Assembly: GCA_965261395.1 (NCBI GenBank)
Contig: OZ253462.1
Span: forward strand, 1,696,001 to 1,760,000
Reading direction: 5' to 3'
DNA: 64,000 nucleotides
Origin: Candidatus Latescibacterota bacterium
GTDB taxonomy: Bacteria; Latescibacterota; UBA2968; UBA8231
The notes under the pieces are model-generated. The model made no database searches. It was not told the origin of the DNA and saw only the letters and a program-made list of their open reading frames with translations. Positions 1-64,000 of the stretch are shown here, piece by piece; within the stretch, counting starts at the first letter, position 1, and every line of letters begins with the position of its first letter. Position numbers and translations under genes: made by a program.

Positions 1-14
1 TCCCCTCTAATAGG

Positions 15-68
15 TTTCACTCGAATCAGGATTTTCACTATTTGATGAAAACGCCTATTCGAGTGAAA
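15..68. repeat. Long imperfect inverted repeat (hairpin)
   Basis: TTTCACTCGAAT (15-26) pairs with ATTCGAGTGAAA (57-68), with inner AGG/CCT and TTTTCA/TGAAAA pairings. Confidence 0.7.
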
Positions 69-91
69 TTTTTTGATTTTTTCACTGAAAT

Positions 92-172
92 AAACTACCC
101 CGCCGCAAGCAGCGGGGTAGTAGCGGGAACTACTTGACGGCCTACGCCGCAAGCGGCGGGGTATTAGACCCG
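92..172. mobile_element. Small double-hairpin element, possible non-autonomous IS200/IS605-type or REP-like element
   Basis: Two related GCAA-loop hairpins: ACTACCCCGC-CGCAAGCA-GCGGGGTAGT (94-121) and CGCCGCAAGCGGCG followed by GGGTATTAGACCC (145-171). No transposase adjacent. Confidence 0.5.
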
Positions 173-411
173 AATGAGAATCAATGGCAACAGGACGCCT
201 TCGGACAGGTCGATGCTTGGCTTGTAGAGCTTGGCTTGAGGTGATCCCCCCTAATCTCCTAGCCGTAGGTCAATGGGTAGAGACCGCTTCTCCATGCGTT
301 TAGATCGCATGGAGATTTTTTTGTTAAAAAACGCAGGGGCCTTTTTACCTTTGCCTCCGCTGGGGCGTCTTTATCTGTAGAAGGTCGATAGACGCCACCG
401 GATACATATCT

Positions 412-1170
412 ATGGACAACTTCCATCCCGAACTCTTCGTCGAGCGCTGCCTGACGGGCAACGCGCAAGCCTTTGAGCCGCTCGTCCGGCACTATCAGAA
501 TGCGGCTTTTGCCACGGCCCTGCGCTACGTGCGCTCACGAGTCGATGCCCAAGACATCGTGCAGGACGCCTTTGTCACTGCGTACTGTCGCCTAGGGCAA
601 CTGCGCGATAGGGAGCGCTTCGGCGGCTGGCTGATGCACATCGTGGCCAACCGCTGCAAGGGTTGGCTGCGTGACTGCGCTCGCATGCAGCCACTCGATT
701 CAGCCGATACAGCCTTGGAGGATTCGGCGGCGACGGAGCACGCGGACCAGATGCGGCGGCTGGATTTGCAGGAAGCCATCGATCAACTGCCCGACCACTA
801 TCGCTCGGCAGTGCTGATGTATTACCTGAGCGGCCTGTCCTACCGAGAAATCGCCGAGCTGATGGAAGTCCCCCTGAGTACAGTACGTGGCCGACTGCAA
901 CAAGGACGCATCCGGCTGCGCCAGCTATTGGACGAACCCGACTACGAGGAGATTGCCATGCAGCCAATCGACGTGACCGAGCAGGTTCAGGAAGTGGTGT
1001 GCCAGATCGCCACCCGACAGGTGCGGGAGACGATTCCGCTAGCGGGCCACACGAGGGCGAGGTATTCATGGGGACCAGAGAGCGAAACGGCCAACCCGAG
1101 TCTATGTCAATGGGTAGCGGACAGATCTGGCGAACCTATTTCTTGGGGAGCTGCCATCCGTGGGGTGTGA
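412..1170 (+). CDS. ECF sigma-70 family sigma factor; C-terminal extension probably continues in another frame
   Basis: Region 2 (DAQDIVQDAF...FGGWLMHIVANRC) and region 4 (LPDHYRSAVLMYYLSGLSYREIAELMEVPLSTVRGRLQQGR). Sequence after ~1045 looks out of frame. Confidence 0.85.
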   Translation: MDNFHPELFVERCLTGNAQAFEPLVRHYQNAAFATALRYVRSRVDAQDIVQDAFVTAYCRLGQLRDRERFGGWLMHIVANRCKGWLRDCARMQPLDSADTALEDSAATEHADQMRRLDLQEAIDQLPDHYRSAVLMYYLSGLSYREIAELMEVPLSTVRGRLQQGRIRLRQLLDEPDYEEIAMQPIDVTEQVQEVVCQIATRQVRETIPLAGHTRARYSWGPESETANPSLCQWVADRSGEPISWGAAIRGV

Positions 1171-1766
1171 CACATGGAGTTAAGACGACGGATGCCTTTC
1201 CCCAGATGCAGGCATATACCGGCAGTATGCCGGCTGATGTGCGCTGGGGATTGGGGCGGGCCACGCGGATAACGGTCTATCGCGAAAAGCTCAAAGACAT
1301 AATCCTGCCGCCCTCAGCTCTTACGGCGGAAGTCCAAAAGGTCTTTCGCCCCTGCATGTCGTCGCCCGAAAGGGTCCACGGACCGGTGGGCTCCGCCAAC
1401 TTGGTGTTGCTGGTGCCCAAAGGCAAACGCGTGACCGTCATCAAAGGGAAGCAGGTCCGCGCCTGCGGTTTGCAGGCCTCAATCAGTATCGAACTGGAAT
1501 CGTGCGCCGGCGATATCCATCTCTCGCTTGAAGAGGCCCTGCGCGGCGAGATTTTGCTGGACAAGGTGCACCTGACTGCGTTCACGCTATGCGGCCGGAT
1601 CCAGTCTACGGCCTTTGAGGGTAGGGATAAGGACAAGCCTCTCACTATAGCCAACAACTCCGAGGTGATGGTGCTGTCGAACGCGCATAGCGGCCTTGAT
1701 ATACTGGCAGCGGATTTTATGCTCAAAAGCGAGGCCGGCGCGATCGCTATCGAGAAGATGACGTAG
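1045..1766 (+). pseudogene. Probable frameshifted or partly deleted C-terminal extension of the ECF sigma factor
   Basis: Overlapping ORF 999..1766 reads as protein-like beta-rich sequence from about GPHEGEVFMG onward and has no obvious own RBS. Confidence 0.45.
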
Positions 1767-1958
1767 GAGAAAGGCGCGGCGGCTTAGGCCAAATACAGCG
1801 TCCGGGCCGCCAAAGACCTGACCACCCTGGTACTTCCCAGTTTGCCATTCTTCTCGGTGGACCAGAGATTTGCTCCTAGAGACTGCGTCGGCTTGGCGAT
1901 CCCCCAGTCCCGTTACAAGCCCTCAGACAAATCCATTCCTCAGAGCAAATAGACCGTA

Positions 1959-2642
1959 GTGAAACTGATCGTTACCAACGACGACGGCATAGAAGCAGAG
2001 GGCCTACAGACCCTGGTCCGTCTAGCCTCGCGGTGGGGCGAAGTCGTCGTTGTCGCGCCGGCGGAGCCGCAGTCCGGTGTTGGACATCAGTTGACGACCG
2101 ATAGGCCCATTCGCGTGGATAAACTGACGGAAGAACGCTACAGGATATGGGGCACGCCGGCCGACTGTTCCCGTCTGGCGCTCAACTGCCTAGCGTCCGA
2201 TGGTGACTGGGTACTCTCCGGGATCAATCACGGCGGCAATCTTGGGGTGGATGTGTACGAATCCGGCACGGTAGCCGCCGCTAGAGAGGCTGCTATTCAC
2301 GGGTGTAAGGCCATCGCCCTGTCCCACTATACCGTAAAAGGTCGATCGGTTGATTGGCCGCTGGCCGCCGAACGGCTTCAGCCGGTTTTGGATAACCTGC
2401 TAAACGAGACGCTGGAAGCCGGATGTTTTCTGAACGTGAATCTGCCCCATCCTGAACACAACCGGACGTGCTTGGAAACCAAACACGTCCCGGTAGACAC
2501 GAGCCCCCACAGAACCACATTCTCGCGAACCGGTGACGGCTTTCTATACACCGGAATCTATCAGGAGCGCTGGCGACGACCCGGCAGTGACGTGGATCAC
2601 TGTTTCAAGGGTCATATTTCGCTGTCGAAAATCGCTGTTTGA
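1959..2642 (+). CDS. surE: 5'/3'-nucleotidase SurE
   Basis: Motifs IVTNDDG, QSGVG, GTPADC, SGINHGGNLG, SGTVAAA. Confidence 0.95.
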   Translation: MKLIVTNDDGIEAEGLQTLVRLASRWGEVVVVAPAEPQSGVGHQLTTDRPIRVDKLTEERYRIWGTPADCSRLALNCLASDGDWVLSGINHGGNLGVDVYESGTVAAAREAAIHGCKAIALSHYTVKGRSVDWPLAAERLQPVLDNLLNETLEAGCFLNVNLPHPEHNRTCLETKHVPVDTSPHRTTFSRTGDGFLYTGIYQERWRRPGSDVDHCFKGHISLSKIAV

Positions 2643-2797
2643 ATGGATTGCATTGTCAGCTCCTCAGTGGGCGATGTGCGCACGTGCCCAGAGGGCGGTC
2701 GCCGTCAGGAAATTATCTCACCTATGCAAGCCCAAAAACGCCAAAAAGAAGCTACCATGCATTCAGGTTTATCGACGAAACACAGCGGAGCAGATCG

Positions 2798-3958
2798 ATG
2801 AAGATAGCCGATGTTAGAGCATTTCCGTTGCGGATTAGTGAACGCGCCGAGGGGGCGTCGCGACCGCCGATGATCGATGTCGGCGATTACCATGTGAACC
2901 GTTCGACGTCCACCACGATCTACTCGCGCCATCACGAGACCACAGTTATCCGGGTTGAGACGGACAATGGGATCGTTGGGTGGGGTGAGGCGCAGTCGCC
3001 GGTGTCGCCGAACACTACTGCGACGATAGTGCGCGAATTAGTGCGGCCGTTGGTGATGGGGTGCGATCCATTCGACATCGAGGCGATTTGGACGCGCAAC
3101 TATGGGGCGATGCGAGAGCGCGGACATCTGACGGGTTTCTACATCGACGCTCTCGCAGGGACTGACATCGCGTTGTGGGATATCGTGGGCAAGGCCGTCG
3201 GAAAGCCGGTGCACAAGATTGCGGGTGGGCGGTATCGAGATGAGATACCGCTCTACGCAGGGGTTGGTGGCACAGACCCGGTGAAGGTTGCGGATGCGGC
3301 TGAGGAGCATGTGGGCTATGGGTACAAGGCGTTGAAGTTGCACTTATTGCTGGATGTGGAGGGCGTTGCGGAGATTTGCCGCGCAGTGCGGCAGCGCGTT
3401 GGGCCGAGCATCATGCTGATGGTCGATACGCACATGCGGCAGACGGTTGCGAGTTCGATACGGCTGGGTCGTGAACTGGAGAAGCTAAGTTTCACTTGGC
3501 TGGAGGCACCAATAATACCGGAGGATATCCCAGGTCAAGCTGAGATAACCCGGGCGTTGGATATGGCGGTGGCGGTAGGGGAGTGGACGCGCACTCGCTA
3601 CGAGATGCGCGAGCAATTCGAGCGCCGGGCGTACGACATCTTGATGCACGACATCGCGCGGACGGGGATTACCGAGGGACATCGGATTGCGACGCTGGCC
3701 GACACCTACAACATCCCGGTCGCGCCGCATATCGGCGGTGGTGGGATCCTGGCGGTTGCAGCGACCGTCGAGTGGTCGGCGTCGTGTCCGAACTTCATGA
3801 TCATGGAGCACAGCCATCACGCCAACGCAGTCAAGAGCCAGATCCTCAAGGAGCCGTACGAACCTGAAAATGGCTACTACAAAGTTACGGATCGGTCGGG
3901 TTTGGGGGTTGAGGTGGATGAGGCGGCGTTGGAGACGTACGCGTTTCCGGGGAGTTGA
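2798..3958 (+). CDS. Mandelate racemase/muconate lactonizing enzyme family protein (enolase superfamily)
   Basis: VETDNGIVGWGE, ALAGTDIALWDIVGK, KxxKxH, metal ligands in MVD/WLEAP/VGE. Start moved to ATG 2798 after GGAG. Confidence 0.9.
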   Translation: MKIADVRAFPLRISERAEGASRPPMIDVGDYHVNRSTSTTIYSRHHETTVIRVETDNGIVGWGEAQSPVSPNTTATIVRELVRPLVMGCDPFDIEAIWTRNYGAMRERGHLTGFYIDALAGTDIALWDIVGKAVGKPVHKIAGGRYRDEIPLYAGVGGTDPVKVADAAEEHVGYGYKALKLHLLLDVEGVAEICRAVRQRVGPSIMLMVDTHMRQTVASSIRLGRELEKLSFTWLEAPIIPEDIPGQAEITRALDMAVAVGEWTRTRYEMREQFERRAYDILMHDIARTGITEGHRIATLADTYNIPVAPHIGGGGILAVAATVEWSASCPNFMIMEHSHHANAVKSQILKEPYEPENGYYKVTDRSGLGVEVDEAALETYAFPGS

Positions 3959-3996
3959 GAAACTGGGTGTAGAGCGGGTGAGAGAGCTATGAATTT

Positions 3997-4036
3997 GATT
4001 CCGCCGGAAATCTCAGTGCTGAAATCCGGCGGAATC
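3997..4036. terminator. Hairpin between convergent genes, possible bidirectional terminator
   Basis: Perfect 12-bp stem GATTCCGCCGGA / TCCGGCGGAATC. Confidence 0.55.
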
Positions 4037-4109
4037 GATGGGGTCCTATGTATTCCTGCTGTCAGAAACTCGCCTTCGGACATCGGTGCAGGATATATGC
4101 TGTCCGGTT

Positions 4110-6146
4110 TCACTCATCGCGGAGGCATCCGTTTATCTTGTGATTTGGATCGTCGGGCAAAGCGGCGTGGTCGATATTTGCATCGACACCACTGGAAACC
4201 GCCTTGATGGTGCCCCCGTTCAGGTTTACCGGACCTGGGGAGACGGCTATTCCGCTCATATCCCGATCCCACCGGCCAACACAGTACTCAAAGACAAGCC
4301 TCTCCGTGCCTGATCCGTTCTTGTAGCGGGCCCTGCGCGATTCATCGTGGTCAAATTCGAGCATCAGATAGGGTCTGCCTGTTACTGTCACAGGCATGTC
4401 GAAGGCCACCTCTACCTTTATGATCTCACCACGGCCATAGGTGGTCCCACTCTCGGGAGTGGAAATTATCCGGAGTCCCTCGATTACAGGTATTGGTTCC
4501 TCCAAGGCCACCTTTGCGGTAGCTGGCGTTTCCGGAGTCACATTCTTTGGCAGGTCACCGAAGTTTATCCAGATGATCTCTTCGGCACCTTCATCGTGGT
4601 CGCTATCCTGTATGGCCATCAAAGTGAAGGTCTGCATGCTTTCGCCCGGTGCAAAAGTGATACTCGACGGTACGCCGGAATAGTCTTCGGGACCAGCTCC
4701 GTCTTCCTCTACCACAGAAATGGGGATCGCGATCGGCAAAGCTCCTGCCGCTGGGTCCAGATATACCTCAATCTCGACGCCGTCGGGATCTCCCTCCCTA
4801 GTGGCGTAATGCGATTCCATAAAGCAAATGGTGCGTTTGATCTGCTCGGCTCGTATCGTCGAGGACCAAGCTCCGCTACCTTCGCTATTGTTGGCCCGCA
4901 CTTGAATTTCGTAGGCATCTTCCGTCAAATCTTCTAGCGTGACGGTCGTCCCCGTCAGATCGGTGTCTGTCACTTCGGTCCAGGCCGCTGCTCCGGCTGG
5001 CCGATAGCGGTAGTCGTGATCGGTAACCTCGAAGCCTGCTGGGAATTCCACCAAGCTCCCGTTTTCGCTGAAGCCTTCAGACGCGGTCCAGTTCACGTCT
5101 ATCTTGGTGTCGTCGGTGTCCTGAAATCCGGCTTCCACATCTCCAGGCGGCATCGGAGCCCCTACGTCCTTGACTCGGATGGTCACGTCGAGCACCGATC
5201 CACTGCACCCTGTTGGAGTTCCTTCATTGTTCAAGAGGTGGATGTCGTGTGTGTTTACGACGCGCACCTGGTACTCGTTGTCCGCGTTGCTGTCGCCGGG
5301 CGTTTCATAGTCCGGCGCGGTCTTGAAGGCCAGCGACACGGTTCCCGCTGTCGCCCTCTCTTCCGAATTCAAGGAAAACAGGGCATTGTCATCGCCCCCG
5401 TCGGGTAGCGTGTATGGATCGAAGATAGTAACGATCTCACAGCGGATAGAGAGGGGCGGCCAAGCAAACCCCCACTTCCGAGGCTGTGCCGTAACCGCCG
5501 TCCAAGCGGGCAAATCCTCGCTCTCGGGCATCGTTGCTCCCTCGTACATCTCTATGGGAGTAGAGATCTCCCAGCGTTGATCTTCTATGTATTCGGCTGG
5601 GGCTGAGAACTGAGCTGAGCCGTCGTAAACCAGATGCAAGTTGAAGACCTCAGGATCGCTTTCATCGGTTCCATCACTTGCGTAGATTGCAGACGGAAAG
5701 GTAGGAACGTAGGCGATTTCTCCGTACACTGAGGTGAACTGGGTTGGGCTTATATCGCCGTCTGGCTGGAATATAAATCGGTTGCCCTCTCGCGTGATTC
5801 GCAACAAGGCTTCCGCAGGGGTCTGAATGCCCGAAAGACCGGGCACTGCGAATGCGAACCGGTAGGTAATGTCGTCTCCGTCCGGGTCCGTCGCTGGCTC
5901 TTCTCCTAAGTCCATTAGGGCTGCGGGACCCCTCGGGAGCAAGAGGGTCAGATCCTGACGTTTTATGGAACTATTGAGAATTGGGGTATGGTTGGCCCCG
6001 TGATCCTTGGTTGCCACCGCTTTGCCAGCAGGAAACAGTTGGGTCTGTTGAGCCGGTTGGGTCGCTTGGGTCGGCTTGGAGTCGTTGCCACAGGCGACTA
6101 CAAAAAGCGCCAGCATAAGGCTTAGGTATAAAGATAGCCGTTTCAT
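4110..6146 (-). CDS. Surface lipoprotein with cadherin-like, fibronectin type III and Calx-beta-like domains
   Basis: Lipobox VVAC at Cys19; APDYETPGDSNADNEYQV (cadherin-like); YEIQVRANNSEGSGAWS (FN3); EDYSGVPSSITFAPGE (Calx-beta-like). Confidence 0.85.
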   Translation of the reverse strand: MKRLSLYLSLMLALFVVACGNDSKPTQATQPAQQTQLFPAGKAVATKDHGANHTPILNSSIKRQDLTLLLPRGPAALMDLGEEPATDPDGDDITYRFAFAVPGLSGIQTPAEALLRITREGNRFIFQPDGDISPTQFTSVYGEIAYVPTFPSAIYASDGTDESDPEVFNLHLVYDGSAQFSAPAEYIEDQRWEISTPIEMYEGATMPESEDLPAWTAVTAQPRKWGFAWPPLSIRCEIVTIFDPYTLPDGGDDNALFSLNSEERATAGTVSLAFKTAPDYETPGDSNADNEYQVRVVNTHDIHLLNNEGTPTGCSGSVLDVTIRVKDVGAPMPPGDVEAGFQDTDDTKIDVNWTASEGFSENGSLVEFPAGFEVTDHDYRYRPAGAAAWTEVTDTDLTGTTVTLEDLTEDAYEIQVRANNSEGSGAWSSTIRAEQIKRTICFMESHYATREGDPDGVEIEVYLDPAAGALPIAIPISVVEEDGAGPEDYSGVPSSITFAPGESMQTFTLMAIQDSDHDEGAEEIIWINFGDLPKNVTPETPATAKVALEEPIPVIEGLRIISTPESGTTYGRGEIIKVEVAFDMPVTVTGRPYLMLEFDHDESRRARYKNGSGTERLVFEYCVGRWDRDMSGIAVSPGPVNLNGGTIKAVSSGVDANIDHAALPDDPNHKINGCLRDE

Positions 6147-6453
6147 GACGTAGCTCCGTGGTTACGAGGTGGGAGAAAAGGGAAGGATGGAATTACCGCT
6201 ATCGTCGAGGAAGCGTGGGACCGGAGGTCAGAGGCATCCACGGCGACGGGTACTGTTAGTGCCGTCGGTATAGATGAGGTGAGTTTGACCGGCGATCCGT
6301 TCGATGGCGAACCAGTCGCGGTCGAGAGAGGGCGTGAACTCGCCGGAGGCTGTGTTGCCGCCGACATATTCAATGTCGAGGTGTCCTGTGCGAAATCACC
6401 GGTCATAAGGCAGCCTCCCGTCTACGTCGTCTACGCCTAAATGCGCTACCGTT

Positions 6454-6469
6454 GGTGAGTGCACTCACC
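6454..6469. promoter_or_regulatory. Perfect 16-bp palindrome, candidate operator
   Basis: GGTGAGTGCACTCACC in the divergent intergenic region between the lipoprotein and PhyH genes. Confidence 0.45.
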
Positions 6470-6645
6470 TTTCAAAACGGGTGAAGGGGTGTTTCCGTTC
6501 CCGCGAAGTCTTGCCGTCCTTTATTTCGCCCCTTGTGGACGATATTAAGACCTTGACAGAGGGCCTCGAAAAGACGCCTTATTATGCCTATGCTTTTAGC
6601 TAGTGGACCAGAGATGTGCTTCGCCTGTACAGAGAGGGAAAAATC

Positions 6646-7449
6646 ATGACCGATCTCACCATGAGTGCCGAACAGATTCGCCAGTTTGACGAGGACGGCT
6701 ACCTAATCCTCGAAAACCTCTTGCCCCCGGAGGATGTCGAGCGAATTTTGCGCATCGCCCGCCGCGATCCTCAGTTGGCCGCCGACGCCAAGGGCAACCA
6801 GAACTACGAGGGCGCAGGACTCGACACCCGCCTATCCTACCGCCCCGGCCTTGCCGACGATGTGTACAGCGCCTTGGCTCGCAGCCGCCGACTCGTCGAA
6901 CCACTCGAACAGTTGTTCGGCGACCGGGTGCGCTACTACTATCAATTGCAAATGCTGAAAGATCCGCAGACCGGCGGGTGGCAATATCACCAGGACTACG
7001 GCTACCACTACGAGCAATTCTTTTACCCCGCGTTCGCCAGCGTCATGGTCGCCCTCGATCCGGCCACCCGCGCCAATGGTTGCCTGAAAGTGGTGCGCGG
7101 CTCCAACCGCCTAGGCCGGCTCGAACACCAGTCCTCCGGCTCCCAGCGCATCGCCGATCCGCAGCGAGTCGCAATGGCGCTGCAGGAAATGGAGGAGGTG
7201 TACTGTGAACTGGCGCCGGGATCGGTTCTATACTTTCACGGCAACACGCTGCACGCCTCAGAGCCAAACCTTAGCTCGCAGCCGCGCTGGTCGTTCATCT
7301 ACGCATACGTGGCTGCCTCCAATACGTACGTCCTGCCCGACTGGCCCGACGACCAGTGTCCCCTCATAGAAAAATGGGACGATTCCAAAGTGGACGCCGC
7401 TGCTCGGCGACACTGGGAGGCCGTGGCCGCAACTAAAAAAAGAGGATAA
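6646..7449 (+). CDS. Phytanoyl-CoA dioxygenase (PhyH) family Fe(II)/2-oxoglutarate dioxygenase
   Basis: QFDEDGYLILENLL, HQD, NGCLKVVRGS, FHGNTLHASEPN...R motifs. Confidence 0.9.
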   Translation: MTDLTMSAEQIRQFDEDGYLILENLLPPEDVERILRIARRDPQLAADAKGNQNYEGAGLDTRLSYRPGLADDVYSALARSRRLVEPLEQLFGDRVRYYYQLQMLKDPQTGGWQYHQDYGYHYEQFFYPAFASVMVALDPATRANGCLKVVRGSNRLGRLEHQSSGSQRIADPQRVAMALQEMEEVYCELAPGSVLYFHGNTLHASEPNLSSQPRWSFIYAYVAASNTYVLPDWPDDQCPLIEKWDDSKVDAAARRHWEAVAATKKRG

Positions 7450-7451
7450 GC

Positions 7452-8270
7452 GTGGAGGATTTCAGAGGGAACGTTGCAGCCGTTTTAATGGTTGCTTCTG
7501 CATTGTGCTTTATTCATGCCGTTCCCGGGCTGTCGCAGCCGGCCGATAAAAAAAGAAAGGTGTACGTCGGCACTATGGTGGCCGTCACTTTTGGCCAAGA
7601 CCTGCACCATAAAACGGCTTTTACCACCCCTGATAATACAGAGATGACAGTTTCGAGCCATCTCGTTATTGATTACGGAATCGGGTTCGCGGCCATTGCG
7701 GGAAAAGGAATTTCCGATTATACGGCGCTTGAATTTACCGGCTCTTGGGCGAGACTGCCATCCCATCTCGAAGTTCCCCTGCCCCTACCCACCTTCTTTA
7801 CGGAGGGGCTCTCCCAAAGCGGTTTTGAACTACCTAGCGGTTTCAACTATGACGGGAAATTAGTGACACTGCAGTCGAAGATCGATCTTTTGCTTTACCC
7901 GATAAAGATGGCCACGGGTCCCGGCGGCGGCGCGAAGCCGTACTTGGGAGGTGGCGTGGGAATCGTGCGATCGAACATGGACATGGATATTGAAAAGGAG
8001 GGGTCGCAGGCAGTTGTCGAGACTTTGGGGAGTTTTGCCGAACTGATCCCCAAAAATTTTGCCGAACTGATCCCCGAAAAGATAGACGAACTGATCCCCG
8101 AAAAGATAGACGAAAAAGAAACGGATTTTCAGTTGACCCTGCGCGCGGGCATAAACGTGCCCTTCAACAGCATAGACTTAGATTTGGGTTGGCAGTTTTA
8201 CAGAACATACGTTAAAGGGGAAGACAACAGTTCTCACGCGGCGGGCGGCATCCTGAAGTACGTGTTTTAA
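7452..8270 (+). CDS. Outer-membrane beta-barrel protein (OmpW/OmpA-like)
   Basis: Signal peptide, KPYLGGGVG, alternating amphipathic strands, C-terminal Y-x-F. Confidence 0.7.
   Translation: MEDFRGNVAAVLMVASALCFIHAVPGLSQPADKKRKVYVGTMVAVTFGQDLHHKTAFTTPDNTEMTVSSHLVIDYGIGFAAIAGKGISDYTALEFTGSWARLPSHLEVPLPLPTFFTEGLSQSGFELPSGFNYDGKLVTLQSKIDLLLYPIKMATGPGGGAKPYLGGGVGIVRSNMDMDIEKEGSQAVVETLGSFAELIPKNFAELIPEKIDELIPEKIDEKETDFQLTLRAGINVPFNSIDLDLGWQFYRTYVKGEDNSSHAAGGILKYVF
8033..8114 (+). repeat. In-frame 24-bp tandem repeat (~3.4 copies) inside the OMP gene
   Basis: TTTTGCCGAACTGATCCCC(A/G)AAAA x2, then GATAGACGAACTGATCCCCGAAAA and a partial copy; encodes FAELIPKN FAELIPEK IDELIPEK. Confidence 0.9.
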
Positions 8271-8274
8271 GCGC

Positions 8275-8631
8275 TCAGGGGTCGATCCACTCCTCCCGAA
8301 TGGTAAATGGCTCCCCGCGATCGATGTCGCTGTGGTGGATGATCAGGCGCAAGGTCCCTTCCGCGTCGATGACGTGCAGGTCGAGGGCCGTGTCCGATAC
8401 CCGGTGCGCGATTTGGCGGCAGATCAGTTGCCCGCCCGCCGTCTCGGTGCGCGTGTTGACCAGCGGCTCTGCGCCGCAGAACTCGCCGGTGAATTCGTAG
8501 CGTTCGATTTCGACCAGATTGCCGTCCGCGTCGTAAACATGCGCGATAGCACCGTCCTTAAGCTCTTCCTGCATTTCCTTGTGCCAGCCGGGTTGCCAGC
8601 GGTCTCGGCACATCGGCATGCGCTTGCCCAT
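8275..8631 (-). CDS. Hypothetical protein
   Basis: 118-aa ORF with natural composition and a purine-rich RBS-like upstream sequence. Confidence 0.6.
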   Translation of the reverse strand: MGKRMPMCRDRWQPGWHKEMQEELKDGAIAHVYDADGNLVEIERYEFTGEFCGAEPLVNTRTETAGGQLICRQIAHRVSDTALDLHVIDAEGTLRLIIHHSDIDRGEPFTIREEWIDP

Positions 8632-8852
8632 GTTTTGCTCTTCTCATCTACGCCAAAAAGCGTTTGGCATTCCCGGCAAAGTGATCCTCGATTCCATCCC
8701 CGTCAATCCCAGCACTCAGCACCTTGACAGAATTATCGTTACAGTTCCTTATTATGATTATGCGCAAATGGAGCAACTTATATCGCTTAATTAACGATGG
8801 GATTAGCTAATGGAAAAAAAGCAAGCTACCATCAAAGATATTGCACGGGAGT

Positions 8853-10037
8853 GGCTTTGGTGCATGAATTGGTGTTTTTTTCGGTTGATCGGTTGAATAA
8901 AAACAGGCTCCTCAGTAGATTGAGCACGACTTTCGCCAAAAAACCCATGCTTTCTCGTCCAAGGAACCTGTCATGGCCAACCTATCGTCTTGCCCCTCTT
9001 CCGTCAAGCCTGGTCGCTCGCCTCGCCGTCGCTCCAACGTCGTGTACCGGGTACGTAATTGGGCCGACTATGAGGCCGGGCTGCAACAGCGCGGTAGTCT
9101 GACGGTGTGGTTCACGCCCCAGGCCGTCGAAGCTTGGTATTATCAAGGGCCGCCTCAGCGGGGGGCGCAATATACCTTTTCGGAGGTCGCCATCCAAACG
9201 GCGTTGACGCTGCGTCTTTTGTATCACTTGCCCCTACGCCAAACCGAGGGGTTTGTCGCTTCGGTGTTGGCCCTGATGGGCTTGGATCTGCGGGTGCCCG
9301 ATCACACGACCCTGTCGCGCCGTCAGGCGGGTTTAGCCGTGGCGTGGCCGCCCCAGCGGGGAGACCAACCGATGCACTTGGTGGTGGATTCGACCGGGCT
9401 GAAAGTGTATGGCGAAGGCGAATGGAAGGTGCGTCAGCACGGCTGGAGCAAGCGGCGCACGTGGCGCAAATTGCACCTCGGGGTTAATGAAGCCACCGGC
9501 GAGATCGTCGCGCAGACCTTGACGACGAATAGCCACGATGATGCGGGGCAGGTGGAGCCGTTGCTGGCACAGATCGAGGCCCCCGTGGAGGCGTTGGGCG
9601 GCGATGGGGCCTATGACAAACGCAAGGTGTTCAAGGCGTTGGCCGCGCCCGAGCAGGGGGCACCTATTCATCCGATCATTCCGCCGCGCAAGGACGCCAA
9701 AATCGAGCAACATGGCAACACCAACGCCGAGCCGTTGCCCCGCGATGAGACGATTCGAGCCATCCGCAAACGGGGCCGTCGAGGTTGGAAACACGAGAGC
9801 GGCTATCATCGACGCTCGGTAGCCGAAACGCAGATAGGCCGCTACAAACAGATACTTGGTGACACCTTGCGCACCCGAACCCTAACCAACCAACAGACCG
9901 AAGCGCGGTTGGGCTGTGCCTTGCTCAACCGGATGCGGGCGTTGGCGAAACCTGAGTCCTATCCGCTAACCAAAAAAGCGTAAATCACACGCGAAAGAAG
10001 CCAACACGGCCCCGACCGGTTTTCATGCAACAAAGCC
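8853..10037 (+). mobile_element. IS5 family (IS903 group) insertion sequence, 1185 bp
   Basis: TIRs GGCTTTGGTGCATGAA / TTCATGCAACAAAGCC (one mismatch); 9-bp target duplication CACGGGAGT at 8844-8852 and 10038-10046. Confidence 0.97.
8973..9983 (+). CDS. IS5 family DDE transposase
   Basis: NWADYEAGLQQRGSLTVW, VDSTGLK, WRKLHLG, DGAYD, YHRRSVAET motifs. Confidence 0.96.
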   Translation: MANLSSCPSSVKPGRSPRRRSNVVYRVRNWADYEAGLQQRGSLTVWFTPQAVEAWYYQGPPQRGAQYTFSEVAIQTALTLRLLYHLPLRQTEGFVASVLALMGLDLRVPDHTTLSRRQAGLAVAWPPQRGDQPMHLVVDSTGLKVYGEGEWKVRQHGWSKRRTWRKLHLGVNEATGEIVAQTLTTNSHDDAGQVEPLLAQIEAPVEALGGDGAYDKRKVFKALAAPEQGAPIHPIIPPRKDAKIEQHGNTNAEPLPRDETIRAIRKRGRRGWKHESGYHRRSVAETQIGRYKQILGDTLRTRTLTNQQTEARLGCALLNRMRALAKPESYPLTKKA

Positions 10038-11102
10038 CACGGGAGTTGAAGATTTCGCATTCAACCGTCTCTCGGGCACTATCTGAGGATCGGAAGGTGT
10101 CGGCCTTGGTGAAGGAGGAGACTCGAAAACGGGTGCAACAAAAAGCCACCGAGTTGGACTACAGTCCCAATTTGATGGCGCAGGGGTTTGTAACGGGGAG
10201 GACGGGTACCCTAGTCTGCTGACCCATCAGGTTTCCCGGGCGATGTTTAGCAGTCAGATTGATCAGATTCTGCAGGCGGTTAACAAGCATAATTATCATA
10301 TCGTGGTGGGCATGGCCGTTAACCGGACTCCTCTGATTCCACAAGACGACCAGACCACGCAGATCAAGCAGTTGCTTTCCCGGGGTGTAGACGGGCTGTT
10401 GATTAATGCGCGGGGCCACGAAGATGAGTCCGAGCGCATTTTGACTGCCGTGCGGGGACGAGTGCCGGTGGTGACGTTTCACCACCCGACGCTCAACCTG
10501 GGCGGGGTCGTGTTGGACCTTATGACAGATTTTTTTGAGGTCACAGAGCATTTGATCAAGTTGGGGCACGAGCGGATCGGGTTTATCGGCCCGGGCTGGG
10601 ATGATGCCGGCGCGATTTCGTCCAAGGCCAAGGGGTATTTACAGGCGATGCAAAAGCACGGCCTGTCGTACGAATCCCTACCGGCCTTGGGCCTCCATGC
10701 GGAAGGGGGGTATCGTCTGGGCCAAAGGCTTGGCGACCGGTTTACGGCTATTGTGTGCCGGGACGATCATACGGCCATAGGTGTTTGTCGCGGGCTGCGG
10801 GAATTAGGTCTTCGCGTGCCCGAGGATGTGGCTGTGGTGGGTTGGGGAGATATAGGCGTGGCGGCGTATGTGACACCGGCACTGACGACCCTGGCAATTC
10901 CCTACGAGGCGATTGCCGAGGCGGCGATGGAACTGATGCTGGAACAGCTTGAGGGGCAGGAGACGCCTCGGCAAATAACCTTGAGATCGCCTCTGGTCGT
11001 GCGGGAGTCCTGCGGGGCGAACATAAGTGAAAAATGATCGAAAGGGCGCGCATTGCCCCGAGTGAGGGCGCGGCCTATATTGTAGAGACATTGAGAATAT
11101 AG

Positions 11103-11190
11103 TTTCCGTTGGGGGTGGCCCGGTAGCGGGCCTGAGATTTTAATACCCTTCGAACCTGAACTGGATCGTGCCAGCGTAGGGAAACGGATG
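11103..11190 (+). promoter_or_regulatory. TPP riboswitch (THI element)
   Basis: GGGG...CTGAGA...ATACCCTTCGAACCTGA-CTGGATCGTGCCAGCGTAGGGAA matches the consensus; lies upstream of thiamine genes. Confidence 0.95.
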
Positions 11191-11208
11191 TCGTACGAAC
11201 CGCGTACG

Positions 11209-11242
11209 AACCGCTGGCCCATCTTGGGCAAGCGGTTTTTTT
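11209..11242 (+). terminator. Intrinsic terminator forming the riboswitch expression platform
   Basis: AACCGC-TGGCCCA...TGGGCAA-GCGGTT stem followed by a T run. Confidence 0.8.
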
Positions 11243-11293
11243 GTGCGCCCTCGACGGAATTCTTCCGCAAATGCGAAACGAGGGAGCAGATAT

Positions 11294-13635
11294 ATGAAAA
11301 TTTCAATGCCGTTGGTCAGCTTGCTGACCGGTTTATTGACGCTGCCGGCGCTGTCCTGGGCGCAGGCCGAGGAGGTACCCGGCTTGGTGTTGGATGCGGC
11401 CACGAGTCGTCCTTGGAAGGGGCCAATGTGCAGGTCGGCAACACGGCCACTACCACCGACGCCCAAGGCCGCTTCAAGGTGGAGGCGGCTCCGGGCGACT
11501 CGCTCAACATTTCCTTTATCGGCTACCAGCGCGCACGGGTAGCGGTCGTCTTGCCGCTGGTCGTGGCCCTGGAGCGCGCGATTTTGCAAGTGCCCGAAGT
11601 GGTGGTGGAAGGCGGCTTGGTGCGCCAGCGGCTCGACCGCTTGGCCGCCAGCGTCACGGTGGTAGATGGAGATCGTTCCCGGACCAGCGGGGCCGGGCAC
11701 TTGCAGGACGCGACCCATGCGGTGCCCAATTTGAATTGGGCCGGTGGCTCGTCTCGGCCGCGCTATTTCCAGATCCGGGGCATTGGCGAGCGCAGCCATT
11801 ACGCCGGCGAAGGGCCGCCTAGTTTTTCGGTGGGATTCGTCATGGACGATGTTGACTTGAGCGGCATGGGCACGGCTGGTTTGCTCTTTGACGTCGATCA
11901 GGTCGAAGTCTTCAAAGGCCCCCAGTCAACTATTTTTGGCCCCAACGCCTTGGCCGGGCTGATCAACTTGCGCTCGGCCGATCCCCAGCAGGGGTTTGCC
12001 GGGATGGGCAGCGCCGAGATGGGCAGCGATGGGTTAGGGCGTTTTTCCGGGGCGGTGAACCTGCCGGTCGGGACCGATTTGGCGCTGCGCGTGGGGTACG
12101 AGAATGGCCGTGCCAACGGCTTTCGCAGCAACGCCTTTCTCGACGCCGACGATACCAACGGCCGCCGCGAGCAATTGCTGCGCGCCAAGGTCGGCTGGAC
12201 CCCGGCGGCTGGCCCCGAGGTGTTGGGCACCTTCTTTTGGGCCGATATGGACAATGGGTACGACGCTTGGGTGCCCGACAACAACGAGGATTTGACCACC
12301 TACTCCGACAAGCCGGGCAAGGACCGCCAACAGACGACCGGGGCCTCGCTTAAGAGCACTTGGGGGCTGGGCGCGAGCGGTGCCGAACTGGTGACAATTA
12401 CTGCGTTTTCGCGCAGCGAATTGGAGCACAGCTTCGACGGCGATTGGGGCAACGACGAGTACTGGCTGCAAGCGCCGTACAACTTCGATCCAGACGTCGA
12501 GGGATGGAACTACGACTTTTTCGACCACAATGTGCGAGACCGCACGGTTGTGAGCCAGGAGGCCCGGCTCTTGGTCGAGGAACTAGTGGTGGGAGCCTAT
12601 TGGAAGCGGCTCGAAGAAGAAGACGATGCCGCGGGCTATTTGTTCGGCGGCGACGCCACGGACCTGAACGGGCGCTACGAGATCGACAACTTGGCTTTTT
12701 ACGGTCAGTACGGGCTGGCCTTGGGCGAGGGATTGCGGCTGGAAGTCAATGCGCGGATCGACCGCAACGATACGGTTTATGAAGGAACGACGACGAATTA
12801 CGGGGCCGACAGCACCAGCACCGCTTTCGCTGTCGATCAATGGCTGGGCGGCGGCAAAGCGGCCCTCAGTTACAACTGGCGTCCGGGCCAAACCCTGTAC
12901 GCTTCGGCCTCGCGCGGTTACCGCTCCGGCGGGGTCAACCAGCACCCGTACTTGGCCGCGGAAAACCGCCCCTATGACCCCGAGTACATAGTCAATCTTG
13001 AAATCGGCTGGCGGGGCAGCGGACCGCGTTATTCCACCGGGCTTACCCTATTCCACGCCCTGCGCTCGGACCAGCAGGTCGAACTGTCGAGCCAGCAGGA
13101 TCCCGGCGACCCCAACAGCTTTTTCTACTTCACGGCCAATGCCGTCACAGGCCGCAACAGTGGCATAGAATGGGAGTCAACCGTCCTTCTCCTGCCCCAA
13201 GTCGAACTCTCCGGCTCGCTGGGTCTGCTCACTACTCACATTGATACGTACACCTTTCCCACGGAAGACGGGGAAGTAACGCTGGGCGACCGGGCCGCCG
13301 CCCACGCCCCCAACTACACCTTTAGCTTGGGCGGCGAATACCGCCATCGGTCGGGTTTGGGCGCGCGGCTGGCCCTGACCGGCATGGACCAATTCTTCTA
13401 CTCCGATGGCCACGACCAAGTCTCAGAGCCGTACCAATTGGTCAACGGTCACATCGCCTATCAGTTGGGTACATGGTCTGTGCAGTTATGGGGCCGCAAC
13501 TTGCTCGACGAACGCTATGGGGTGCGGGGCTTCTACTTTGGCTTGGAGCCGCCCGATTACGCCGACAAGCTGTACAAAACCTACGGCGATCCGCGCCAAG
13601 TCGGCGTGCGGCTGACGACGCGATTTGGAGACTAA
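11294..13635 (+). pseudogene. TonB-dependent receptor, probably for thiamine; 1-bp frameshift near 11412
   Basis: Signal peptide MKISMPLVSLLTGLLTLPALSWA (ATG 11294, RBS AGGGAG) is in a different frame from the plug/barrel ORF (QVEVFKGPQSTIFG...GDPRQVGVRLTTRF). Adding one base gives ATSRPLEGANV. Confidence 0.8.
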
Positions 13636-14308
13636 AGCCGTGGGCGGTCAGTTCGCTTTAATCGTCGGCAACGGCGAGCCGCCTTCCCGAGAATTATTCG
13701 CCGCCTGCGCCCAAGAAGCCGAGCTGATCCTGTGCGCCGATGGCGGAGCTAATACCGCCTCGGCGTACGGGTACGTGCCCGATTACGTCGTCGGCGACCT
13801 CGATTCGGTCAGCCCCCAAAGCAAGGCCGCCCTTGCCGCCGACCGCCTCATCCTCGTTGACCCCGAAGGCGATATAGCCACGGATGGCCAGAAAGTCCTC
13901 AACCACGCTGTTGCCTTGGGCGTCACCCAAGCCGTCCTCCTCGGTTTTACGGGACGGCGCACCGACCATCTGCTGGGCAATTTGAGCCTGCTCAAGACCT
14001 TTGCCGACCGCCTCGCCTTGCGAATAGTTGACGATTACTGCGACATCCGCCTCATCGACCGCCGCATTCGCTTCCGCGCCGCCCTTGGCCAGAAAATTTC
14101 CCTGTGCCCACTCGACGGCGCGGCCGAGGGTGTTGAGACGTCTGGATTAAAGTGGCCCCTGCGGTCCGAGAGCCTCATTCCGGGCGTGCGCGGCGGCATC
14201 TCCAACGAGGTGGTGGACAACCCGGTCGAAATTCGGGTCGGGCGCGGCGATCTACTGTTGTGTGTACAGCGGGAGAGCGCGTCTGGGCAAATCGAGTTGC
14301 TGGATTAG
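13625..14308 (+). CDS. thiN: Thiamine diphosphokinase
   Basis: CADGGAN, VVGDLDS, TDGQK, GRRTDHLLGNL, GLKWPL, ISNE motifs; TPP-regulated operon. Confidence 0.92.
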   Translation: METKAVGGQFALIVGNGEPPSRELFAACAQEAELILCADGGANTASAYGYVPDYVVGDLDSVSPQSKAALAADRLILVDPEGDIATDGQKVLNHAVALGVTQAVLLGFTGRRTDHLLGNLSLLKTFADRLALRIVDDYCDIRLIDRRIRFRAALGQKISLCPLDGAAEGVETSGLKWPLRSESLIPGVRGGISNEVVDNPVEIRVGRGDLLLCVQRESASGQIELLD

Positions 14309-14320
14309 TTCCCCGACGAG

Positions 14321-15271
14321 TCAGGCCGAGCAGCTAGCGCCTCCGAGGACGCAGAACTGGGCGCAGTGGGGGTGGTTGAGCTTCACCGGGCTCCAGGCTT
14401 CGGCTAGGGTCCGGCCCATCTCAAAGGCCGCGTCGTACGGCAGCAGGGTACAGGGGAGCACGACTGGAGAATCCGCTCCCTTGCGCTTGACGACCATGCG
14501 CGACGAGGCGCACATGATGTCGTCGGGCGACTGGCCGAGAAGGTCCCAGCAGCCGGTGGTGATCTCGGGCACGTCAACGGAGGAGTTCATCTCTGGGAAG
14601 ATGATGAGCTGGCTGGGGTCGATCGCGTCAATGCGCACGCCGAGGTCGGCGAAGAGACGGGCGAAGTCAGCACGCAATTCGCTCTCTTCGTCACCCCAGA
14701 GCGTGCGGCCAGCGGCTGTTAAGCGAAAGCCGCAATCGGAGAGCCAGCGCAAGCCCTCGATCATTGGTGTCCAAGAGTGCTCGCCGCGCTCCGCCTCGTG
14801 CTGCGTCGACTCGTAGTGGTCGATGGAGACGCGGATCGTCAGCCGCTCGCCGTGCGCCTCGCGCAGCCGCAGCAGGCCGTCGGCGCACTTCATCATCGGT
14901 CGCATGGCGTTGGTCAGCACCAAGCTCTCGAAACCCCGCTCCAGCACGTCCTCAAGCATGCCGAGCATCTCGGGATTCATAAAAGGCTCGCCGCCAGTGA
15001 AGCCGATCGCGCGCGTGCCCAGCCGGTCGCGCTCGATCTCGTCGAGATAGGCGGCCACTTCTGCCGCTGTGAGGTACATTAGACGGTCGTTGCGCGGACT
15101 CGATTCGATGTAGCAGTTGGTACATTCTAGGTTGCAAAGGGTGCCGGTGTTGAACCACAAGGTTTCCAGCCGCGTCAACGCTACGCGAGCTCGCTCCTCT
15201 CCGTCGGCGGTGACGTCGGGGTCTTGGAACTTGCGTGGGTCTAGGCGGGGCGGGGCTTGCGCTTGTGTCAT
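14321..15271 (-). CDS. Radical SAM protein
   Basis: CNLECTNC (CxxxCxxC), FTGGEP, Cys-rich C-terminus HPHCAQFCVLGGASCS; start after GGAGG. Confidence 0.9.
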   Translation of the reverse strand: MTQAQAPPRLDPRKFQDPDVTADGEERARVALTRLETLWFNTGTLCNLECTNCYIESSPRNDRLMYLTAAEVAAYLDEIERDRLGTRAIGFTGGEPFMNPEMLGMLEDVLERGFESLVLTNAMRPMMKCADGLLRLREAHGERLTIRVSIDHYESTQHEAERGEHSWTPMIEGLRWLSDCGFRLTAAGRTLWGDEESELRADFARLFADLGVRIDAIDPSQLIIFPEMNSSVDVPEITTGCWDLLGQSPDDIMCASSRMVVKRKGADSPVVLPCTLLPYDAAFEMGRTLAEAWSPVKLNHPHCAQFCVLGGASCSA

Positions 15272-15471
15272 GCTGCCTCCGGTCTGGGTCTCGTCGTCCA
15301 AGGCGACGGAGATGCGGGTGTTGACCGCTTGGGCGTCGTGCGGCTGCACAAAGAGTCGATAGCTTAATAGACTGTCAAGGTAAGCTACAGTTCTGGGAGC
15401 CGTATTTACAGGGGCTATGGGTGGAGGAGGGTTGCGGCGCGATCGTAAAGTAGAGTCTTATCTAGGGCCTC

Positions 15472-15586
15472 CGCGATGGCCTCTCCAACGAGGTGGTGGA
15501 CAACCCGGTAAATGGTGGGACGCGGCGATCTGCTGTTGTGCGTGCAGCGGCAGCGCGCGTCCGGGCAGATCGAGCCGCTGAATTAG
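15472..15586 (+). pseudogene. Degenerate duplicate of the thiN 3' end
   Basis: 15482-15509 is identical to 14199-14226; similarity continues with small deletions to the TAG at 15584-15586. Confidence 0.9.
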
Positions 15587-16245
15587 TCGCTGTCCCAAGC
15601 CAGCGATAGTCGAACCCCAACCTGCCCGGTCCCCAGTTCCAAACGCGGGGCGACCGCCACTCCCTGCTCCTGCTTTTCGTCGCCCAACGCGAGCAACTGC
15701 CACCCAGCGAGGGCAAAGGCCGCCGCAGTCATCCAGCTCATCTGGCTTTGGGTGTCGCGGCTGTTGGCGCGGTCCAAAAAGCGCTCGGCTTCTTGCGGCG
15801 TGCTGGCCTTTTGGTAGCGCCGATAAGCGTCGTCGCCCTGCTGGCGAAAGTCCCAGCTTTTGACGAGCAGTATCGCGCTCCCGCCGCAAAGGGCCCAGCC
15901 CCAAGCGCGGCGCGACGTCATCCAGCCGCGATCTGCGCCCTTTACCGACCATGCCACCGCCCCTAAACCCATCGCCCCCATCACCACCGCCCGCGTGTCG
16001 AATCGCCGGCGCTCGTCGTAGAAGATCTGCGCGTCGCTTTTGGACTCTGCCCGCTCGTAGCGCTCGTCGGCCCGGTTGGCTTCCCGCCGCGCCTGATAGG
16101 CTTCGCTGAGCAGCCAGCCGCCGGCACCCAGCGCGATATAGCTGGCTACTTTGCGCGAGAGGCGCGGACCATCCGCTCGCGCCTCTCCGAGCGACGCCAG
16201 CGTCAGGATGCAGGCCAGTGTTAGAATGCTCCGTCTATTGTTCAC
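15583..16245 (-). CDS. Exported/membrane protein with an internal two-fold repeat; last gene of the export operon
   Basis: Signal peptide, two hydrophobic-RY..A-DT-hydrophobic units, terminal beta strands; start overlaps the TolC stop. Confidence 0.75.
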   Translation of the reverse strand: MNNRRSILTLACILTLASLGEARADGPRLSRKVASYIALGAGGWLLSEAYQARREANRADERYERAESKSDAQIFYDERRRFDTRAVVMGAMGLGAVAWSVKGADRGWMTSRRAWGWALCGGSAILLVKSWDFRQQGDDAYRRYQKASTPQEAERFLDRANSRDTQSQMSWMTAAAFALAGWQLLALGDEKQEQGVAVAPRLELGTGQVGVRLSLAWDSD

Positions 16246-17621
16246 CGCAGGTCTCCGCGCCCTCTGTCGGCGACGGGTTTCCCCACCGCTTGGTCGAGCT
16301 GGGCTAGCTGGATGTGGTAGTTGAAAATGGCCTGGACCAAGCCGCTGCGCGCGGCAAAAAGGCTCGCTTGCGCTTGCAGCCGCTCTAGCTGCGTTCCAGT
16401 GGACAAAGCATAGCGCTCCTGCGCCAGCTTGTAGCTTTCCTCGGCAGCGCTGACCGCGATCTGGTTGGCCTCAATGCTGCGCCGATATAGCTCGATATTG
16501 AGGAAGGCTCTTTTAATATCCAGTGCCACCTGCCGCTTAGCCTGGTCGAAGTCTTCCATGCGCTGGCGGTAATTCAGCTTTTGCGACTTGATGGAATTCT
16601 GGGTGCTCAAGCGGTTGAATAACGGCAGTCCCAAGCTCACGTTGAACGAGTAGCCGTAGTTTTTCAAAAAGAGATCTTCCGGCCCCGCAAACGCCTCGTC
16701 GGCCCGCAGTCGCCAGTTGTAGCCAGTGCTCATGCTCACCGTCGGGTGCAGCAACTCGTAGCGGGTCCCGCGCAGGTCCTCCTCGGCTTGCAGCAGCAAA
16801 AACTCCTGCGACCGCAAGTCCGGGCGGTGTTCCAGCGCCAAGGCCAAGGCTTCCTCGTAGCTCAGCGCGAGCGGTACCATCGCAAATTCCTCCTCGACCG
16901 GCACAATCGGTTCGTAGGTCCGCAAGCCCATGGCAAAGGCCAAGTCGGCACCAGTCACCGCGACGCTGTTTTCGCGGTCGATTAGGTTCGCCCGTGCGCT
17001 GGCCAACGCGGCCCGCTCCGTCAGCACATCCGACAGGGGCACCGAGCGGACCTCGAAGAGCGTCTCGGCCCGGCGCAGGCTCTCCTCTGAGACCCGCACC
17101 TGCTCGGTCTGCACCTTCATCAGTTCAATAGCCTGCAATAAGCTGAAGTATCCCTGCTTGACCTCAAAGACTACTTGCTGCTGGCTCGTACTCAGGTCCA
17201 TCTCGGCCGCCTTGTGCCCCAGTTTGCTCGACGCTAGGGCGGTCCAGTTGCCGCGATTGTACAGGTTCATACTGAAGCCGGTACCCAGCGACTGCGAGCC
17301 GCTGGAGGTGCTCTCGCCGAGGGTAGAGGTGACCTCGCCGGTGGCTGGATCGACAAAGGATCCCTCGCGCGGCCCAGAGACGCTGCGCGACATCCCGTAG
17401 GAGGCGCTGATCGATGGTAGAAAGGCATTGCGAGCGTTCCCGATTTGGATCGCCGCGGCTTCGATATTGGAGCGGCCCTGGATGACCGCGGCGCTCTGCT
17501 CTAGGGCGATGGCGATGCAGTCGTCCATGCTCAAGCGGAGCGCCGCTGGCTCTGTTGCGCCGCTGGGGCGCGTCAGGATTCCCACCACCAGCCAGCAAAA
17601 AACGGTGTGTTTACTTTTCAC
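16242..17621 (-). CDS. TolC family outer-membrane efflux protein
   Basis: LSMDDCIAIALEQ, FLPSIS, VKQGYFSLL, ALEHRPDL, LGLPLFN, AQLDQAVG; GTG start overlaps the upstream stop. Confidence 0.92.
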   Translation of the reverse strand: MKSKHTVFCWLVVGILTRPSGATEPAALRLSMDDCIAIALEQSAAVIQGRSNIEAAAIQIGNARNAFLPSISASYGMSRSVSGPREGSFVDPATGEVTSTLGESTSSGSQSLGTGFSMNLYNRGNWTALASSKLGHKAAEMDLSTSQQQVVFEVKQGYFSLLQAIELMKVQTEQVRVSEESLRRAETLFEVRSVPLSDVLTERAALASARANLIDRENSVAVTGADLAFAMGLRTYEPIVPVEEEFAMVPLALSYEEALALALEHRPDLRSQEFLLLQAEEDLRGTRYELLHPTVSMSTGYNWRLRADEAFAGPEDLFLKNYGYSFNVSLGLPLFNRLSTQNSIKSQKLNYRQRMEDFDQAKRQVALDIKRAFLNIELYRRSIEANQIAVSAAEESYKLAQERYALSTGTQLERLQAQASLFAARSGLVQAIFNYHIQLAQLDQAVGKPVADRGRGDLR

Positions 17622-18330
17622 GACAGCAGCCTTTCTCGCTGCGCCATCTGCCGCAGCCCCGAAAAGAGCAAGAGCGCGCCGCCGAGCACCAGCGTCGCGC
17701 GGTTGAGCGCGACCATCTCGGCCCACACGGCATGGTCCATGCCCAGCGGCAGGCTAAAGGGATTTAAAAAGAGAAAGTAAGCGGTCTCCGCCAGCGACTC
17801 GGCGCTCAGCAACACCGCGACCAGTACTCCCAGCGAAAGCATCCCGGCCGTATTGCTGCTCTTGCAGAGCACCGAAAAGAAGAAGGTCAGATTGGCGATC
17901 AGAAACGCCGGTGCGAACGCATTGAGTCCGCCCAGCGCGAACGGAAATTCGGCGAAGAGGAAATAGGCCGCCGCACTCATGCCCAGCAGGGTCGCCGCCA
18001 ATAGCAGGTAAACGGCCACCATCCGCAGCACCCAGATCCCGTAGTGCGAGGTGGAAGTGCTAAAGAGCGCCTCCAGCGTCCGACGGTCGCGCTCGCCGGA
18101 CACTAGATCCATCGCTAGGTAAATCGCCAAGACCGCGCCGGGGATCTCCACCAGCACGTAGGGGGCCTGCCCGGCGCTGAACCCCTCGTCCGGCCGGAAC
18201 ACCGCCAGTGCGTAGAGCACTCCGTAGTACGCGGCAATGCCCAAGACCATGAGCAGCAGCTTGCGGTGAAAGACGATTTGCGTGCTGAGCCGGCACTGCG
18301 TTACCAAGCTCGCAAACAGAGTGGTCCAAG

Positions 18331-18337
<7 letters not shown>
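17618..18337 (-). CDS. ABC-2 type transporter permease
   Basis: About 6 TM segments, SGERDRRTLEALFS motif; GTG start after AGGAGG. Confidence 0.85.
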
Positions 18338-23018
<4,681 letters not shown>

Positions 23019-23022
<4 letters not shown>

Positions 23023-26000
23023 CGCAGCCGCTCCACGGTCTCGTAGGCCACGGGAATGACCACCAGCGCCATCACCGTCGAGGAAACAAGCCCGCCGATC
23101 ACCGCAATCGCCATCGGTGCCCGCAAACCCGCTCCCTCGCCCAGCCCGACAGCCATCGGCGCCAGTGCCAAAATGGTGGTCGCCGTCGTCATCAGGATTG
23201 GGCGCATCCGATCCTGCGCGCCCTGCAGCACGGCCGCGCGCACCGTCGGCAACTGCGCCCGCAATTGGTTGATGCGGTCAACCAGCACGATTGAATCGTT
23301 GACCGCGATCCCGCCCAGCATGATGATGCCGATATAGGCCATCACGCTCAGTGGCTCGCCCAGCCCCCAGAAGACCCACACCACGCCCACGCCAGCCAGC
23401 GGCACGGTCAGCATCACAGTAAAGGGGTGCAGCAGCGACTCAAAGAGCGAGGCCATCACCATGTACACCAGCACCACCGAGAGCAGCAGCGCGAACTGCA
23501 AGTTGGCAAAGGACTCCTGCCGCTCGCGCTCCTCGCCGCCAATTTCGATCCGGTAGCCATCGGGCAGTTCCATCGCGCCGACGATTTGCTCGACCTGCCC
23601 GATGGCCTCGCCCAACACCGCGCCTTCGACCAGATAGCCGACCACCCGCCCGAGCCGGCGCTGGTCCTCGCGCAAAATCTCGCGCGGCCCTTCGACCAGT
23701 ATGGGATCCGACAAATCGCCCAAGGCCAGAATCGCCCCAGCCGGCGCGTCGATCCGCAACTGCGGCAGCTCGCGCAAGTCGAGGCGCTCGAAACCGACGC
23801 GGATATCGCGCGAGCGTTGGTCTTTGGACAACTCGCCGATTACCTCGCCCGACAGCCGGCGCTCCAGCGCCTGCACGATGGTCGCGACGGTCAGCCCGCT
23901 GGCGACGACCGCGTCTTCGCGCAGCCGCAGGTCGATTTCGGGCTGGCCGCCTTGGAAGTTCGAAGTGACGTTGTACACGCTTGGCAACTCCTCCAAGCGG
24001 GCAGCGAGATCGGCGCACAGGCGGCGCAACACTTCCACCTCGTCGCCGATAATCTCCACTTGGACCGGGGCCGTCCGCTCGCCCAGCACTCCTTCGAGCG
24101 CGGTCTCGTGTAGCTGGTATTGCACGTCTAGTTCGGGGATTTGCGCCAATTGCGCGTCAACCATCTCGACCAGTTGCGGCAGGCTGCGGCGCGTCTCCGG
24201 GGCCAGCGCGACCGACAGCGTGGCGCGGTTGGGTCCGGTAGGGTCGCCGATGTTGGCCAGCCGCGCCGGGTCCACGCCCGCCCGGGCGTACACTGCGGCC
24301 ACATCGTCGCCGCCTACCTCGCCGATGATCTCCCCCACCCGCTTGGCCACCCGATCGGTCAGCTCCAGCCGCGACCCTTGTGCCAGGGACAACTCCACGT
24401 GGAAAAGCCCTTGGTCTTCGCGCGGGATAAACTCGGTGGGGATTGCGCGGGCGATGTAGGCCGTGCCCGCGACCGTTGCGGCCACCAGCAACAAAACCAC
24501 TCCCTTGTGGTCGAGCACCGCGTTGAGCAAAGCGCGGAAGCGCAACCAGCGCTGCTCGGTTGTCGCCCCGCCGCGCCCGCGCAAAAAACGCGAGGTTAGC
24601 ATCGGCACGGTCATCATCGCCACCGCCAGTGACGAGACGAGCGAAAAAGCCACGGTCCAGGCTTGGTCCTTAAACAGTTCGCTGGTCAGCCCTTGCAGGT
24701 AAATAATCGGCAAGAAAACCGACACGGTCGTCAGCGTCGAGGCCATAATCGCCACCCCGACCTCGCTGGCTCCCTTGGTCGAAGCCTGGCGCGCGTCTTC
24801 GCCCCGCTCGAGGTGGCGGTAGATATTTTCAATGACCACGATCGCGTTATCGACCAGCATCCCCGCCCCTAGCGCCAAGCCGCCGAGGGTCATGATATTG
24901 AGCGTCAGATCCTCGAAATACATCAGGGTAAAGGTCGCTAGCATCGAAATCGGAATCGCCAGGCCGATCACCAAAGTCGCCGTCCACGAGCGCAAGAAAA
25001 ACAGCAATACCCCCACCGCCAACACCGCCCCGTGCAACGCCGCCTCTTCGACTTCGGCTACGGCCTCCTCGATAAAGCGCGCTTGGTTTTCAACCACCGC
25101 AAAGCGCAACTCGGGCAAGTCTTGGTCGAGCTCGCCGATGGATTCGAGCACCCGGTCGATGACCTGTACCGTATTGCTACCGGCCTCTTTGTAGATCGCC
25201 AAGCCGATGCACTCGACTCCGTCGAGCCGCACGATGGTTTCCCGTTCCTCGTACTCCAACGCCACCTCCCCCACATCGCGCACGTACACCGGCACCTGCA
25301 ACCCCTCCTCCACGCCTTCCCCCTGCCGCGCCCCGACGATCACATTGCGCACATCCTCCAAGTCTGCCAGCCGCCCTAGCCCCTTGACTTGGTACGATTG
25401 CTGTGCCTCGCGCAAGGTCCCCCCAGACACGTCCTCATTGGCCGAGGTGATCGCCGCGATGACTTGGTCGGCGTCCTGCCCGAAGGCTTCGAGCAGATAC
25501 GGATCCAACGTCACCCGGATTTCTTTTTCTGCATCCCCTTCAATGTCTGCCGAGGCCACCCCATTGAGCGCTTCGAGCTTGGGCTTGACCACGGTCTCGA
25601 CCGCGCCCAACAGCTCGTCGAGGTCGGCCAGCCCGGTCGCCGAGACCGCGATCCGCATCACCGGCAGCGCCTGCGGATCCTCCTGAATGACATCGAGCGT
25701 TTCAATGTCTTCGTCGGTGGCGTACCCCCCCATCTTTTTTTGCACGTCGATCAGGGCAAAATCCATATCCGCTTCCCAATCGAACTCGGCCACCACCACA
25801 GACTGCCCTGAGCGGGTGATCGAATAGACCCGAGCGACTCCGCTGATCGTGCTAATGTCGCGCTCCAGCCGCCGCGTATATTGCTCTTCCACCTCCTGCG
25901 GTGCCTTGCCGGGCACCTGCAAGTCAACCGTGATGACCGGCGTGTGCATGTTGGGCAGCAGGTCGGTTCCCAGTTTGCTTAGGGAGATCGCCCCCAACAG

Positions 26001-26066
26001 CGCCACTGCTAGGGTCAGCATCAGCACGGTGACGGGATAGCGGATGGAAAATTCAGGTAGCGACAT
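23019..26066 (-). CDS. RND efflux permease (AcrB/AcrD/AcrF family)
   Basis: SIRYPVT, GMLVDNAIVVIENI, RMRPILMTT, PMAIAVIGGL. Confidence 0.95.
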
Positions 26067-26076
26067 GATGCGCGTA

Positions 26077-27174
26077 CTATCTCCCCGGCCTGCCCCGACC
26101 ACCCGGCCTCGCAGCCTCTCCCGCCCCGGTCACGCTGACCCGCGTCCGCGACCGCAGGGTCTCGTAATTGCTCGTAATCAATCGCTCCCCTTCCTCCACG
26201 CCGCGCAGCACCTCCGCGAATGTTGCGTCTTCTAGCCCGATCTCGATCTCCCGCATCTGCGCCCGGGCGCTTTCTTCGACGAATACCACCTTGCGATTCC
26301 TCCTCACTAGCACCAACTCGCGCGGCACCAGCACCGCGTCGGCGTGCGACTCGACCACGATCTCGGCCTTGACGAACATCCCCGGCCGCAGCAAGTGCTC
26401 GGGGTTATCTATCGTCGCCACGGCGCGAAAGGTGCGCGTCGCGGCATCCACCACCGGGTCAACGGCTGAGATGTGGCCGACGAATACCTCGTCCGGGTAG
26501 GAGTAATCAACCGCCCGCACGGGCTGATCCAGCGCGATGTGGCGGATTTGCGAGTTGGGAATCTGCAAGTCGAGCAGCACCTTGCTGTAAGCGACAATGC
26601 GGCAGATCGGCGTGCCGGCCTCGACCAGCGTCTGCTCGCTGGCATCGGTGAACTCGCTGAGTACCCCAGCAATCGGGGCGATGATTGCGGTCTTGCCGAT
26701 CTGGACCAAGGCGTCGTCGTAGTCCGACTGCGCGTCGGCCAAATCCTTGCGCGCCGCTTCGACATCGAACTGGGTCACCAAGCCGCGCTCGACCAATACT
26801 TCTTGTTCGGCAAGGGTTTGGCGCGCGTTCTGCACGGCCAGCTTGCGCGCTACCAGCCGGGCACCGACCATCAGTTCCTCGTTGTCGAGGCGGGCGAGGA
26901 CTTGCCCCTGTTGCACGGCCATCCCCTCGGTCGGCTTGCGCCCGTCGCCTAGTTGGACCAGCGACAAAAACCCCCGCGTCTCGGTTACTACCACTGCTTC
27001 CTGTATCGGCCGCAGCGTCCCCGTGGAGGTCACCACCGACTCGATGGTCCCCAACCCCACCGGCTGCACGGTGACCGGGACCGTCAAATCGGCTGTCTGC
27101 TGAACGGTCTCGCTTTCGCAGCCGACTAGCAACAGGAGCGCCCACGCCGAGGCGCATAGAATTGTATGTCGCAT
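26077..27174 (-). CDS. RND periplasmic adaptor (membrane fusion protein), lipoprotein
   Basis: Lipobox LVGC; IIAPIAGV, VDAATRTF, LRPGMFV motifs. Confidence 0.93.
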   Translation of the reverse strand: MRHTILCASAWALLLLVGCESETVQQTADLTVPVTVQPVGLGTIESVVTSTGTLRPIQEAVVVTETRGFLSLVQLGDGRKPTEGMAVQQGQVLARLDNEELMVGARLVARKLAVQNARQTLAEQEVLVERGLVTQFDVEAARKDLADAQSDYDDALVQIGKTAIIAPIAGVLSEFTDASEQTLVEAGTPICRIVAYSKVLLDLQIPNSQIRHIALDQPVRAVDYSYPDEVFVGHISAVDPVVDAATRTFRAVATIDNPEHLLRPGMFVKAEIVVESHADAVLVPRELVLVRRNRKVVFVEESARAQMREIEIGLEDATFAEVLRGVEEGERLITSNYETLRSRTRVSVTGAGEAARPGGRGRPGR

Positions 27175-27248
27175 GTTTTCCTCAGAGCAGGGCAAGCACA
27201 AGGGTTGTCCCTACAAGATTTGTTGGTATAGATGTACGCGGATAGGAC

Positions 27249-30200
27249 TCAAAATACCCTGTTCAGCCAACGGGTAAGAGCGCTCGGTTGCGACCGCTCG
27301 CCACCGCGGCCGCGCCAATTGCCAAAAGACCCCACGTCTTCCTCGTAGGCCGCTTCCGGCTTGTCTGGGTCAACCCAGCGCCAGCGCACGGCATCGGCGT
27401 AGAGTTGGCCGCTGGCTTGGTCGGACAGTTCGACCGAGGCTTGCTCGCCGCCGGCAAAGTGAAACCGTCCCAGCAAGTTCCAGCCGCCCGTGAGCGCCTC
27501 GCTCTTGAGCGCCAGCGTATCGACCTCACCGCCATGCGCCACGGCGAGCGAAAACGATTCGGCCAAGTTCAAGCCAAAGCGCCGACTAAACTGCGACGGC
27601 ACGAAATAGTACGCCACGTCGTAATCGCCGTCCTTAGGTAGCGTCGCCGTCCACACCGCTGGCTGTGCCCCGTCTCCGGGCTGCTTCCAGCGGAAATTGG
27701 TCTCGTAGCGACCGAAGGCAAGGGGCAGCTCCTGCACCTGCCAGTTGTCGCCTTTAAGCCCGGGCCGCAGATAGCGTTGCACCCGGCGGATCGGCATGGA
27801 AAAGCCCTCGTCGTCGTTATCGACTACGATCTCCGAGAAAAAGTTTTCCTCGTCATCGACGACCCGCACATAGGACTTGGGATAGCCGGCGAAGACCTTT
27901 TCGGGGATGCTCAAGGCCGCGACAATCGGCCGCTGGTTTTTGGCCAGAAACGGCTCGACCATCACCCGGAATGGCCGCGCAAAGAGCACCATGGACACCT
28001 CGACCTCCTGCCCGCCCTCAATGGCGATGGCCTTGGCGGCTTGGTCCTCGCGCCCAAGGGCTTGCACTTCGACAAAACCTCGGCCCGGCTCGCCGTTTTT
28101 GACCCGCACGATCACTTGGTACACCACTTCGCCCCAGCCGTCGTCCATCTTCTTGGCCGTCGCTCGGGTCAGGGTATAGCCCGGCACGTGGGTCCCGTAA
28201 ATCCAGTCGTGGACGAGCTGCTGCACGTCGATTTGCTGGCTACCGACTTCCCCATCGGGGACGACGGCCGCCTCAAAATCGGCAAAGGAGACCTGCTGGT
28301 ACTTGTTGTTCTCGTCAAAGGTGCCGATCGCTTCGATGAACCTGTCGGCTCCCACCACTGACTTGATTACCCGGAAAATGGACAGGCTCTTGGCCTTGAG
28401 GATCGCCCGGTAGAGGCTGGGTTCGGCGTCCTTATCCATCTTTGCCAGCGAGTTCTGCTGCATCTCTACCACTAGCGTGTCCCAGACCGGGCCGGTGTTG
28501 GCGGCGGACTGACGAGTCCCGCCGGGGCCGCCACCCCGCGCGCGCATCATGCTGCCGATCATCCGCGCCATCCCGCCGCCCATCCGGCCACCCCAGCGCC
28601 CCGAAAACATCGCCACTCGCAAGTCGGCGCTGACGTCTTCCTGCATGTAGAGCGGCAACCCGCGCGCGACTAGATCGGCGTGCTCGCCGCCGAAGCCGCG
28701 GTCGAAGGACCATAGCTGCACCAGCGGGCTGCGAAACAGGCCGCTGCGCTCTCCTTCGGGACTGAGAAAATCCTGGAAGACCGCCCCGACCAGCACGTCC
28801 TTTTTTATTTGCGCCTCGTCTTGGTTGCCACGCCGCCGCGCCACCCGCGCCTTGAAGTCGCGCTGGAAGCGGTGGCCCATCAACACGTCTTCCTCGATCA
28901 TCAGCACCCCCGGCTGCACGAGGCCGCCGCGTTCCTCCCAGCCTTCGTAGTACCACTGCACCAGAAAGGGTACCTCCACCAGCGACAGCCTCGGATACGG
29001 GTATCGCAGCCCGGTCTCCTGCTCCATCGCGTCGAAAAGCTGGTCGATGGTCTCGATGACTTTGTCGGCAGCGTCGGCGAAAAAGTGCACCGGGCGCAGG
29101 TGGGCCGGGTGGACGTAGAAAGCGAAGTCAACCTCGCGGACCGTGGCCTCGTACACTTCGTAGCGGCCGGCATTTAGCGAGAGCAGGGGCACCGGATACT
29201 CGACCTGCCACTGCGTGCGGACGCGTTCGCCTTGCGGCTCTTTGGCCACCGGCTGCCCTTGGGTGATCACCTCTAAGCCAGCGGGTACCGACACCGCAAT
29301 TTCCGCGGTGGCGAACGAAGGGGGCGGCGGTGCTTGTGGGTGATAAGCTACCCCGGCGATGGGGTACCAGCCGCTGCGCGGGGGTAAGAAGACGGATTCG
29401 TCGCGGATCCAGGCCGTCAGGTCGCCCTTGATAAAGGGCCATTTGTTCTTGCGCAGCCGCGTCTCGTCGCGCAGCAGGTCAAAGCCTTGGCGATCGATGT
29501 CGCCGTCGTAGGTCAGCGTCAACGTTCGCTCGGCACCGGCCGCCATGGGCGCGGCGACCCGGATCACGGCCGCGCCCCGCGTCCACGCCACCGCATGGCC
29601 CGCTGCATCTTGCACCGAGCGCAGCGTCAAGCCGGGGTTGAGCGCAAAAGTCAGCGTGTCCAGTGCGCCGTCGTGGTAGTTGTACAGCCGCAGCTCGGCC
29701 TTGGCCACAAGCGGTGCAGCTTCGCCGACCAACGCGACTTCTAACTCGTAGTGCTCCACCTGCGGTGCGGGCGCGTCTGCGTAGCGATAGTGCTCGGCGA
29801 GCAGGCGCTGGCGATAGGCTTGGTTGGCTTGGTCCTGCGCGTCGATGTGCTGATACAGCCCCACCGCCGCCAACAGCCCGCCCCCGGCCATCCCCCGCCC
29901 GACCCAAACCCATCTCACCGACTGGGACAGGCGCGGATAAAGCTCAATCGACAGGCCAAAAAGGAACAGCCCCAGAGATAAATAAAATAGCCGCTGGTCA
30001 ATCACCCGCGCTAGGTCGCCCACGCCGATTATGTCCGAGTAGAACAGCGGGGCGAAAAAGGCACCAAAGTCCCACAAGCCGCCGTGGGTCTCGCCGAGGT
30101 AAAACAGCACGGCGAGCGCGTAGGCCATCGTCAGTAGAGCGACGGCCGTCTGGTGCCGCAAGAGTGCCCCTAAAAAGAAGGTCAAGGCCGACATGTACAG

Positions 30201-30680
30201 CAGAGCTGGCAGGGTCATCACCAGCAGGTACAGCAGATAGGGCCGGAGCGTGAAGGGTGCGTCGAGTAGGCTGATCTTGGCCGCTTGGATGGCCACCGTC
30301 AAAACCAGCACCACCAAGCTCAAAGTCAGCAGGGCACCGACGACCCCTAGGTACTTGCCGATGACCAGCTCGGCCGTCGCGATCGGCCGCCCGGCGATCA
30401 CCTCGTGGACCCCGGCCCGCTCGTCCGCGGCGCGGAAGTCGCCGACGATAAAGGCGATCACCATCGCCTGCACGTAGCTATAGACGTAAAAGGGGACAAA
30501 TGCCCCCATGCCCAGCGCCGAGCTGAATTCCATCCCCTGGGCCTCTAGCACCGATAGGCCGATGCCAATCAGCAGCGGCAGCGCGATCCCAATGCCGCCA
30601 AGGATGCGGAAGCGGGTGGTCCGCAAGAGCAGCATCCGCTCGTAGCGGGCCACGCCGAGGATGTTGTGGACGGCGCGCAT
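27249..30680 (-). CDS. ABC-2 permease fused to an M1-aminopeptidase-like fold (no HEXXH) and a golvesin/carbohydrate-binding-like C-terminal domain
   Basis: N-terminal TMs with ELVIGKYLG; M1-like HYELEV...LNPGL and YPYPRLSLVEVP; C-terminal VVDNDD...GWNLLGRF...ADAVRW. Confidence 0.8.
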   Translation of the reverse strand: MRAVHNILGVARYERMLLLRTTRFRILGGIGIALPLLIGIGLSVLEAQGMEFSSALGMGAFVPFYVYSYVQAMVIAFIVGDFRAADERAGVHEVIAGRPIATAELVIGKYLGVVGALLTLSLVVLVLTVAIQAAKISLLDAPFTLRPYLLYLLVMTLPALLYMSALTFFLGALLRHQTAVALLTMAYALAVLFYLGETHGGLWDFGAFFAPLFYSDIIGVGDLARVIDQRLFYLSLGLFLFGLSIELYPRLSQSVRWVWVGRGMAGGGLLAAVGLYQHIDAQDQANQAYRQRLLAEHYRYADAPAPQVEHYELEVALVGEAAPLVAKAELRLYNYHDGALDTLTFALNPGLTLRSVQDAAGHAVAWTRGAAVIRVAAPMAAGAERTLTLTYDGDIDRQGFDLLRDETRLRKNKWPFIKGDLTAWIRDESVFLPPRSGWYPIAGVAYHPQAPPPPSFATAEIAVSVPAGLEVITQGQPVAKEPQGERVRTQWQVEYPVPLLSLNAGRYEVYEATVREVDFAFYVHPAHLRPVHFFADAADKVIETIDQLFDAMEQETGLRYPYPRLSLVEVPFLVQWYYEGWEERGGLVQPGVLMIEEDVLMGHRFQRDFKARVARRRGNQDEAQIKKDVLVGAVFQDFLSPEGERSGLFRSPLVQLWSFDRGFGGEHADLVARGLPLYMQEDVSADLRVAMFSGRWGGRMGGGMARMIGSMMRARGGGPGGTRQSAANTGPVWDTLVVEMQQNSLAKMDKDAEPSLYRAILKAKSLSIFRVIKSVVGADRFIEAIGTFDENNKYQQVSFADFEAAVVPDGEVGSQQIDVQQLVHDWIYGTHVPGYTLTRATAKKMDDGWGEVVYQVIVRVKNGEPGRGFVEVQALGREDQAAKAIAIEGGQEVEVSMVLFARPFRVMVEPFLAKNQRPIVAALSIPEKVFAGYPKSYVRVVDDEENFFSEIVVDNDDEGFSMPIRRVQRYLRPGLKGDNWQVQELPLAFGRYETNFRWKQPGDGAQPAVWTATLPKDGDYDVAYYFVPSQFSRRFGLNLAESFSLAVAHGGEVDTLALKSEALTGGWNLLGRFHFAGGEQASVELSDQASGQLYADAVRWRWVDPDKPEAAYEEDVGSFGNWRGRGGERSQPSALTRWLNRVF

Positions 30681-30685
30681 GGCGT

Positions 30686-31558
30686 TCAGGCCGATCCCAT
30701 AAAATAGATATAGGCGTCTTCGAGATTGGGCGCGGTCGGCACGGCACTCGGCGGCGGGGCCGCGTCGCCGACGAGCCTGAGCGCCATGCCGCCGCCGTCG
30801 GCACTGATAGTGACCACGTTAAAGCGGTCGGCGATGGCTTCAAACCCTGCGTCGTCCGTCTGCAAAAGCCAAGTTTTGCCCTCGGCCTTGGCGACGAAGT
30901 CCGCCGGCGCACCGTGGAAGCGCAACCGCCCCTGATGCAATACGGCTAGGTCCTCGCAGGTGCTCGAAATATCGCCGACGATGTGGGTCGAGATGAGAAT
31001 GGTGCGGCTGGCGCTCAGCTTCCCCAAGATGGCCCGGAAGCGGATTCGCTCCTCTGGGTCCAGCCCGACGGTCGGCTCATCGACGATGATGAACTCAGGA
31101 TCGGCCAAAATCACCTGCGCGATGCCAAGCCGCCGCCGCATCCCCCCCGAAAAGGTGCCCGTCTTGCGCTCGCACACCTCGTAGAGACCCACGTCCTCTA
31201 AGGCTTGGGCGATCCGTTCTCGGCGCTGCCGCTGGTCGTGCAAGCCGCCGAGCCGCCCCATGTAGTCGAGGAATTCCCAAGCCGAAAGCTGCGGGTAGGC
31301 ACCAAAGTGCTGCGGCAAGTAGCCGAGTCGCCGCCGCACTTGGGCGCAGTCCCGCTGGAGGTCCCAGCCGTTGATCTCCACCGCACCCGTGCTGGGTGCC
31401 ATCTGGGTGGAGAGAATTTTGATCAGCGTGGTCTTACCCGCGCCGTTGGGTCCTAAGAGACCAAACGTCCCGTGGCGGATCTCCAAGTTCAGGTCGGAAA
31501 GCGCCGGAACACCACCGCGACCGTAGGTCTTGCTCAGGTTTTGGATGCGTATTCTCAA
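30686..31558 (-). CDS. ABC transporter ATP-binding protein
   Basis: GPNGAGKT, FSGGMRRR, IIVDEP, ISTH. Confidence 0.95.
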   Translation of the reverse strand: MRIRIQNLSKTYGRGGVPALSDLNLEIRHGTFGLLGPNGAGKTTLIKILSTQMAPSTGAVEINGWDLQRDCAQVRRRLGYLPQHFGAYPQLSAWEFLDYMGRLGGLHDQRQRRERIAQALEDVGLYEVCERKTGTFSGGMRRRLGIAQVILADPEFIIVDEPTVGLDPEERIRFRAILGKLSASRTILISTHIVGDISSTCEDLAVLHQGRLRFHGAPADFVAKAEGKTWLLQTDDAGFEAIADRFNVVTISADGGGMALRLVGDAAPPPSAVPTAPNLEDAYIYFMGSA

Positions 31559-32043
31559 AAGCCGCCGCCGTCGCCGCCGCCACCACCGCGGGGACCACCA
31601 CCGCCGCGGGGACCGCCCCGGCCGCCGAAGTTCCTGCGGCGCTCTTGCTGCTCTTGCATATGCGTTTTCAGCACCTCGATCTGCTCTTCGCTGAGGGTCT
31701 CGGTAAGTGCCGTCATAATCTTGCCCCGTATCTCTATTTGCTTCTCGCGCAGGGTCTCGCGCAGGGCCCGGAAATCGCCTTCGCCGCTGAACAGCTCACT
31801 CATCATCTGCTGCCGCTCTGTGTAGAGTGGCTTGAGGCTGCCCCGCAGCGCGAGCAGTTGCTCGTCGGTCACGTTGAATTTCTCCTCAAAGGCCAGCAGA
31901 CCGAAAATCTGGTCCGGCGACATGCCACCACCGCCGCCGCGACCACTCCCGCGACCACTGCCGCCCGGCTGTGCCTCAAGCGACAAAATGCTCAACAGAC
32001 CAATACCCAAGGCCCAGAGGGCCGACTTGCGAATGCGCTTCAT
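31555..32043 (-). CDS. Exported helical protein (Spy/CpxP-like) with Gly/Arg-rich tails; first gene of the export operon
   Basis: Signal peptide MKRIRKSALWALGIGLLSILSLEA; VTDEQ and LSEEQ motifs; RBS GGAGG. Confidence 0.75.
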   Translation of the reverse strand: MKRIRKSALWALGIGLLSILSLEAQPGGSGRGSGRGGGGGMSPDQIFGLLAFEEKFNVTDEQLLALRGSLKPLYTERQQMMSELFSGEGDFRALRETLREKQIEIRGKIMTALTETLSEEQIEVLKTHMQEQQERRRNFGGRGGPRGGGGPRGGGGGDGGGF

Positions 32044-32220
32044 ACAATCCTCCACGTAAAAGGGTTGGGGTAAAATACTAAAATTAGACAAACCATCGCC
32101 CCAACGCATTCCCGCCGTTTGTCCTTTTGCCAATAAACTGCGCCGTGCCGCGGGCGGGCGGCGCTGGCGAAATTTTGGTGGGATGAGTAGGTTGTCTGCT
32201 GCATAGAAAGGAGAGCCACC

Positions 32221-33297
32221 ATGAAGAAACACACAGTAGCTATCATTGGCCTCGGGCGCATGGGCAGCACCATCGACGACGAAGGGCACGGCGACTTGCC
32301 CTATTCGGTCGCGGCCGCGACCAAGGCGAGCGAGCGGTTGGAACTCGTGGCCGGAGCGGACCTCCTGCCGGATAAGCGCGATGCTTTTCAAAGCCGCTGG
32401 GGAGCAGCCGTGTACGAGGACTTCCGCGACATGATCAGCCGCGAAGAGCCAGACCTCGTGGCCATCTGCACAGCGGCCTGTTTGCCCAAGCCCGCTAGGG
32501 AGGCCCCGGATGCGAGCTTTCGCGGCGATTCGCACGCCGACCTAGCGGTGGCAGTGGCCGATCTGGGCGTGCCGATGATCTTCCTCGAAAAGGCCATGGC
32601 CAGCTCCATGGAGCGCGCCGACGAAATCCGCGATGCCGTAAAGCGCAACAACGCACTCTTCAACACGGGCGTCCTGCGCCGCTTTGACAACCGCTACGAG
32701 GTGGTCAAAGATGCGGTCGCCGCCGGTCAGGTCGGCGAGGTCCGGGCCGTGATTCACTACGCCAGTTCCAGCCTGATGCACGGACACATCCATTCGATCG
32801 ACACAGTGTCCTATCTCATCGGCGACCCGGCGATTACAGCCGTGCGCGGCGAGCTGCTGCCCCGAGGCTTGCAAGTCGAGGGCAATCACATTCCGGCCGA
32901 TCCCTTGGCTACCTATCAACTGCGCTTTGCCAACGGCGTCGAGGCGTGGTCAATTCCCGCGGCCCCGTGGGAATTCGAGGTCATCGGCTCGGAGGGCGCA
33001 ATTCGCTCGTGCAACAATGGGGCCGACGTTTCACTGCGCCGGCCCGGTGCCGTGCAAGGACGGAGCGCCTTGTGGGAGGAGGCACCCGTCGATCCGGTGA
33101 CGCCGCGCAGTACGACGCAGTGCTGCTTGGAGGATTTGGTCGCGGCGCGCGAATCCGGCCAACCCACGCGCGGCCACATCGACGTGACACACCACATCAC
33201 AGAAGCCACCATCGCCGTCGCCGAAAGCCATCGCCAAGGCGGCGCTTGGGTAGAACTGCCGCTGCCTTCCCGCGACCTGTACATCTTTCACATTTAG
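32221..33297 (+). CDS. Gfo/Idh/MocA family oxidoreductase
   Basis: AIIGLGRMG, FLEKAMA, HGHIHSID. Confidence 0.88.
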   Translation: MKKHTVAIIGLGRMGSTIDDEGHGDLPYSVAAATKASERLELVAGADLLPDKRDAFQSRWGAAVYEDFRDMISREEPDLVAICTAACLPKPAREAPDASFRGDSHADLAVAVADLGVPMIFLEKAMASSMERADEIRDAVKRNNALFNTGVLRRFDNRYEVVKDAVAAGQVGEVRAVIHYASSSLMHGHIHSIDTVSYLIGDPAITAVRGELLPRGLQVEGNHIPADPLATYQLRFANGVEAWSIPAAPWEFEVIGSEGAIRSCNNGADVSLRRPGAVQGRSALWEEAPVDPVTPRSTTQCCLEDLVAARESGQPTRGHIDVTHHITEATIAVAESHRQGGAWVELPLPSRDLYIFHI

Positions 33298-33336
33298 GAT
33301 GCCCCAAAGGGCCTCTACTCCACCAAAAGGATACAC

Positions 33337-34122
33337 GTGCTAAAAGCAGGCATATTTCTCGACATGGAGAATCTCAACCGCTGCGGCGGCTACGCCATCC
33401 GCTTTCGCCAGATCAAGGCCCTGGTGGAGGCGCAGCAGGCGGTTGTAGTGCGGGCCAACGCCTATATGGCCATTGACCGCGATCGCGAAAAAATGGACCC
33501 AGAGTACCGCCAAAAGAGAGAAACGTATCGCAGTCGAGCGCGGCGGGAGGGCTACCATCTCATACTCAAGGAAGTGCGGCGCTATCTCACTTCAGAAGGC
33601 GAGACCATCGTCAAGGCCGACGCCGACCTAGAGCTGGCGATAGATGCCCTGTTGCAGGCAGAGAATTTGGACTACGTGTTGTTGGGCACTGGCGACGGCG
33701 ACTTCGTGCGCTTGGTGCGCGCCCTGCAAAACCGGGGCAAGCGGGTCGATTTGCTGTCTTTTATGAACACCAGCACCGCGCTGCGCCAAGAGGTAGATTA
33801 CCACTTTTCCGGGTACTTGGTGCCCGACATCCTGTTCTCTGACCGCGATTCAACCCAGCGCCTGCGCGGCATCCTGCACGCGGTCAACGAGGAGAAGGGC
33901 TACGGGTTCTTGACTGCGCAGACCGACTTGGGGCTGGACACCATGCGCGAGGATATTTTTCTGCACATTACCGACCTGCGCATGGCGAGGGGCGGGGTGG
34001 TGTCCAATGCGGACTTTGCCCAGTTGAGGATGCGCGGCGTGATTATCGAGTTCGAGATGGAGGACGATGGCGACCGGAAGAAGGCCGTCAACGCCGTGGA
34101 GTTCCGACCGGAGCTACTGTAA
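33337..34122 (+). CDS. NYN-domain (LabA/DUF88) protein with a C-terminal cold-shock-like OB domain
   Basis: FLDMENL, ADLELAIDAL, GTGDGDFVRLV; C-terminal EKGYGFL...DIFLHITD (RNP1/RNP2-like). Confidence 0.88.
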   Translation: MLKAGIFLDMENLNRCGGYAIRFRQIKALVEAQQAVVVRANAYMAIDRDREKMDPEYRQKRETYRSRARREGYHLILKEVRRYLTSEGETIVKADADLELAIDALLQAENLDYVLLGTGDGDFVRLVRALQNRGKRVDLLSFMNTSTALRQEVDYHFSGYLVPDILFSDRDSTQRLRGILHAVNEEKGYGFLTAQTDLGLDTMREDIFLHITDLRMARGGVVSNADFAQLRMRGVIIEFEMEDDGDRKKAVNAVEFRPELL

Positions 34123-34123
34123 G

Positions 34124-34855
34124 ATGGAGAAGGACTGGTGCGCTGAGGAGTTTCGCTGCATGGTCGCCCTCGGCGAGAGCACCACTGCTGGCGGCTGGAG
34201 CACCGCTCCCGATCGCTGCTGGGTGCCTCTCCTAGGCGCGCTCATCAACGACTTCCAGACCGCGCCTATGCAGGTCGTCAACTCTGGAATCGGTGCCAAC
34301 CTCATCGCTAGGCGCAGCCCGGCGTACGAGGAGAGCGGCAAGCCGGCTGCCGACGAGCGCCTCGACAGACACGTCCTCTCCCACGACCCCGACCTGCTCG
34401 CGATCTCCTACGGCCTCAACGACGCTCGGGGCGGTACGCCATTGGCCCAGTTTTGCGAGGACCTCGCCCTGCTCGTGGGACGCGTGCGCCAACGCGGGAA
34501 CCCGCTCATCCTGTTGCTCGGGCCCTACTTCATGACCGACTTCACCGTCGGGGGGAAGACCTGGAGCCACGCCGATCTGCCCCTGTTTGGGAGCTTCAAC
34601 ACGGCCACGGCCGAGGTGGCGGCACAACTCGACTGTCTGTACGTCGATCTGCTGGCCGCGAGCGGTGCAGCGCCTTGGATGGTCCACTACGACGGCGTGC
34701 ATCAGAACGACCTCGGCCACCGGATCGTCGCCAACCGCATCTTCGAGGTGCTCGCCCAAAATTGTTCCTGCCTGGCGAAGCGGACCCGGCAGGCCGAGCG
34801 GAGCAGTCCGAGGTGGAGGGACGAGTCGGTGCTGAAATCCGACTACGACTTCTGA
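34124..34855 (+). CDS. SGNH/GDSL hydrolase
   Basis: LGESTT, NSGIG, GLND, DGVH blocks. Confidence 0.88.
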   Translation: MEKDWCAEEFRCMVALGESTTAGGWSTAPDRCWVPLLGALINDFQTAPMQVVNSGIGANLIARRSPAYEESGKPAADERLDRHVLSHDPDLLAISYGLNDARGGTPLAQFCEDLALLVGRVRQRGNPLILLLGPYFMTDFTVGGKTWSHADLPLFGSFNTATAEVAAQLDCLYVDLLAASGAAPWMVHYDGVHQNDLGHRIVANRIFEVLAQNCSCLAKRTRQAERSSPRWRDESVLKSDYDF

Positions 34856-34955
34856 CCATGAGCGCGCGAGAACTGGATCTAGCGATGAGATTCCAATGTG
34901 CAGGAGTCCGGTCGGACGAGTTCAGGCTGTCTGTTGAGCTGCGGGGAAAGGAGAT

Positions 34956-35990
34956 ATGAACGCCATGCTTCGCGTCGCTATCGCCGGCTGCCACCGCCAG
35001 ATCCTGCGCAAGCCGACAAGCCACAACTTCGCCGCCGCCTTCTGCGCCAATCCCGACGCGGAAGTCGTCGGTGTCTTCGACTACGGCGAACGGGAACGCG
35101 CAGAATTCGTCGAGTGCTGGCGGGACGTGTGGGGAGAGGTGCCGGCCTTTGACGACTACGAGCAGCTTCTCAAGGAGGTCGCTCCCGACATCGTCTGCAT
35201 CGCCACCCGACAGACAATGCACGCCGACCAGATCGAAAGGGCGGTGGCCGCCGGCGTCCGCGGGATTCTGAGTGACAAACCGCTGGCCACGACCCTCGCC
35301 GAAATGGATCGCATCGTCGCGGCCTGTGCGGAGACCCCCCTTGCCTTCGCCCTCGACCGGCGCTGGGACTCCGCCTATCGGACGCTAAGCTCGGCCATCG
35401 CTGGCGGCCTGATCGGCGAGGTGACCAGCTTGGTGGCATACGGCATCCCGAATACAATCAATCACGGCTGTCACTGGTACGACGCCATGCTCGCGCTGCT
35501 GGGAGATCCGGAGCCCGCATGGGTCAGCGGCTTTGTAGATCCCGGCGACTCCGCGGATGAGCGTCGCCGGATCGATCCGCCCTGCCGTGCGCAGATCGGG
35601 ATGGACAACGGCGGAGTCGCCTATGTAACCTGCGACGGAGCCAAAGGCCCCGCCTTTGAGGTTGCGGGCGATGGCGGACGGATCTCCGTACTCGCCGACG
35701 CGAGCGCAGCCCGCATCTGGAGGGACGACTCTGAAGAGTTATTTCCCCTGCCGCCGAAGGCGGAAGGCTGGCCGGCCGGCATGAACATGGTGAGCGACCT
35801 AGTCCGCGCTGTCAAAGAGGGGGGCCGCACCGCGTGCGACATCTGTGAGGCCCGACGCGCAACCGAAATCGGATTCGCCATCTGCTCTTCCTCGGAGCGG
35901 GAAGGCGTCAGGGTTTTGCTACCCGCAGCGGATCGCTTGCTCCGCGTCGAGTCGTATCCGTGGGGGAACGAAGCTCCGAATGCGCTCTAA
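34956..35990 (+). CDS. Gfo/Idh/MocA family oxidoreductase
   Basis: RVAIAGC, PDIVCIAT, SDKPLA, NHGCHWYD. Confidence 0.88.
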   Translation: MNAMLRVAIAGCHRQILRKPTSHNFAAAFCANPDAEVVGVFDYGERERAEFVECWRDVWGEVPAFDDYEQLLKEVAPDIVCIATRQTMHADQIERAVAAGVRGILSDKPLATTLAEMDRIVAACAETPLAFALDRRWDSAYRTLSSAIAGGLIGEVTSLVAYGIPNTINHGCHWYDAMLALLGDPEPAWVSGFVDPGDSADERRRIDPPCRAQIGMDNGGVAYVTCDGAKGPAFEVAGDGGRISVLADASAARIWRDDSEELFPLPPKAEGWPAGMNMVSDLVRAVKEGGRTACDICEARRATEIGFAICSSSEREGVRVLLPAADRLLRVESYPWGNEAPNAL

Positions 35991-36293
35991 CCCAATGTGC
36001 GGGACTCGCGGTCGAAGGCGAAAGCTTGGTTTGCGCCGCGGTCCATGCGGCCGGCCGGGTGAATCACCCCCGCGACGGTTCGGCGTTTTCCCGCCGATGC
36101 CGCTGATGCACCTCTGCCATCTTGAAGTCGTTGTCTATGACCTGCTGCAAATGCACCATGCGCTCTGGGCCTGCGGTGCGCAACATGGCCTCGCCGTGGA
36201 TGCGGTCAATCCAGAACCGCCCCTCGTTGGCCAGCGCGTTCTGGAAGTCCTCTATGATCGCTGCTGCTGGAGGAGGGCGCAACGGAGGACGGC

Positions 36294-39200
36294 TTACCAG
36301 TACAGGGTGCTGCGCAGCTTGAGCTCGTGCCCGGACTGGGCCGCCGTGCGCTCGCGGCGCTCGCCGACCAAATCCACGCGCAACGACCGCTCCACGCGCA
36401 GCCGCCCACCCAAGCCATAGGTGCGCGTGTCTCGGCCCGACGACGCGACACGCGCATACGGAGTTAGCAGGCCACCGAGCGCGTCTAGGCCGTACCCTAA
36501 CTCCGCGTCGAATAGACCGGCCCCGGCGGCTTGGGTGGATCGCGCCAAGTCCGCCGCACTGCGCTGCGACCAGAGGCGATCCATCCCGCTCGTCGCCCCC
36601 CAAGACGACTGCATCCGCAGCGACGGGCCTCGGCCCAACGCGCCTGGGTCTAGACTGAGCGAGCCGCCCACGCCCCACTCCTCATAGCCGTTGGCCTGAT
36701 GCACCAGCAGCCGCCGCGCCGTCGCCTTCAATTCCAAGCCCCGCTGTACGTGGGTATAGCCCAAGTTGCCGCCCACTTCCAGCCCCAGCCCGGTCTCCGC
36801 GTCGCCGCCATCGTGGCGCACTCCCACTTCCAGCGACGGGGACATCCGGCCCGAGTCCAATTCCACAGGGCGACCTCCTTCCAGCAGGAGGCGCAATCGG
36901 CTCGTCATGGTCTCTAGCGCCGGTCGGACCGCGGCGTCTGTATCCATCCGCACCAAGAAGGCGTCCGACTTCAGCGCCACATCGAAGTCAGACGATTCCG
37001 TCGGCGACAGCAACACGCCGCGAGCACCCAATCCACCCATCAGCATCCCAATATCAGTGTCGGGACGGTCGCCCATTCGTTCCATCTGGCCGCGCCCGTA
37101 GCCGAACAACCCCCACGCCGACAGCCGCTCAGTCACTGCGACGCGTAGGTAGGGATGCACGCTAGTCAGATAGCTCGCCAGTTCGCCTTTGCGGAAAGCC
37201 TCCTCGGCCGTATGCACATCGAACTCGCCGGTGCCCGAGCTGTGCGCCACCGCCAAACCAGCCAGCATCCGACCTTGTTGCCAATCACCGCCGAGCAGGC
37301 CCGTTGCCGCGCCACCCGTAAGCGATAAATCGACCTCCTCGCTCCTGAAGCGGGTCGTCGCTCCTCGCCCCCAAGCTGTCCAGCGGGCACCTTGCTCTTC
37401 GCTAGGTTTAGCCGACGACACTTGGAAGGAACTGCGGGATATAATATCCGCGAAGGAACTTCTCGTCAGATGATAGAAGGGATGCTGGGATAGAACATCT
37501 GCGGAGGAAGCATTCTTGGCCGGGACAGTCCGGTCAACCGCATTAGCCCCCCCTCGCCCGGCCACTGCCGCCGCCGTCACCCGCTGACCGCCCAACGTTA
37601 GATGTGCACCTTGTCCAGACCGACCCGTTAGGCGGTCCGAGACCGCGTCCATTACTTGGCTCGCCGTCGTCCGCCCAAACCGCGCCAGCCACGCCTTCTC
37701 CACCGAGGGGTCATCGTCGGTGATAGTACCTGTGGCTGTGCCTTCGGCTATTGTGGCGTTGGTCGGATCGCTCAACGCGATGGTGAGCGTTTCGTCGCCT
37801 TCATCCAGCGCGTCGTTGAATACTACTACCGCGATGGTCACCTCGGTCTGGCCGGGCGCGAAGGTTAGACGGTCGTCTGCCGCCACGTAATCCGCGTCTG
37901 CCTTCGCCGTACCGTCAGCGGTCGTCCAATCGACCGTCACTTCAAGGCTGCTGGCCGCTCCCAGCGTCACCGCGAAGGTGATCTCCCGGTCGCCTTCGGC
38001 TGCCTCCGCGTCGGCGATGGTCAGGGCCGGGGTGTCGTCGTTGTCGGCGATCGTGCCGGTAGCCTCCGCATCGTCCAAGGTCGCATTCGCTGCATTGGTC
38101 AATGCGACGGTGAATGTCTCGTCGGCTTCGTCCAGTGCGTCGTCTAACAGCGGTACGGTAACTGTCTGTTCCGTTTCCAGGGCGTCGAAAGTTAGCGTGC
38201 CCGTCGTCTCCGCGTAGTCGGTGCCCTCCTCTGCCGTGCCGTCCGCGGTCGTCCAATCGACCATTACCTCAAGGCTGCTGGCCACATTCAGCCGCACAGT
38301 GAAGGTGATCTGCTCGTCACCCTCTGTGGCATTCGCGTCGGCGATGGTCAGGGCCGGGGTGTCGTCCTCGGTGATTGTTACCGTCACCTCGGAGGCCGCC
38401 ACCCCTTCGTAGTCGCCACCGCTGACTGTATGCGTCAGGGTCACCGGATCGTCGTCAATGGCGTCGTCGTCAGGAGAGGCGGTTACCGCAACCGTCTGCG
38501 GTGTATTCCAATTGGCTGCCGTGAAGGTTAGCGTCGTCTCGTCCACTGCGACCTCAGCGTCCTCCGGCACTGCCACCATGACCATCACGTCTGCCGCTGG
38601 CTTGGTATCCAGCACCATCATGTAGCTCTGGGAATCGCCTTCTGGTATGGTCAATGCCGTCTCCGACACCGCGACTCCTGGTGTGTCGTCTTCGATAATC
38701 GAAACTTCGACATCTGCCGCCGTCACGCCCTCGTAGTCTCCGCCGCTGACGGCGTGCGTCAGCACCACTGGATCGTCGTCGATGGCGTCGTCGTCTTGAG
38801 CAGCGGTTACCGCGACTGTCTGTGGTGTATTCCAGTTGGCTGCCGTAAATGTCAACGTTAGAGGAGACACCGCTACTTCCGCGTCTTCCGGCACTGCCAC
38901 CACTACCATCACGTCCGCTGCTGGCTCGGTATCCAGCACTACCGTGTAGCTTTGGGAGCTGCCTTCCGGCACTTCCAGCACGTCGGTTGAGATCGTCACG
39001 CCAGCCGTGTCGTCTTCGGTGATCGTCACCTCGACGCCCGCTGCCGTCACATCCTCGTAGTCTCCGCCGCTGACTATGTGCGTGATCGTCAGCGGATCGT
39101 CGGTGACGGCATCGTCGTCTTGAGCGGCGGTTACCGCGACTGTCTGTGGTGTATTCCAATTGTCCGCCGTGAACGTCAACATCAGCGGAGCCACCGCGAT

Positions 39201-42200
39201 GTCCGCGTTTTCTGGCACCTGTATTTCGACGGTCACATCTGCCGCTGGCTCAGTGTCCAGCACCACTGTGTAGCTTTGGGAATCGCCTTCCGGCACTTCC
39301 AGCGCAGCGGTTGAGATCGTCACTCCAGCCGTGTCGTCTTCGGTGATTGTCACTTCGACATCTGCCGCCGTCACACCCTCGTAGTCTCCGCCGCTGACGG
39401 CGTGCGTCAGCATCAGCGGATCGTCGGCCACCGCATCGTCGTCGCGGGCTGCGGTTACTGCGACCGTCTGCGCCTCGTTCCAATTAGCCGCCGTGAAGGT
39501 CAACGCCGCTGGAGACACCGACACCTCCGCGTCCTCCGGCACCTGCACGGCCACCGTCACGTCCGCGGCTGGCTCGGTGTCCAGCACTACTGTGTAGCTC
39601 CGAGAATCGCCTTCTATGATCGTCAAGGCCGTCTCGGAGACCGTTATTCCTGGGGAGTCGTCTTCGGTGATCGTCACTTCGACGCTTGCTGCGGATAGGC
39701 CCTCGTAGTCGCCGCCGCTGACGGCGTGCGTCAGCATCAGCGGATCGTCGGCCACCGCGTCGGCATCCTGAGTGGCAGTCACCATTACCGTCTGTGTCGT
39801 CTTCCAGTTGGCCGCGGTGAACGTCAATTCCGTCTCGTCCACTGCGACCTCTGCGCCTTCGGGCACTTGCACGGTCACGGTCACGTCCGCTGTCGGCTCC
39901 GAGGTCAGCACTACCGCGTAGCTGGCGCTGGCGCCCTCATCCACCGTTAAAGACGTCGGGGTCACGGTCGCGCCGCGCTCGTCGTTATCGGTGACTGGTA
40001 CCGTCGCGCTAGCGGCTTCGCCCACCCGATGGGTCGCGCGCTCCGCAATCGTTGCCGTCACCGCGCCGTCCGCCTCGTCGCGCTCGTCGTCGTCTGTCGC
40101 CACCTGAAGCGTCGTCGTTTCCGCATCCGTTGCGAACGTCGCCTCGGTGGGAGCTCCTTCCGCGAGGAACGCGCCGCGCTCCGTCACGGTCACCGGCACC
40201 GTCAGCGGCGCGGTCAAGTCGCCCACTCGCGTCAGCGTGAATGTCGCCGTCCCACCTTCTTCTACGGCCGCTGGGTCTGCCGCCACACTGACCACCGGCA
40301 GATCGTTATCGGCGATTATGCCCGTTGCCGCGCCATCTGCGACCGTCGCGTTCTCCGGCTCACTCAACAGGACCGTAAACGCTTCGATTGCCTCGTCTAG
40401 GGCATCGTCGATAATGGGCACGCGGATCGTCTGCTCCGTCTCCAAGGCAGCAAAGGCCAGCATGCCGGTCGTTCCCTCGTAGTCCGTCCCTGCCATCGCC
40501 GTGCTGTCGGCGGTCGCATACCCTACCGTCACCGTCTGGCTGCTGGCCACGTTCAGCGCCACGGTGAACTCCAGCACTTGGTCCCCCTCCGCCGCTGCTC
40601 CGTCGGTGACCGCCAGTTCCGGCGTGTCGTCTTCGGTTATGGTGACCGCCACGGATTCGGCCGTCACTGTATCGTAGTCTCCGCCGCTGACGACGTGCGT
40701 CAGCATCAGCGGATCGTCGGCCACCGCGTCGGCATCCTGAGTGGCGATCACTGTTATCGTCTGTGTCGTCTTCCAGTTGGCCGCGGTGAACGTCAATTCC
40801 GTCTCGTCTACTGCGACCTCCGCGCCTTCGGGCACCTGCACGGTCACGGTCACGTCCGCCGTCGGCTCCGAGGTCAGCACTACCGCGTAGCTCGAACTGC
40901 TGCCTTCGTCCACGGTCAACGCTGTCGGGGTCACGGTTACGCCGCGCATGTCGTTGTCGAGGACCGGAACGATGGCACGGGCCGCATCGCCTGCCCGGTG
41001 GGTCGCGCCCTCCGCGATTGTCGCCGTCACCAAGCCGTTTACTTCGTCCTCATCATCATCTACCGTCGCCACCTGAAGCGTCGTATGCGATGCTCCGACC
41101 GCGAACCTCGCCTCGGTGGGTGTTCCATCCGCAAGGAACGCGCCGCGCTCCGTTAGGTCCACCGGCACCGTCAGTGGCCCACTCAAGTCGCCCACTCGCG
41201 TCAGTGTGAACGTCACTGTCGCGCCTTCTTCCACGGCCGCTGGGTCTGCCGCCACACTGACCACCGGCAGATCGTTATCGGCGATTATGCCCGTTGCCGC
41301 GCCATCTGCGACCGTCGCGTTCTCCGGCTCACTCAACAGGACCGTGAACGCTTCGATTGCCTCGTCTAGGGCATCGTCGATAATGGGCACGCGGATCGTC
41401 TGCTCCGTCTCCAAGGCAGCAAAGGTCAGCGTGCCGGTCGTTCCCTCGTAGTCCGTCCCTGCCATCGCCGTGCTGTCGGCGGTCGCATACCCTACCGTCA
41501 CCGTCTGGCTGCTGGCCACGTTCAGCCGCACGGTGAACTCCAGCACTTGGTCCCCCTCCGCCGCTGCTCCGTCGGTGACCGCCAGTTCCGGCGTGTCGTC
41601 TTCGGTTATGGTGACCGCCACGGATTCGGCCGGCACTGTATCGTAGTCTCCGCCGCTGACCGCATGCGTCAGCACCACCGGATCATCGGCTACTGCGTCG
41701 GCATCCTCCGCCGCCGTCACCGGCACCGTCTGCGCCTGATTCCAATCCTCGGCCGTGAACGTCAATTCCATCGCGTCCACCGCGACTTCCGCGTTTTCGG
41801 GCACCTGCACGGCTACGGTCACGTCTGCCGTCGGCTCCGAGGTCAGCACCACCGCGTAGCTGTCGCTGCTGCCTTCGTCCACCGTCAACGCTGTCGGGGT
41901 TACGGTCACGCCGCGCACGTCGTTGTCGGTGACTGGCACTATGGCACGGGCCGCATCGCCTGCCCGGTGGGTCGCGCCCTCCGCGATTGTCGCCGTCACC
42001 AAGCCGTTTACTTCGTCCTCATCATCATCTACCGTCGCCACCAGAAGCGTCGTATGCGACGCATCCGTTGCGAATGTCGCCTCGGCGGGAGCTCCTTCCG
42101 CGAGGAACGCGCCGCGCTCGGTCACACTTATTGGCACCGTCAGTGGCCCGCTCAAGTCGCCCACTCGCGTCAGTGTGAACGTCACTGTCGCGCCTTCTTC

Positions 42201-45200
42201 CACGGCCGCTGGGTCGGCTGTCACGCTCACCACCGGCAGGTCGTTGTCGGCGATCACGCCGTCCGCCGCGCCATCTCCGATTGTTGCGTTGGAAGCATTG
42301 CTCAGCGCGACCGTGAACGCTTCGACCGCCTCGTCTAGGTCGTCGTCGATGATGGGCACGCGGATCGTCTGCGTCGTCTCCAAGGCAGAAAAGGTCAGCG
42401 TGCCGGTCGTTGCCTCGTAGTCCTCGTCCGCCGTTGCCGTACCGTCGGCGGTCGCGTACTCGACTGTCACCGTCTGGCTGCTGGCCACGCTCAGCCGCAC
42501 TTGGAACGCCAGCTCCCCGTCGCCCTCTGCTGCCGCTGCATCGGCGATCCATAGCGTGGGTGTGTCGTCCTCAACGATTGTCACCGCAACCCTGGCTGCC
42601 GTCACCGCATCGTAATCGCCGCCACTGACTGCATGACGGATCGTCCCTGGATTGTCGGCTACAGCGTCGGCATCTTGAGCGGCGGTCACTGTTATCGTCT
42701 GCGCCTGGTTCCAATCTTCCGCCGTGAACGTCAATTCCGTCTCGTCCACTGCCACCTCCGCGTCTTCGGGCACCAGCACGGCTAGGGTCACATCCGCCGT
42801 CGGCTCCGAAGTCAGCACCACCGTGTAGCTGGCGCTGCCGCCCTCGGGAATGGTCAGGGCCGTCGGGGTCGCGGTCACGCCGCGCACGTCGTTGTCGAGG
42901 ACCGGAACGATGGCACGGTGGGTTGCGCCATCCGCGATCGTCGCCGTCACCAAGCCGTTGGCTTCGTCCACATCATCGTCCAGAGTCGCCACCTGAAGCG
43001 TCGTGTGCGATGCTCCGACCGCGAACATCGCCTCGGTGGGTGTTCCGTCCGCGAGGAACGCGCCGCGCTCCGTCACGTTCACCAGCACCTTCAGCGGCAC
43101 AGTGAGGTCGCCCGCCCGCTTCAGGGTGAACGTCACCGTCTCGCCTTCTTCCACCGCTGTCGGATCTGCCGCCACGCTCACCACCGGCAGGTCGTTGTCG
43201 ACAATTACACCGATGGCCTTGCCATCTTTGATCGTCGCGTTGGAAGCATTGATCAACATGACTGTAAACGTTTCCGCGGCTTCGTCTAGGTCGTCGTCGA
43301 TGATGGGCACGCGGATCGTCTGCTGTGTCTCCAAAGCGAGGAAGGTCAGCGTACCAGTCGTCGCTTCGTAATCCTCGCCCGCTGTCGCCGTGCCGGACGC
43401 AGTCACATACTCCGCGGTCACCGTCTTGTCGCTGGCTAGGCTCAGCCGGACTGAAAACGCCAGCTCCCCGTCGCTCTCTGCTGCCGCCGCGTTGGCGATT
43501 AATAGCGTAGACATATCATCTTCAAGGATCGTCACCGCAACGCTAGCCACCGTCGCCGCGTCGTAGTTGCCCCCACTGACTACATGCGTCAGTACCACCG
43601 GATCGTCGGGTACTGCGTCGAGATCCTGAGCGGCGGTCACCGTTATTGTCTGCGCCTGATTCCAATCCTCGGCCGTGAATATCAATACCGTCTCGTCCAC
43701 TGAGACTTCCGCGTCCTCTGGCACCTGCACGGCCACGGTCACTTCCGCTGTCGGCTCCGTGTCCAGCACCACCGTGTAGTTCGCGCTGCCGCCCTCGGGC
43801 ACGAGCAGCGCCGTCGGGGTCACGATCACGGCGAGCACGTCATTATCGATGACCATCACCGTCGCACTGGCTGCATCGCCTACCCGGTGGGTCGCACCAT
43901 CGGTGATCGTCGCTGTCACCGAGCCGTTGGCTTCGTCGCGCCTATCGTCGTCTGTCGCCACCAGAAGAGTGGTTGTCGCCGCATTGGCCGAGAATGTCAC
44001 CTCGGTGGGTGCTCTGCCTGCGAGGAACGAGCCGCGCTCCGTTACCCGTACCGGCACCTTCAGCGGCACGGTCAGGTCGCCTACCCGCGTCAGTGTAAAG
44101 GCTACTGTCTCGCCTTCCGTCACTCCTGCTAGGTCTGTTGCTACGCTGACCACCGGCAGGTCGTTATCGGCGATTATGCCCGTGGCCTCGCCATCTGCGA
44201 TCGCCGCGTTGGCATTGCTCAACGAGACGGTGAACGTCTCCGCCGCCTCGTCTAGGTCGTCATCAATGATCGGGACGCGGATCGTCTGTGCCGTTGTCCC
44301 AATTGGGAAGGTCAGCGTCCCGGTTGCCGCCTCGTAATCCGTCCCGGCTATCGCCGTGCCGTCGGCGGTCGTCCAGTCCACCGTCACCGTCTGGCTGCTG
44401 ATCAGGCTCAGCCGCACTGAAAACGCCATCTCCCCGTCGTCCTCCGCCGCCACTCCGTCGGCGATCCGGATCGTTGGGTCGTCCTCGAGGATTGTCACCG
44501 CAACGCTCGGTGCCGTCACCGCACTGTAGTCGCCGCCGCTAACCGCATGGCGAATCGTCACTGGATCGTCGGCGTCGGTATCGGCATCATGATCTGCGGT
44601 CACCGCAACTAGCTGCGTCGTCCTCCAGTTGGCCGCGGTAAATGTCAACGCCGTTGGGGCGACCGAAATCTCTGCGCCCGCTGGCACCTGCACGACCACG
44701 GTCACGTCCGCTGTCGGTTCTGTGTTCAGCGCCACCCCGTAGCTAGCACTACCGCCCTCGCGGACTGTCAGCGTCCTCGGGGTCACGGTCACGCCGCGCA
44801 CATCGTTGTCGATGACCGTCACTGTTGCGCTGGCCGCAGCGCCTATCTGATACGCGCCGCTGGTGATCGTCGCCGTCACTGCACCGTTCGCCTCTACGTG
44901 CCCGTCGTCGTCTGTTGCCACCAGAAGCGTGGTCGTCGCGGCATTCGCTGCGAATGTCGCTACGGTGGGAACCTCGTCCGTGAGGAACGCACCGAGCTCT
45001 GTTACCTGTACTGGCACCGTCAGCGGCGCGGTCAGCTCGCCTGCCCGCGTCAGCGTAAACGCTACCGTCCCGCCTTCTGCCACGGCTGTCTGGTTTGCTG
45101 CGACGCTGACCACTACTCGTAGATCGTTGTCGGCGATTGCGCCCGTTGCCTTGCCTTGGCCGATTGTCGCGTTGGAATTGCGCAACCTGACTGTGAACGT

Positions 45201-48200
45201 CTCGTCGTCCTCTACCACATTGTCGTCAATGATGAATACGCGGATCCTCTGCTCCGTCTCCAAGATGGGGAAGGTCAAGGTCCCGATTGTCGCCCTGTAA
45301 TCCTGCCCCGCCGTCGCCGTGCCGCTCACGGTCGCGTAGTCCACCGTCACCGCCTCGAGACTTACTGCATTCAGCCTCACCGCGAAATCCAGCACTCCGC
45401 CTCCCTCCGACACCTGATAGCGCGTCGCGGCAAACGACACCGTCACATCGCTTCTGCGCACTTCTATCTCGGGTTCTTCCCCGTCGTTGTCGGCGATTGC
45501 CACCGTCGCGCTGGCCGCATCGCCTGTCCGATAGGTATCACCATCGGTGATCGTCGCCGTCACCGCGCCGATTGCTTCCTCCACCTCATCGTCCACCGTC
45601 TCTAGCTCAAGCGTGGTCGTTGTCTCATTCGCCGCGAATCTCACACTCGTATTAGTAGGTACTCCGTCGGCGAGGAAGTCACCGCGCTCCGTTATGCGTA
45701 CCGGTACCCTCAGCGGCTCGGTCAGGTTGCTGCCGGTTCGCGTCACCGTGAACGTCACCGTCTCGCCTTCTTCTACCTTGGTCTGATCTGTCGTCACGCT
45801 CACCACCTGCAGATCGTTGTCGGTGATCGCGCCCGTTGCCTCGCCTACGCCGATCGGCACGTTGGAATTGCGCAACCTGAGTATGAACGTCTCCTCTTCC
45901 TCCACCAACTTGTCGTCAATGATGGGCACGCGGATTATCCGCCCCCTCGACCCAGCCGGGAAGGTCAGGGTCCCGACGGTCCCCTCGTAATCCGTCCCCC
46001 CTATTGCCGTGCCGGTCACGGTCACATAGTCCACCACCGCCTCTTGGCTGACTGCTTTACTCAACCTCACTCTGAATTCCACCGCCTCGTCGTCCTCCGA
46101 CGCCTCATAGCGCTCCCTCGTAAATGATACTGTCACATCCTCCGGCAGCGGGGTGAGGGGAGTCGATGGGGTGCCGCCTGTTCCCGAAGGGCCGTCTGTT
46201 CCCGATGGGCCCCCTGTTCCCGGAGGGTCGCCTGTTCCCGGAGGGTCGGTGACCGGAGGATTGACCGGAGGGTTGACCGGATCGCCCGACTCCGACACGT
46301 TCCTCACCGTTACTATGATCGTCTGGTCTGCGGTCAGGGGTGGCGTGCCGCTAGTCGCACGCACCACCACCACGTACACGTTGTCGCCTGCCGGGCTCGA
46401 CGGGTTTGCGCTCTCCTCGTCCTCTGGATTCTCGAAATCCGGTGCCGTTTTGAACCTCAGCTCGTTCGAAGACACAATCTCAAACTTATCCCTATCTGCC
46501 CCGCCTGGGGTCGAGTAGGTTATTGGGTCTCCATCTTCGTCCGACGCTTGGACGGTAAGCACAGGCCTCGTGTTCTCGTCCACCGTCTGCCTCACCGTCT
46601 CCTCGCTGAACACCGGTGGCGCGTTATTGTCCATTGTCGAACCGGTCCCCGAATTCGACCACATACTCGTTCCCTCGTCGTTCTTCGCTTGGATCTGGAC
46701 TTCGTACTCGGTGTTCTCGTCAAGGCTGCTGATCGTCTCTGACAATCTGGTGGTCGTCCCCTCCGTCCAGTTTGCCTCCAAATCCGGATCGCTCGTCTTC
46801 TTGTACTGGTAATTGTAGCCGGTGATTGGCGGACGACCCTCGTTCGTGGGTTCCGACCAGCGCACCATCAGGCTCGTCACAGACTCGGCCGACACCGACG
46901 GTGCATTAGGCCTGCCCGGCGGCTCATCCACGTCTATCACCGCTACGGTAATCGTCTGCTTTGCGGTCTTCTCACGCGCCCCCGTACCGCTGGTCACTTC
47001 TACCACCACCACGTACCTGTTGTTGGGCCGAGCCTCGAAGTTCGGTACCGTTTTGAACCTCAGCTCGTTCGAAGACACAATCTCAAACTGATCCTTATCT
47101 ACCCCGTCTACGATCTCGTAGAGCTCGATGTTGTCGTCGCTGTCCGACGCTACGAGCGTCAGCACCGGCACCGTCGTGGACGTGTTCTCCGGCACATCCA
47201 CATCATCATCGCTGGTGAACTCCGGTGCCGCGTTGGCTTCCGTCTCTCCGGTTCCCGAATCCGACCACTGGCTCTCTCCTTAGTCATTCTCCGCTCGGAT
47301 CTGGACATAGTACGCGGTGTCTTCGTCGAGGTTCGGGATCACCACCGGCGATCCGGCGATCATCGTACTCGTCACCTCCGTCCAGTCTTCCGGCGGATCG
47401 CTCGTCTTCTCGTACCGGTAGTCGTAGTCTTTGATCGCTGGCCTACCATCGTTCGTCGGTGCCTCCCAACGCACCTCCAGACTCGTCTCAGAGTCTGTCA
47501 AAACCGACGGTGCATCCGGCGTGTCCGGCGGCTCATCCACGTCCGTCACCCTTACTGTGATCGTCTGTTCTGCGGTCTTCTCACGCCCCCCCGCGCCGCT
47601 GGTCGCCTCTACCACCACCTCATACACGTTGTCTCCATTCGCGTCCTGCGGATTCTCGTGGTCCGGTGCCGTTTTGAACGTTAGATCGCCCGTTGACGAT
47701 ATAGGCAAGAACTGCCCTTGGTCCGCGCCGTCCACGATATCGTAGCCTGTCACGCTGTCCTGGCTGTCGCCGTCCACCGCTTCGACTTTATCCGGCACTG
47801 ACGTAGAGTTCTCAGGAATGCTCTTCGTCGCTGAAGTGAACCTCGGTGCGTCGTTTTGCGGCGGTGGCGGTGTTATTACTTCCGTTGATGTTCCGTCCGG
47901 ACAGTTCCCTTCCACTAAATTATAATCATCGCTGTCTTCATCGTACGCTTCCGCCACACATTTATCCCAACCGCCTATCCCTTCCTCATCTATGTCCATA
48001 TGCCAATGGGTGTTGGCGTATCTATACTCTTCGTTTGGATGGGTTCTTACAAATTCGTCCCATTCCTCGTTAAGCTGGTGCCATTGATTTTCGCCAGGAC
48101 CACAGATGGTTGCCGGATCTCCATTCGGATTTGCATCCAGCGCTTTACAGACTTTCGGGATATCATGTCCGAATGTGGGTAATGCCGATGTCAGCGAAAC

Positions 48201-48344
48201 GAAAATGCAAATGACGAGCGCGAATCCCGTGCGGGAGAGTAAGGCGTTCTCTTTGCGGTGCCGAGCGGTAAGCACGTCACGCACTCGCTCGCCCGGCGGC
48301 GTTGACATGGCGGGACCATGCGGTAAATAATCGGTGAGACGCAT
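36294..48344 (-). pseudogene. Giant (~4000 aa) repetitive adhesin: cadherin-like, FN3 and Calx-beta repeats plus a C-terminal autotransporter-like barrel; one in-frame TAA at 47280-47282
   Basis: ORFs 47280..48368 and 36294..47201 share a frame and read VQIRAEND*GESQWS, versus VQIQAKNDEGTSMWS in the second FN3. WLARFGRT precedes a barrel ending in terminal W. Exact start uncertain. Confidence 0.85.
40150..42250 (-). repeat. Near-identical ~969-bp tandem module repeats inside the giant adhesin
   Basis: Sequence at 40264 recurs at 41233; antisense ORFs recur at offset 969 (40147/41116, 40578/41547, 41018/41987). Boundaries approximate. Confidence 0.9.
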
Positions 48345-48594
48345 TATTATCCCTAAGGGGCCTGGCAAAGCAGGCCCCTATCAATGGGGAAATATTATAG
48401 GGGCTTGAGGGGAACGACAGCCTGAAGGCGATTGCTTGACAAACGCCTTCAGCACCGTGGGGGGGGGAGGATACTCTAAAAATATACTACATAAGATGCT
48501 ATATGGAAAGGAGATACTACATATTGGATTGGACGATATATCGTCTAAAAACAATCAGATTGGCCCATAGACGACTTGGTAACAGGTAGTTATA

Positions 48595-48639
48595 ACAAAG
48601 GTCTATTTATCGCCTCTGAGACGATAAATAGACCTTTGT
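48595..48639 (-). terminator. Long hairpin, probable terminator of the metalloprotease gene
   Basis: Perfect 18-bp stem ACAAAGGTCTATTTATCG / CGATAAATAGACCTTTGT, 6 nt from the stop. Confidence 0.7.
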
Positions 48640-48645
48640 ATTTTT

Positions 48646-51351
48646 TTATAAACTCCGCTCCAAACCGGCCTCCAGCGCGGCCTCAATCCGCGCCTTGGTC
48701 TCTTCGAGGTGGGCGCGGCTATACGCATCCAGACCGCTGCCATCCAGCCGCGTCTCGATCTGGGCGGCGATGGTCTGTAAATCCGCCCGGGCCAAGGTGC
48801 GAGCGTCCTCGGGCGTGCCCCAGGCGGGCCTGAGCACCAGCCCGATCAGTTTTTGTAGCTGTGCCCGCTGCAGGTTGCGGCGAAAGCTGTCGATGGAGTC
48901 ACCCGTCTCCAACTCCGCCCAGATAGCCTGCCGCAGTCCAGCAAACAGATCGACCATCCCGAAGGTCTCGTCGCCTTCGTAGCGCAGCTCCAGATCCTGT
49001 AGTCGGCTCAACAGAGTTGGATCGTAGAACCGGTCGAGCGGTCGCCGTTGGATGCGCAGCACGATATCGTGGATGGGATAGTCGATCCGATGCACGTCGA
49101 ACACCGACCAAGTGAAATCCACCCAGCGCTCCGGTGCCAGCTTGTTGAGCAGCTCCGGCGACCAACTAAAGGCGTCCGGCCCGAACACGTGCTCCACCAA
49201 AAAGTCGAGGGCCTCTCGCTGCCGGGCGGGCGGCACCGGCTGTAGCGGGAGCCGTCCATCGCCCACGTGGTCGCGGTAGTGGTAGATGCCGCCGATGTAG
49301 CGGCTGACATTGCCCGCCCCCGAAAAGTAGGGCCTAAAGCCCCAGCCAAATACTCGCCGCAGAGTTTGATAGCGCTCGCCCTTCTGCTCGAATTTGTCCT
49401 CCACCTTGGCCCACAGCTCTTTCGACAGAGCGATCTGGTCGCGGTAGTGGGCGATTGGGTCGTCGCGCAAGTCCCAGCGCGCCGCGCTCGGGTCGATCCC
49501 CCGGGTCCAGTACAGGGCGTCCTCGTCCGTGCCGTAGGCCAGATCTTTCTCCGCGACTTGGCCGGCGATCTTGGCCAGTTGGGCCTGCTCGCTCGCGGGA
49601 CTGTCTGCCTCTACTGGCCGGTAGGCGTATTCGATGGCCCAGTAGTCGTACGGCCCCAGCGTCGTCTGGTAGTATTCCCCCTGCTTATGGCCCTCTGGGG
49701 CGATATTGACCGGATTGTAGTCCATCACCGAGCTAGAGATGCCCTCTTTGTCGGTGACGCGACGGTCGTGTAGCTCGTCGAGCGCGTGGATGGTGCTGCC
49801 TTTGAAATTGTGCCGCAGGCCGAGGGTGTGGCCCACTTCGTGCGCTATCAACTCGACGATTAGCTGGCGGATGAACTCCTTTTCATCCACCTCGCCTCCG
49901 CCGGCCGCGGCCCGAACTTCCAGCAAGTGCCACCCGAAAGCGGCCTCCTGCCGCAGCCCGTCGGCCATGTCGCAGAATCCCCTGCTGTAGTTCCCGGTCA
50001 GCCCCATAGCCGCGGCGAGCGAATCAGGCCCTCGTCCCACAGGATCGACCAGTTCGGTGAACTCTAAGTGGGCATAGCGGATAAAGTCCGCGCTGATCCG
50101 TATATCGGCGTCGAAAATCTCGCCGGTAAAGGGATTGGTACGCGACGGCCCCACCGCGTACCCCTGGCCGGGCTGCACCATCCAGCGCACCGAGTTGTAG
50201 CGCACGTCGGCTGCGTCCCACTCGGCGTCGTCCGGCTGCTGCTTTGCCACAATCGCCCCCTCAAAGCCGAGCGGCTCGAATGCCTTGTTCCACACCAAGA
50301 TCCCCTCTTGCACCGCTTGCCGGTACTCCGGTGGAATCGTGTTTTCCAGCCAGAATACAATCGGCTTTTTGGGAGGCGACCGCTTGAACTTGGGCTCGGC
50401 TTTCTCCAGATGCCAGCGATTGATGTAGCGCACGTACGGGTCGTCCTTGAGCACCGAGGTGTAGTCCTGGTGCAAGGTCGTGAAATGCCCCACTCGGTCG
50501 TCGGCCAAGCGCGGGCGAAAATCCGACTCGGGCAGACTGGACAGGCTGTAGTGATAGATGTGCTGGAAACTCCGCGTATCCGCTAGGGTGGGGATGTCTC
50601 TTTGAGGTGAGTCGGTCGCAAAGTGCAGCACCACGTCGATTTCGGTATTGTGCGGGAAATTCTTCAACGCGCCGAAATAGCTGTTGTCGTTGTCGAAGCT
50701 ATACGAACCCTTTTTGAGGTACTCGCTGAAGAAGGAACTTACCAAGGCGATGTCCTGAACGAAGAAATCATTCGGGTCTACCAACACCGCGCCGGTCTCG
50801 GGATGGGGCTGCCCTTCAATGCTGCCGACGCCGAGAATCGAGTCGGACAGGCCCCGGTCCACGGCTCGGTGGATGGCTGCGTCCGGCTCGGCCCGGTAGT
50901 ACACATTCTTGTGGGCGAAGAATACCTTTTTGCCGACCCGCTGAAAAACAAAGGGAAACGTGCCCCAGCCCCGACCTATGGAGACCAGTGAGGCCGAATC
51001 AAAGAAGTAGCCGTCTCCCTGCGTGCGCGTGATGCTGCACAGGTAGATCTGGTCGAACTGCTCGGGCCGAATGGCCAAGAACACTTTGTTTTCTTCTGGA
51101 TCCCGGTACAGGTCGAACAGGCCTTCGATCTTGTCAAAGTCCTTGATTGCTTTCGCAAATTTGGGGCCTTTGTCCTCATCTTCTTCATCTTCTTCGTCTT
51201 CTTCGTCTTCTTCATCTTCCTTCCCTTCCTCTTCGTCCTTCTCAGCGGCCTCTTCTTCGACGGCCTCCTCTTTTTCCTCCTCCGCCCAGATGGTCCCCAC
51301 CCCCCATAAGCCGAGGATGGCGACCAGCAATATCCATTTTAATGCGCGCAT
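48646..51351 (-). CDS. Secreted zinc-dependent metalloprotease (DUF5117/DUF4953, metzincin-like)
   Basis: Signal peptide, acidic E/D tract, HEVGHTLGLRHNF and SSSVMDY Met-turn. Confidence 0.92.
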   Translation of the reverse strand: MRALKWILLVAILGLWGVGTIWAEEEKEEAVEEEAAEKDEEEGKEDEEDEEDEEDEEDEDKGPKFAKAIKDFDKIEGLFDLYRDPEENKVFLAIRPEQFDQIYLCSITRTQGDGYFFDSASLVSIGRGWGTFPFVFQRVGKKVFFAHKNVYYRAEPDAAIHRAVDRGLSDSILGVGSIEGQPHPETGAVLVDPNDFFVQDIALVSSFFSEYLKKGSYSFDNDNSYFGALKNFPHNTEIDVVLHFATDSPQRDIPTLADTRSFQHIYHYSLSSLPESDFRPRLADDRVGHFTTLHQDYTSVLKDDPYVRYINRWHLEKAEPKFKRSPPKKPIVFWLENTIPPEYRQAVQEGILVWNKAFEPLGFEGAIVAKQQPDDAEWDAADVRYNSVRWMVQPGQGYAVGPSRTNPFTGEIFDADIRISADFIRYAHLEFTELVDPVGRGPDSLAAAMGLTGNYSRGFCDMADGLRQEAAFGWHLLEVRAAAGGGEVDEKEFIRQLIVELIAHEVGHTLGLRHNFKGSTIHALDELHDRRVTDKEGISSSVMDYNPVNIAPEGHKQGEYYQTTLGPYDYWAIEYAYRPVEADSPASEQAQLAKIAGQVAEKDLAYGTDEDALYWTRGIDPSAARWDLRDDPIAHYRDQIALSKELWAKVEDKFEQKGERYQTLRRVFGWGFRPYFSGAGNVSRYIGGIYHYRDHVGDGRLPLQPVPPARQREALDFLVEHVFGPDAFSWSPELLNKLAPERWVDFTWSVFDVHRIDYPIHDIVLRIQRRPLDRFYDPTLLSRLQDLELRYEGDETFGMVDLFAGLRQAIWAELETGDSIDSFRRNLQRAQLQKLIGLVLRPAWGTPEDARTLARADLQTIAAQIETRLDGSGLDAYSRAHLEETKARIEAALEAGLERSL

Positions 51352-51392
51352 AGTACTAATCAGCTCCATCTCAACGTGCCTCACGGTTTGGA

Positions 51393-51812
51393 TTATTCAC
51401 AGTAAACTCGGACCTTGTTGTCCTCGTCTTGGATATTGACCTCGATATCGCTTAGTGCGTCTATGAGCTGATCGAGGTCCTCGGTTCGCAGGTTGTGAAT
51501 GTCGATGTCGATGCCGTTTTTCTCCATCGTCTTGTTGATTCCCTGCGCTGCCTGATCCGGAAGCAAGTTGTGCAGCTTGACTCAGGCCTTGATCAGCGCC
51601 AACGGCACCCGGACATCAATGTGCTCCTCCCCGTCCGAGTCGATGGTGACCCTCAGATATCGAGCCGCTCCCGTGCGTGGAGGTGCTAGCGGCTGCACCA
51701 CTGTGGTCACCTCTGGCCCCTCGTCAACGAGGGAAATCAGGCGCTCGGCCTCATCGACGGACACCTTGCCCTCCGATAGCATCTCGAGTACGCGTCTGCT
51801 GTTTGCGTTCAT
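51393..51812 (-). pseudogene. SHOCT-like (YvlB/LiaX N-terminal-type) protein with an in-frame TGA at 51582-51584
   Basis: RRVLEMLSEGKVSVDEAERLI; frame continues past the TGA as VKLHNLLPDQ...EDNKVRVYCE*. Confidence 0.75.
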
Positions 51813-51836
51813 GGCGGTCCTCCTGTTTGCGTTTGG

Positions 51837-52886
51837 CTACTGAATTGCAATGGAGCCGTTCACGGTCTTGGCGATCAGTTCGGCCTCGCCTTCGCCTACC
51901 GTTCCTTGGAGTTTGTGGCGCTTCTCGACCGCTGCGACGAAGCCCGGTATTTCGCAGCGGACTCGCCCGTTGACCGTCGCAGCCGTTAGCTTGAGGCTCG
52001 GCTCGGCGTCTAGGGCTACCTTGATGTTGCCGTTCGAGGTGAATAGTCTGTTGTCGTTTCCAGGCGCCATGCTCCCCTGTAATTTTATCGATCCATTGGT
52101 CGTCCGCGCATCGAAGCGGCCGTGTGCGTCCTCTATGGACACGCGACTGTTTACGGTGGCGAGTTCCGCCGAGCCTGAGAGCGTCTTGACCGTGATTGGG
52201 GCGTTCTTGGTCGTCGCGTTCAGGTCGCCCCTGAAATTTTCGACCCTTATGGGCCCGTTCTTGGTCTGCACCGCCCCACCGCCTTCCGTTCCTTGGAGTT
52301 CCACCGGCCCGTTGCTAGTCGCCAAGTCAACGCTAGTCGCGACGGGCACCGTCACCTCAATGTTTGCTCCAGAGTGCTGGCGGGAGAATCCGTGCAGGAA
52401 TCCCTCGGATTGCTGATCAGGCTTAGCCTCGACCGTGACGAGGTCGCCTTCCTGCACGGCGCTGTACTTGAGTCCGTGAGGTTTTTTCAGCTTGGCCCGC
52501 ACGCGAATCGAGCCGGGTTCGCCGGCATGGACCCGGATGCGGCCGTTGAAGCCGCGCACCACGAGACGCGGGTTGTCGCCCACTGCGAAAGTGTCGTCGC
52601 GCATGGACGTCTTGCCGTCCTTGTCGCGGGCGTCGTTTTCGCTCTCTGACCACCCTAGGGATTCTTCGAGTCCTTCGAGTCCTTTTTCGAGTCCTTTTTC
52701 GATTTCTTCTCCGAGTCCTTCGAGGGGGTCTTGCAGCGCTCCCACGCTAGGTATCGGAGGTATCGGCCCCTTGCGGGCTTCGCGGTGGGTGCCTTGCAGC
52801 GCCTCCAAGAGACGCTCGGCCTCTTCTACAGTTACCTTCCCCTCCGCGAGCATGTCGAGGACTCTGCGTCGCTCTTCAGTCATCAC
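51837..52886 (-). CDS. SHOCT-like N-terminus plus DUF4097 beta-strand repeat protein (LiaX/YvlB-like)
   Basis: EERRRVLDMLAEGKVTVEEAERLL; repeated T-x-N-G-x-I units. Confidence 0.85.
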   Translation of the reverse strand: MMTEERRRVLDMLAEGKVTVEEAERLLEALQGTHREARKGPIPPIPSVGALQDPLEGLGEEIEKGLEKGLEGLEESLGWSESENDARDKDGKTSMRDDTFAVGDNPRLVVRGFNGRIRVHAGEPGSIRVRAKLKKPHGLKYSAVQEGDLVTVEAKPDQQSEGFLHGFSRQHSGANIEVTVPVATSVDLATSNGPVELQGTEGGGAVQTKNGPIRVENFRGDLNATTKNAPITVKTLSGSAELATVNSRVSIEDAHGRFDARTTNGSIKLQGSMAPGNDNRLFTSNGNIKVALDAEPSLKLTAATVNGRVRCEIPGFVAAVEKRHKLQGTVGEGEAELIAKTVNGSIAIQ

Positions 52887-52892
52887 AGCCTC

Positions 52893-53168
52893 CTAGTCGA
52901 TTGAAATGAACACGCGATCCTCGCCAGAGGCCACGTTGCAGCGTAGGCCGCGCAACGAGGCAAGCACGTATAGAAGTAAAGGGCCAGCCAGCAGGACGGA
53001 ACGACCCCGAGTGCGATGCCCCGAGCGCGCCGCTACTAGTACTGCTACAGGTGTCCCCAGCAGCACCACGACGGCAATGACCGGCCATAGCACTATGAGC
53101 GGGATCCACAGCCGAATGCGGCGTTTGTCACCTTGGACCCGTACTCTCAGAAACATCGGTGGCAGCAT
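52893..53168 (-). CDS. Small membrane protein
   Basis: IRLWIPL plus hydrophobic segments; start overlaps the upstream stop. Confidence 0.7.
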   Translation of the reverse strand: MLPPMFLRVRVQGDKRRIRLWIPLIVLWPVIAVVVLLGTPVAVLVAARSGHRTRGRSVLLAGPLLLYVLASLRGLRCNVASGEDRVFISID

Positions 53169-53557
53169 CAGGAGAGCCTCCGCAGCGCCTCTTCGACGTC
53201 GATATCGCCGCTTTCTAGGCTGTCGAGTACTGCCGTCGATTGAGGATTTGAGCGTGGTGGGCTAGCCGATTCTGTGGTTCGAGGTACCGTCTCGACGAAC
53301 TGTAGCTGCTCTGCAATGGCATTCAACCGGTTCTTAACCGTCGGGTAGCTGATGCCAAATATGCGCTCCATCTCTTTGATCGAGCCGTGGACTTGGACGA
53401 AGGCCATTGCGAATACCTGGTCCTCGGCGGAAAGACGCGCCAAAATAGGCAGCTCGAATTGCCCTTCGATCGCGATGTCGCTGTCCGGCAAGGAAACCCG
53501 TTCCACTACGATACGCGCCCCCTGCGTCAGATCGGTTAGCTCTTTCCAGTCTTTGAT
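53168..53557 (-). CDS. DUF2089-family HTH protein
   Basis: IEGQF...GSIKEMERIFGISYPTVKNRL and VLDSLESGDIDVEEAL. The codon 7 nt after GGAGG is ATC (53557), not ATG. Confidence 0.8.
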   Translation of the reverse strand: MKDWKELTDLTQGARIVVERVSLPDSDIAIEGQFELPILARLSAEDQVFAMAFVQVHGSIKEMERIFGISYPTVKNRLNAIAEQLQFVETVPRTTESASPPRSNPQSTAVLDSLESGDIDVEEALRRLS

Positions 53558-53590
53558 GGCGATACCTCCAAATAATTAAATTTAGGCGTA

Positions 53591-53644
53591 ATTATAGCCA
53601 TATATTTAAAAAGTCAATTATTAAATTGATAAAATTAATTTTAT
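53591..53644 (-). promoter_or_regulatory. AT-rich promoter/operator region of the DUF2089 operon
   Basis: Minus-strand TTGACT-N15-TATAAT (53617-53591); perfect palindrome ATAAAATTAATTTTAT at 53629-53644. Confidence 0.5.
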
Positions 53645-53684
53645 TGATCTTCTGGATTGACTATACTCGGAGGGGATTTGGACA

Positions 53685-54800
53685 CTAGTCGTCCTCCACG
53701 GCTGCCGATACCGCGTTGGAAACCCGCCGCAACAGGCTCCCGTTGGCGACCATTTGGTTGGTCAGCACCACGCAGCTTAGCTGGCGATCCGCGTCCGCCC
53801 ACGCCACCGTGCCAGTCGCCCCGGTGTGGCCGAAGGTGTGCGGCGGGACCAGATCGCCCCAAAACGCCCACACCCGCGCCCCGCACACGCCCCACCCAAG
53901 ACCCCACGGCGCGTCGAGCGTGCCGTTCTGGTCCCGCGTCATCGCCGCGACCGCGGCGCGGCTGAAAATGCGCTGGTCGCCGTACGCGCCGCCGTTGAGC
54001 ATGGTTTGCAAGAGGACCGCCAGATCGCGTCCGGTGCTGTGCATGCCGCCCCACGGTGCCCCGAAATCGCGCCAGTACGGGGAATTCCACCCCCAACTCC
54101 GCAGCTCTTCGTCCTCTTCGGTGTCCGTCCCGCACCACACGGTATCTTCAATCGGCCAATCGCCCATGCCCAACGCGCTGCGCTCCATGCCCAACGGCGC
54201 GAAAATTTCCTCGCGTTCAAAGTCGCGCAACCGCTGGCCGCTGACGCGCTCGACGATCGCGGCCGCCAGCAGGATGCCCTTGCTCTGGTAGCGAAAATCG
54301 GTCGCCGGTTTGTAGAGCAGAGGCGTCTGCATGGCGCGCTCGACAAAGACCTCTACCGGCTCGTGTGCCCGCCGCAGGCTGACGTTCTCCGGCAGCATGT
54401 CGGGCATACCCGATATGTGCGATAGCAGGTGGCGGACTTTGATGGAGGGCCGGTCGCCGCCTGTGAACTCGGGCAGGTAGTCGGCGGCCGAGTCTTCAAG
54501 CGAGATCAGCCCGCGGTCAACTAGGATCATCAGCGCGCAAGCGGTGACCGGCTTGGTGATCGACGCGAGGAGAAAGATCGAGTCCGCATCGACCGGCTGG
54601 CCGGTGTTAGGTTTCCGCTGGCCGGCCCCTCGTGCGAAGACCTCTTGGCCGTGCCGCGCTACCGTCAGCGAGGCCGCGCTGATCTGGCCCGCCTCGATAG
54701 CAGCCGTGAGCAGGCCGAAGGCCCGTTTGAGTTGGGCGGCCGAGATGCCGACAGCCGCTGGGTCGCCCGTTTGTAAAACCGTTCCGTCCGTTGTCATCAC
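53685..54800 (-). CDS. Serine hydrolase, beta-lactamase (class C-like) family
   Basis: SITK (SxxK), LLSHISG, YQS, GHTG motifs. Confidence 0.9.
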   Translation of the reverse strand: MMTTDGTVLQTGDPAAVGISAAQLKRAFGLLTAAIEAGQISAASLTVARHGQEVFARGAGQRKPNTGQPVDADSIFLLASITKPVTACALMILVDRGLISLEDSAADYLPEFTGGDRPSIKVRHLLSHISGMPDMLPENVSLRRAHEPVEVFVERAMQTPLLYKPATDFRYQSKGILLAAAIVERVSGQRLRDFEREEIFAPLGMERSALGMGDWPIEDTVWCGTDTEEDEELRSWGWNSPYWRDFGAPWGGMHSTGRDLAVLLQTMLNGGAYGDQRIFSRAAVAAMTRDQNGTLDAPWGLGWGVCGARVWAFWGDLVPPHTFGHTGATGTVAWADADRQLSCVVLTNQMVANGSLLRRVSNAVSAAVEDD

Positions 54801-54833
54801 GTGCTCCTTTTCTTTGGAATATAAAGCGCGACA

Positions 54834-55547
54834 TTAACCAACTAACCCGACCACTTCCCTCAACCCCGCCACCACTCGCACCCCGTCCTCCGTCCATTCT
54901 GGCTTTGCCGGAGAGCCATCCGCGCCGAGCGACCGCCGGATCAACACCGGCCGCAGCCCCGCAGCCTTGGCCCCCGCTACGTCGTCTTCCGGGGAATCGC
55001 CGACGAAGAGCGCCTCGTCAGCCACCAACCCCGTCTGCTCCAGTGCCGGGGTAAAAATTGCCGGATCGGGCTTTTTGACGCCGGCATCACCGGAGACGAC
55101 CACTGCGTCGAAAAAGGGGCGCAACGCCAGCTCGTCTAGCAACCGATGGACGTGCGGCGGATGGTCGAAGTTGGAAATCAGCGCCAGCTTGTAGCGGCCT
55201 TGCAATTCGCCCAGCACGCTTTTGGCCTCTCGGTCGAGCGGCGTGTGTGCGTGCCACGCCGCCACGCTCGCTACGGTGATCCGCCGCAATTCCTCTAACT
55301 CCAACGCCAAGCCCAACTCGCGCATGCGACGTTCGTACACGGTTAGTCCGTCATCCTGTACCGGCGGCTCGGGTTGGAGCAAGAATTCCTCGCATAGTCG
55401 GATCAATGTTTCTTCATCAAACGCACGGCCACTAGCGATCAGCTCGCGGCGTATGGCATGGAACCAACTCTCTCCCGCGGCTTCCATATTGCCGTAGCGC
55501 AATAACGTGCCGTATAGGTCGAAGAAAACTCCCCGTATTTCAGTCAT
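54834..55547 (-). CDS. HAD-superfamily hydrolase
   Basis: FDLYGTL, ISN, KPDPAIF, VGDSPEDD. Confidence 0.92.
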   Translation of the reverse strand: MTEIRGVFFDLYGTLLRYGNMEAAGESWFHAIRRELIASGRAFDEETLIRLCEEFLLQPEPPVQDDGLTVYERRMRELGLALELEELRRITVASVAAWHAHTPLDREAKSVLGELQGRYKLALISNFDHPPHVHRLLDELALRPFFDAVVVSGDAGVKKPDPAIFTPALEQTGLVADEALFVGDSPEDDVAGAKAAGLRPVLIRRSLGADGSPAKPEWTEDGVRVVAGLREVVGLVG

Positions 55548-55687
55548 CCTGACGCCCTCAGGTCGTGAGACCCAACCCTTTGAGGGTTGGGAGGTACGAT
55601 TCGATTACTTTAGCCTAGACAAACCTATTTTTTTCTTGTGTGGGTCACTCGCAATGATTGTACTTAACTGACATTACGCACGGCACC

Positions 55688-55785
55688 TAGGTATGAGATA
55701 CTTCGACTCCGCTCCGCTCAGCATGACAGAGGCTGGCGCGCTTCTTCCTTGTCATGCTGAGCGTACGCGAAGCATCCCATACCTA
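55688..55785. repeat. REP-like palindromic doublet
   Basis: CGCTCAGCATGACA ... TGTCATGCTGAGCG inverted pair with outer TAGGTATG/CATACCTA arms. Confidence 0.75.
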
Positions 55786-55820
55786 AGAGGTCGGTGCGTA
55801 ACATCACGTACTTAATTCTT

Positions 55821-56936
55821 GTGAAGCGAATAATCCAAATCCAATTGCTCCCTTCTGTGGAGCAAGCCCAAGTGCTTGAGGCGACCATGCGTCGCTTTAA
55901 CGAGGCGTGTACTTGGGTCGCCAAAAAAGCGTTTGAGCGCCAGTTGGCGAATCGCTTTTTGCTGCACAAACACTTCTATTACGAGACCCGCGAGCGCTTT
56001 GGCCTTCTAGCCCAGATGGCCTGCCTGACCTTTGCCCAGGTGGCGCGTGCCTATAAGCGAGACAAGACCCAGCAGGTGTCGTTTCGCCCGATGGCCGCCA
56101 TGCCCTACGATCGACACCTGTTGCGCTACGTGGGCCTCGACAAGGTCTCGCTTTCTACCCTCGGCGGTCGTATGGTGGTGCCGATGGTCATGGGACGCTA
56201 CCAAGCCAACCAATTTGCCTCCATCAAGTTGTATGCCGAACTGGTCCGTCGGCGCGATGGCAAGTGGTTTTTGATGGCTACGGTTGAGCAGCCGGACAAT
56301 CCTATGATGGAGCCGGACGACTTCTTGGGCGTCGACTTGGGCGTCGAGAACTTGGCCACGGACTCCGATGGCCAACGGCATAGTGGCAGCGCGGTTGAGC
56401 ACATCCGCCTGAAGTGCCATTCGCTGCGCCAGCGCCTTCAGTCGAAGGCAGATCGGGCCAAGAACCACCGCGCTCGCAAGCGCCTTCGCAAGAAGCTGCA
56501 CCGGCGAGCCCGCAAAGAATCCAACTTTCGTCGCAACACCAACCATATCCTCTCCAAGCGCATTGTTGAGAAGGCTAAAGACACCGGGCGCGGCATTTCC
56601 CTCGAAGATCTCAAGGGTATCCGCGCCCGGCTCCGGTTTCGCAAGCCTCAACGATCACGCATGGCTGGCTGGGCTTTCAACCAGCTCCGGCAGTTTATCG
56701 CCTATAAAGCTCAGGCTGCTGGTGTGCTGGTCCAGATGATTGATCCCAAGCATACGAGTCAGATGTGTTCCCAATGCGGACATATCGAGCGGGCTAATCG
56801 CTCCTTTCAATCTCGGTTTGGTTGCCGTCGGTGTGGCTTCGTTGACCATGCCGATGTCAATGCTGCCCGGAACATCCGGGTTAGGGCGCTTGTCAACGCG
56901 CCTATCGTTTCAGCCTACTCCGCCTCGGCGGGGTGA
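55821..56936 (+). CDS. tnpB: TnpB RNA-guided endonuclease
   Basis: RuvC-I GVDLG, RuvC-II LEDL, zinc finger CSQC...CRRC, RuvC-III ADVNAARNI, all intact. Confidence 0.95.
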   Translation: MKRIIQIQLLPSVEQAQVLEATMRRFNEACTWVAKKAFERQLANRFLLHKHFYYETRERFGLLAQMACLTFAQVARAYKRDKTQQVSFRPMAAMPYDRHLLRYVGLDKVSLSTLGGRMVVPMVMGRYQANQFASIKLYAELVRRRDGKWFLMATVEQPDNPMMEPDDFLGVDLGVENLATDSDGQRHSGSAVEHIRLKCHSLRQRLQSKADRAKNHRARKRLRKKLHRRARKESNFRRNTNHILSKRIVEKAKDTGRGISLEDLKGIRARLRFRKPQRSRMAGWAFNQLRQFIAYKAQAAGVLVQMIDPKHTSQMCSQCGHIERANRSFQSRFGCRRCGFVDHADVNAARNIRVRALVNAPIVSAYSASAG

Positions 56937-57049
56937 GCTAGGGACAAGCCCAAGTCTTCAGACGTGGGCGGTTGACTGATTGTCTTTCTAATTTGGCTTA
57001 GGACGAAACTTGCTCGCGTCCGCAACTAGATAGCGTCTGCGCGGCACAA

Positions 57050-57685
57050 TCACAACCTCTTGCCCACCCACAGGGCACCTCGGCGCACCACTTCCTGGAA
57101 GGAGGGGTTTTCCAGCACCGCGTTGTCGTGGCCCAAGGCAAAGAAGAACACTCGACCCTGACCATAGGTGTGGTGATAGGCCATGACGTGGGTCTCGTCG
57201 CGGCCGGGGTCATAGGCGTGCATGAGGTGGTGCGAGCGGCTCGGATCGTGCTTGAGGTAGTGCAACTCGTCGGTCACGGCAAAGTCTTCGAGACCGGTGG
57301 CAATGGGATGATCGGAGTCGGAGATGGTGACGGTGAAATCCATGTACGGGCTGTGGCCGTCGAAGAAGCCGTTGAGCATTTGGTGATAGCCGGCGTTGTC
57401 GCGGAAGGAGGCGTCCGCAGTGTGCAGGCCAAAGAAGCCACCGCCGCGTTCGATAAAGTGCAAAAGCCCCTGTTCCTGAGCTTGGGTGAAGTGGCCGACA
57501 TCCGTGAAGAAGAGGGTGGCGTCATACGCGTTGAGGCCGCTGGCCATAATCTCGTAGTCGCGCGCGAGCTCGGCCTCAATCTGGGCGTCTTGGTTCAGCA
57601 GGTCGGTCAGAAATCGGCCTTGGCCTTCGTGGTCGTGGTAGATGCCTTCGGTGCCGACGAATACTAATAGTTTAACGGGAGCCAT
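57050..57685 (-). CDS. ThuA-domain protein
   Basis: GGGFFGLH, HPIATGLEDF.VTDELH, GQGRVFFFALGH, RGALW. Confidence 0.9.
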   Translation of the reverse strand: MAPVKLLVFVGTEGIYHDHEGQGRFLTDLLNQDAQIEAELARDYEIMASGLNAYDATLFFTDVGHFTQAQEQGLLHFIERGGGFFGLHTADASFRDNAGYHQMLNGFFDGHSPYMDFTVTISDSDHPIATGLEDFAVTDELHYLKHDPSRSHHLMHAYDPGRDETHVMAYHHTYGQGRVFFFALGHDNAVLENPSFQEVVRRGALWVGKRL

Positions 57686-57724
57686 GACGGGTTTCTCCTT
57701 TTTGCTATTGGGTTAGTTGGGAGA

Positions 57725-57785
57725 CGGTAGAGGAGTGCCAGCGTCCATGCGACGGATCAGACTTGGGACGCGGGAATGTGCCCCA
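57725..57785 (-). pseudogene. Degenerate fragment of the ABC permease gene at 61458..62252
   Basis: CAGACTTGGGACGCGGGAATGTGCCCCA (~57758-57785) versus CAGACTTGAGACGCGGGAATGTGTCCCA (61561-61588), plus shorter collinear matches upstream. Confidence 0.7.
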
Positions 57786-57787
57786 CA

Positions 57788-58834
57788 TCAAGCCCAGCGG
57801 ATTGGTATCTCTAAATCGCGGGCTAGTTCGTCCACTTGGTCGGCCAAGGTGGCTTCGAGGGCGATGCCGTGTTTTAGGTAGTCGGCGCGCCGCCGGTAGC
57901 TGCCTTCGCCCGGCCACTGCACTAGGCCCTGCTCGGGTGCTGCTTCCACCGATTTAATATGGGCTTTCAGATCGGCGCTGCGGTCGTGCAGCCAGTCGCC
58001 AAAGGGCTTGAGAGCGATAAAGCACTTGGTGGAGCCGCCGGCCGAATCCGTTGGCCGGCCCTCGGTGCCCTGCTCAAAAGCGAGGAGGCTGCCGGCCAGT
58101 CCAGCCGTGAGCAGATCGACCATAAAAGCAAGTCCCGAGCCTTTGTGCTGGCCCATGGGCAAAAAGCGCCACGATTGCAGCAAGTCACTCGGATCCGTAG
58201 TGGGCTTTCCGCGCTCGTCGAGGCCCCAACCTTCGGGGATGCTGCGTCCGGCGGCCTCGGCCTGTCGCACGCGGCTTATGGAGGATTGGGTCATGGCCAA
58301 GTCGAGGACCACGGGCTCGCCGTCGGCGGTGGGAATGCCAATGGAGAGGGGATTGTTGCCTAGGGAAGGGACGCGCGTGCCCCAGGCGGGAAAGTTGGCA
58401 AACGCGTTGGTGAAAGCCAGGCCGACCAGCCCGGCGCGGGCGGCCCGCAAAGCATAGCTATGCCCGCGCCCCCAGTGCCCGACAGCGCGGACGACGCAGG
58501 TGCCCACGCCGTATTGCCGCGCCCGTTCGAGTGCCCAATCCATGCCCTGCGCCGAAGAGAAGCGGCCAATGCCGCCTCCCGCATCGATCAGCCGGGAGGC
58601 TGGGTACTCGACGATGGTTGCAAAGCGGGGATCAGGCGTCAAAATTCCCTGGCGGATATAATTGATCGCCGAGGGCAATAAGGCGACGCCGTGGGTGTGG
58701 CCACCGTGCAGATCCACTTCCGCGCCGATTTGGGCTTCGACTGCGGCCACGTGCGGCGGTACTCCTACGGCTGCGAGCGCGTCGAGGAAGAATTGTTCCA
58801 GATCGGTGTGGGCGATGCGCTTGGGCTGGCTCAT
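57788..58834 (-). CDS. Ldh_2 family (malate/L-lactate/sulfolactate-type) oxidoreductase
   Basis: THGV, HWG, LGNNPLSIGIP, LDLAMT, IPEGWGLD, HKGSGL, WPGE. Confidence 0.9.
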   Translation of the reverse strand: MSQPKRIAHTDLEQFFLDALAAVGVPPHVAAVEAQIGAEVDLHGGHTHGVALLPSAINYIRQGILTPDPRFATIVEYPASRLIDAGGGIGRFSSAQGMDWALERARQYGVGTCVVRAVGHWGRGHSYALRAARAGLVGLAFTNAFANFPAWGTRVPSLGNNPLSIGIPTADGEPVVLDLAMTQSSISRVRQAEAAGRSIPEGWGLDERGKPTTDPSDLLQSWRFLPMGQHKGSGLAFMVDLLTAGLAGSLLAFEQGTEGRPTDSAGGSTKCFIALKPFGDWLHDRSADLKAHIKSVEAAPEQGLVQWPGEGSYRRRADYLKHGIALEATLADQVDELARDLEIPIRWA

Positions 58835-58875
58835 GGTCAGTGCCTTATTGGACAGAGCGGAATATAACGGGGCAT

Positions 58876-59121
58876 TTACCAGACTTCTTTCCCAATAGGC
58901 CCGTCCCAATCCAGTTCTTCAACTCGGTACTCTTTGGGCATCTTTGACAACAACTCCTGCAAATCGTATCTCCCGCGAACTTTAGTCGTAGGCTCAATTA
59001 TAATCCGCCCTTTTTCGACGGAAATATCCACTTCGTCGCCCACGTTTAGCTGCGCTTCTTGGAGAATGGCCTTGGCCAACCGAAGCCCTTGGCTGTTTCC
59101 CCATTTCTGTATTGTACTCAA
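58876..59121 (-). CDS. mazE: MazE/AbrB-type antitoxin
   Basis: IQKWGNSQGLRL...YDLQELL...DWDGPIGKEVW; TTG start after AAGGAGG. Confidence 0.9.
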   Translation of the reverse strand: MSTIQKWGNSQGLRLAKAILQEAQLNVGDEVDISVEKGRIIIEPTTKVRGRYDLQELLSKMPKEYRVEELDWDGPIGKEVW

Positions 59122-59244
59122 CTTGGCCGACCTCCTTATAAGGTGATGTATATCCAAAGTATATCCCATGAGAAGCTGAAGGGTAAGGTGGTCTGTTAGC
59201 GGTCCTGGCGGCAAAGTCCACAGGTCGCGGAGAGAGCATTTCCG

Positions 59245-60510
59245 TCAGCTCCCCGTAGAGCGGTAGTGCCGCACGCCCACTTGCCAGCCGCGCACCATAT
59301 AGGCCTGCAACACGCCACTTTCATCGGAATTGAAGAAGCCCGATCCGCCATCCGGCGAGAGGAAAGGATGGATGTGGGTGTCCTTCTGCCAGGACGATCC
59401 GGGGTCCACGATCTTCCGCGCATTCTCGAGCGCGCCTTGCTCTTCCTCGGGAAGGTCGAACAGCCAGACCGCGCCGCCCCCGTCTTTCGGGCCCGCATCC
59501 GAGATCAAACGGATCCCGTCTAGGTCCGTTGCGAAATGCCAGAAATCGGGCCCGGCAAAGGAGCGAGACAGGTCGTTGCGCCATCCGCCCAGCGCGTTGA
59601 TGCCTTCATCGCCGACGTGCGCTACCGCCCTTCCCGCTATGAGCTGTCTTTCGTCTGGTTGGCGCGTCGAGGTGCTGGTGATGGCCATGTCGCGTCTGCC
59701 CTGCCAGCACTGATGCCCCTGACAGAACTCGTTCCCATCCCTGCCCCAGGGGAAGTCGCGCAGCTTTGTGCCATCGTCTCGGATCAGGTGGATGTCCGCG
59801 CCCAGCCCGCTGACGAGCTTTTCCAGCTTGCCATCGGCTGCAACGGTATTCCCGTGGTTTTCTTGGATCATGATGTCGTGGGAAGCCACGGGGTCCGTTT
59901 GACGCGTGTACTGCGGGTGCATGTTGCACCAGGTGGGACCGTGAAAGACCAACCGTACGGATGGCTCTTCGATCTCGAAGACGAGCAGACCCCAGGGTGC
60001 CCCTGCGCTTTGGCCGTCCCCGAGGAATCCCGAGATGGCGATGCGCCCGCCATCGGATGAAATCGTCGAAAGCGGATACGGTCGGCTCAACCTGAAATTA
60101 GTCTCCGGAATCGCGTGATCTAGGACATAGACGATCTCGCGTTCAGACCCATCCAGCCCGACCCGCTTCAGCGTCAGTCGTCCGCCGCCCCCAGGCTCTG
60201 TTTTATTGACGAAGTAGTACAGGTGGGCACCATCTGGTGAGATAGACGGCCCCGTCGTTCCACGCTCGGTGGTGATCGGCGTCAGGCTGCAATTGTCTTC
60301 TAGGTTGCAAACCAGAAACTGGTGCTCGGGGTCCTGCGGATCAGAGCCGTGCGGATGCGCTGAGCGGTGGAGGATCAGCCGCTGTGAATCGGGCGTGAAG
60401 ATCTGCGCTTCCATATAGATATGTGATGAGGGGATCGACTCATCCGTGAGCTGGATGACTTCCAGATTGTCCCGCTCGGTCTCTGGGACGAGGTCAGGTC
60501 GGACTTTCAT
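59245..60510 (-). CDS. Oligogalacturonate-lyase-like beta-propeller protein
   Basis: QLTD...HIYMEAQIFTPDS and HIHPFLSPDG...FNSD; last 13 aa shared with the neighbouring permease. Confidence 0.7.
   Translation of the reverse strand: MKVRPDLVPETERDNLEVIQLTDESIPSSHIYMEAQIFTPDSQRLILHRSAHPHGSDPQDPEHQFLVCNLEDNCSLTPITTERGTTGPSISPDGAHLYYFVNKTEPGGGGRLTLKRVGLDGSEREIVYVLDHAIPETNFRLSRPYPLSTISSDGGRIAISGFLGDGQSAGAPWGLLVFEIEEPSVRLVFHGPTWCNMHPQYTRQTDPVASHDIMIQENHGNTVAADGKLEKLVSGLGADIHLIRDDGTKLRDFPWGRDGNEFCQGHQCWQGRRDMAITSTSTRQPDERQLIAGRAVAHVGDEGINALGGWRNDLSRSFAGPDFWHFATDLDGIRLISDAGPKDGGGAVWLFDLPEEEQGALENARKIVDPGSSWQKDTHIHPFLSPDGGSGFFNSDESGVLQAYMVRGWQVGVRHYRSTGS
59247..59287. repeat. 41-bp direct repeat, identical to 60652-60692
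   Basis: AGCTCCCCGTAGAGCGGTAGTGCCGCACGCCCACTTGCCAG present at both sites. Confidence 0.95.
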
Positions 60511-60649
60511 TGCTTTTTCTCCCTATTGACGGCGTGGCACTCCGAGGAAGAAAGGTATATGTCTGCCGAACCATATCAAGGTAAACGAGATACCTCGGCA
60601 GATGACGAAGCCAACCCGATCGTCGGGGCCAATGGTTCGGCGGCACTAG

Positions 60650-61453
60650 TTAGCTCCCCGTAGAGCGGTAGTGCCGCACGCCCACTTGCCAGACTTGCAG
60701 ACAGATCACAAAAAAGAGCAGGCCCACGGTCGGGGCTAGCCATTGGAATAACGGGCCTGAACCCAAGGGGTCGGGGCGCTCCAGAATCCCCAAAGCCGGG
60801 TAATAGCTGACGCAGGCGAGGGGGATGACGTAGGTAAAAAAGCGGCGGAACCACGCGCGGTAGATCGCCAGTGGGTACTGGGCGGTCTCCACGCCGCCGT
60901 AGGTTACGGTACTGAAGATTTCCAAACTCTCGGTAGTCCAAAAAGCCAGCGTCGCTTGCAGCACTATGAGGCCGTAAAACAGGCAAGCGCCGCCGAGGAC
61001 GGTGAGCAAGGCGAGGAGCAGCTTGTCCGGCGTCCAGGCCAAGTCTAGGGCATGTGAGGCCCACAGCAGGACGACCAAGCCCTGGATGAGGCGGCCGATG
61101 CGCTTGAGGGTGAGTTCTTGTCCGGCCAATTGCAAGGCCGTGCTGCGAGGGCGCAGCAGCAAGCGGTCGAAGTCGCCGCTTTTGACCGTGGAGGCGAACA
61201 AGTCAAAGCCGCGCGAGAAGGCGTCGCACAGGGCAAAGGCGATATTGATCAGGCCGTAAAAGAAGGCCACTTCGGGCAGGCTCCAGGTGTCGAGGGCGGC
61301 GAAGCGGTCGAAGAGCACCCAGATGCCCAAGAATTCCAGGCCGGTCATCAGGCCGTGGCCCACGGACAGCATGACAAAAGAGGCCCGGTACTGCATTTGG
61401 CTGCGGAAGGAGATGTCGATATAGCGGCCGTACAGGCGCAGTCCATCGAGCAC
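60650..61453 (-). CDS. ABC-2 family permease (DUF990-like)
   Basis: SQMQYRASF, VKSGDFDRLLLRP, QYPLAIY, YRSTGS end. Confidence 0.92.
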   Translation of the reverse strand: MLDGLRLYGRYIDISFRSQMQYRASFVMLSVGHGLMTGLEFLGIWVLFDRFAALDTWSLPEVAFFYGLINIAFALCDAFSRGFDLFASTVKSGDFDRLLLRPRSTALQLAGQELTLKRIGRLIQGLVVLLWASHALDLAWTPDKLLLALLTVLGGACLFYGLIVLQATLAFWTTESLEIFSTVTYGGVETAQYPLAIYRAWFRRFFTYVIPLACVSYYPALGILERPDPLGSGPLFQWLAPTVGLLFFVICLQVWQVGVRHYRSTGS

Positions 61454-61457
61454 GGCG

Positions 61458-62252
61458 TCAACCTCCTTGGACGACTAGGCGACGGGTGCCGCGATAGAGG
61501 AGGAAGCGGCCCAACCCCACCAGGGCTAGCGTCCACGCGAGCTGGTGCCCCACCACCGACCAGACTTGAGACGCGGGAATGTGTCCCATGTAGAGGCGGA
61601 AAGGGGTATCGGCCAAGCCGCGAAAAGGCATGAAGTCGAGTATGGGTTGGAATGCGTCGGGAAACAGCGGCAAGGGGATCACCATGCCTGAAAAGACGTA
61701 GATGCATATCCCCAGCATTTGAATGGTACCTTCTCCGGCGATGGTCCACAACAAGGAGACGTTGACCAAGTTGGACAGGGCTCCGCCTAGGAGGACAGCG
61801 CCCACCATGGCCAAGGCCCAAGCCGCCGCCGCCGCCGGGGACGCGGGAGCTTGCAGGCCGAAGAAGAGCAAGGCCAGACAGAACAACGGCGCTGAACGCA
61901 GCAGAGTGGGGGCGATGCGGTTAGCTAGGGCGCGGCTGTACCAAAAGGCGTACAGATCAACGGGCCGCACCAACTCGTAGGCCACCGTGCCTGTCCGCAC
62001 CATGGTGCGCACGTCGTCGTCGGGATTCCAAGGCAAGAGGGCGAACAGGGCCTGACCGAGCCAGACATAATTGACCACTTCAGCGTAGGTCATGGGCTGC
62101 GCTTGGGTCGCCGTGCGATAGAACGCTTCAAAGATCATCACCCGAATGAGCCCCCAAAATAGCTGCGTGCTCATGCCGGCGAGGGCCGCGGCACGGTACT
62201 GCAGCAACATGCGGATGCGGGCGCTGAGGACGGCCAGATAGGGCCGCATCAA
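61458..62252 (-). CDS. ABC-2 family permease
   Basis: LQYRAAALAG, VRTGTVAYELVRP, FSGMVIPL, LVVQGG end. Confidence 0.92.
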   Translation of the reverse strand: MMRPYLAVLSARIRMLLQYRAAALAGMSTQLFWGLIRVMIFEAFYRTATQAQPMTYAEVVNYVWLGQALFALLPWNPDDDVRTMVRTGTVAYELVRPVDLYAFWYSRALANRIAPTLLRSAPLFCLALLFFGLQAPASPAAAAAWALAMVGAVLLGGALSNLVNVSLLWTIAGEGTIQMLGICIYVFSGMVIPLPLFPDAFQPILDFMPFRGLADTPFRLYMGHIPASQVWSVVGHQLAWTLALVGLGRFLLYRGTRRLVVQGG

Positions 62253-63229
62253 GGGCGACTCCGGTAGAGTTGGGCGATGACTTCCTCAATAGGTGGGTTT
62301 TCCACAAAGAGATCGCGCACCTCGTGGCGGGCGGTGATGCGGCTGATGAGGGCTGGGGCTGAAATGCGTTCGGGGGCAAAGCTGAGATGCACCCGGGGGC
62401 CGTCGCGCTGCACGACGCGAGCGGCCTCGTCTTCAATGGTCGCTGTGGGATCGACTAGATCGACGATGAGGCGGCGCTCGGACGAGACGCGGGCGCGCAA
62501 ATCGGCGAGGCTGCCGTCGGAGAGGATGGTGCCGTCGCCAATGACCATGATCCGGTTGCACAGGGCTTCGATATCGTCCATGTCGTGGGTGGTCAGGATG
62601 ACGGTGGTGCCCTCTCGGCGGTTGAGTTCTTTGATGAAATCGCGCATTGCTAGTTTGGCAACCGCGTCGAGGCCAATGGTCGGCTCGTCCAAAAAGAGCA
62701 GGCGCGGGCCGTGGAGCAGGGCCGCCACCAGATCGCAGCGCATGCGCTGGCCCAAGCTGAGTTGGCGCACGGGCACGTCGAGGAAGGAAGAAAGTTCCAA
62801 CATGGCGATGAGCGCGTCGCGCCGGCGGCGGTAGGCGGCGTGGGGCACTTTGTAGATGTCGCGCAGCAGATCAAAGGATTCAATGGCCGGCAGATCCCAC
62901 CACAATTGGGTGCGCTGGCCGAAGACCACGCCAATGCGGCTGACGTGGCTAATGCGGTCCTGCCAAGGGACGCGGCCCTGAACCTCGCAGCGCCCCGAAT
63001 CGGGTACGACGATGCCGGAGAGGACTTTGACTGTAGTGGATTTGCCCGCCCCGTTTGGCCCGATATAGCCGACCAGTTCGCCGGCTTCCAGCGAGAAAGA
63101 GATGCCGTCCAAAGCTCGGATTGTGCGGTGCGAGCGCTGCACAATGCCCCGGAAGGCACCCCAAAGGCCGGGGCGGCGCTCGGCGATGCGGTAAGTTTTG
63201 ACTAGGTTTTCAACGACGATTAGGGGCAT
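62249..63229 (-). CDS. ABC transporter ATP-binding protein
   Basis: GPNGAGKS, VVFGQRTQLWWDLP, LSLGQRMR, FLDEPTIGLD, TTH. Confidence 0.95.
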   Translation of the reverse strand: MPLIVVENLVKTYRIAERRPGLWGAFRGIVQRSHRTIRALDGISFSLEAGELVGYIGPNGAGKSTTVKVLSGIVVPDSGRCEVQGRVPWQDRISHVSRIGVVFGQRTQLWWDLPAIESFDLLRDIYKVPHAAYRRRRDALIAMLELSSFLDVPVRQLSLGQRMRCDLVAALLHGPRLLFLDEPTIGLDAVAKLAMRDFIKELNRREGTTVILTTHDMDDIEALCNRIMVIGDGTILSDGSLADLRARVSSERRLIVDLVDPTATIEDEAARVVQRDGPRVHLSFAPERISAPALISRITARHEVRDLFVENPPIEEVIAQLYRSRP

Positions 63230-63290
63230 GAATACTAAATAACGAGTACTAGTTTAACAGGAGCCATTGTGGGTTGCTCCTTTTCTCGGA

Positions 63291-63893
63291 CTAGTCGGGA
63301 GCGACCGCGGATTTTTCATAGGGTCGGACAAAGGATTCAGGCTCGACGCCCAAGGCGTCTGCCACGCGGTTGATATAGTTGAAATAGCCGATGATTTGGA
63401 CGGCGTCGTGGATGCCGCGATCATCAAAGCCGTGCTGACGCAATTGGTCGATGTCCTCAGCGGTTGAGTCCTGCGGTCGCCGGGTCAGTTTTTCGGCAAA
63501 GGCGCACAGGGCTTGGTCGGCCGGGGACAGGTCGGCACGGCGCCAGTCCGCGGATAATTGATGCACCAGCCGGTCGGCCGGGGTTCCTTCTGCAACGGCA
63601 AAATCGCGAGCGACCTCAGCCCGGAGGGCGTGGGCGTGAGCGCGTATTCAGTACACGCAGTGATTCGTGGCCGAAACGACTACGGCTAGCATTTCGCGCT
63701 GGCCTCGGCTCAGGGGTGAAGGGCCGTGCATGATGGCCCCGTAAAAATCCAGTGAGGTCTTCATAGCCCGGGGGTTGAGGCTCATGATGGAGACAATGCC
63801 CCAAATGCGCCCGGCCCGAGCGAGGGCGGCTTCGTACTGCTTTTTGAGCAGGCCGGTGGCCCGTTTTAGGGGAATGATGTCTATATAGGGCAT
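63291..63893 (-). CDS. AhpD/CMD-like peroxidase-related enzyme, probable selenoprotein (CxxU)
   Basis: ORFs 63648..63893 and 63291..63566 share a frame; NHCVY-TGA-IRAH puts the UGA at the second Cys of the CxYCxxxH motif. Confidence 0.85.
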
Positions 63894-64000
63894 TTGTTAA
63901 TCGCCTCTGTGACGGTATAACTGGCTGCCGACGGCAAAATGCGTGACATTGTTGCGAGTTTTTTGCTCTCAACCGGAGATTATTACCGCGTCGAAAAAGG

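What the first reader, a model, noticed from the sequence alone, without database searches (positions are those of the whole stretch)
15583..32043. Nine-gene hybrid RND + ABC trans-envelope export system
Seen: nine co-oriented genes, several with overlapping start/stop codons. Order: Spy-like exported protein, ABC ATPase, ABC-permease/pseudo-peptidase fusion, MFP, RND, RND-ABC ATPase fusion, ABC permease, TolC, repeat-containing membrane protein. All frames are intact although many neighbouring genes are damaged. Established: RND pumps (AcrAB-TolC) are proton-driven and ABC exporters (MacAB, HlyBD) are ATP-driven, normally as separate machines. Inference: two NBDs and two ABC-2 TMDs could form one heterodimeric ABC transporter covalently tethered to a heteromeric RND/MFP/TolC channel, possibly relaying a large substrate (lipid, glycan, peptide or protein). 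I know of no characterised system like this.
Basis: partly seen in the sequence, partly recalled or inferred. Interest (0 to 1): 0.9.

Follow-up and report, generated by a model that had tools for sequence, protein, structure and literature searches.

The report
RND pump hard-wired to ABC transporter
A gene cassette conserved in several uncultured bacterial phyla encodes an envelope-spanning efflux pump whose proton-driven subunit is permanently fused to the ATP-burning motor of a second transporter, an arrangement I could not find described anywhere.

Summary
The key gene (18331-23022, 1563 aa) is a full-length RND permease followed by two extra membrane helices and an ABC ATPase. The ATPase carries a roughly 170-residue insertion of four membrane helices between its first and second strands.

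The fusion is not an artefact. All 120 best database relatives carry both domains. About 150 clusters among 1.84 billion representatives carry the linker/insertion module, and it always follows an RND-length part when the protein is full length.

The order ATPase, ABC-2 permease with a dead M1-peptidase domain, (OMP), MFP, RND-A, RND-B::ATPase, small ABC-2 permease is kept in 20 of 20 loci of the window's phylum and 3 of 3 loci of a second phylum.

In this genus all nine genes form one 16.7-kb presence/absence block between two genes that are adjacent in 15 relatives.

No paper, Pfam model or NCBIfam model names this architecture. What is not shown: that the two ABC halves form one heterodimer, that substrate is relayed, and what the substrate is. 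"Spy-like" is only a weak lead, and "damaged neighbours" was not seen.

Verdict: a real, conserved, uncharacterised hybrid architecture. The single-machine mechanism is plausible but inferred.

The parts
15412..32152 (.). Presence/absence block of about 16.7 kb that holds all nine genes. It lies between a radical-SAM gene (14321-15349) and an oxidoreductase-like gene (32221-33297).
   Evidence: In three relatives without the system, homology to the window stops at 15381-15411 and resumes at 32153-32160, with 9-70 nt in between. The two flank genes are 125-217 bp apart in 15 of 17 genus relatives where both were found, and about 17.0 kb apart in G142, which has the system.
31555..32043 (-). g1: small exported protein (162 aa) with Gly/Arg-rich ends. 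Possibly of the LTXXQ (Spy/CpxP) type.
   Evidence: ORF. No Pfam hit. Language-model neighbours include LTXXQ clusters at 0.86-0.88, which is a lead only. Orthologues found in 3 of 20 loci.
30686..31558 (-). g2: free-standing ABC ATPase (NBD1), DrrA/GldA-like.
   Evidence: ABC_tran 108 bits; DrrA 193 bits and GldA 180 bits, both below their cut-offs. Walker A, Q-loop, signature FSGGM, Walker B DE and H-loop are all present. It is 46% identical to the NBD of g6. Adjacent to g3 in 18 of 20 loci.
27249..30680 (-). g3: ABC-2-type permease (TMD1, about residues 1-300, bases 29781-30680). It carries an extra helix leading to an extracytoplasmic dead M1-aminopeptidase module (about residues 301-930) and a Golvesin_C / carbohydrate-binding-like beta domain (residues 988-1099, bases 27384-27719).
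   Evidence: Pfam: Golvesin_C in 16 of 16 orthologues, Peptidase_M1 in 10 of 16, ABC-2 models in 7-8 of 16. Model pLDDT 75.8. Foldseek finds IRAP/ERAP1/APN/F3 at E 5e-19 to 2e-15 over about 635-710 columns. The profile matches the C-terminal domain of xanthan lyase 6f2p at E 4.7e-10. HExxH 0 of 16 and GxMEN 0 of 16.
26077..27201 (-). g4: periplasmic adaptor (MFP) of the RND type.
   Evidence: TIGR01730 RND_mfp 184.6 bits, cut-off 94.9. HlyD_D23 and HlyD_3. Present in 20 of 20 loci.
23019..26102 (-). g5: RND-A permease (1027 aa). TM4 motif DN, TM10 motif ND, TM11 Arg.
   Evidence: ACR_tran 770 bits over profile positions 3-1020 of 1021. Motifs are kept in all g5 orthologues recovered. 32% identical to the RND part of g6.
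19933..23022 (-). g6, RND-B part (residues 1-1030). TM4 DN, TM10 NN, TM11 Arg.
   Evidence: ACR_tran 633 bits over profile positions 2-1018 of 1021. Alignment to MdtB 9lyq_B. Motifs kept in 21 of 21 sequences.
19732..19929 (-). g6, two extra membrane helices (residues 1032-1097) directly after RND TM12.
   Evidence: Model helices 2-31 and 35-67 of the C-terminal part. Hydrophobic peak at 39-57. Conserved W5 and W37.
19681..19710 (-). g6, first beta strand of the ATPase with the A-loop-like K..Y (residues 1105-1114). It is separated from the rest of the ATPase by the insertion.
   Evidence: Strand 75-84 in the model. It aligns with residues 3-16 of g2. K82 and Y84 are invariant in 20 of 20 sequences.
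19171..19680 (-). g6, insertion of about 170 residues (1115-1284): one basic amphipathic helix, four long hydrophobic helices and one short helix.
   Evidence: Model helices 89-106, 114-137, 141-167, 169-191, 194-218 and 232-243. Invariant W94, W123, W143, G229, R230. The module is found in only 151 of 1.84 billion representatives.
18331..19170 (-). g6, ABC ATPase core (NBD2) with a C-terminal regulatory-type domain, plus the stop codon.
   Evidence: ABC_tran at residues 1291-1431. All catalytic motifs are invariant in 20 of 20 sequences. Nearest folds are TM_1403 4yer, NosF 7osf/7o0y and ABCA1/7.
17618..18310 (-). g7: small six-helix ABC-2 permease (TMD2, about 230 aa). The first possible start at 18547 would overlap g6.
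   Evidence: ABC2_membrane_2 in 9 of 20 orthologues and ABC2_membrane_3 in 8 of 20, with no other family. The profile aligns with the membrane part of g3 (hhalign probability 66%, E 5.5e-5). Present after g6 in 20 of 20 loci.
16242..17726 (-). g8: TolC-family outer-membrane factor. The start is probably near 17621-17624.
   Evidence: OEP twice, 215 bits. TolC subfamily 168.7 bits, below the cut-off of 225. It is downstream of g7 only in L031 and L048. In 10 of 20 loci an OMP lies between g3 and g4 (OEP 165.9 bits in L041).
15583..16245 (-). g9: 220-aa protein with a signal-like N-terminus and an internal duplication. No family.
   Evidence: Halves are alike at E 6e-6. Orthologues only in L031 and, weakly, in L048.

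Best explanation
The locus encodes one envelope-spanning export machine with two engines.

**What the sequence shows.** An RND-type tripartite pump (adaptor g4, paralogous RND subunits g5 and g6, outer-membrane factor g8) is physically tied to an ABC-2 (type V-like) transporter. The second ATPase (NBD2) is part of the same polypeptide as RND-B. The join is two extra membrane helices, plus a four-helix membrane insertion inside the ATPase's first beta hairpin. The rest of the ABC module is encoded in the same cassette:
- its small permease g7;
- the paralogous ATPase g2;
- the large permease g3, which projects a catalytically dead M1-peptidase module and a carbohydrate-binding-like domain to the periplasmic side.

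**What I infer.** The ABC module sits against the RND trimer. ATP hydrolysis lets it bring substrate to the periplasmic or outer-leaflet entry of the RND subunits, either by extraction from the inner membrane or by capture on the dead-peptidase arm. I slightly favour capture, by analogy with NosDFY. The RND subunits then use the proton gradient to expel the substrate through g4 and g8.

**Substrate.** It is unknown. The peptidase-like cavity and the glycan-binding-like domain suggest a peptide- or glycan-bearing envelope or secreted molecule rather than small drugs.
For: **The fusion is real and old.**
- All 120 best relatives of residues 1030-1563 carry PF00873 and PF00005, and 108 of the 120 are at least 1480 aa long. 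Identity goes down to 39%.
- A profile of the linker plus insertion alone finds 151 proteins among 1.84 billion representatives. Of the 150 listed, 22 are at least 1500 aa, and in all 22 the module lies at about residues 1018-1306.
- A search for free-standing forms of 293-933 aa gave only 8 proteins, all near-identical pieces or contig-end partials.

**The ATPase looks active.**
- Walker A and B, the signature motif and the H-loop are invariant in 20 of 20 sequences, and so is the pre-insertion K..Y.
- The model (pLDDT 79.6) places strand 75-84 before the helical insertion and the rest of the ATPase after it.
- The nearest folds are ABC-2-type ATPases: NosF, TM_1403 and ABCA1/7.

**Both RND parts look functional.** Both are full length and keep the TM4 Asp and TM11 Arg.

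**The cassette is conserved.**
- g4-g7 are in the same order in 20 of 20 loci of the window's phylum. g3 is present in 19 of 20 (one locus is cut by its contig end) and g2 in 18 of 20.
- The order g2-g3-OMP-g4-g5-g6-g7 is found in 3 of 3 loci of another phylum.

**Distribution, by a strong match (E of 1e-90 or lower in the window's phylum; 1e-85 or lower in the three samples) to the C-terminal 533 aa.**
- 81 of 167 other genomes of the window's phylum (my count from the table).
- 3 of 301, 16 of 301 and 25 of 201 sampled genomes of three other phyla.

**One unit in this genus.** All nine genes are one 16.7-kb presence/absence block.

**Paralogy.** The g2 and g6 ATPases are 46% identical. The membrane parts of g7 and g3 are homologous.

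**The g3 arm.** M1 fold without the zinc or exopeptidase motifs (0 of 16), plus a Golvesin_C domain in 16 of 16 orthologues.

**Weak evidence of expression.** Contigs from four RNA libraries of two studies lie on parts of the operon at 90-99% likeness, covering 28 of 30 bins in X17. Some bridge g4/g5 and g1/g2. DNA carry-over cannot be excluded.
Against: - There is no direct evidence that g2, g3 or g7 touch the RND subunits, or that substrate passes from one engine to the other.
- RND pumps are trimers and ABC transporters are dimers, so the stoichiometry is unsolved.
- Both ATPases have fully canonical sites. Obligate heterodimers often have one degenerate site, so this gives no sign of one.
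- g2 is not next to g3 in L047, and g2-like genes lie far from the fusion in G082 and G085.
- The OMP is missing from the 20-kb loci L032-L037 and L047 when searched with the g8 query.
- The AcrB-type TM10 Lys is absent from both RND parts (Asn instead). Two other RND genes of this genome have the same DN/NN pattern, so this says nothing special about coupling.
- The structure models rest on shallow alignments of 20 and 16 sequences.
- All carriers named by the sources are metagenome bins, so no physiology is known.
Confidence: 0.55

Rival explanations
1. Two engines share one duct with no hand-over. The ABC-2 transporter (g2, g3, g7, NBD2) and the RND pair each export their own substrates through the same adaptor and outer-membrane factor. 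The fusion only keeps them co-localised and in fixed proportion.
For: There is only one adaptor gene and at most one OMP gene per cassette. ABC-2 systems with an adaptor exist (E. coli YbhGFSR; recalled, not checked here). Both engines keep complete motifs.
Against: Mere co-localisation would not need a conserved four-helix membrane insertion inside the ATPase hairpin, with its invariant Trp and Gly-Arg positions. It also would not explain why a free-standing form of this ATPase is absent.
Confidence: 0.2
2. NBD2 acts as an ATP-dependent regulator or gate of the RND pump. Nucleotide binding moves the six extra membrane helices packed against the RND-B transmembrane domain and so switches or assists the proton-driven cycle. 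g2/g3/g7 form a separate, ordinary ABC-2 transporter.
For: The insertion sits next to the adenine-contacting K..Y at the end of strand 1. The first extra helix follows RND TM12 with almost no loop.
Against: g7 always follows g6 (20 of 20 and 3 of 3 loci). An ABC ATPase normally needs a second ATPase to hydrolyse ATP, and a paralogue (g2) is kept in the cassette in 18 of 20 and 3 of 3 loci.
Confidence: 0.12
3. The fusion is an artefact (a missed stop, a frameshift or a mis-assembly), or a decaying gene.
For: Close relatives in the protein database include split pieces at 93-98% identity (P0121-P0125). Three genus relatives show one stop inside the match.
Against: One open frame of 1563 codons here. 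108 of the 120 best relatives have the same length and domain order. Open frames of about 1570-1600 aa occur in four phyla. The catalytic motifs are invariant.
Confidence: 0.01

Closest known systems
MdtABC-TolC / MuxABC-OpmB: RND tripartite pumps with two paralogous RND subunits in one operon
   Same: One adaptor, two adjacent RND paralogues (32% identical, 4-base overlap) and a TolC-family factor. MdtB (9lyq_B) is the best solved match of the RND-B part. MdtC and MdtB models are among the best NCBIfam hits.
   Different: RND-B carries 533 extra residues (six membrane helices and an ABC ATPase). TM4 is DN rather than DD, and the TM10 Lys is replaced by Asn. Scores are far below the curated cut-offs. 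The heterotrimer, and the MdtB2C stoichiometry I recall, were not tested.
ABC-2 (type V) systems with periplasmic partners: NosDFY(L), GldAFG, DrrAB, E. coli YbhGFSR
   Same: The ATPase fold is nearest NosF and TM_1403. DrrA and GldA are the best NCBIfam models for both ATPases, and GldF is a weak hit for g3. There are two different ABC-2 permeases, as in YbhSR (recalled). JGI names g3 relatives after the NosY group. A large periplasmic module sits on an ABC-2 permease, as NosD sits on NosY.
   Different: One ATPase is fused to an RND pump and interrupted by a membrane insertion. The periplasmic module is a dead M1 peptidase fused to the permease, not a separate beta-helix protein. No curated model reaches its cut-off.
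MacAB-TolC, the ABC-driven tripartite pump
   Same: An ATP-driven inner-membrane component in an operon with an adaptor and a TolC-family factor. It could also work by mechanotransmission to a periplasmic domain.
   Different: MacB is a four-helix type VII transporter with its own periplasmic domain. Here the permeases are of the ABC-2 type, and no MacB_PCD or FtsX family was among the hits.
M1 aminopeptidases (APN, ERAP1, IRAP, tricorn factor F3)
   Same: Same multi-domain fold over about 635-710 aligned columns. Profile matches to the N-terminal beta domain and to the end of the catalytic domain.
   Different: No HExxH-E zinc site and no GxMEN motif in 0 of 16 orthologues. About 10-12% identity. 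Anchored to an ABC-2 permease and followed by a Golvesin_C domain.

Membership tests
RND (HAE-type) tripartite efflux pump | Full-length 12-helix RND permease with two large periplasmic loops | tested here: met
   ACR_tran covers profile positions 3-1020 (g5) and 2-1018 (g6) of 1021, at 770 and 633 bits.
RND (HAE-type) tripartite efflux pump | Adaptor of the RND_mfp family and an outer-membrane factor with two OEP repeats in the operon | tested here: met
   TIGR01730 at 184.6 bits against 94.9. OEP with 2 stretches, 215 bits.
RND (HAE-type) tripartite efflux pump | AcrB-type proton relay: TM4 Asp-Asp, TM10 Lys, TM11 Arg | tested here: not met
   TM4 is Asp-Asn in both. The TM10 Lys position is Asn in both (g5 has Asn-Asp, g6 has Asn-Asn). 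The TM11 Arg is kept. AcrB residue numbers are recalled; the alignment seen was to MdtB.
RND (HAE-type) tripartite efflux pump | Curated NCBIfam subfamily score (RND_permease_2, cut-off 1250) | tested here: not met
   g5 scores 614 bits and g6 scores 528 bits.
Heteromeric RND pumps (MdtBC type) | Two RND paralogues assemble into one heterotrimer | not testable with these tools
   Only adjacency with a 4-base overlap and joint conservation were seen.
ABC-2 / type V ABC transporter | ATPase with Walker A, Q-loop, signature, Walker B Asp-Glu and H-loop | tested here: met
   All are present in g2 and g6 and invariant in 20 of 20 g6 orthologues.
ABC-2 / type V ABC transporter | Six-helix ABC-2 permease recognised by a family model | tested here: inconclusive
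   g7 scores 26.2-27.1 bits against a cut-off of 27.2; 9 of 20 orthologues hit ABC2_membrane_2. The membrane part of g3 scores 16-18 bits; 7-8 of 16 orthologues hit ABC-2 models. No rival family appears.
ABC-2 / type V ABC transporter | ATPase free-standing or fused to its own permease | tested here: not met
   NBD2 is fused to an RND permease and split by a roughly 170-residue membrane insertion.
MacB-type (type VII) ABC tripartite pump | Four-helix FtsX-type permease with a MacB periplasmic domain | tested here: not met
   No FtsX or MacB_PCD hit in any of the nine proteins.
M1 aminopeptidase | M1 fold | tested here: met
   Foldseek E 5e-19 to 2e-15 to IRAP, ERAP1, APN and F3.
M1 aminopeptidase | HExxH(x18)E zinc site and GxMEN exopeptidase motif | tested here: not met
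   0 of 16 orthologues have either motif. Among the 120 database relatives, HExxH occurs in 1 (at an unrelated place) and GxMEN in none. g3 is therefore not a peptidase by these criteria.
Spy/CpxP (LTXXQ) periplasmic proteins (g1) | Match to the LTXXQ family model | tested here: not met
   No Pfam hit even at E up to 1. Only language-model neighbours at 0.86-0.88.

The most novel reading that the evidence does not exclude
A dual-energised trans-envelope exporter. One heteromeric RND trimer carries a single fused NBD2, which pairs with free NBD1, so exactly one heterodimeric ABC-2 transporter (g3 plus g7) is docked on the trimer through the six extra membrane helices. ATP hydrolysis moves the dead-peptidase / glycan-binding arm of g3, which captures a peptide- or glycan-bearing envelope molecule or extracts it from the inner membrane, and loads it into the proton-driven RND subunits for expulsion through the outer-membrane factor. 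This would be the first known machine that couples an ATP cycle and a proton-motive cycle in one complex.
Probability: 0.35. Interest if true: 0.9.

Novelty: new variant of a known kind. Interest (0 to 1): 0.78.

Why it matters
RND and ABC tripartite pumps are treated as separate classes with separate energy sources. A conserved covalent union of the two, held in at least four phyla, would be a natural experiment on three questions:
- how inner-membrane transporters feed RND pumps, the long-discussed two-step efflux relay;
- how a dimeric ABC engine can be matched to a trimeric RND engine;
- what pseudo-peptidase domains do on transporters.

The finding also gives a defined family for structural work: about 150 clusters, with a diagnostic insertion in the ATPase.

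Tried and rejected
1. **A g2-g3 'Rosetta-stone' fusion in genus g18.** Single ORFs of 1440 and 1421 aa appeared in L038 and L046. I rejected this: one search shows that g2 ends in a stop and g3 starts in another frame. The long ORF is an open upstream frame in GC-rich DNA. The 1707-aa 'g6+g7' ORF of L038 looks like the same kind of artefact: the g6 frame ends in a stop at about 3986, upstream of g7; I did not check this one directly.

2. **Complex prediction with g3 residues 1-300 plus g7.** No verdict (score 0.00, mark 0.32, controls not folded). This is no evidence either way.

3. **The search for related loci in genome contigs with alignment A1.** The tool chose the Walker A and H-loop peptides as patterns and returned only generic ABC ATPases (L051-L130). 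That spent the only scan. I used five of those loci to obtain genome handles and sampled three other phyla with the genome search instead. Only 4-7 candidates per genome were scored there, so those counts are lower bounds.

4. **Consensus promoter and terminator scan of 15300-32300.** One promoter-like site on the wrong strand (2.7 expected). 20 terminator-like sites (13.1 expected), none placed informatively.

5. **Idea that RND-B lost proton coupling.** Not supported. The DN/NN pattern also occurs in two unfused RND genes of the same genome.

6. **Free-standing form of the linker-insertion-ATPase.** Not found. Many short hits are pieces whose completeness I cannot judge.

7. **RNA evidence.** These are Logan contigs only, from relatives 90-99% alike. 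The parts without cover (bins 17656-18219 and 19348-19911 in X17) prove nothing. The depth peak at 18784-19347 comes from the conserved ATPase motifs of many organisms.

8. **Literature.**
- I saw listings and the starts of abstracts only.
- 0 papers for 'RND-ABC', 'M1 family aminopeptidase' with 'ABC transporter permease', 'RND transporter' with 'ABC ATPase' and 'fused', and 'ABC-RND' / 'RND ABC fusion' / 'RND-ATPase' / 'ATP-driven RND' / 'RND ABC hybrid'.
- In the review PMC8277102 I saw four passages by 'find'. Only the first 300,000 of 747,818 characters are held, and none mentions an RND-ABC union.
- No supplements were consulted.
- Statements about MdtB2C stoichiometry, YbhGFSR, the NosDFY mechanism and the two-step efflux relay are recalled, not read here.

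Full report
**Observation**

The window holds nine co-oriented ORFs on the minus strand between 15583 and 32043. Stop and start overlap by four bases at g9/g8, g6/g5 and g2/g1. Family scans (Pfam, NCBIfam) give, in transcription order:
- g1: a 162-aa exported protein with no family.
- g2: an ABC ATPase (ABC_tran 108 bits; nearest models DrrA and GldA, both below cut-off).
- g3: a 1143-aa protein with weak ABC-2 permease hits at residues 52-196, a weak Peptidase_M1 hit and a Golvesin_C domain.
- g4: an RND-type adaptor (TIGR01730, 184.6 bits against 94.9).
- g5: a full-length RND permease.
- g6: a 1563-aa protein with a full-length RND permease (residues 4-1027) and an ABC ATPase (residues 1291-1431).
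- g7: a roughly 230-aa ABC-2 permease, just under the Pfam cut-off.
- g8: a TolC-family factor.
- g9: a 220-aa protein with no family, whose two halves are alike.

Two side remarks are not borne out. 'Spy-like' for g1 rests only on language-model neighbours at 0.86-0.88, with no Pfam match even at E up to 1. 'Many damaged neighbours' was not seen: 8 of 10 neighbouring ORFs match a family over almost the whole profile, and 2 have no family.

**Anatomy of the fusion**

The ATPases of g2 and g6 are 46% identical over 272 residues. Both have intact Walker A, Q-loop, signature (FSGGM), Walker B Asp-Glu and H-loop.

Upstream of that aligned part, g6 has a short stretch that matches the first strand of g2 (IRLQTLTKIYG against IRIQNLSKTYG). 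It lies about 170 residues before the rest of the ATPase.

An alignment of the C-terminal 533 residues from 20 genomes (A1) shows that this arrangement is conserved. K82 and Y84 at the end of the strand, W94, W123, W143 and G229-R230 in the insertion, and all catalytic motifs are invariant.

The AlphaFold model built on A1 (pLDDT 79.6) gives, in order:
- two long helices directly after RND TM12;
- strand 75-84;
- a basic helix;
- four long hydrophobic helices and a short helix;
- a normal ATPase core with a C-terminal domain.

The helix counts (two, then four) keep both ATPase pieces on the cytoplasmic side. The basic stretches after each helix group fit that topology; I read this from the sequence.

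Foldseek places the ATPase nearest TM_1403, NosF of NosDFY, and ABCA1/7. All of these are ABC-2-type ATPases.

**The RND parts**

Both are full length. In the alignment to MdtB (9lyq_B) and in motif scans:
- g5 orthologues all have TM4 Asp-Asn and TM10 Asn-Asp.
- g6 orthologues have TM4 Asp-Asn and TM10 Asn-Asn (21 of 21).
- The TM11 Arg is kept in both.

The Lys that AcrB and MdtB carry in TM10 is Asn in both. Two unfused RND genes of the same genome also show Asp-Asn / Asn-Asn. This is therefore a trait of the subfamily, not a sign that the fused subunit has given up proton coupling.

g5 and the RND part of g6 are 32% identical. The genome has two further tandem RND pairs.

**The large permease g3**

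The model (pLDDT 75.8) shows the following:
- an N-terminal bundle of membrane helices;
- a further long helix, which would take the chain to the outside;
- a beta domain;
- a helical thermolysin-like domain;
- two more beta domains.

Foldseek matches M1 aminopeptidases (IRAP, ERAP1/2, APN, F3) at E 5e-19 to 2e-15 over about 635-710 columns.

A profile of 16 orthologues matches the M1 N-terminal domain and the end of the catalytic domain. It also matches the C-terminal non-catalytic domain of a xanthan lyase (6f2p, E 4.7e-10), which corresponds to Pfam Golvesin_C (16 of 16 orthologues).

None of the 16 orthologues has HExxH or GxMEN. Of 120 database relatives, one has HExxH at an unrelated place and none has GxMEN. 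g3 is therefore a permease carrying a dead peptidase and a probable glycan-binding domain.

Its membrane part is homologous to g7 (hhalign probability 66%, E 5.5e-5). Sources call its relatives 'hypothetical protein', or name them after the NosY group.

**Conservation**

- The 120 best relatives of residues 1030-1563 all carry both Pfam domains. 108 of the 120 are at least 1480 aa long. Identity goes down to 39%.
- A profile of the linker and insertion alone (A4) finds 151 proteins among 1.84 billion representatives. 97 score at E of 1e-10 or lower and 40 at 1e-30 or lower. The 22 listed hits of 1500 aa or more all carry the module at about residues 1018-1306.
- No free-standing form turned up.
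- In the window's phylum, 81 of 167 other genomes have a strong match to the C-terminal part (E of 1e-90 or lower; my count). By family the counts are f1 20 of 75, f3 19 of 22, f4 28 of 31, f7 1 of 1 and f10 13 of 13. The other nine families have 0 of 25 genomes.
- In 20 fetched 20-kb loci, the order g4-g5-g6-g7 holds in 20 of 20. g3 is present in 19 (L045 is cut by its contig end) and g2 in 18 (L045 is cut; L047 lacks it).
- An OMP lies between g3 and g4 in 10 loci, and after g7 in the window, L031 and L048. With the g8 query it was not found within L032-L037 and L047.
- Three other phyla have the fusion in 3 of 301, 16 of 301 and 25 of 201 sampled genomes. I reached them through records titled Gemmatimonadales, Acidobacteriota and Krumholzibacteriia.
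- The three loci fetched from the first of these phyla all read g2-g3-OMP-g4-g5-g6-g7.
- Source names of relatives are all metagenome bins: Latescibacterota, Gemmatimonadota, Handelsmanbacteria, Acidobacteriota, KSB1, Calditrichota and others. The product names are only generic.

**One unit in this genus**

The radical-SAM gene left of g9 and the oxidoreductase-like gene right of g1 are 125-217 bp apart in 15 of the 17 genus relatives in which both were found. None of those 15 has the fusion by the query.

The two genes are 16.9 kb apart in the window's genome and 17.0 kb apart in G142, which has all nine genes. In G129 they are far apart.

Alignment of three empty sites puts the borders at about 15412 and 32152. 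So although only six or seven genes are conserved across phyla, g1 through g9 come and go together here.

The patchy distribution within the genus (6 of 30 relatives have the fusion) points to lateral movement. So do cross-phylum identities of 55-62% set against 42-46% within the window's own family. That idea still needs a tree test.

**Mechanism**

Shown:
- An apparently active ABC ATPase is part of an apparently functional RND subunit.
- It is anchored by six extra membrane helices.
- Its cassette always brings a small ABC-2 permease.
- The cassette nearly always also brings a paralogous ATPase and a paralogous permease with a periplasmic dead-peptidase arm.

Inferred:
- The ABC module docks on the RND trimer and uses ATP to bring substrate to the RND entry.
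- The RND pair expels the substrate through g4 and the OMP using the proton gradient.

NosDFY, whose ATPase is among the nearest folds, is recalled to use ATP to move a periplasmic partner rather than to carry a solute across the membrane. That makes capture by the g3 arm at least as likely as extraction from the membrane.

Not resolved:
- whether there is one heterodimeric ABC unit or two homodimeric ones;
- the RND-A to RND-B ratio;
- the substrate.

**Comparison and novelty**

The parts belong to known kinds: an RND tripartite pump of the MdtBC style, an ABC-2 transporter of the NosFY, DrrAB or YbhFSR style, and an M1 fold. None reaches a curated equivalog cut-off, and several defining features are not met (see the membership table).

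The union itself has no name in Pfam or NCBIfam. This means the RND::ATPase fusion, the membrane insertion in the ATPase, and the dead-peptidase permease. It did not appear in six literature searches, nor in the passages I read of a large review of tripartite pumps.

I rate it a new variant of known kinds, of high interest, with the single-machine reading still open.

Noticed in passing
window 36294-48377, minus strand: A 3661-codon open frame (nine Calx-beta stretches and fn3 domains) is preceded, in the same frame, by a single stop at 47280-47282 and a 365-codon frame with cadherin and fn3 domains. This may be one adhesin gene of about 4027 codons broken by one stop, or two genes.
   Followed up: partly
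window 60650-63253, minus strand: A second, ordinary ABC-2 system: one ATPase (ABC_tran) followed by two different ABC2_membrane_6 permeases. It is an example in the same window of one ATPase gene serving two unlike ABC-2 permeases.
   Followed up: no
G000:C1:6339755-6346106 and G000:C1:2733197-2740123: The genome has two more tandem pairs of RND genes, so paired RND subunits are common in this organism.
   Followed up: no
g1 (both ends), g3 residues about 694-731, g6 residues about 640-670: Gly/Arg-rich tracts of the GGRGG type occur in three proteins of the operon, in parts expected to lie outside the cytoplasm (seen in the translations). The g3 tract has pLDDT under 50. Their conservation was not examined.
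   Followed up: no
proteins P0121-P0125; G117, G121, G122: Very close relatives (93-98% identical) carry the fusion gene as separate pieces, or with one stop inside the match. These could be frameshift errors of long-read assemblies or real decay in some strains.
   Followed up: no
window 11095-13632 (+) and 48646-51396 (-): A TonB-dependent receptor with a CarboxypepD_reg domain lies about 2 kb left of the cassette. A Met-zincin (DUF4953/DUF5117) protein lies next to the adhesin gene.
   Followed up: no
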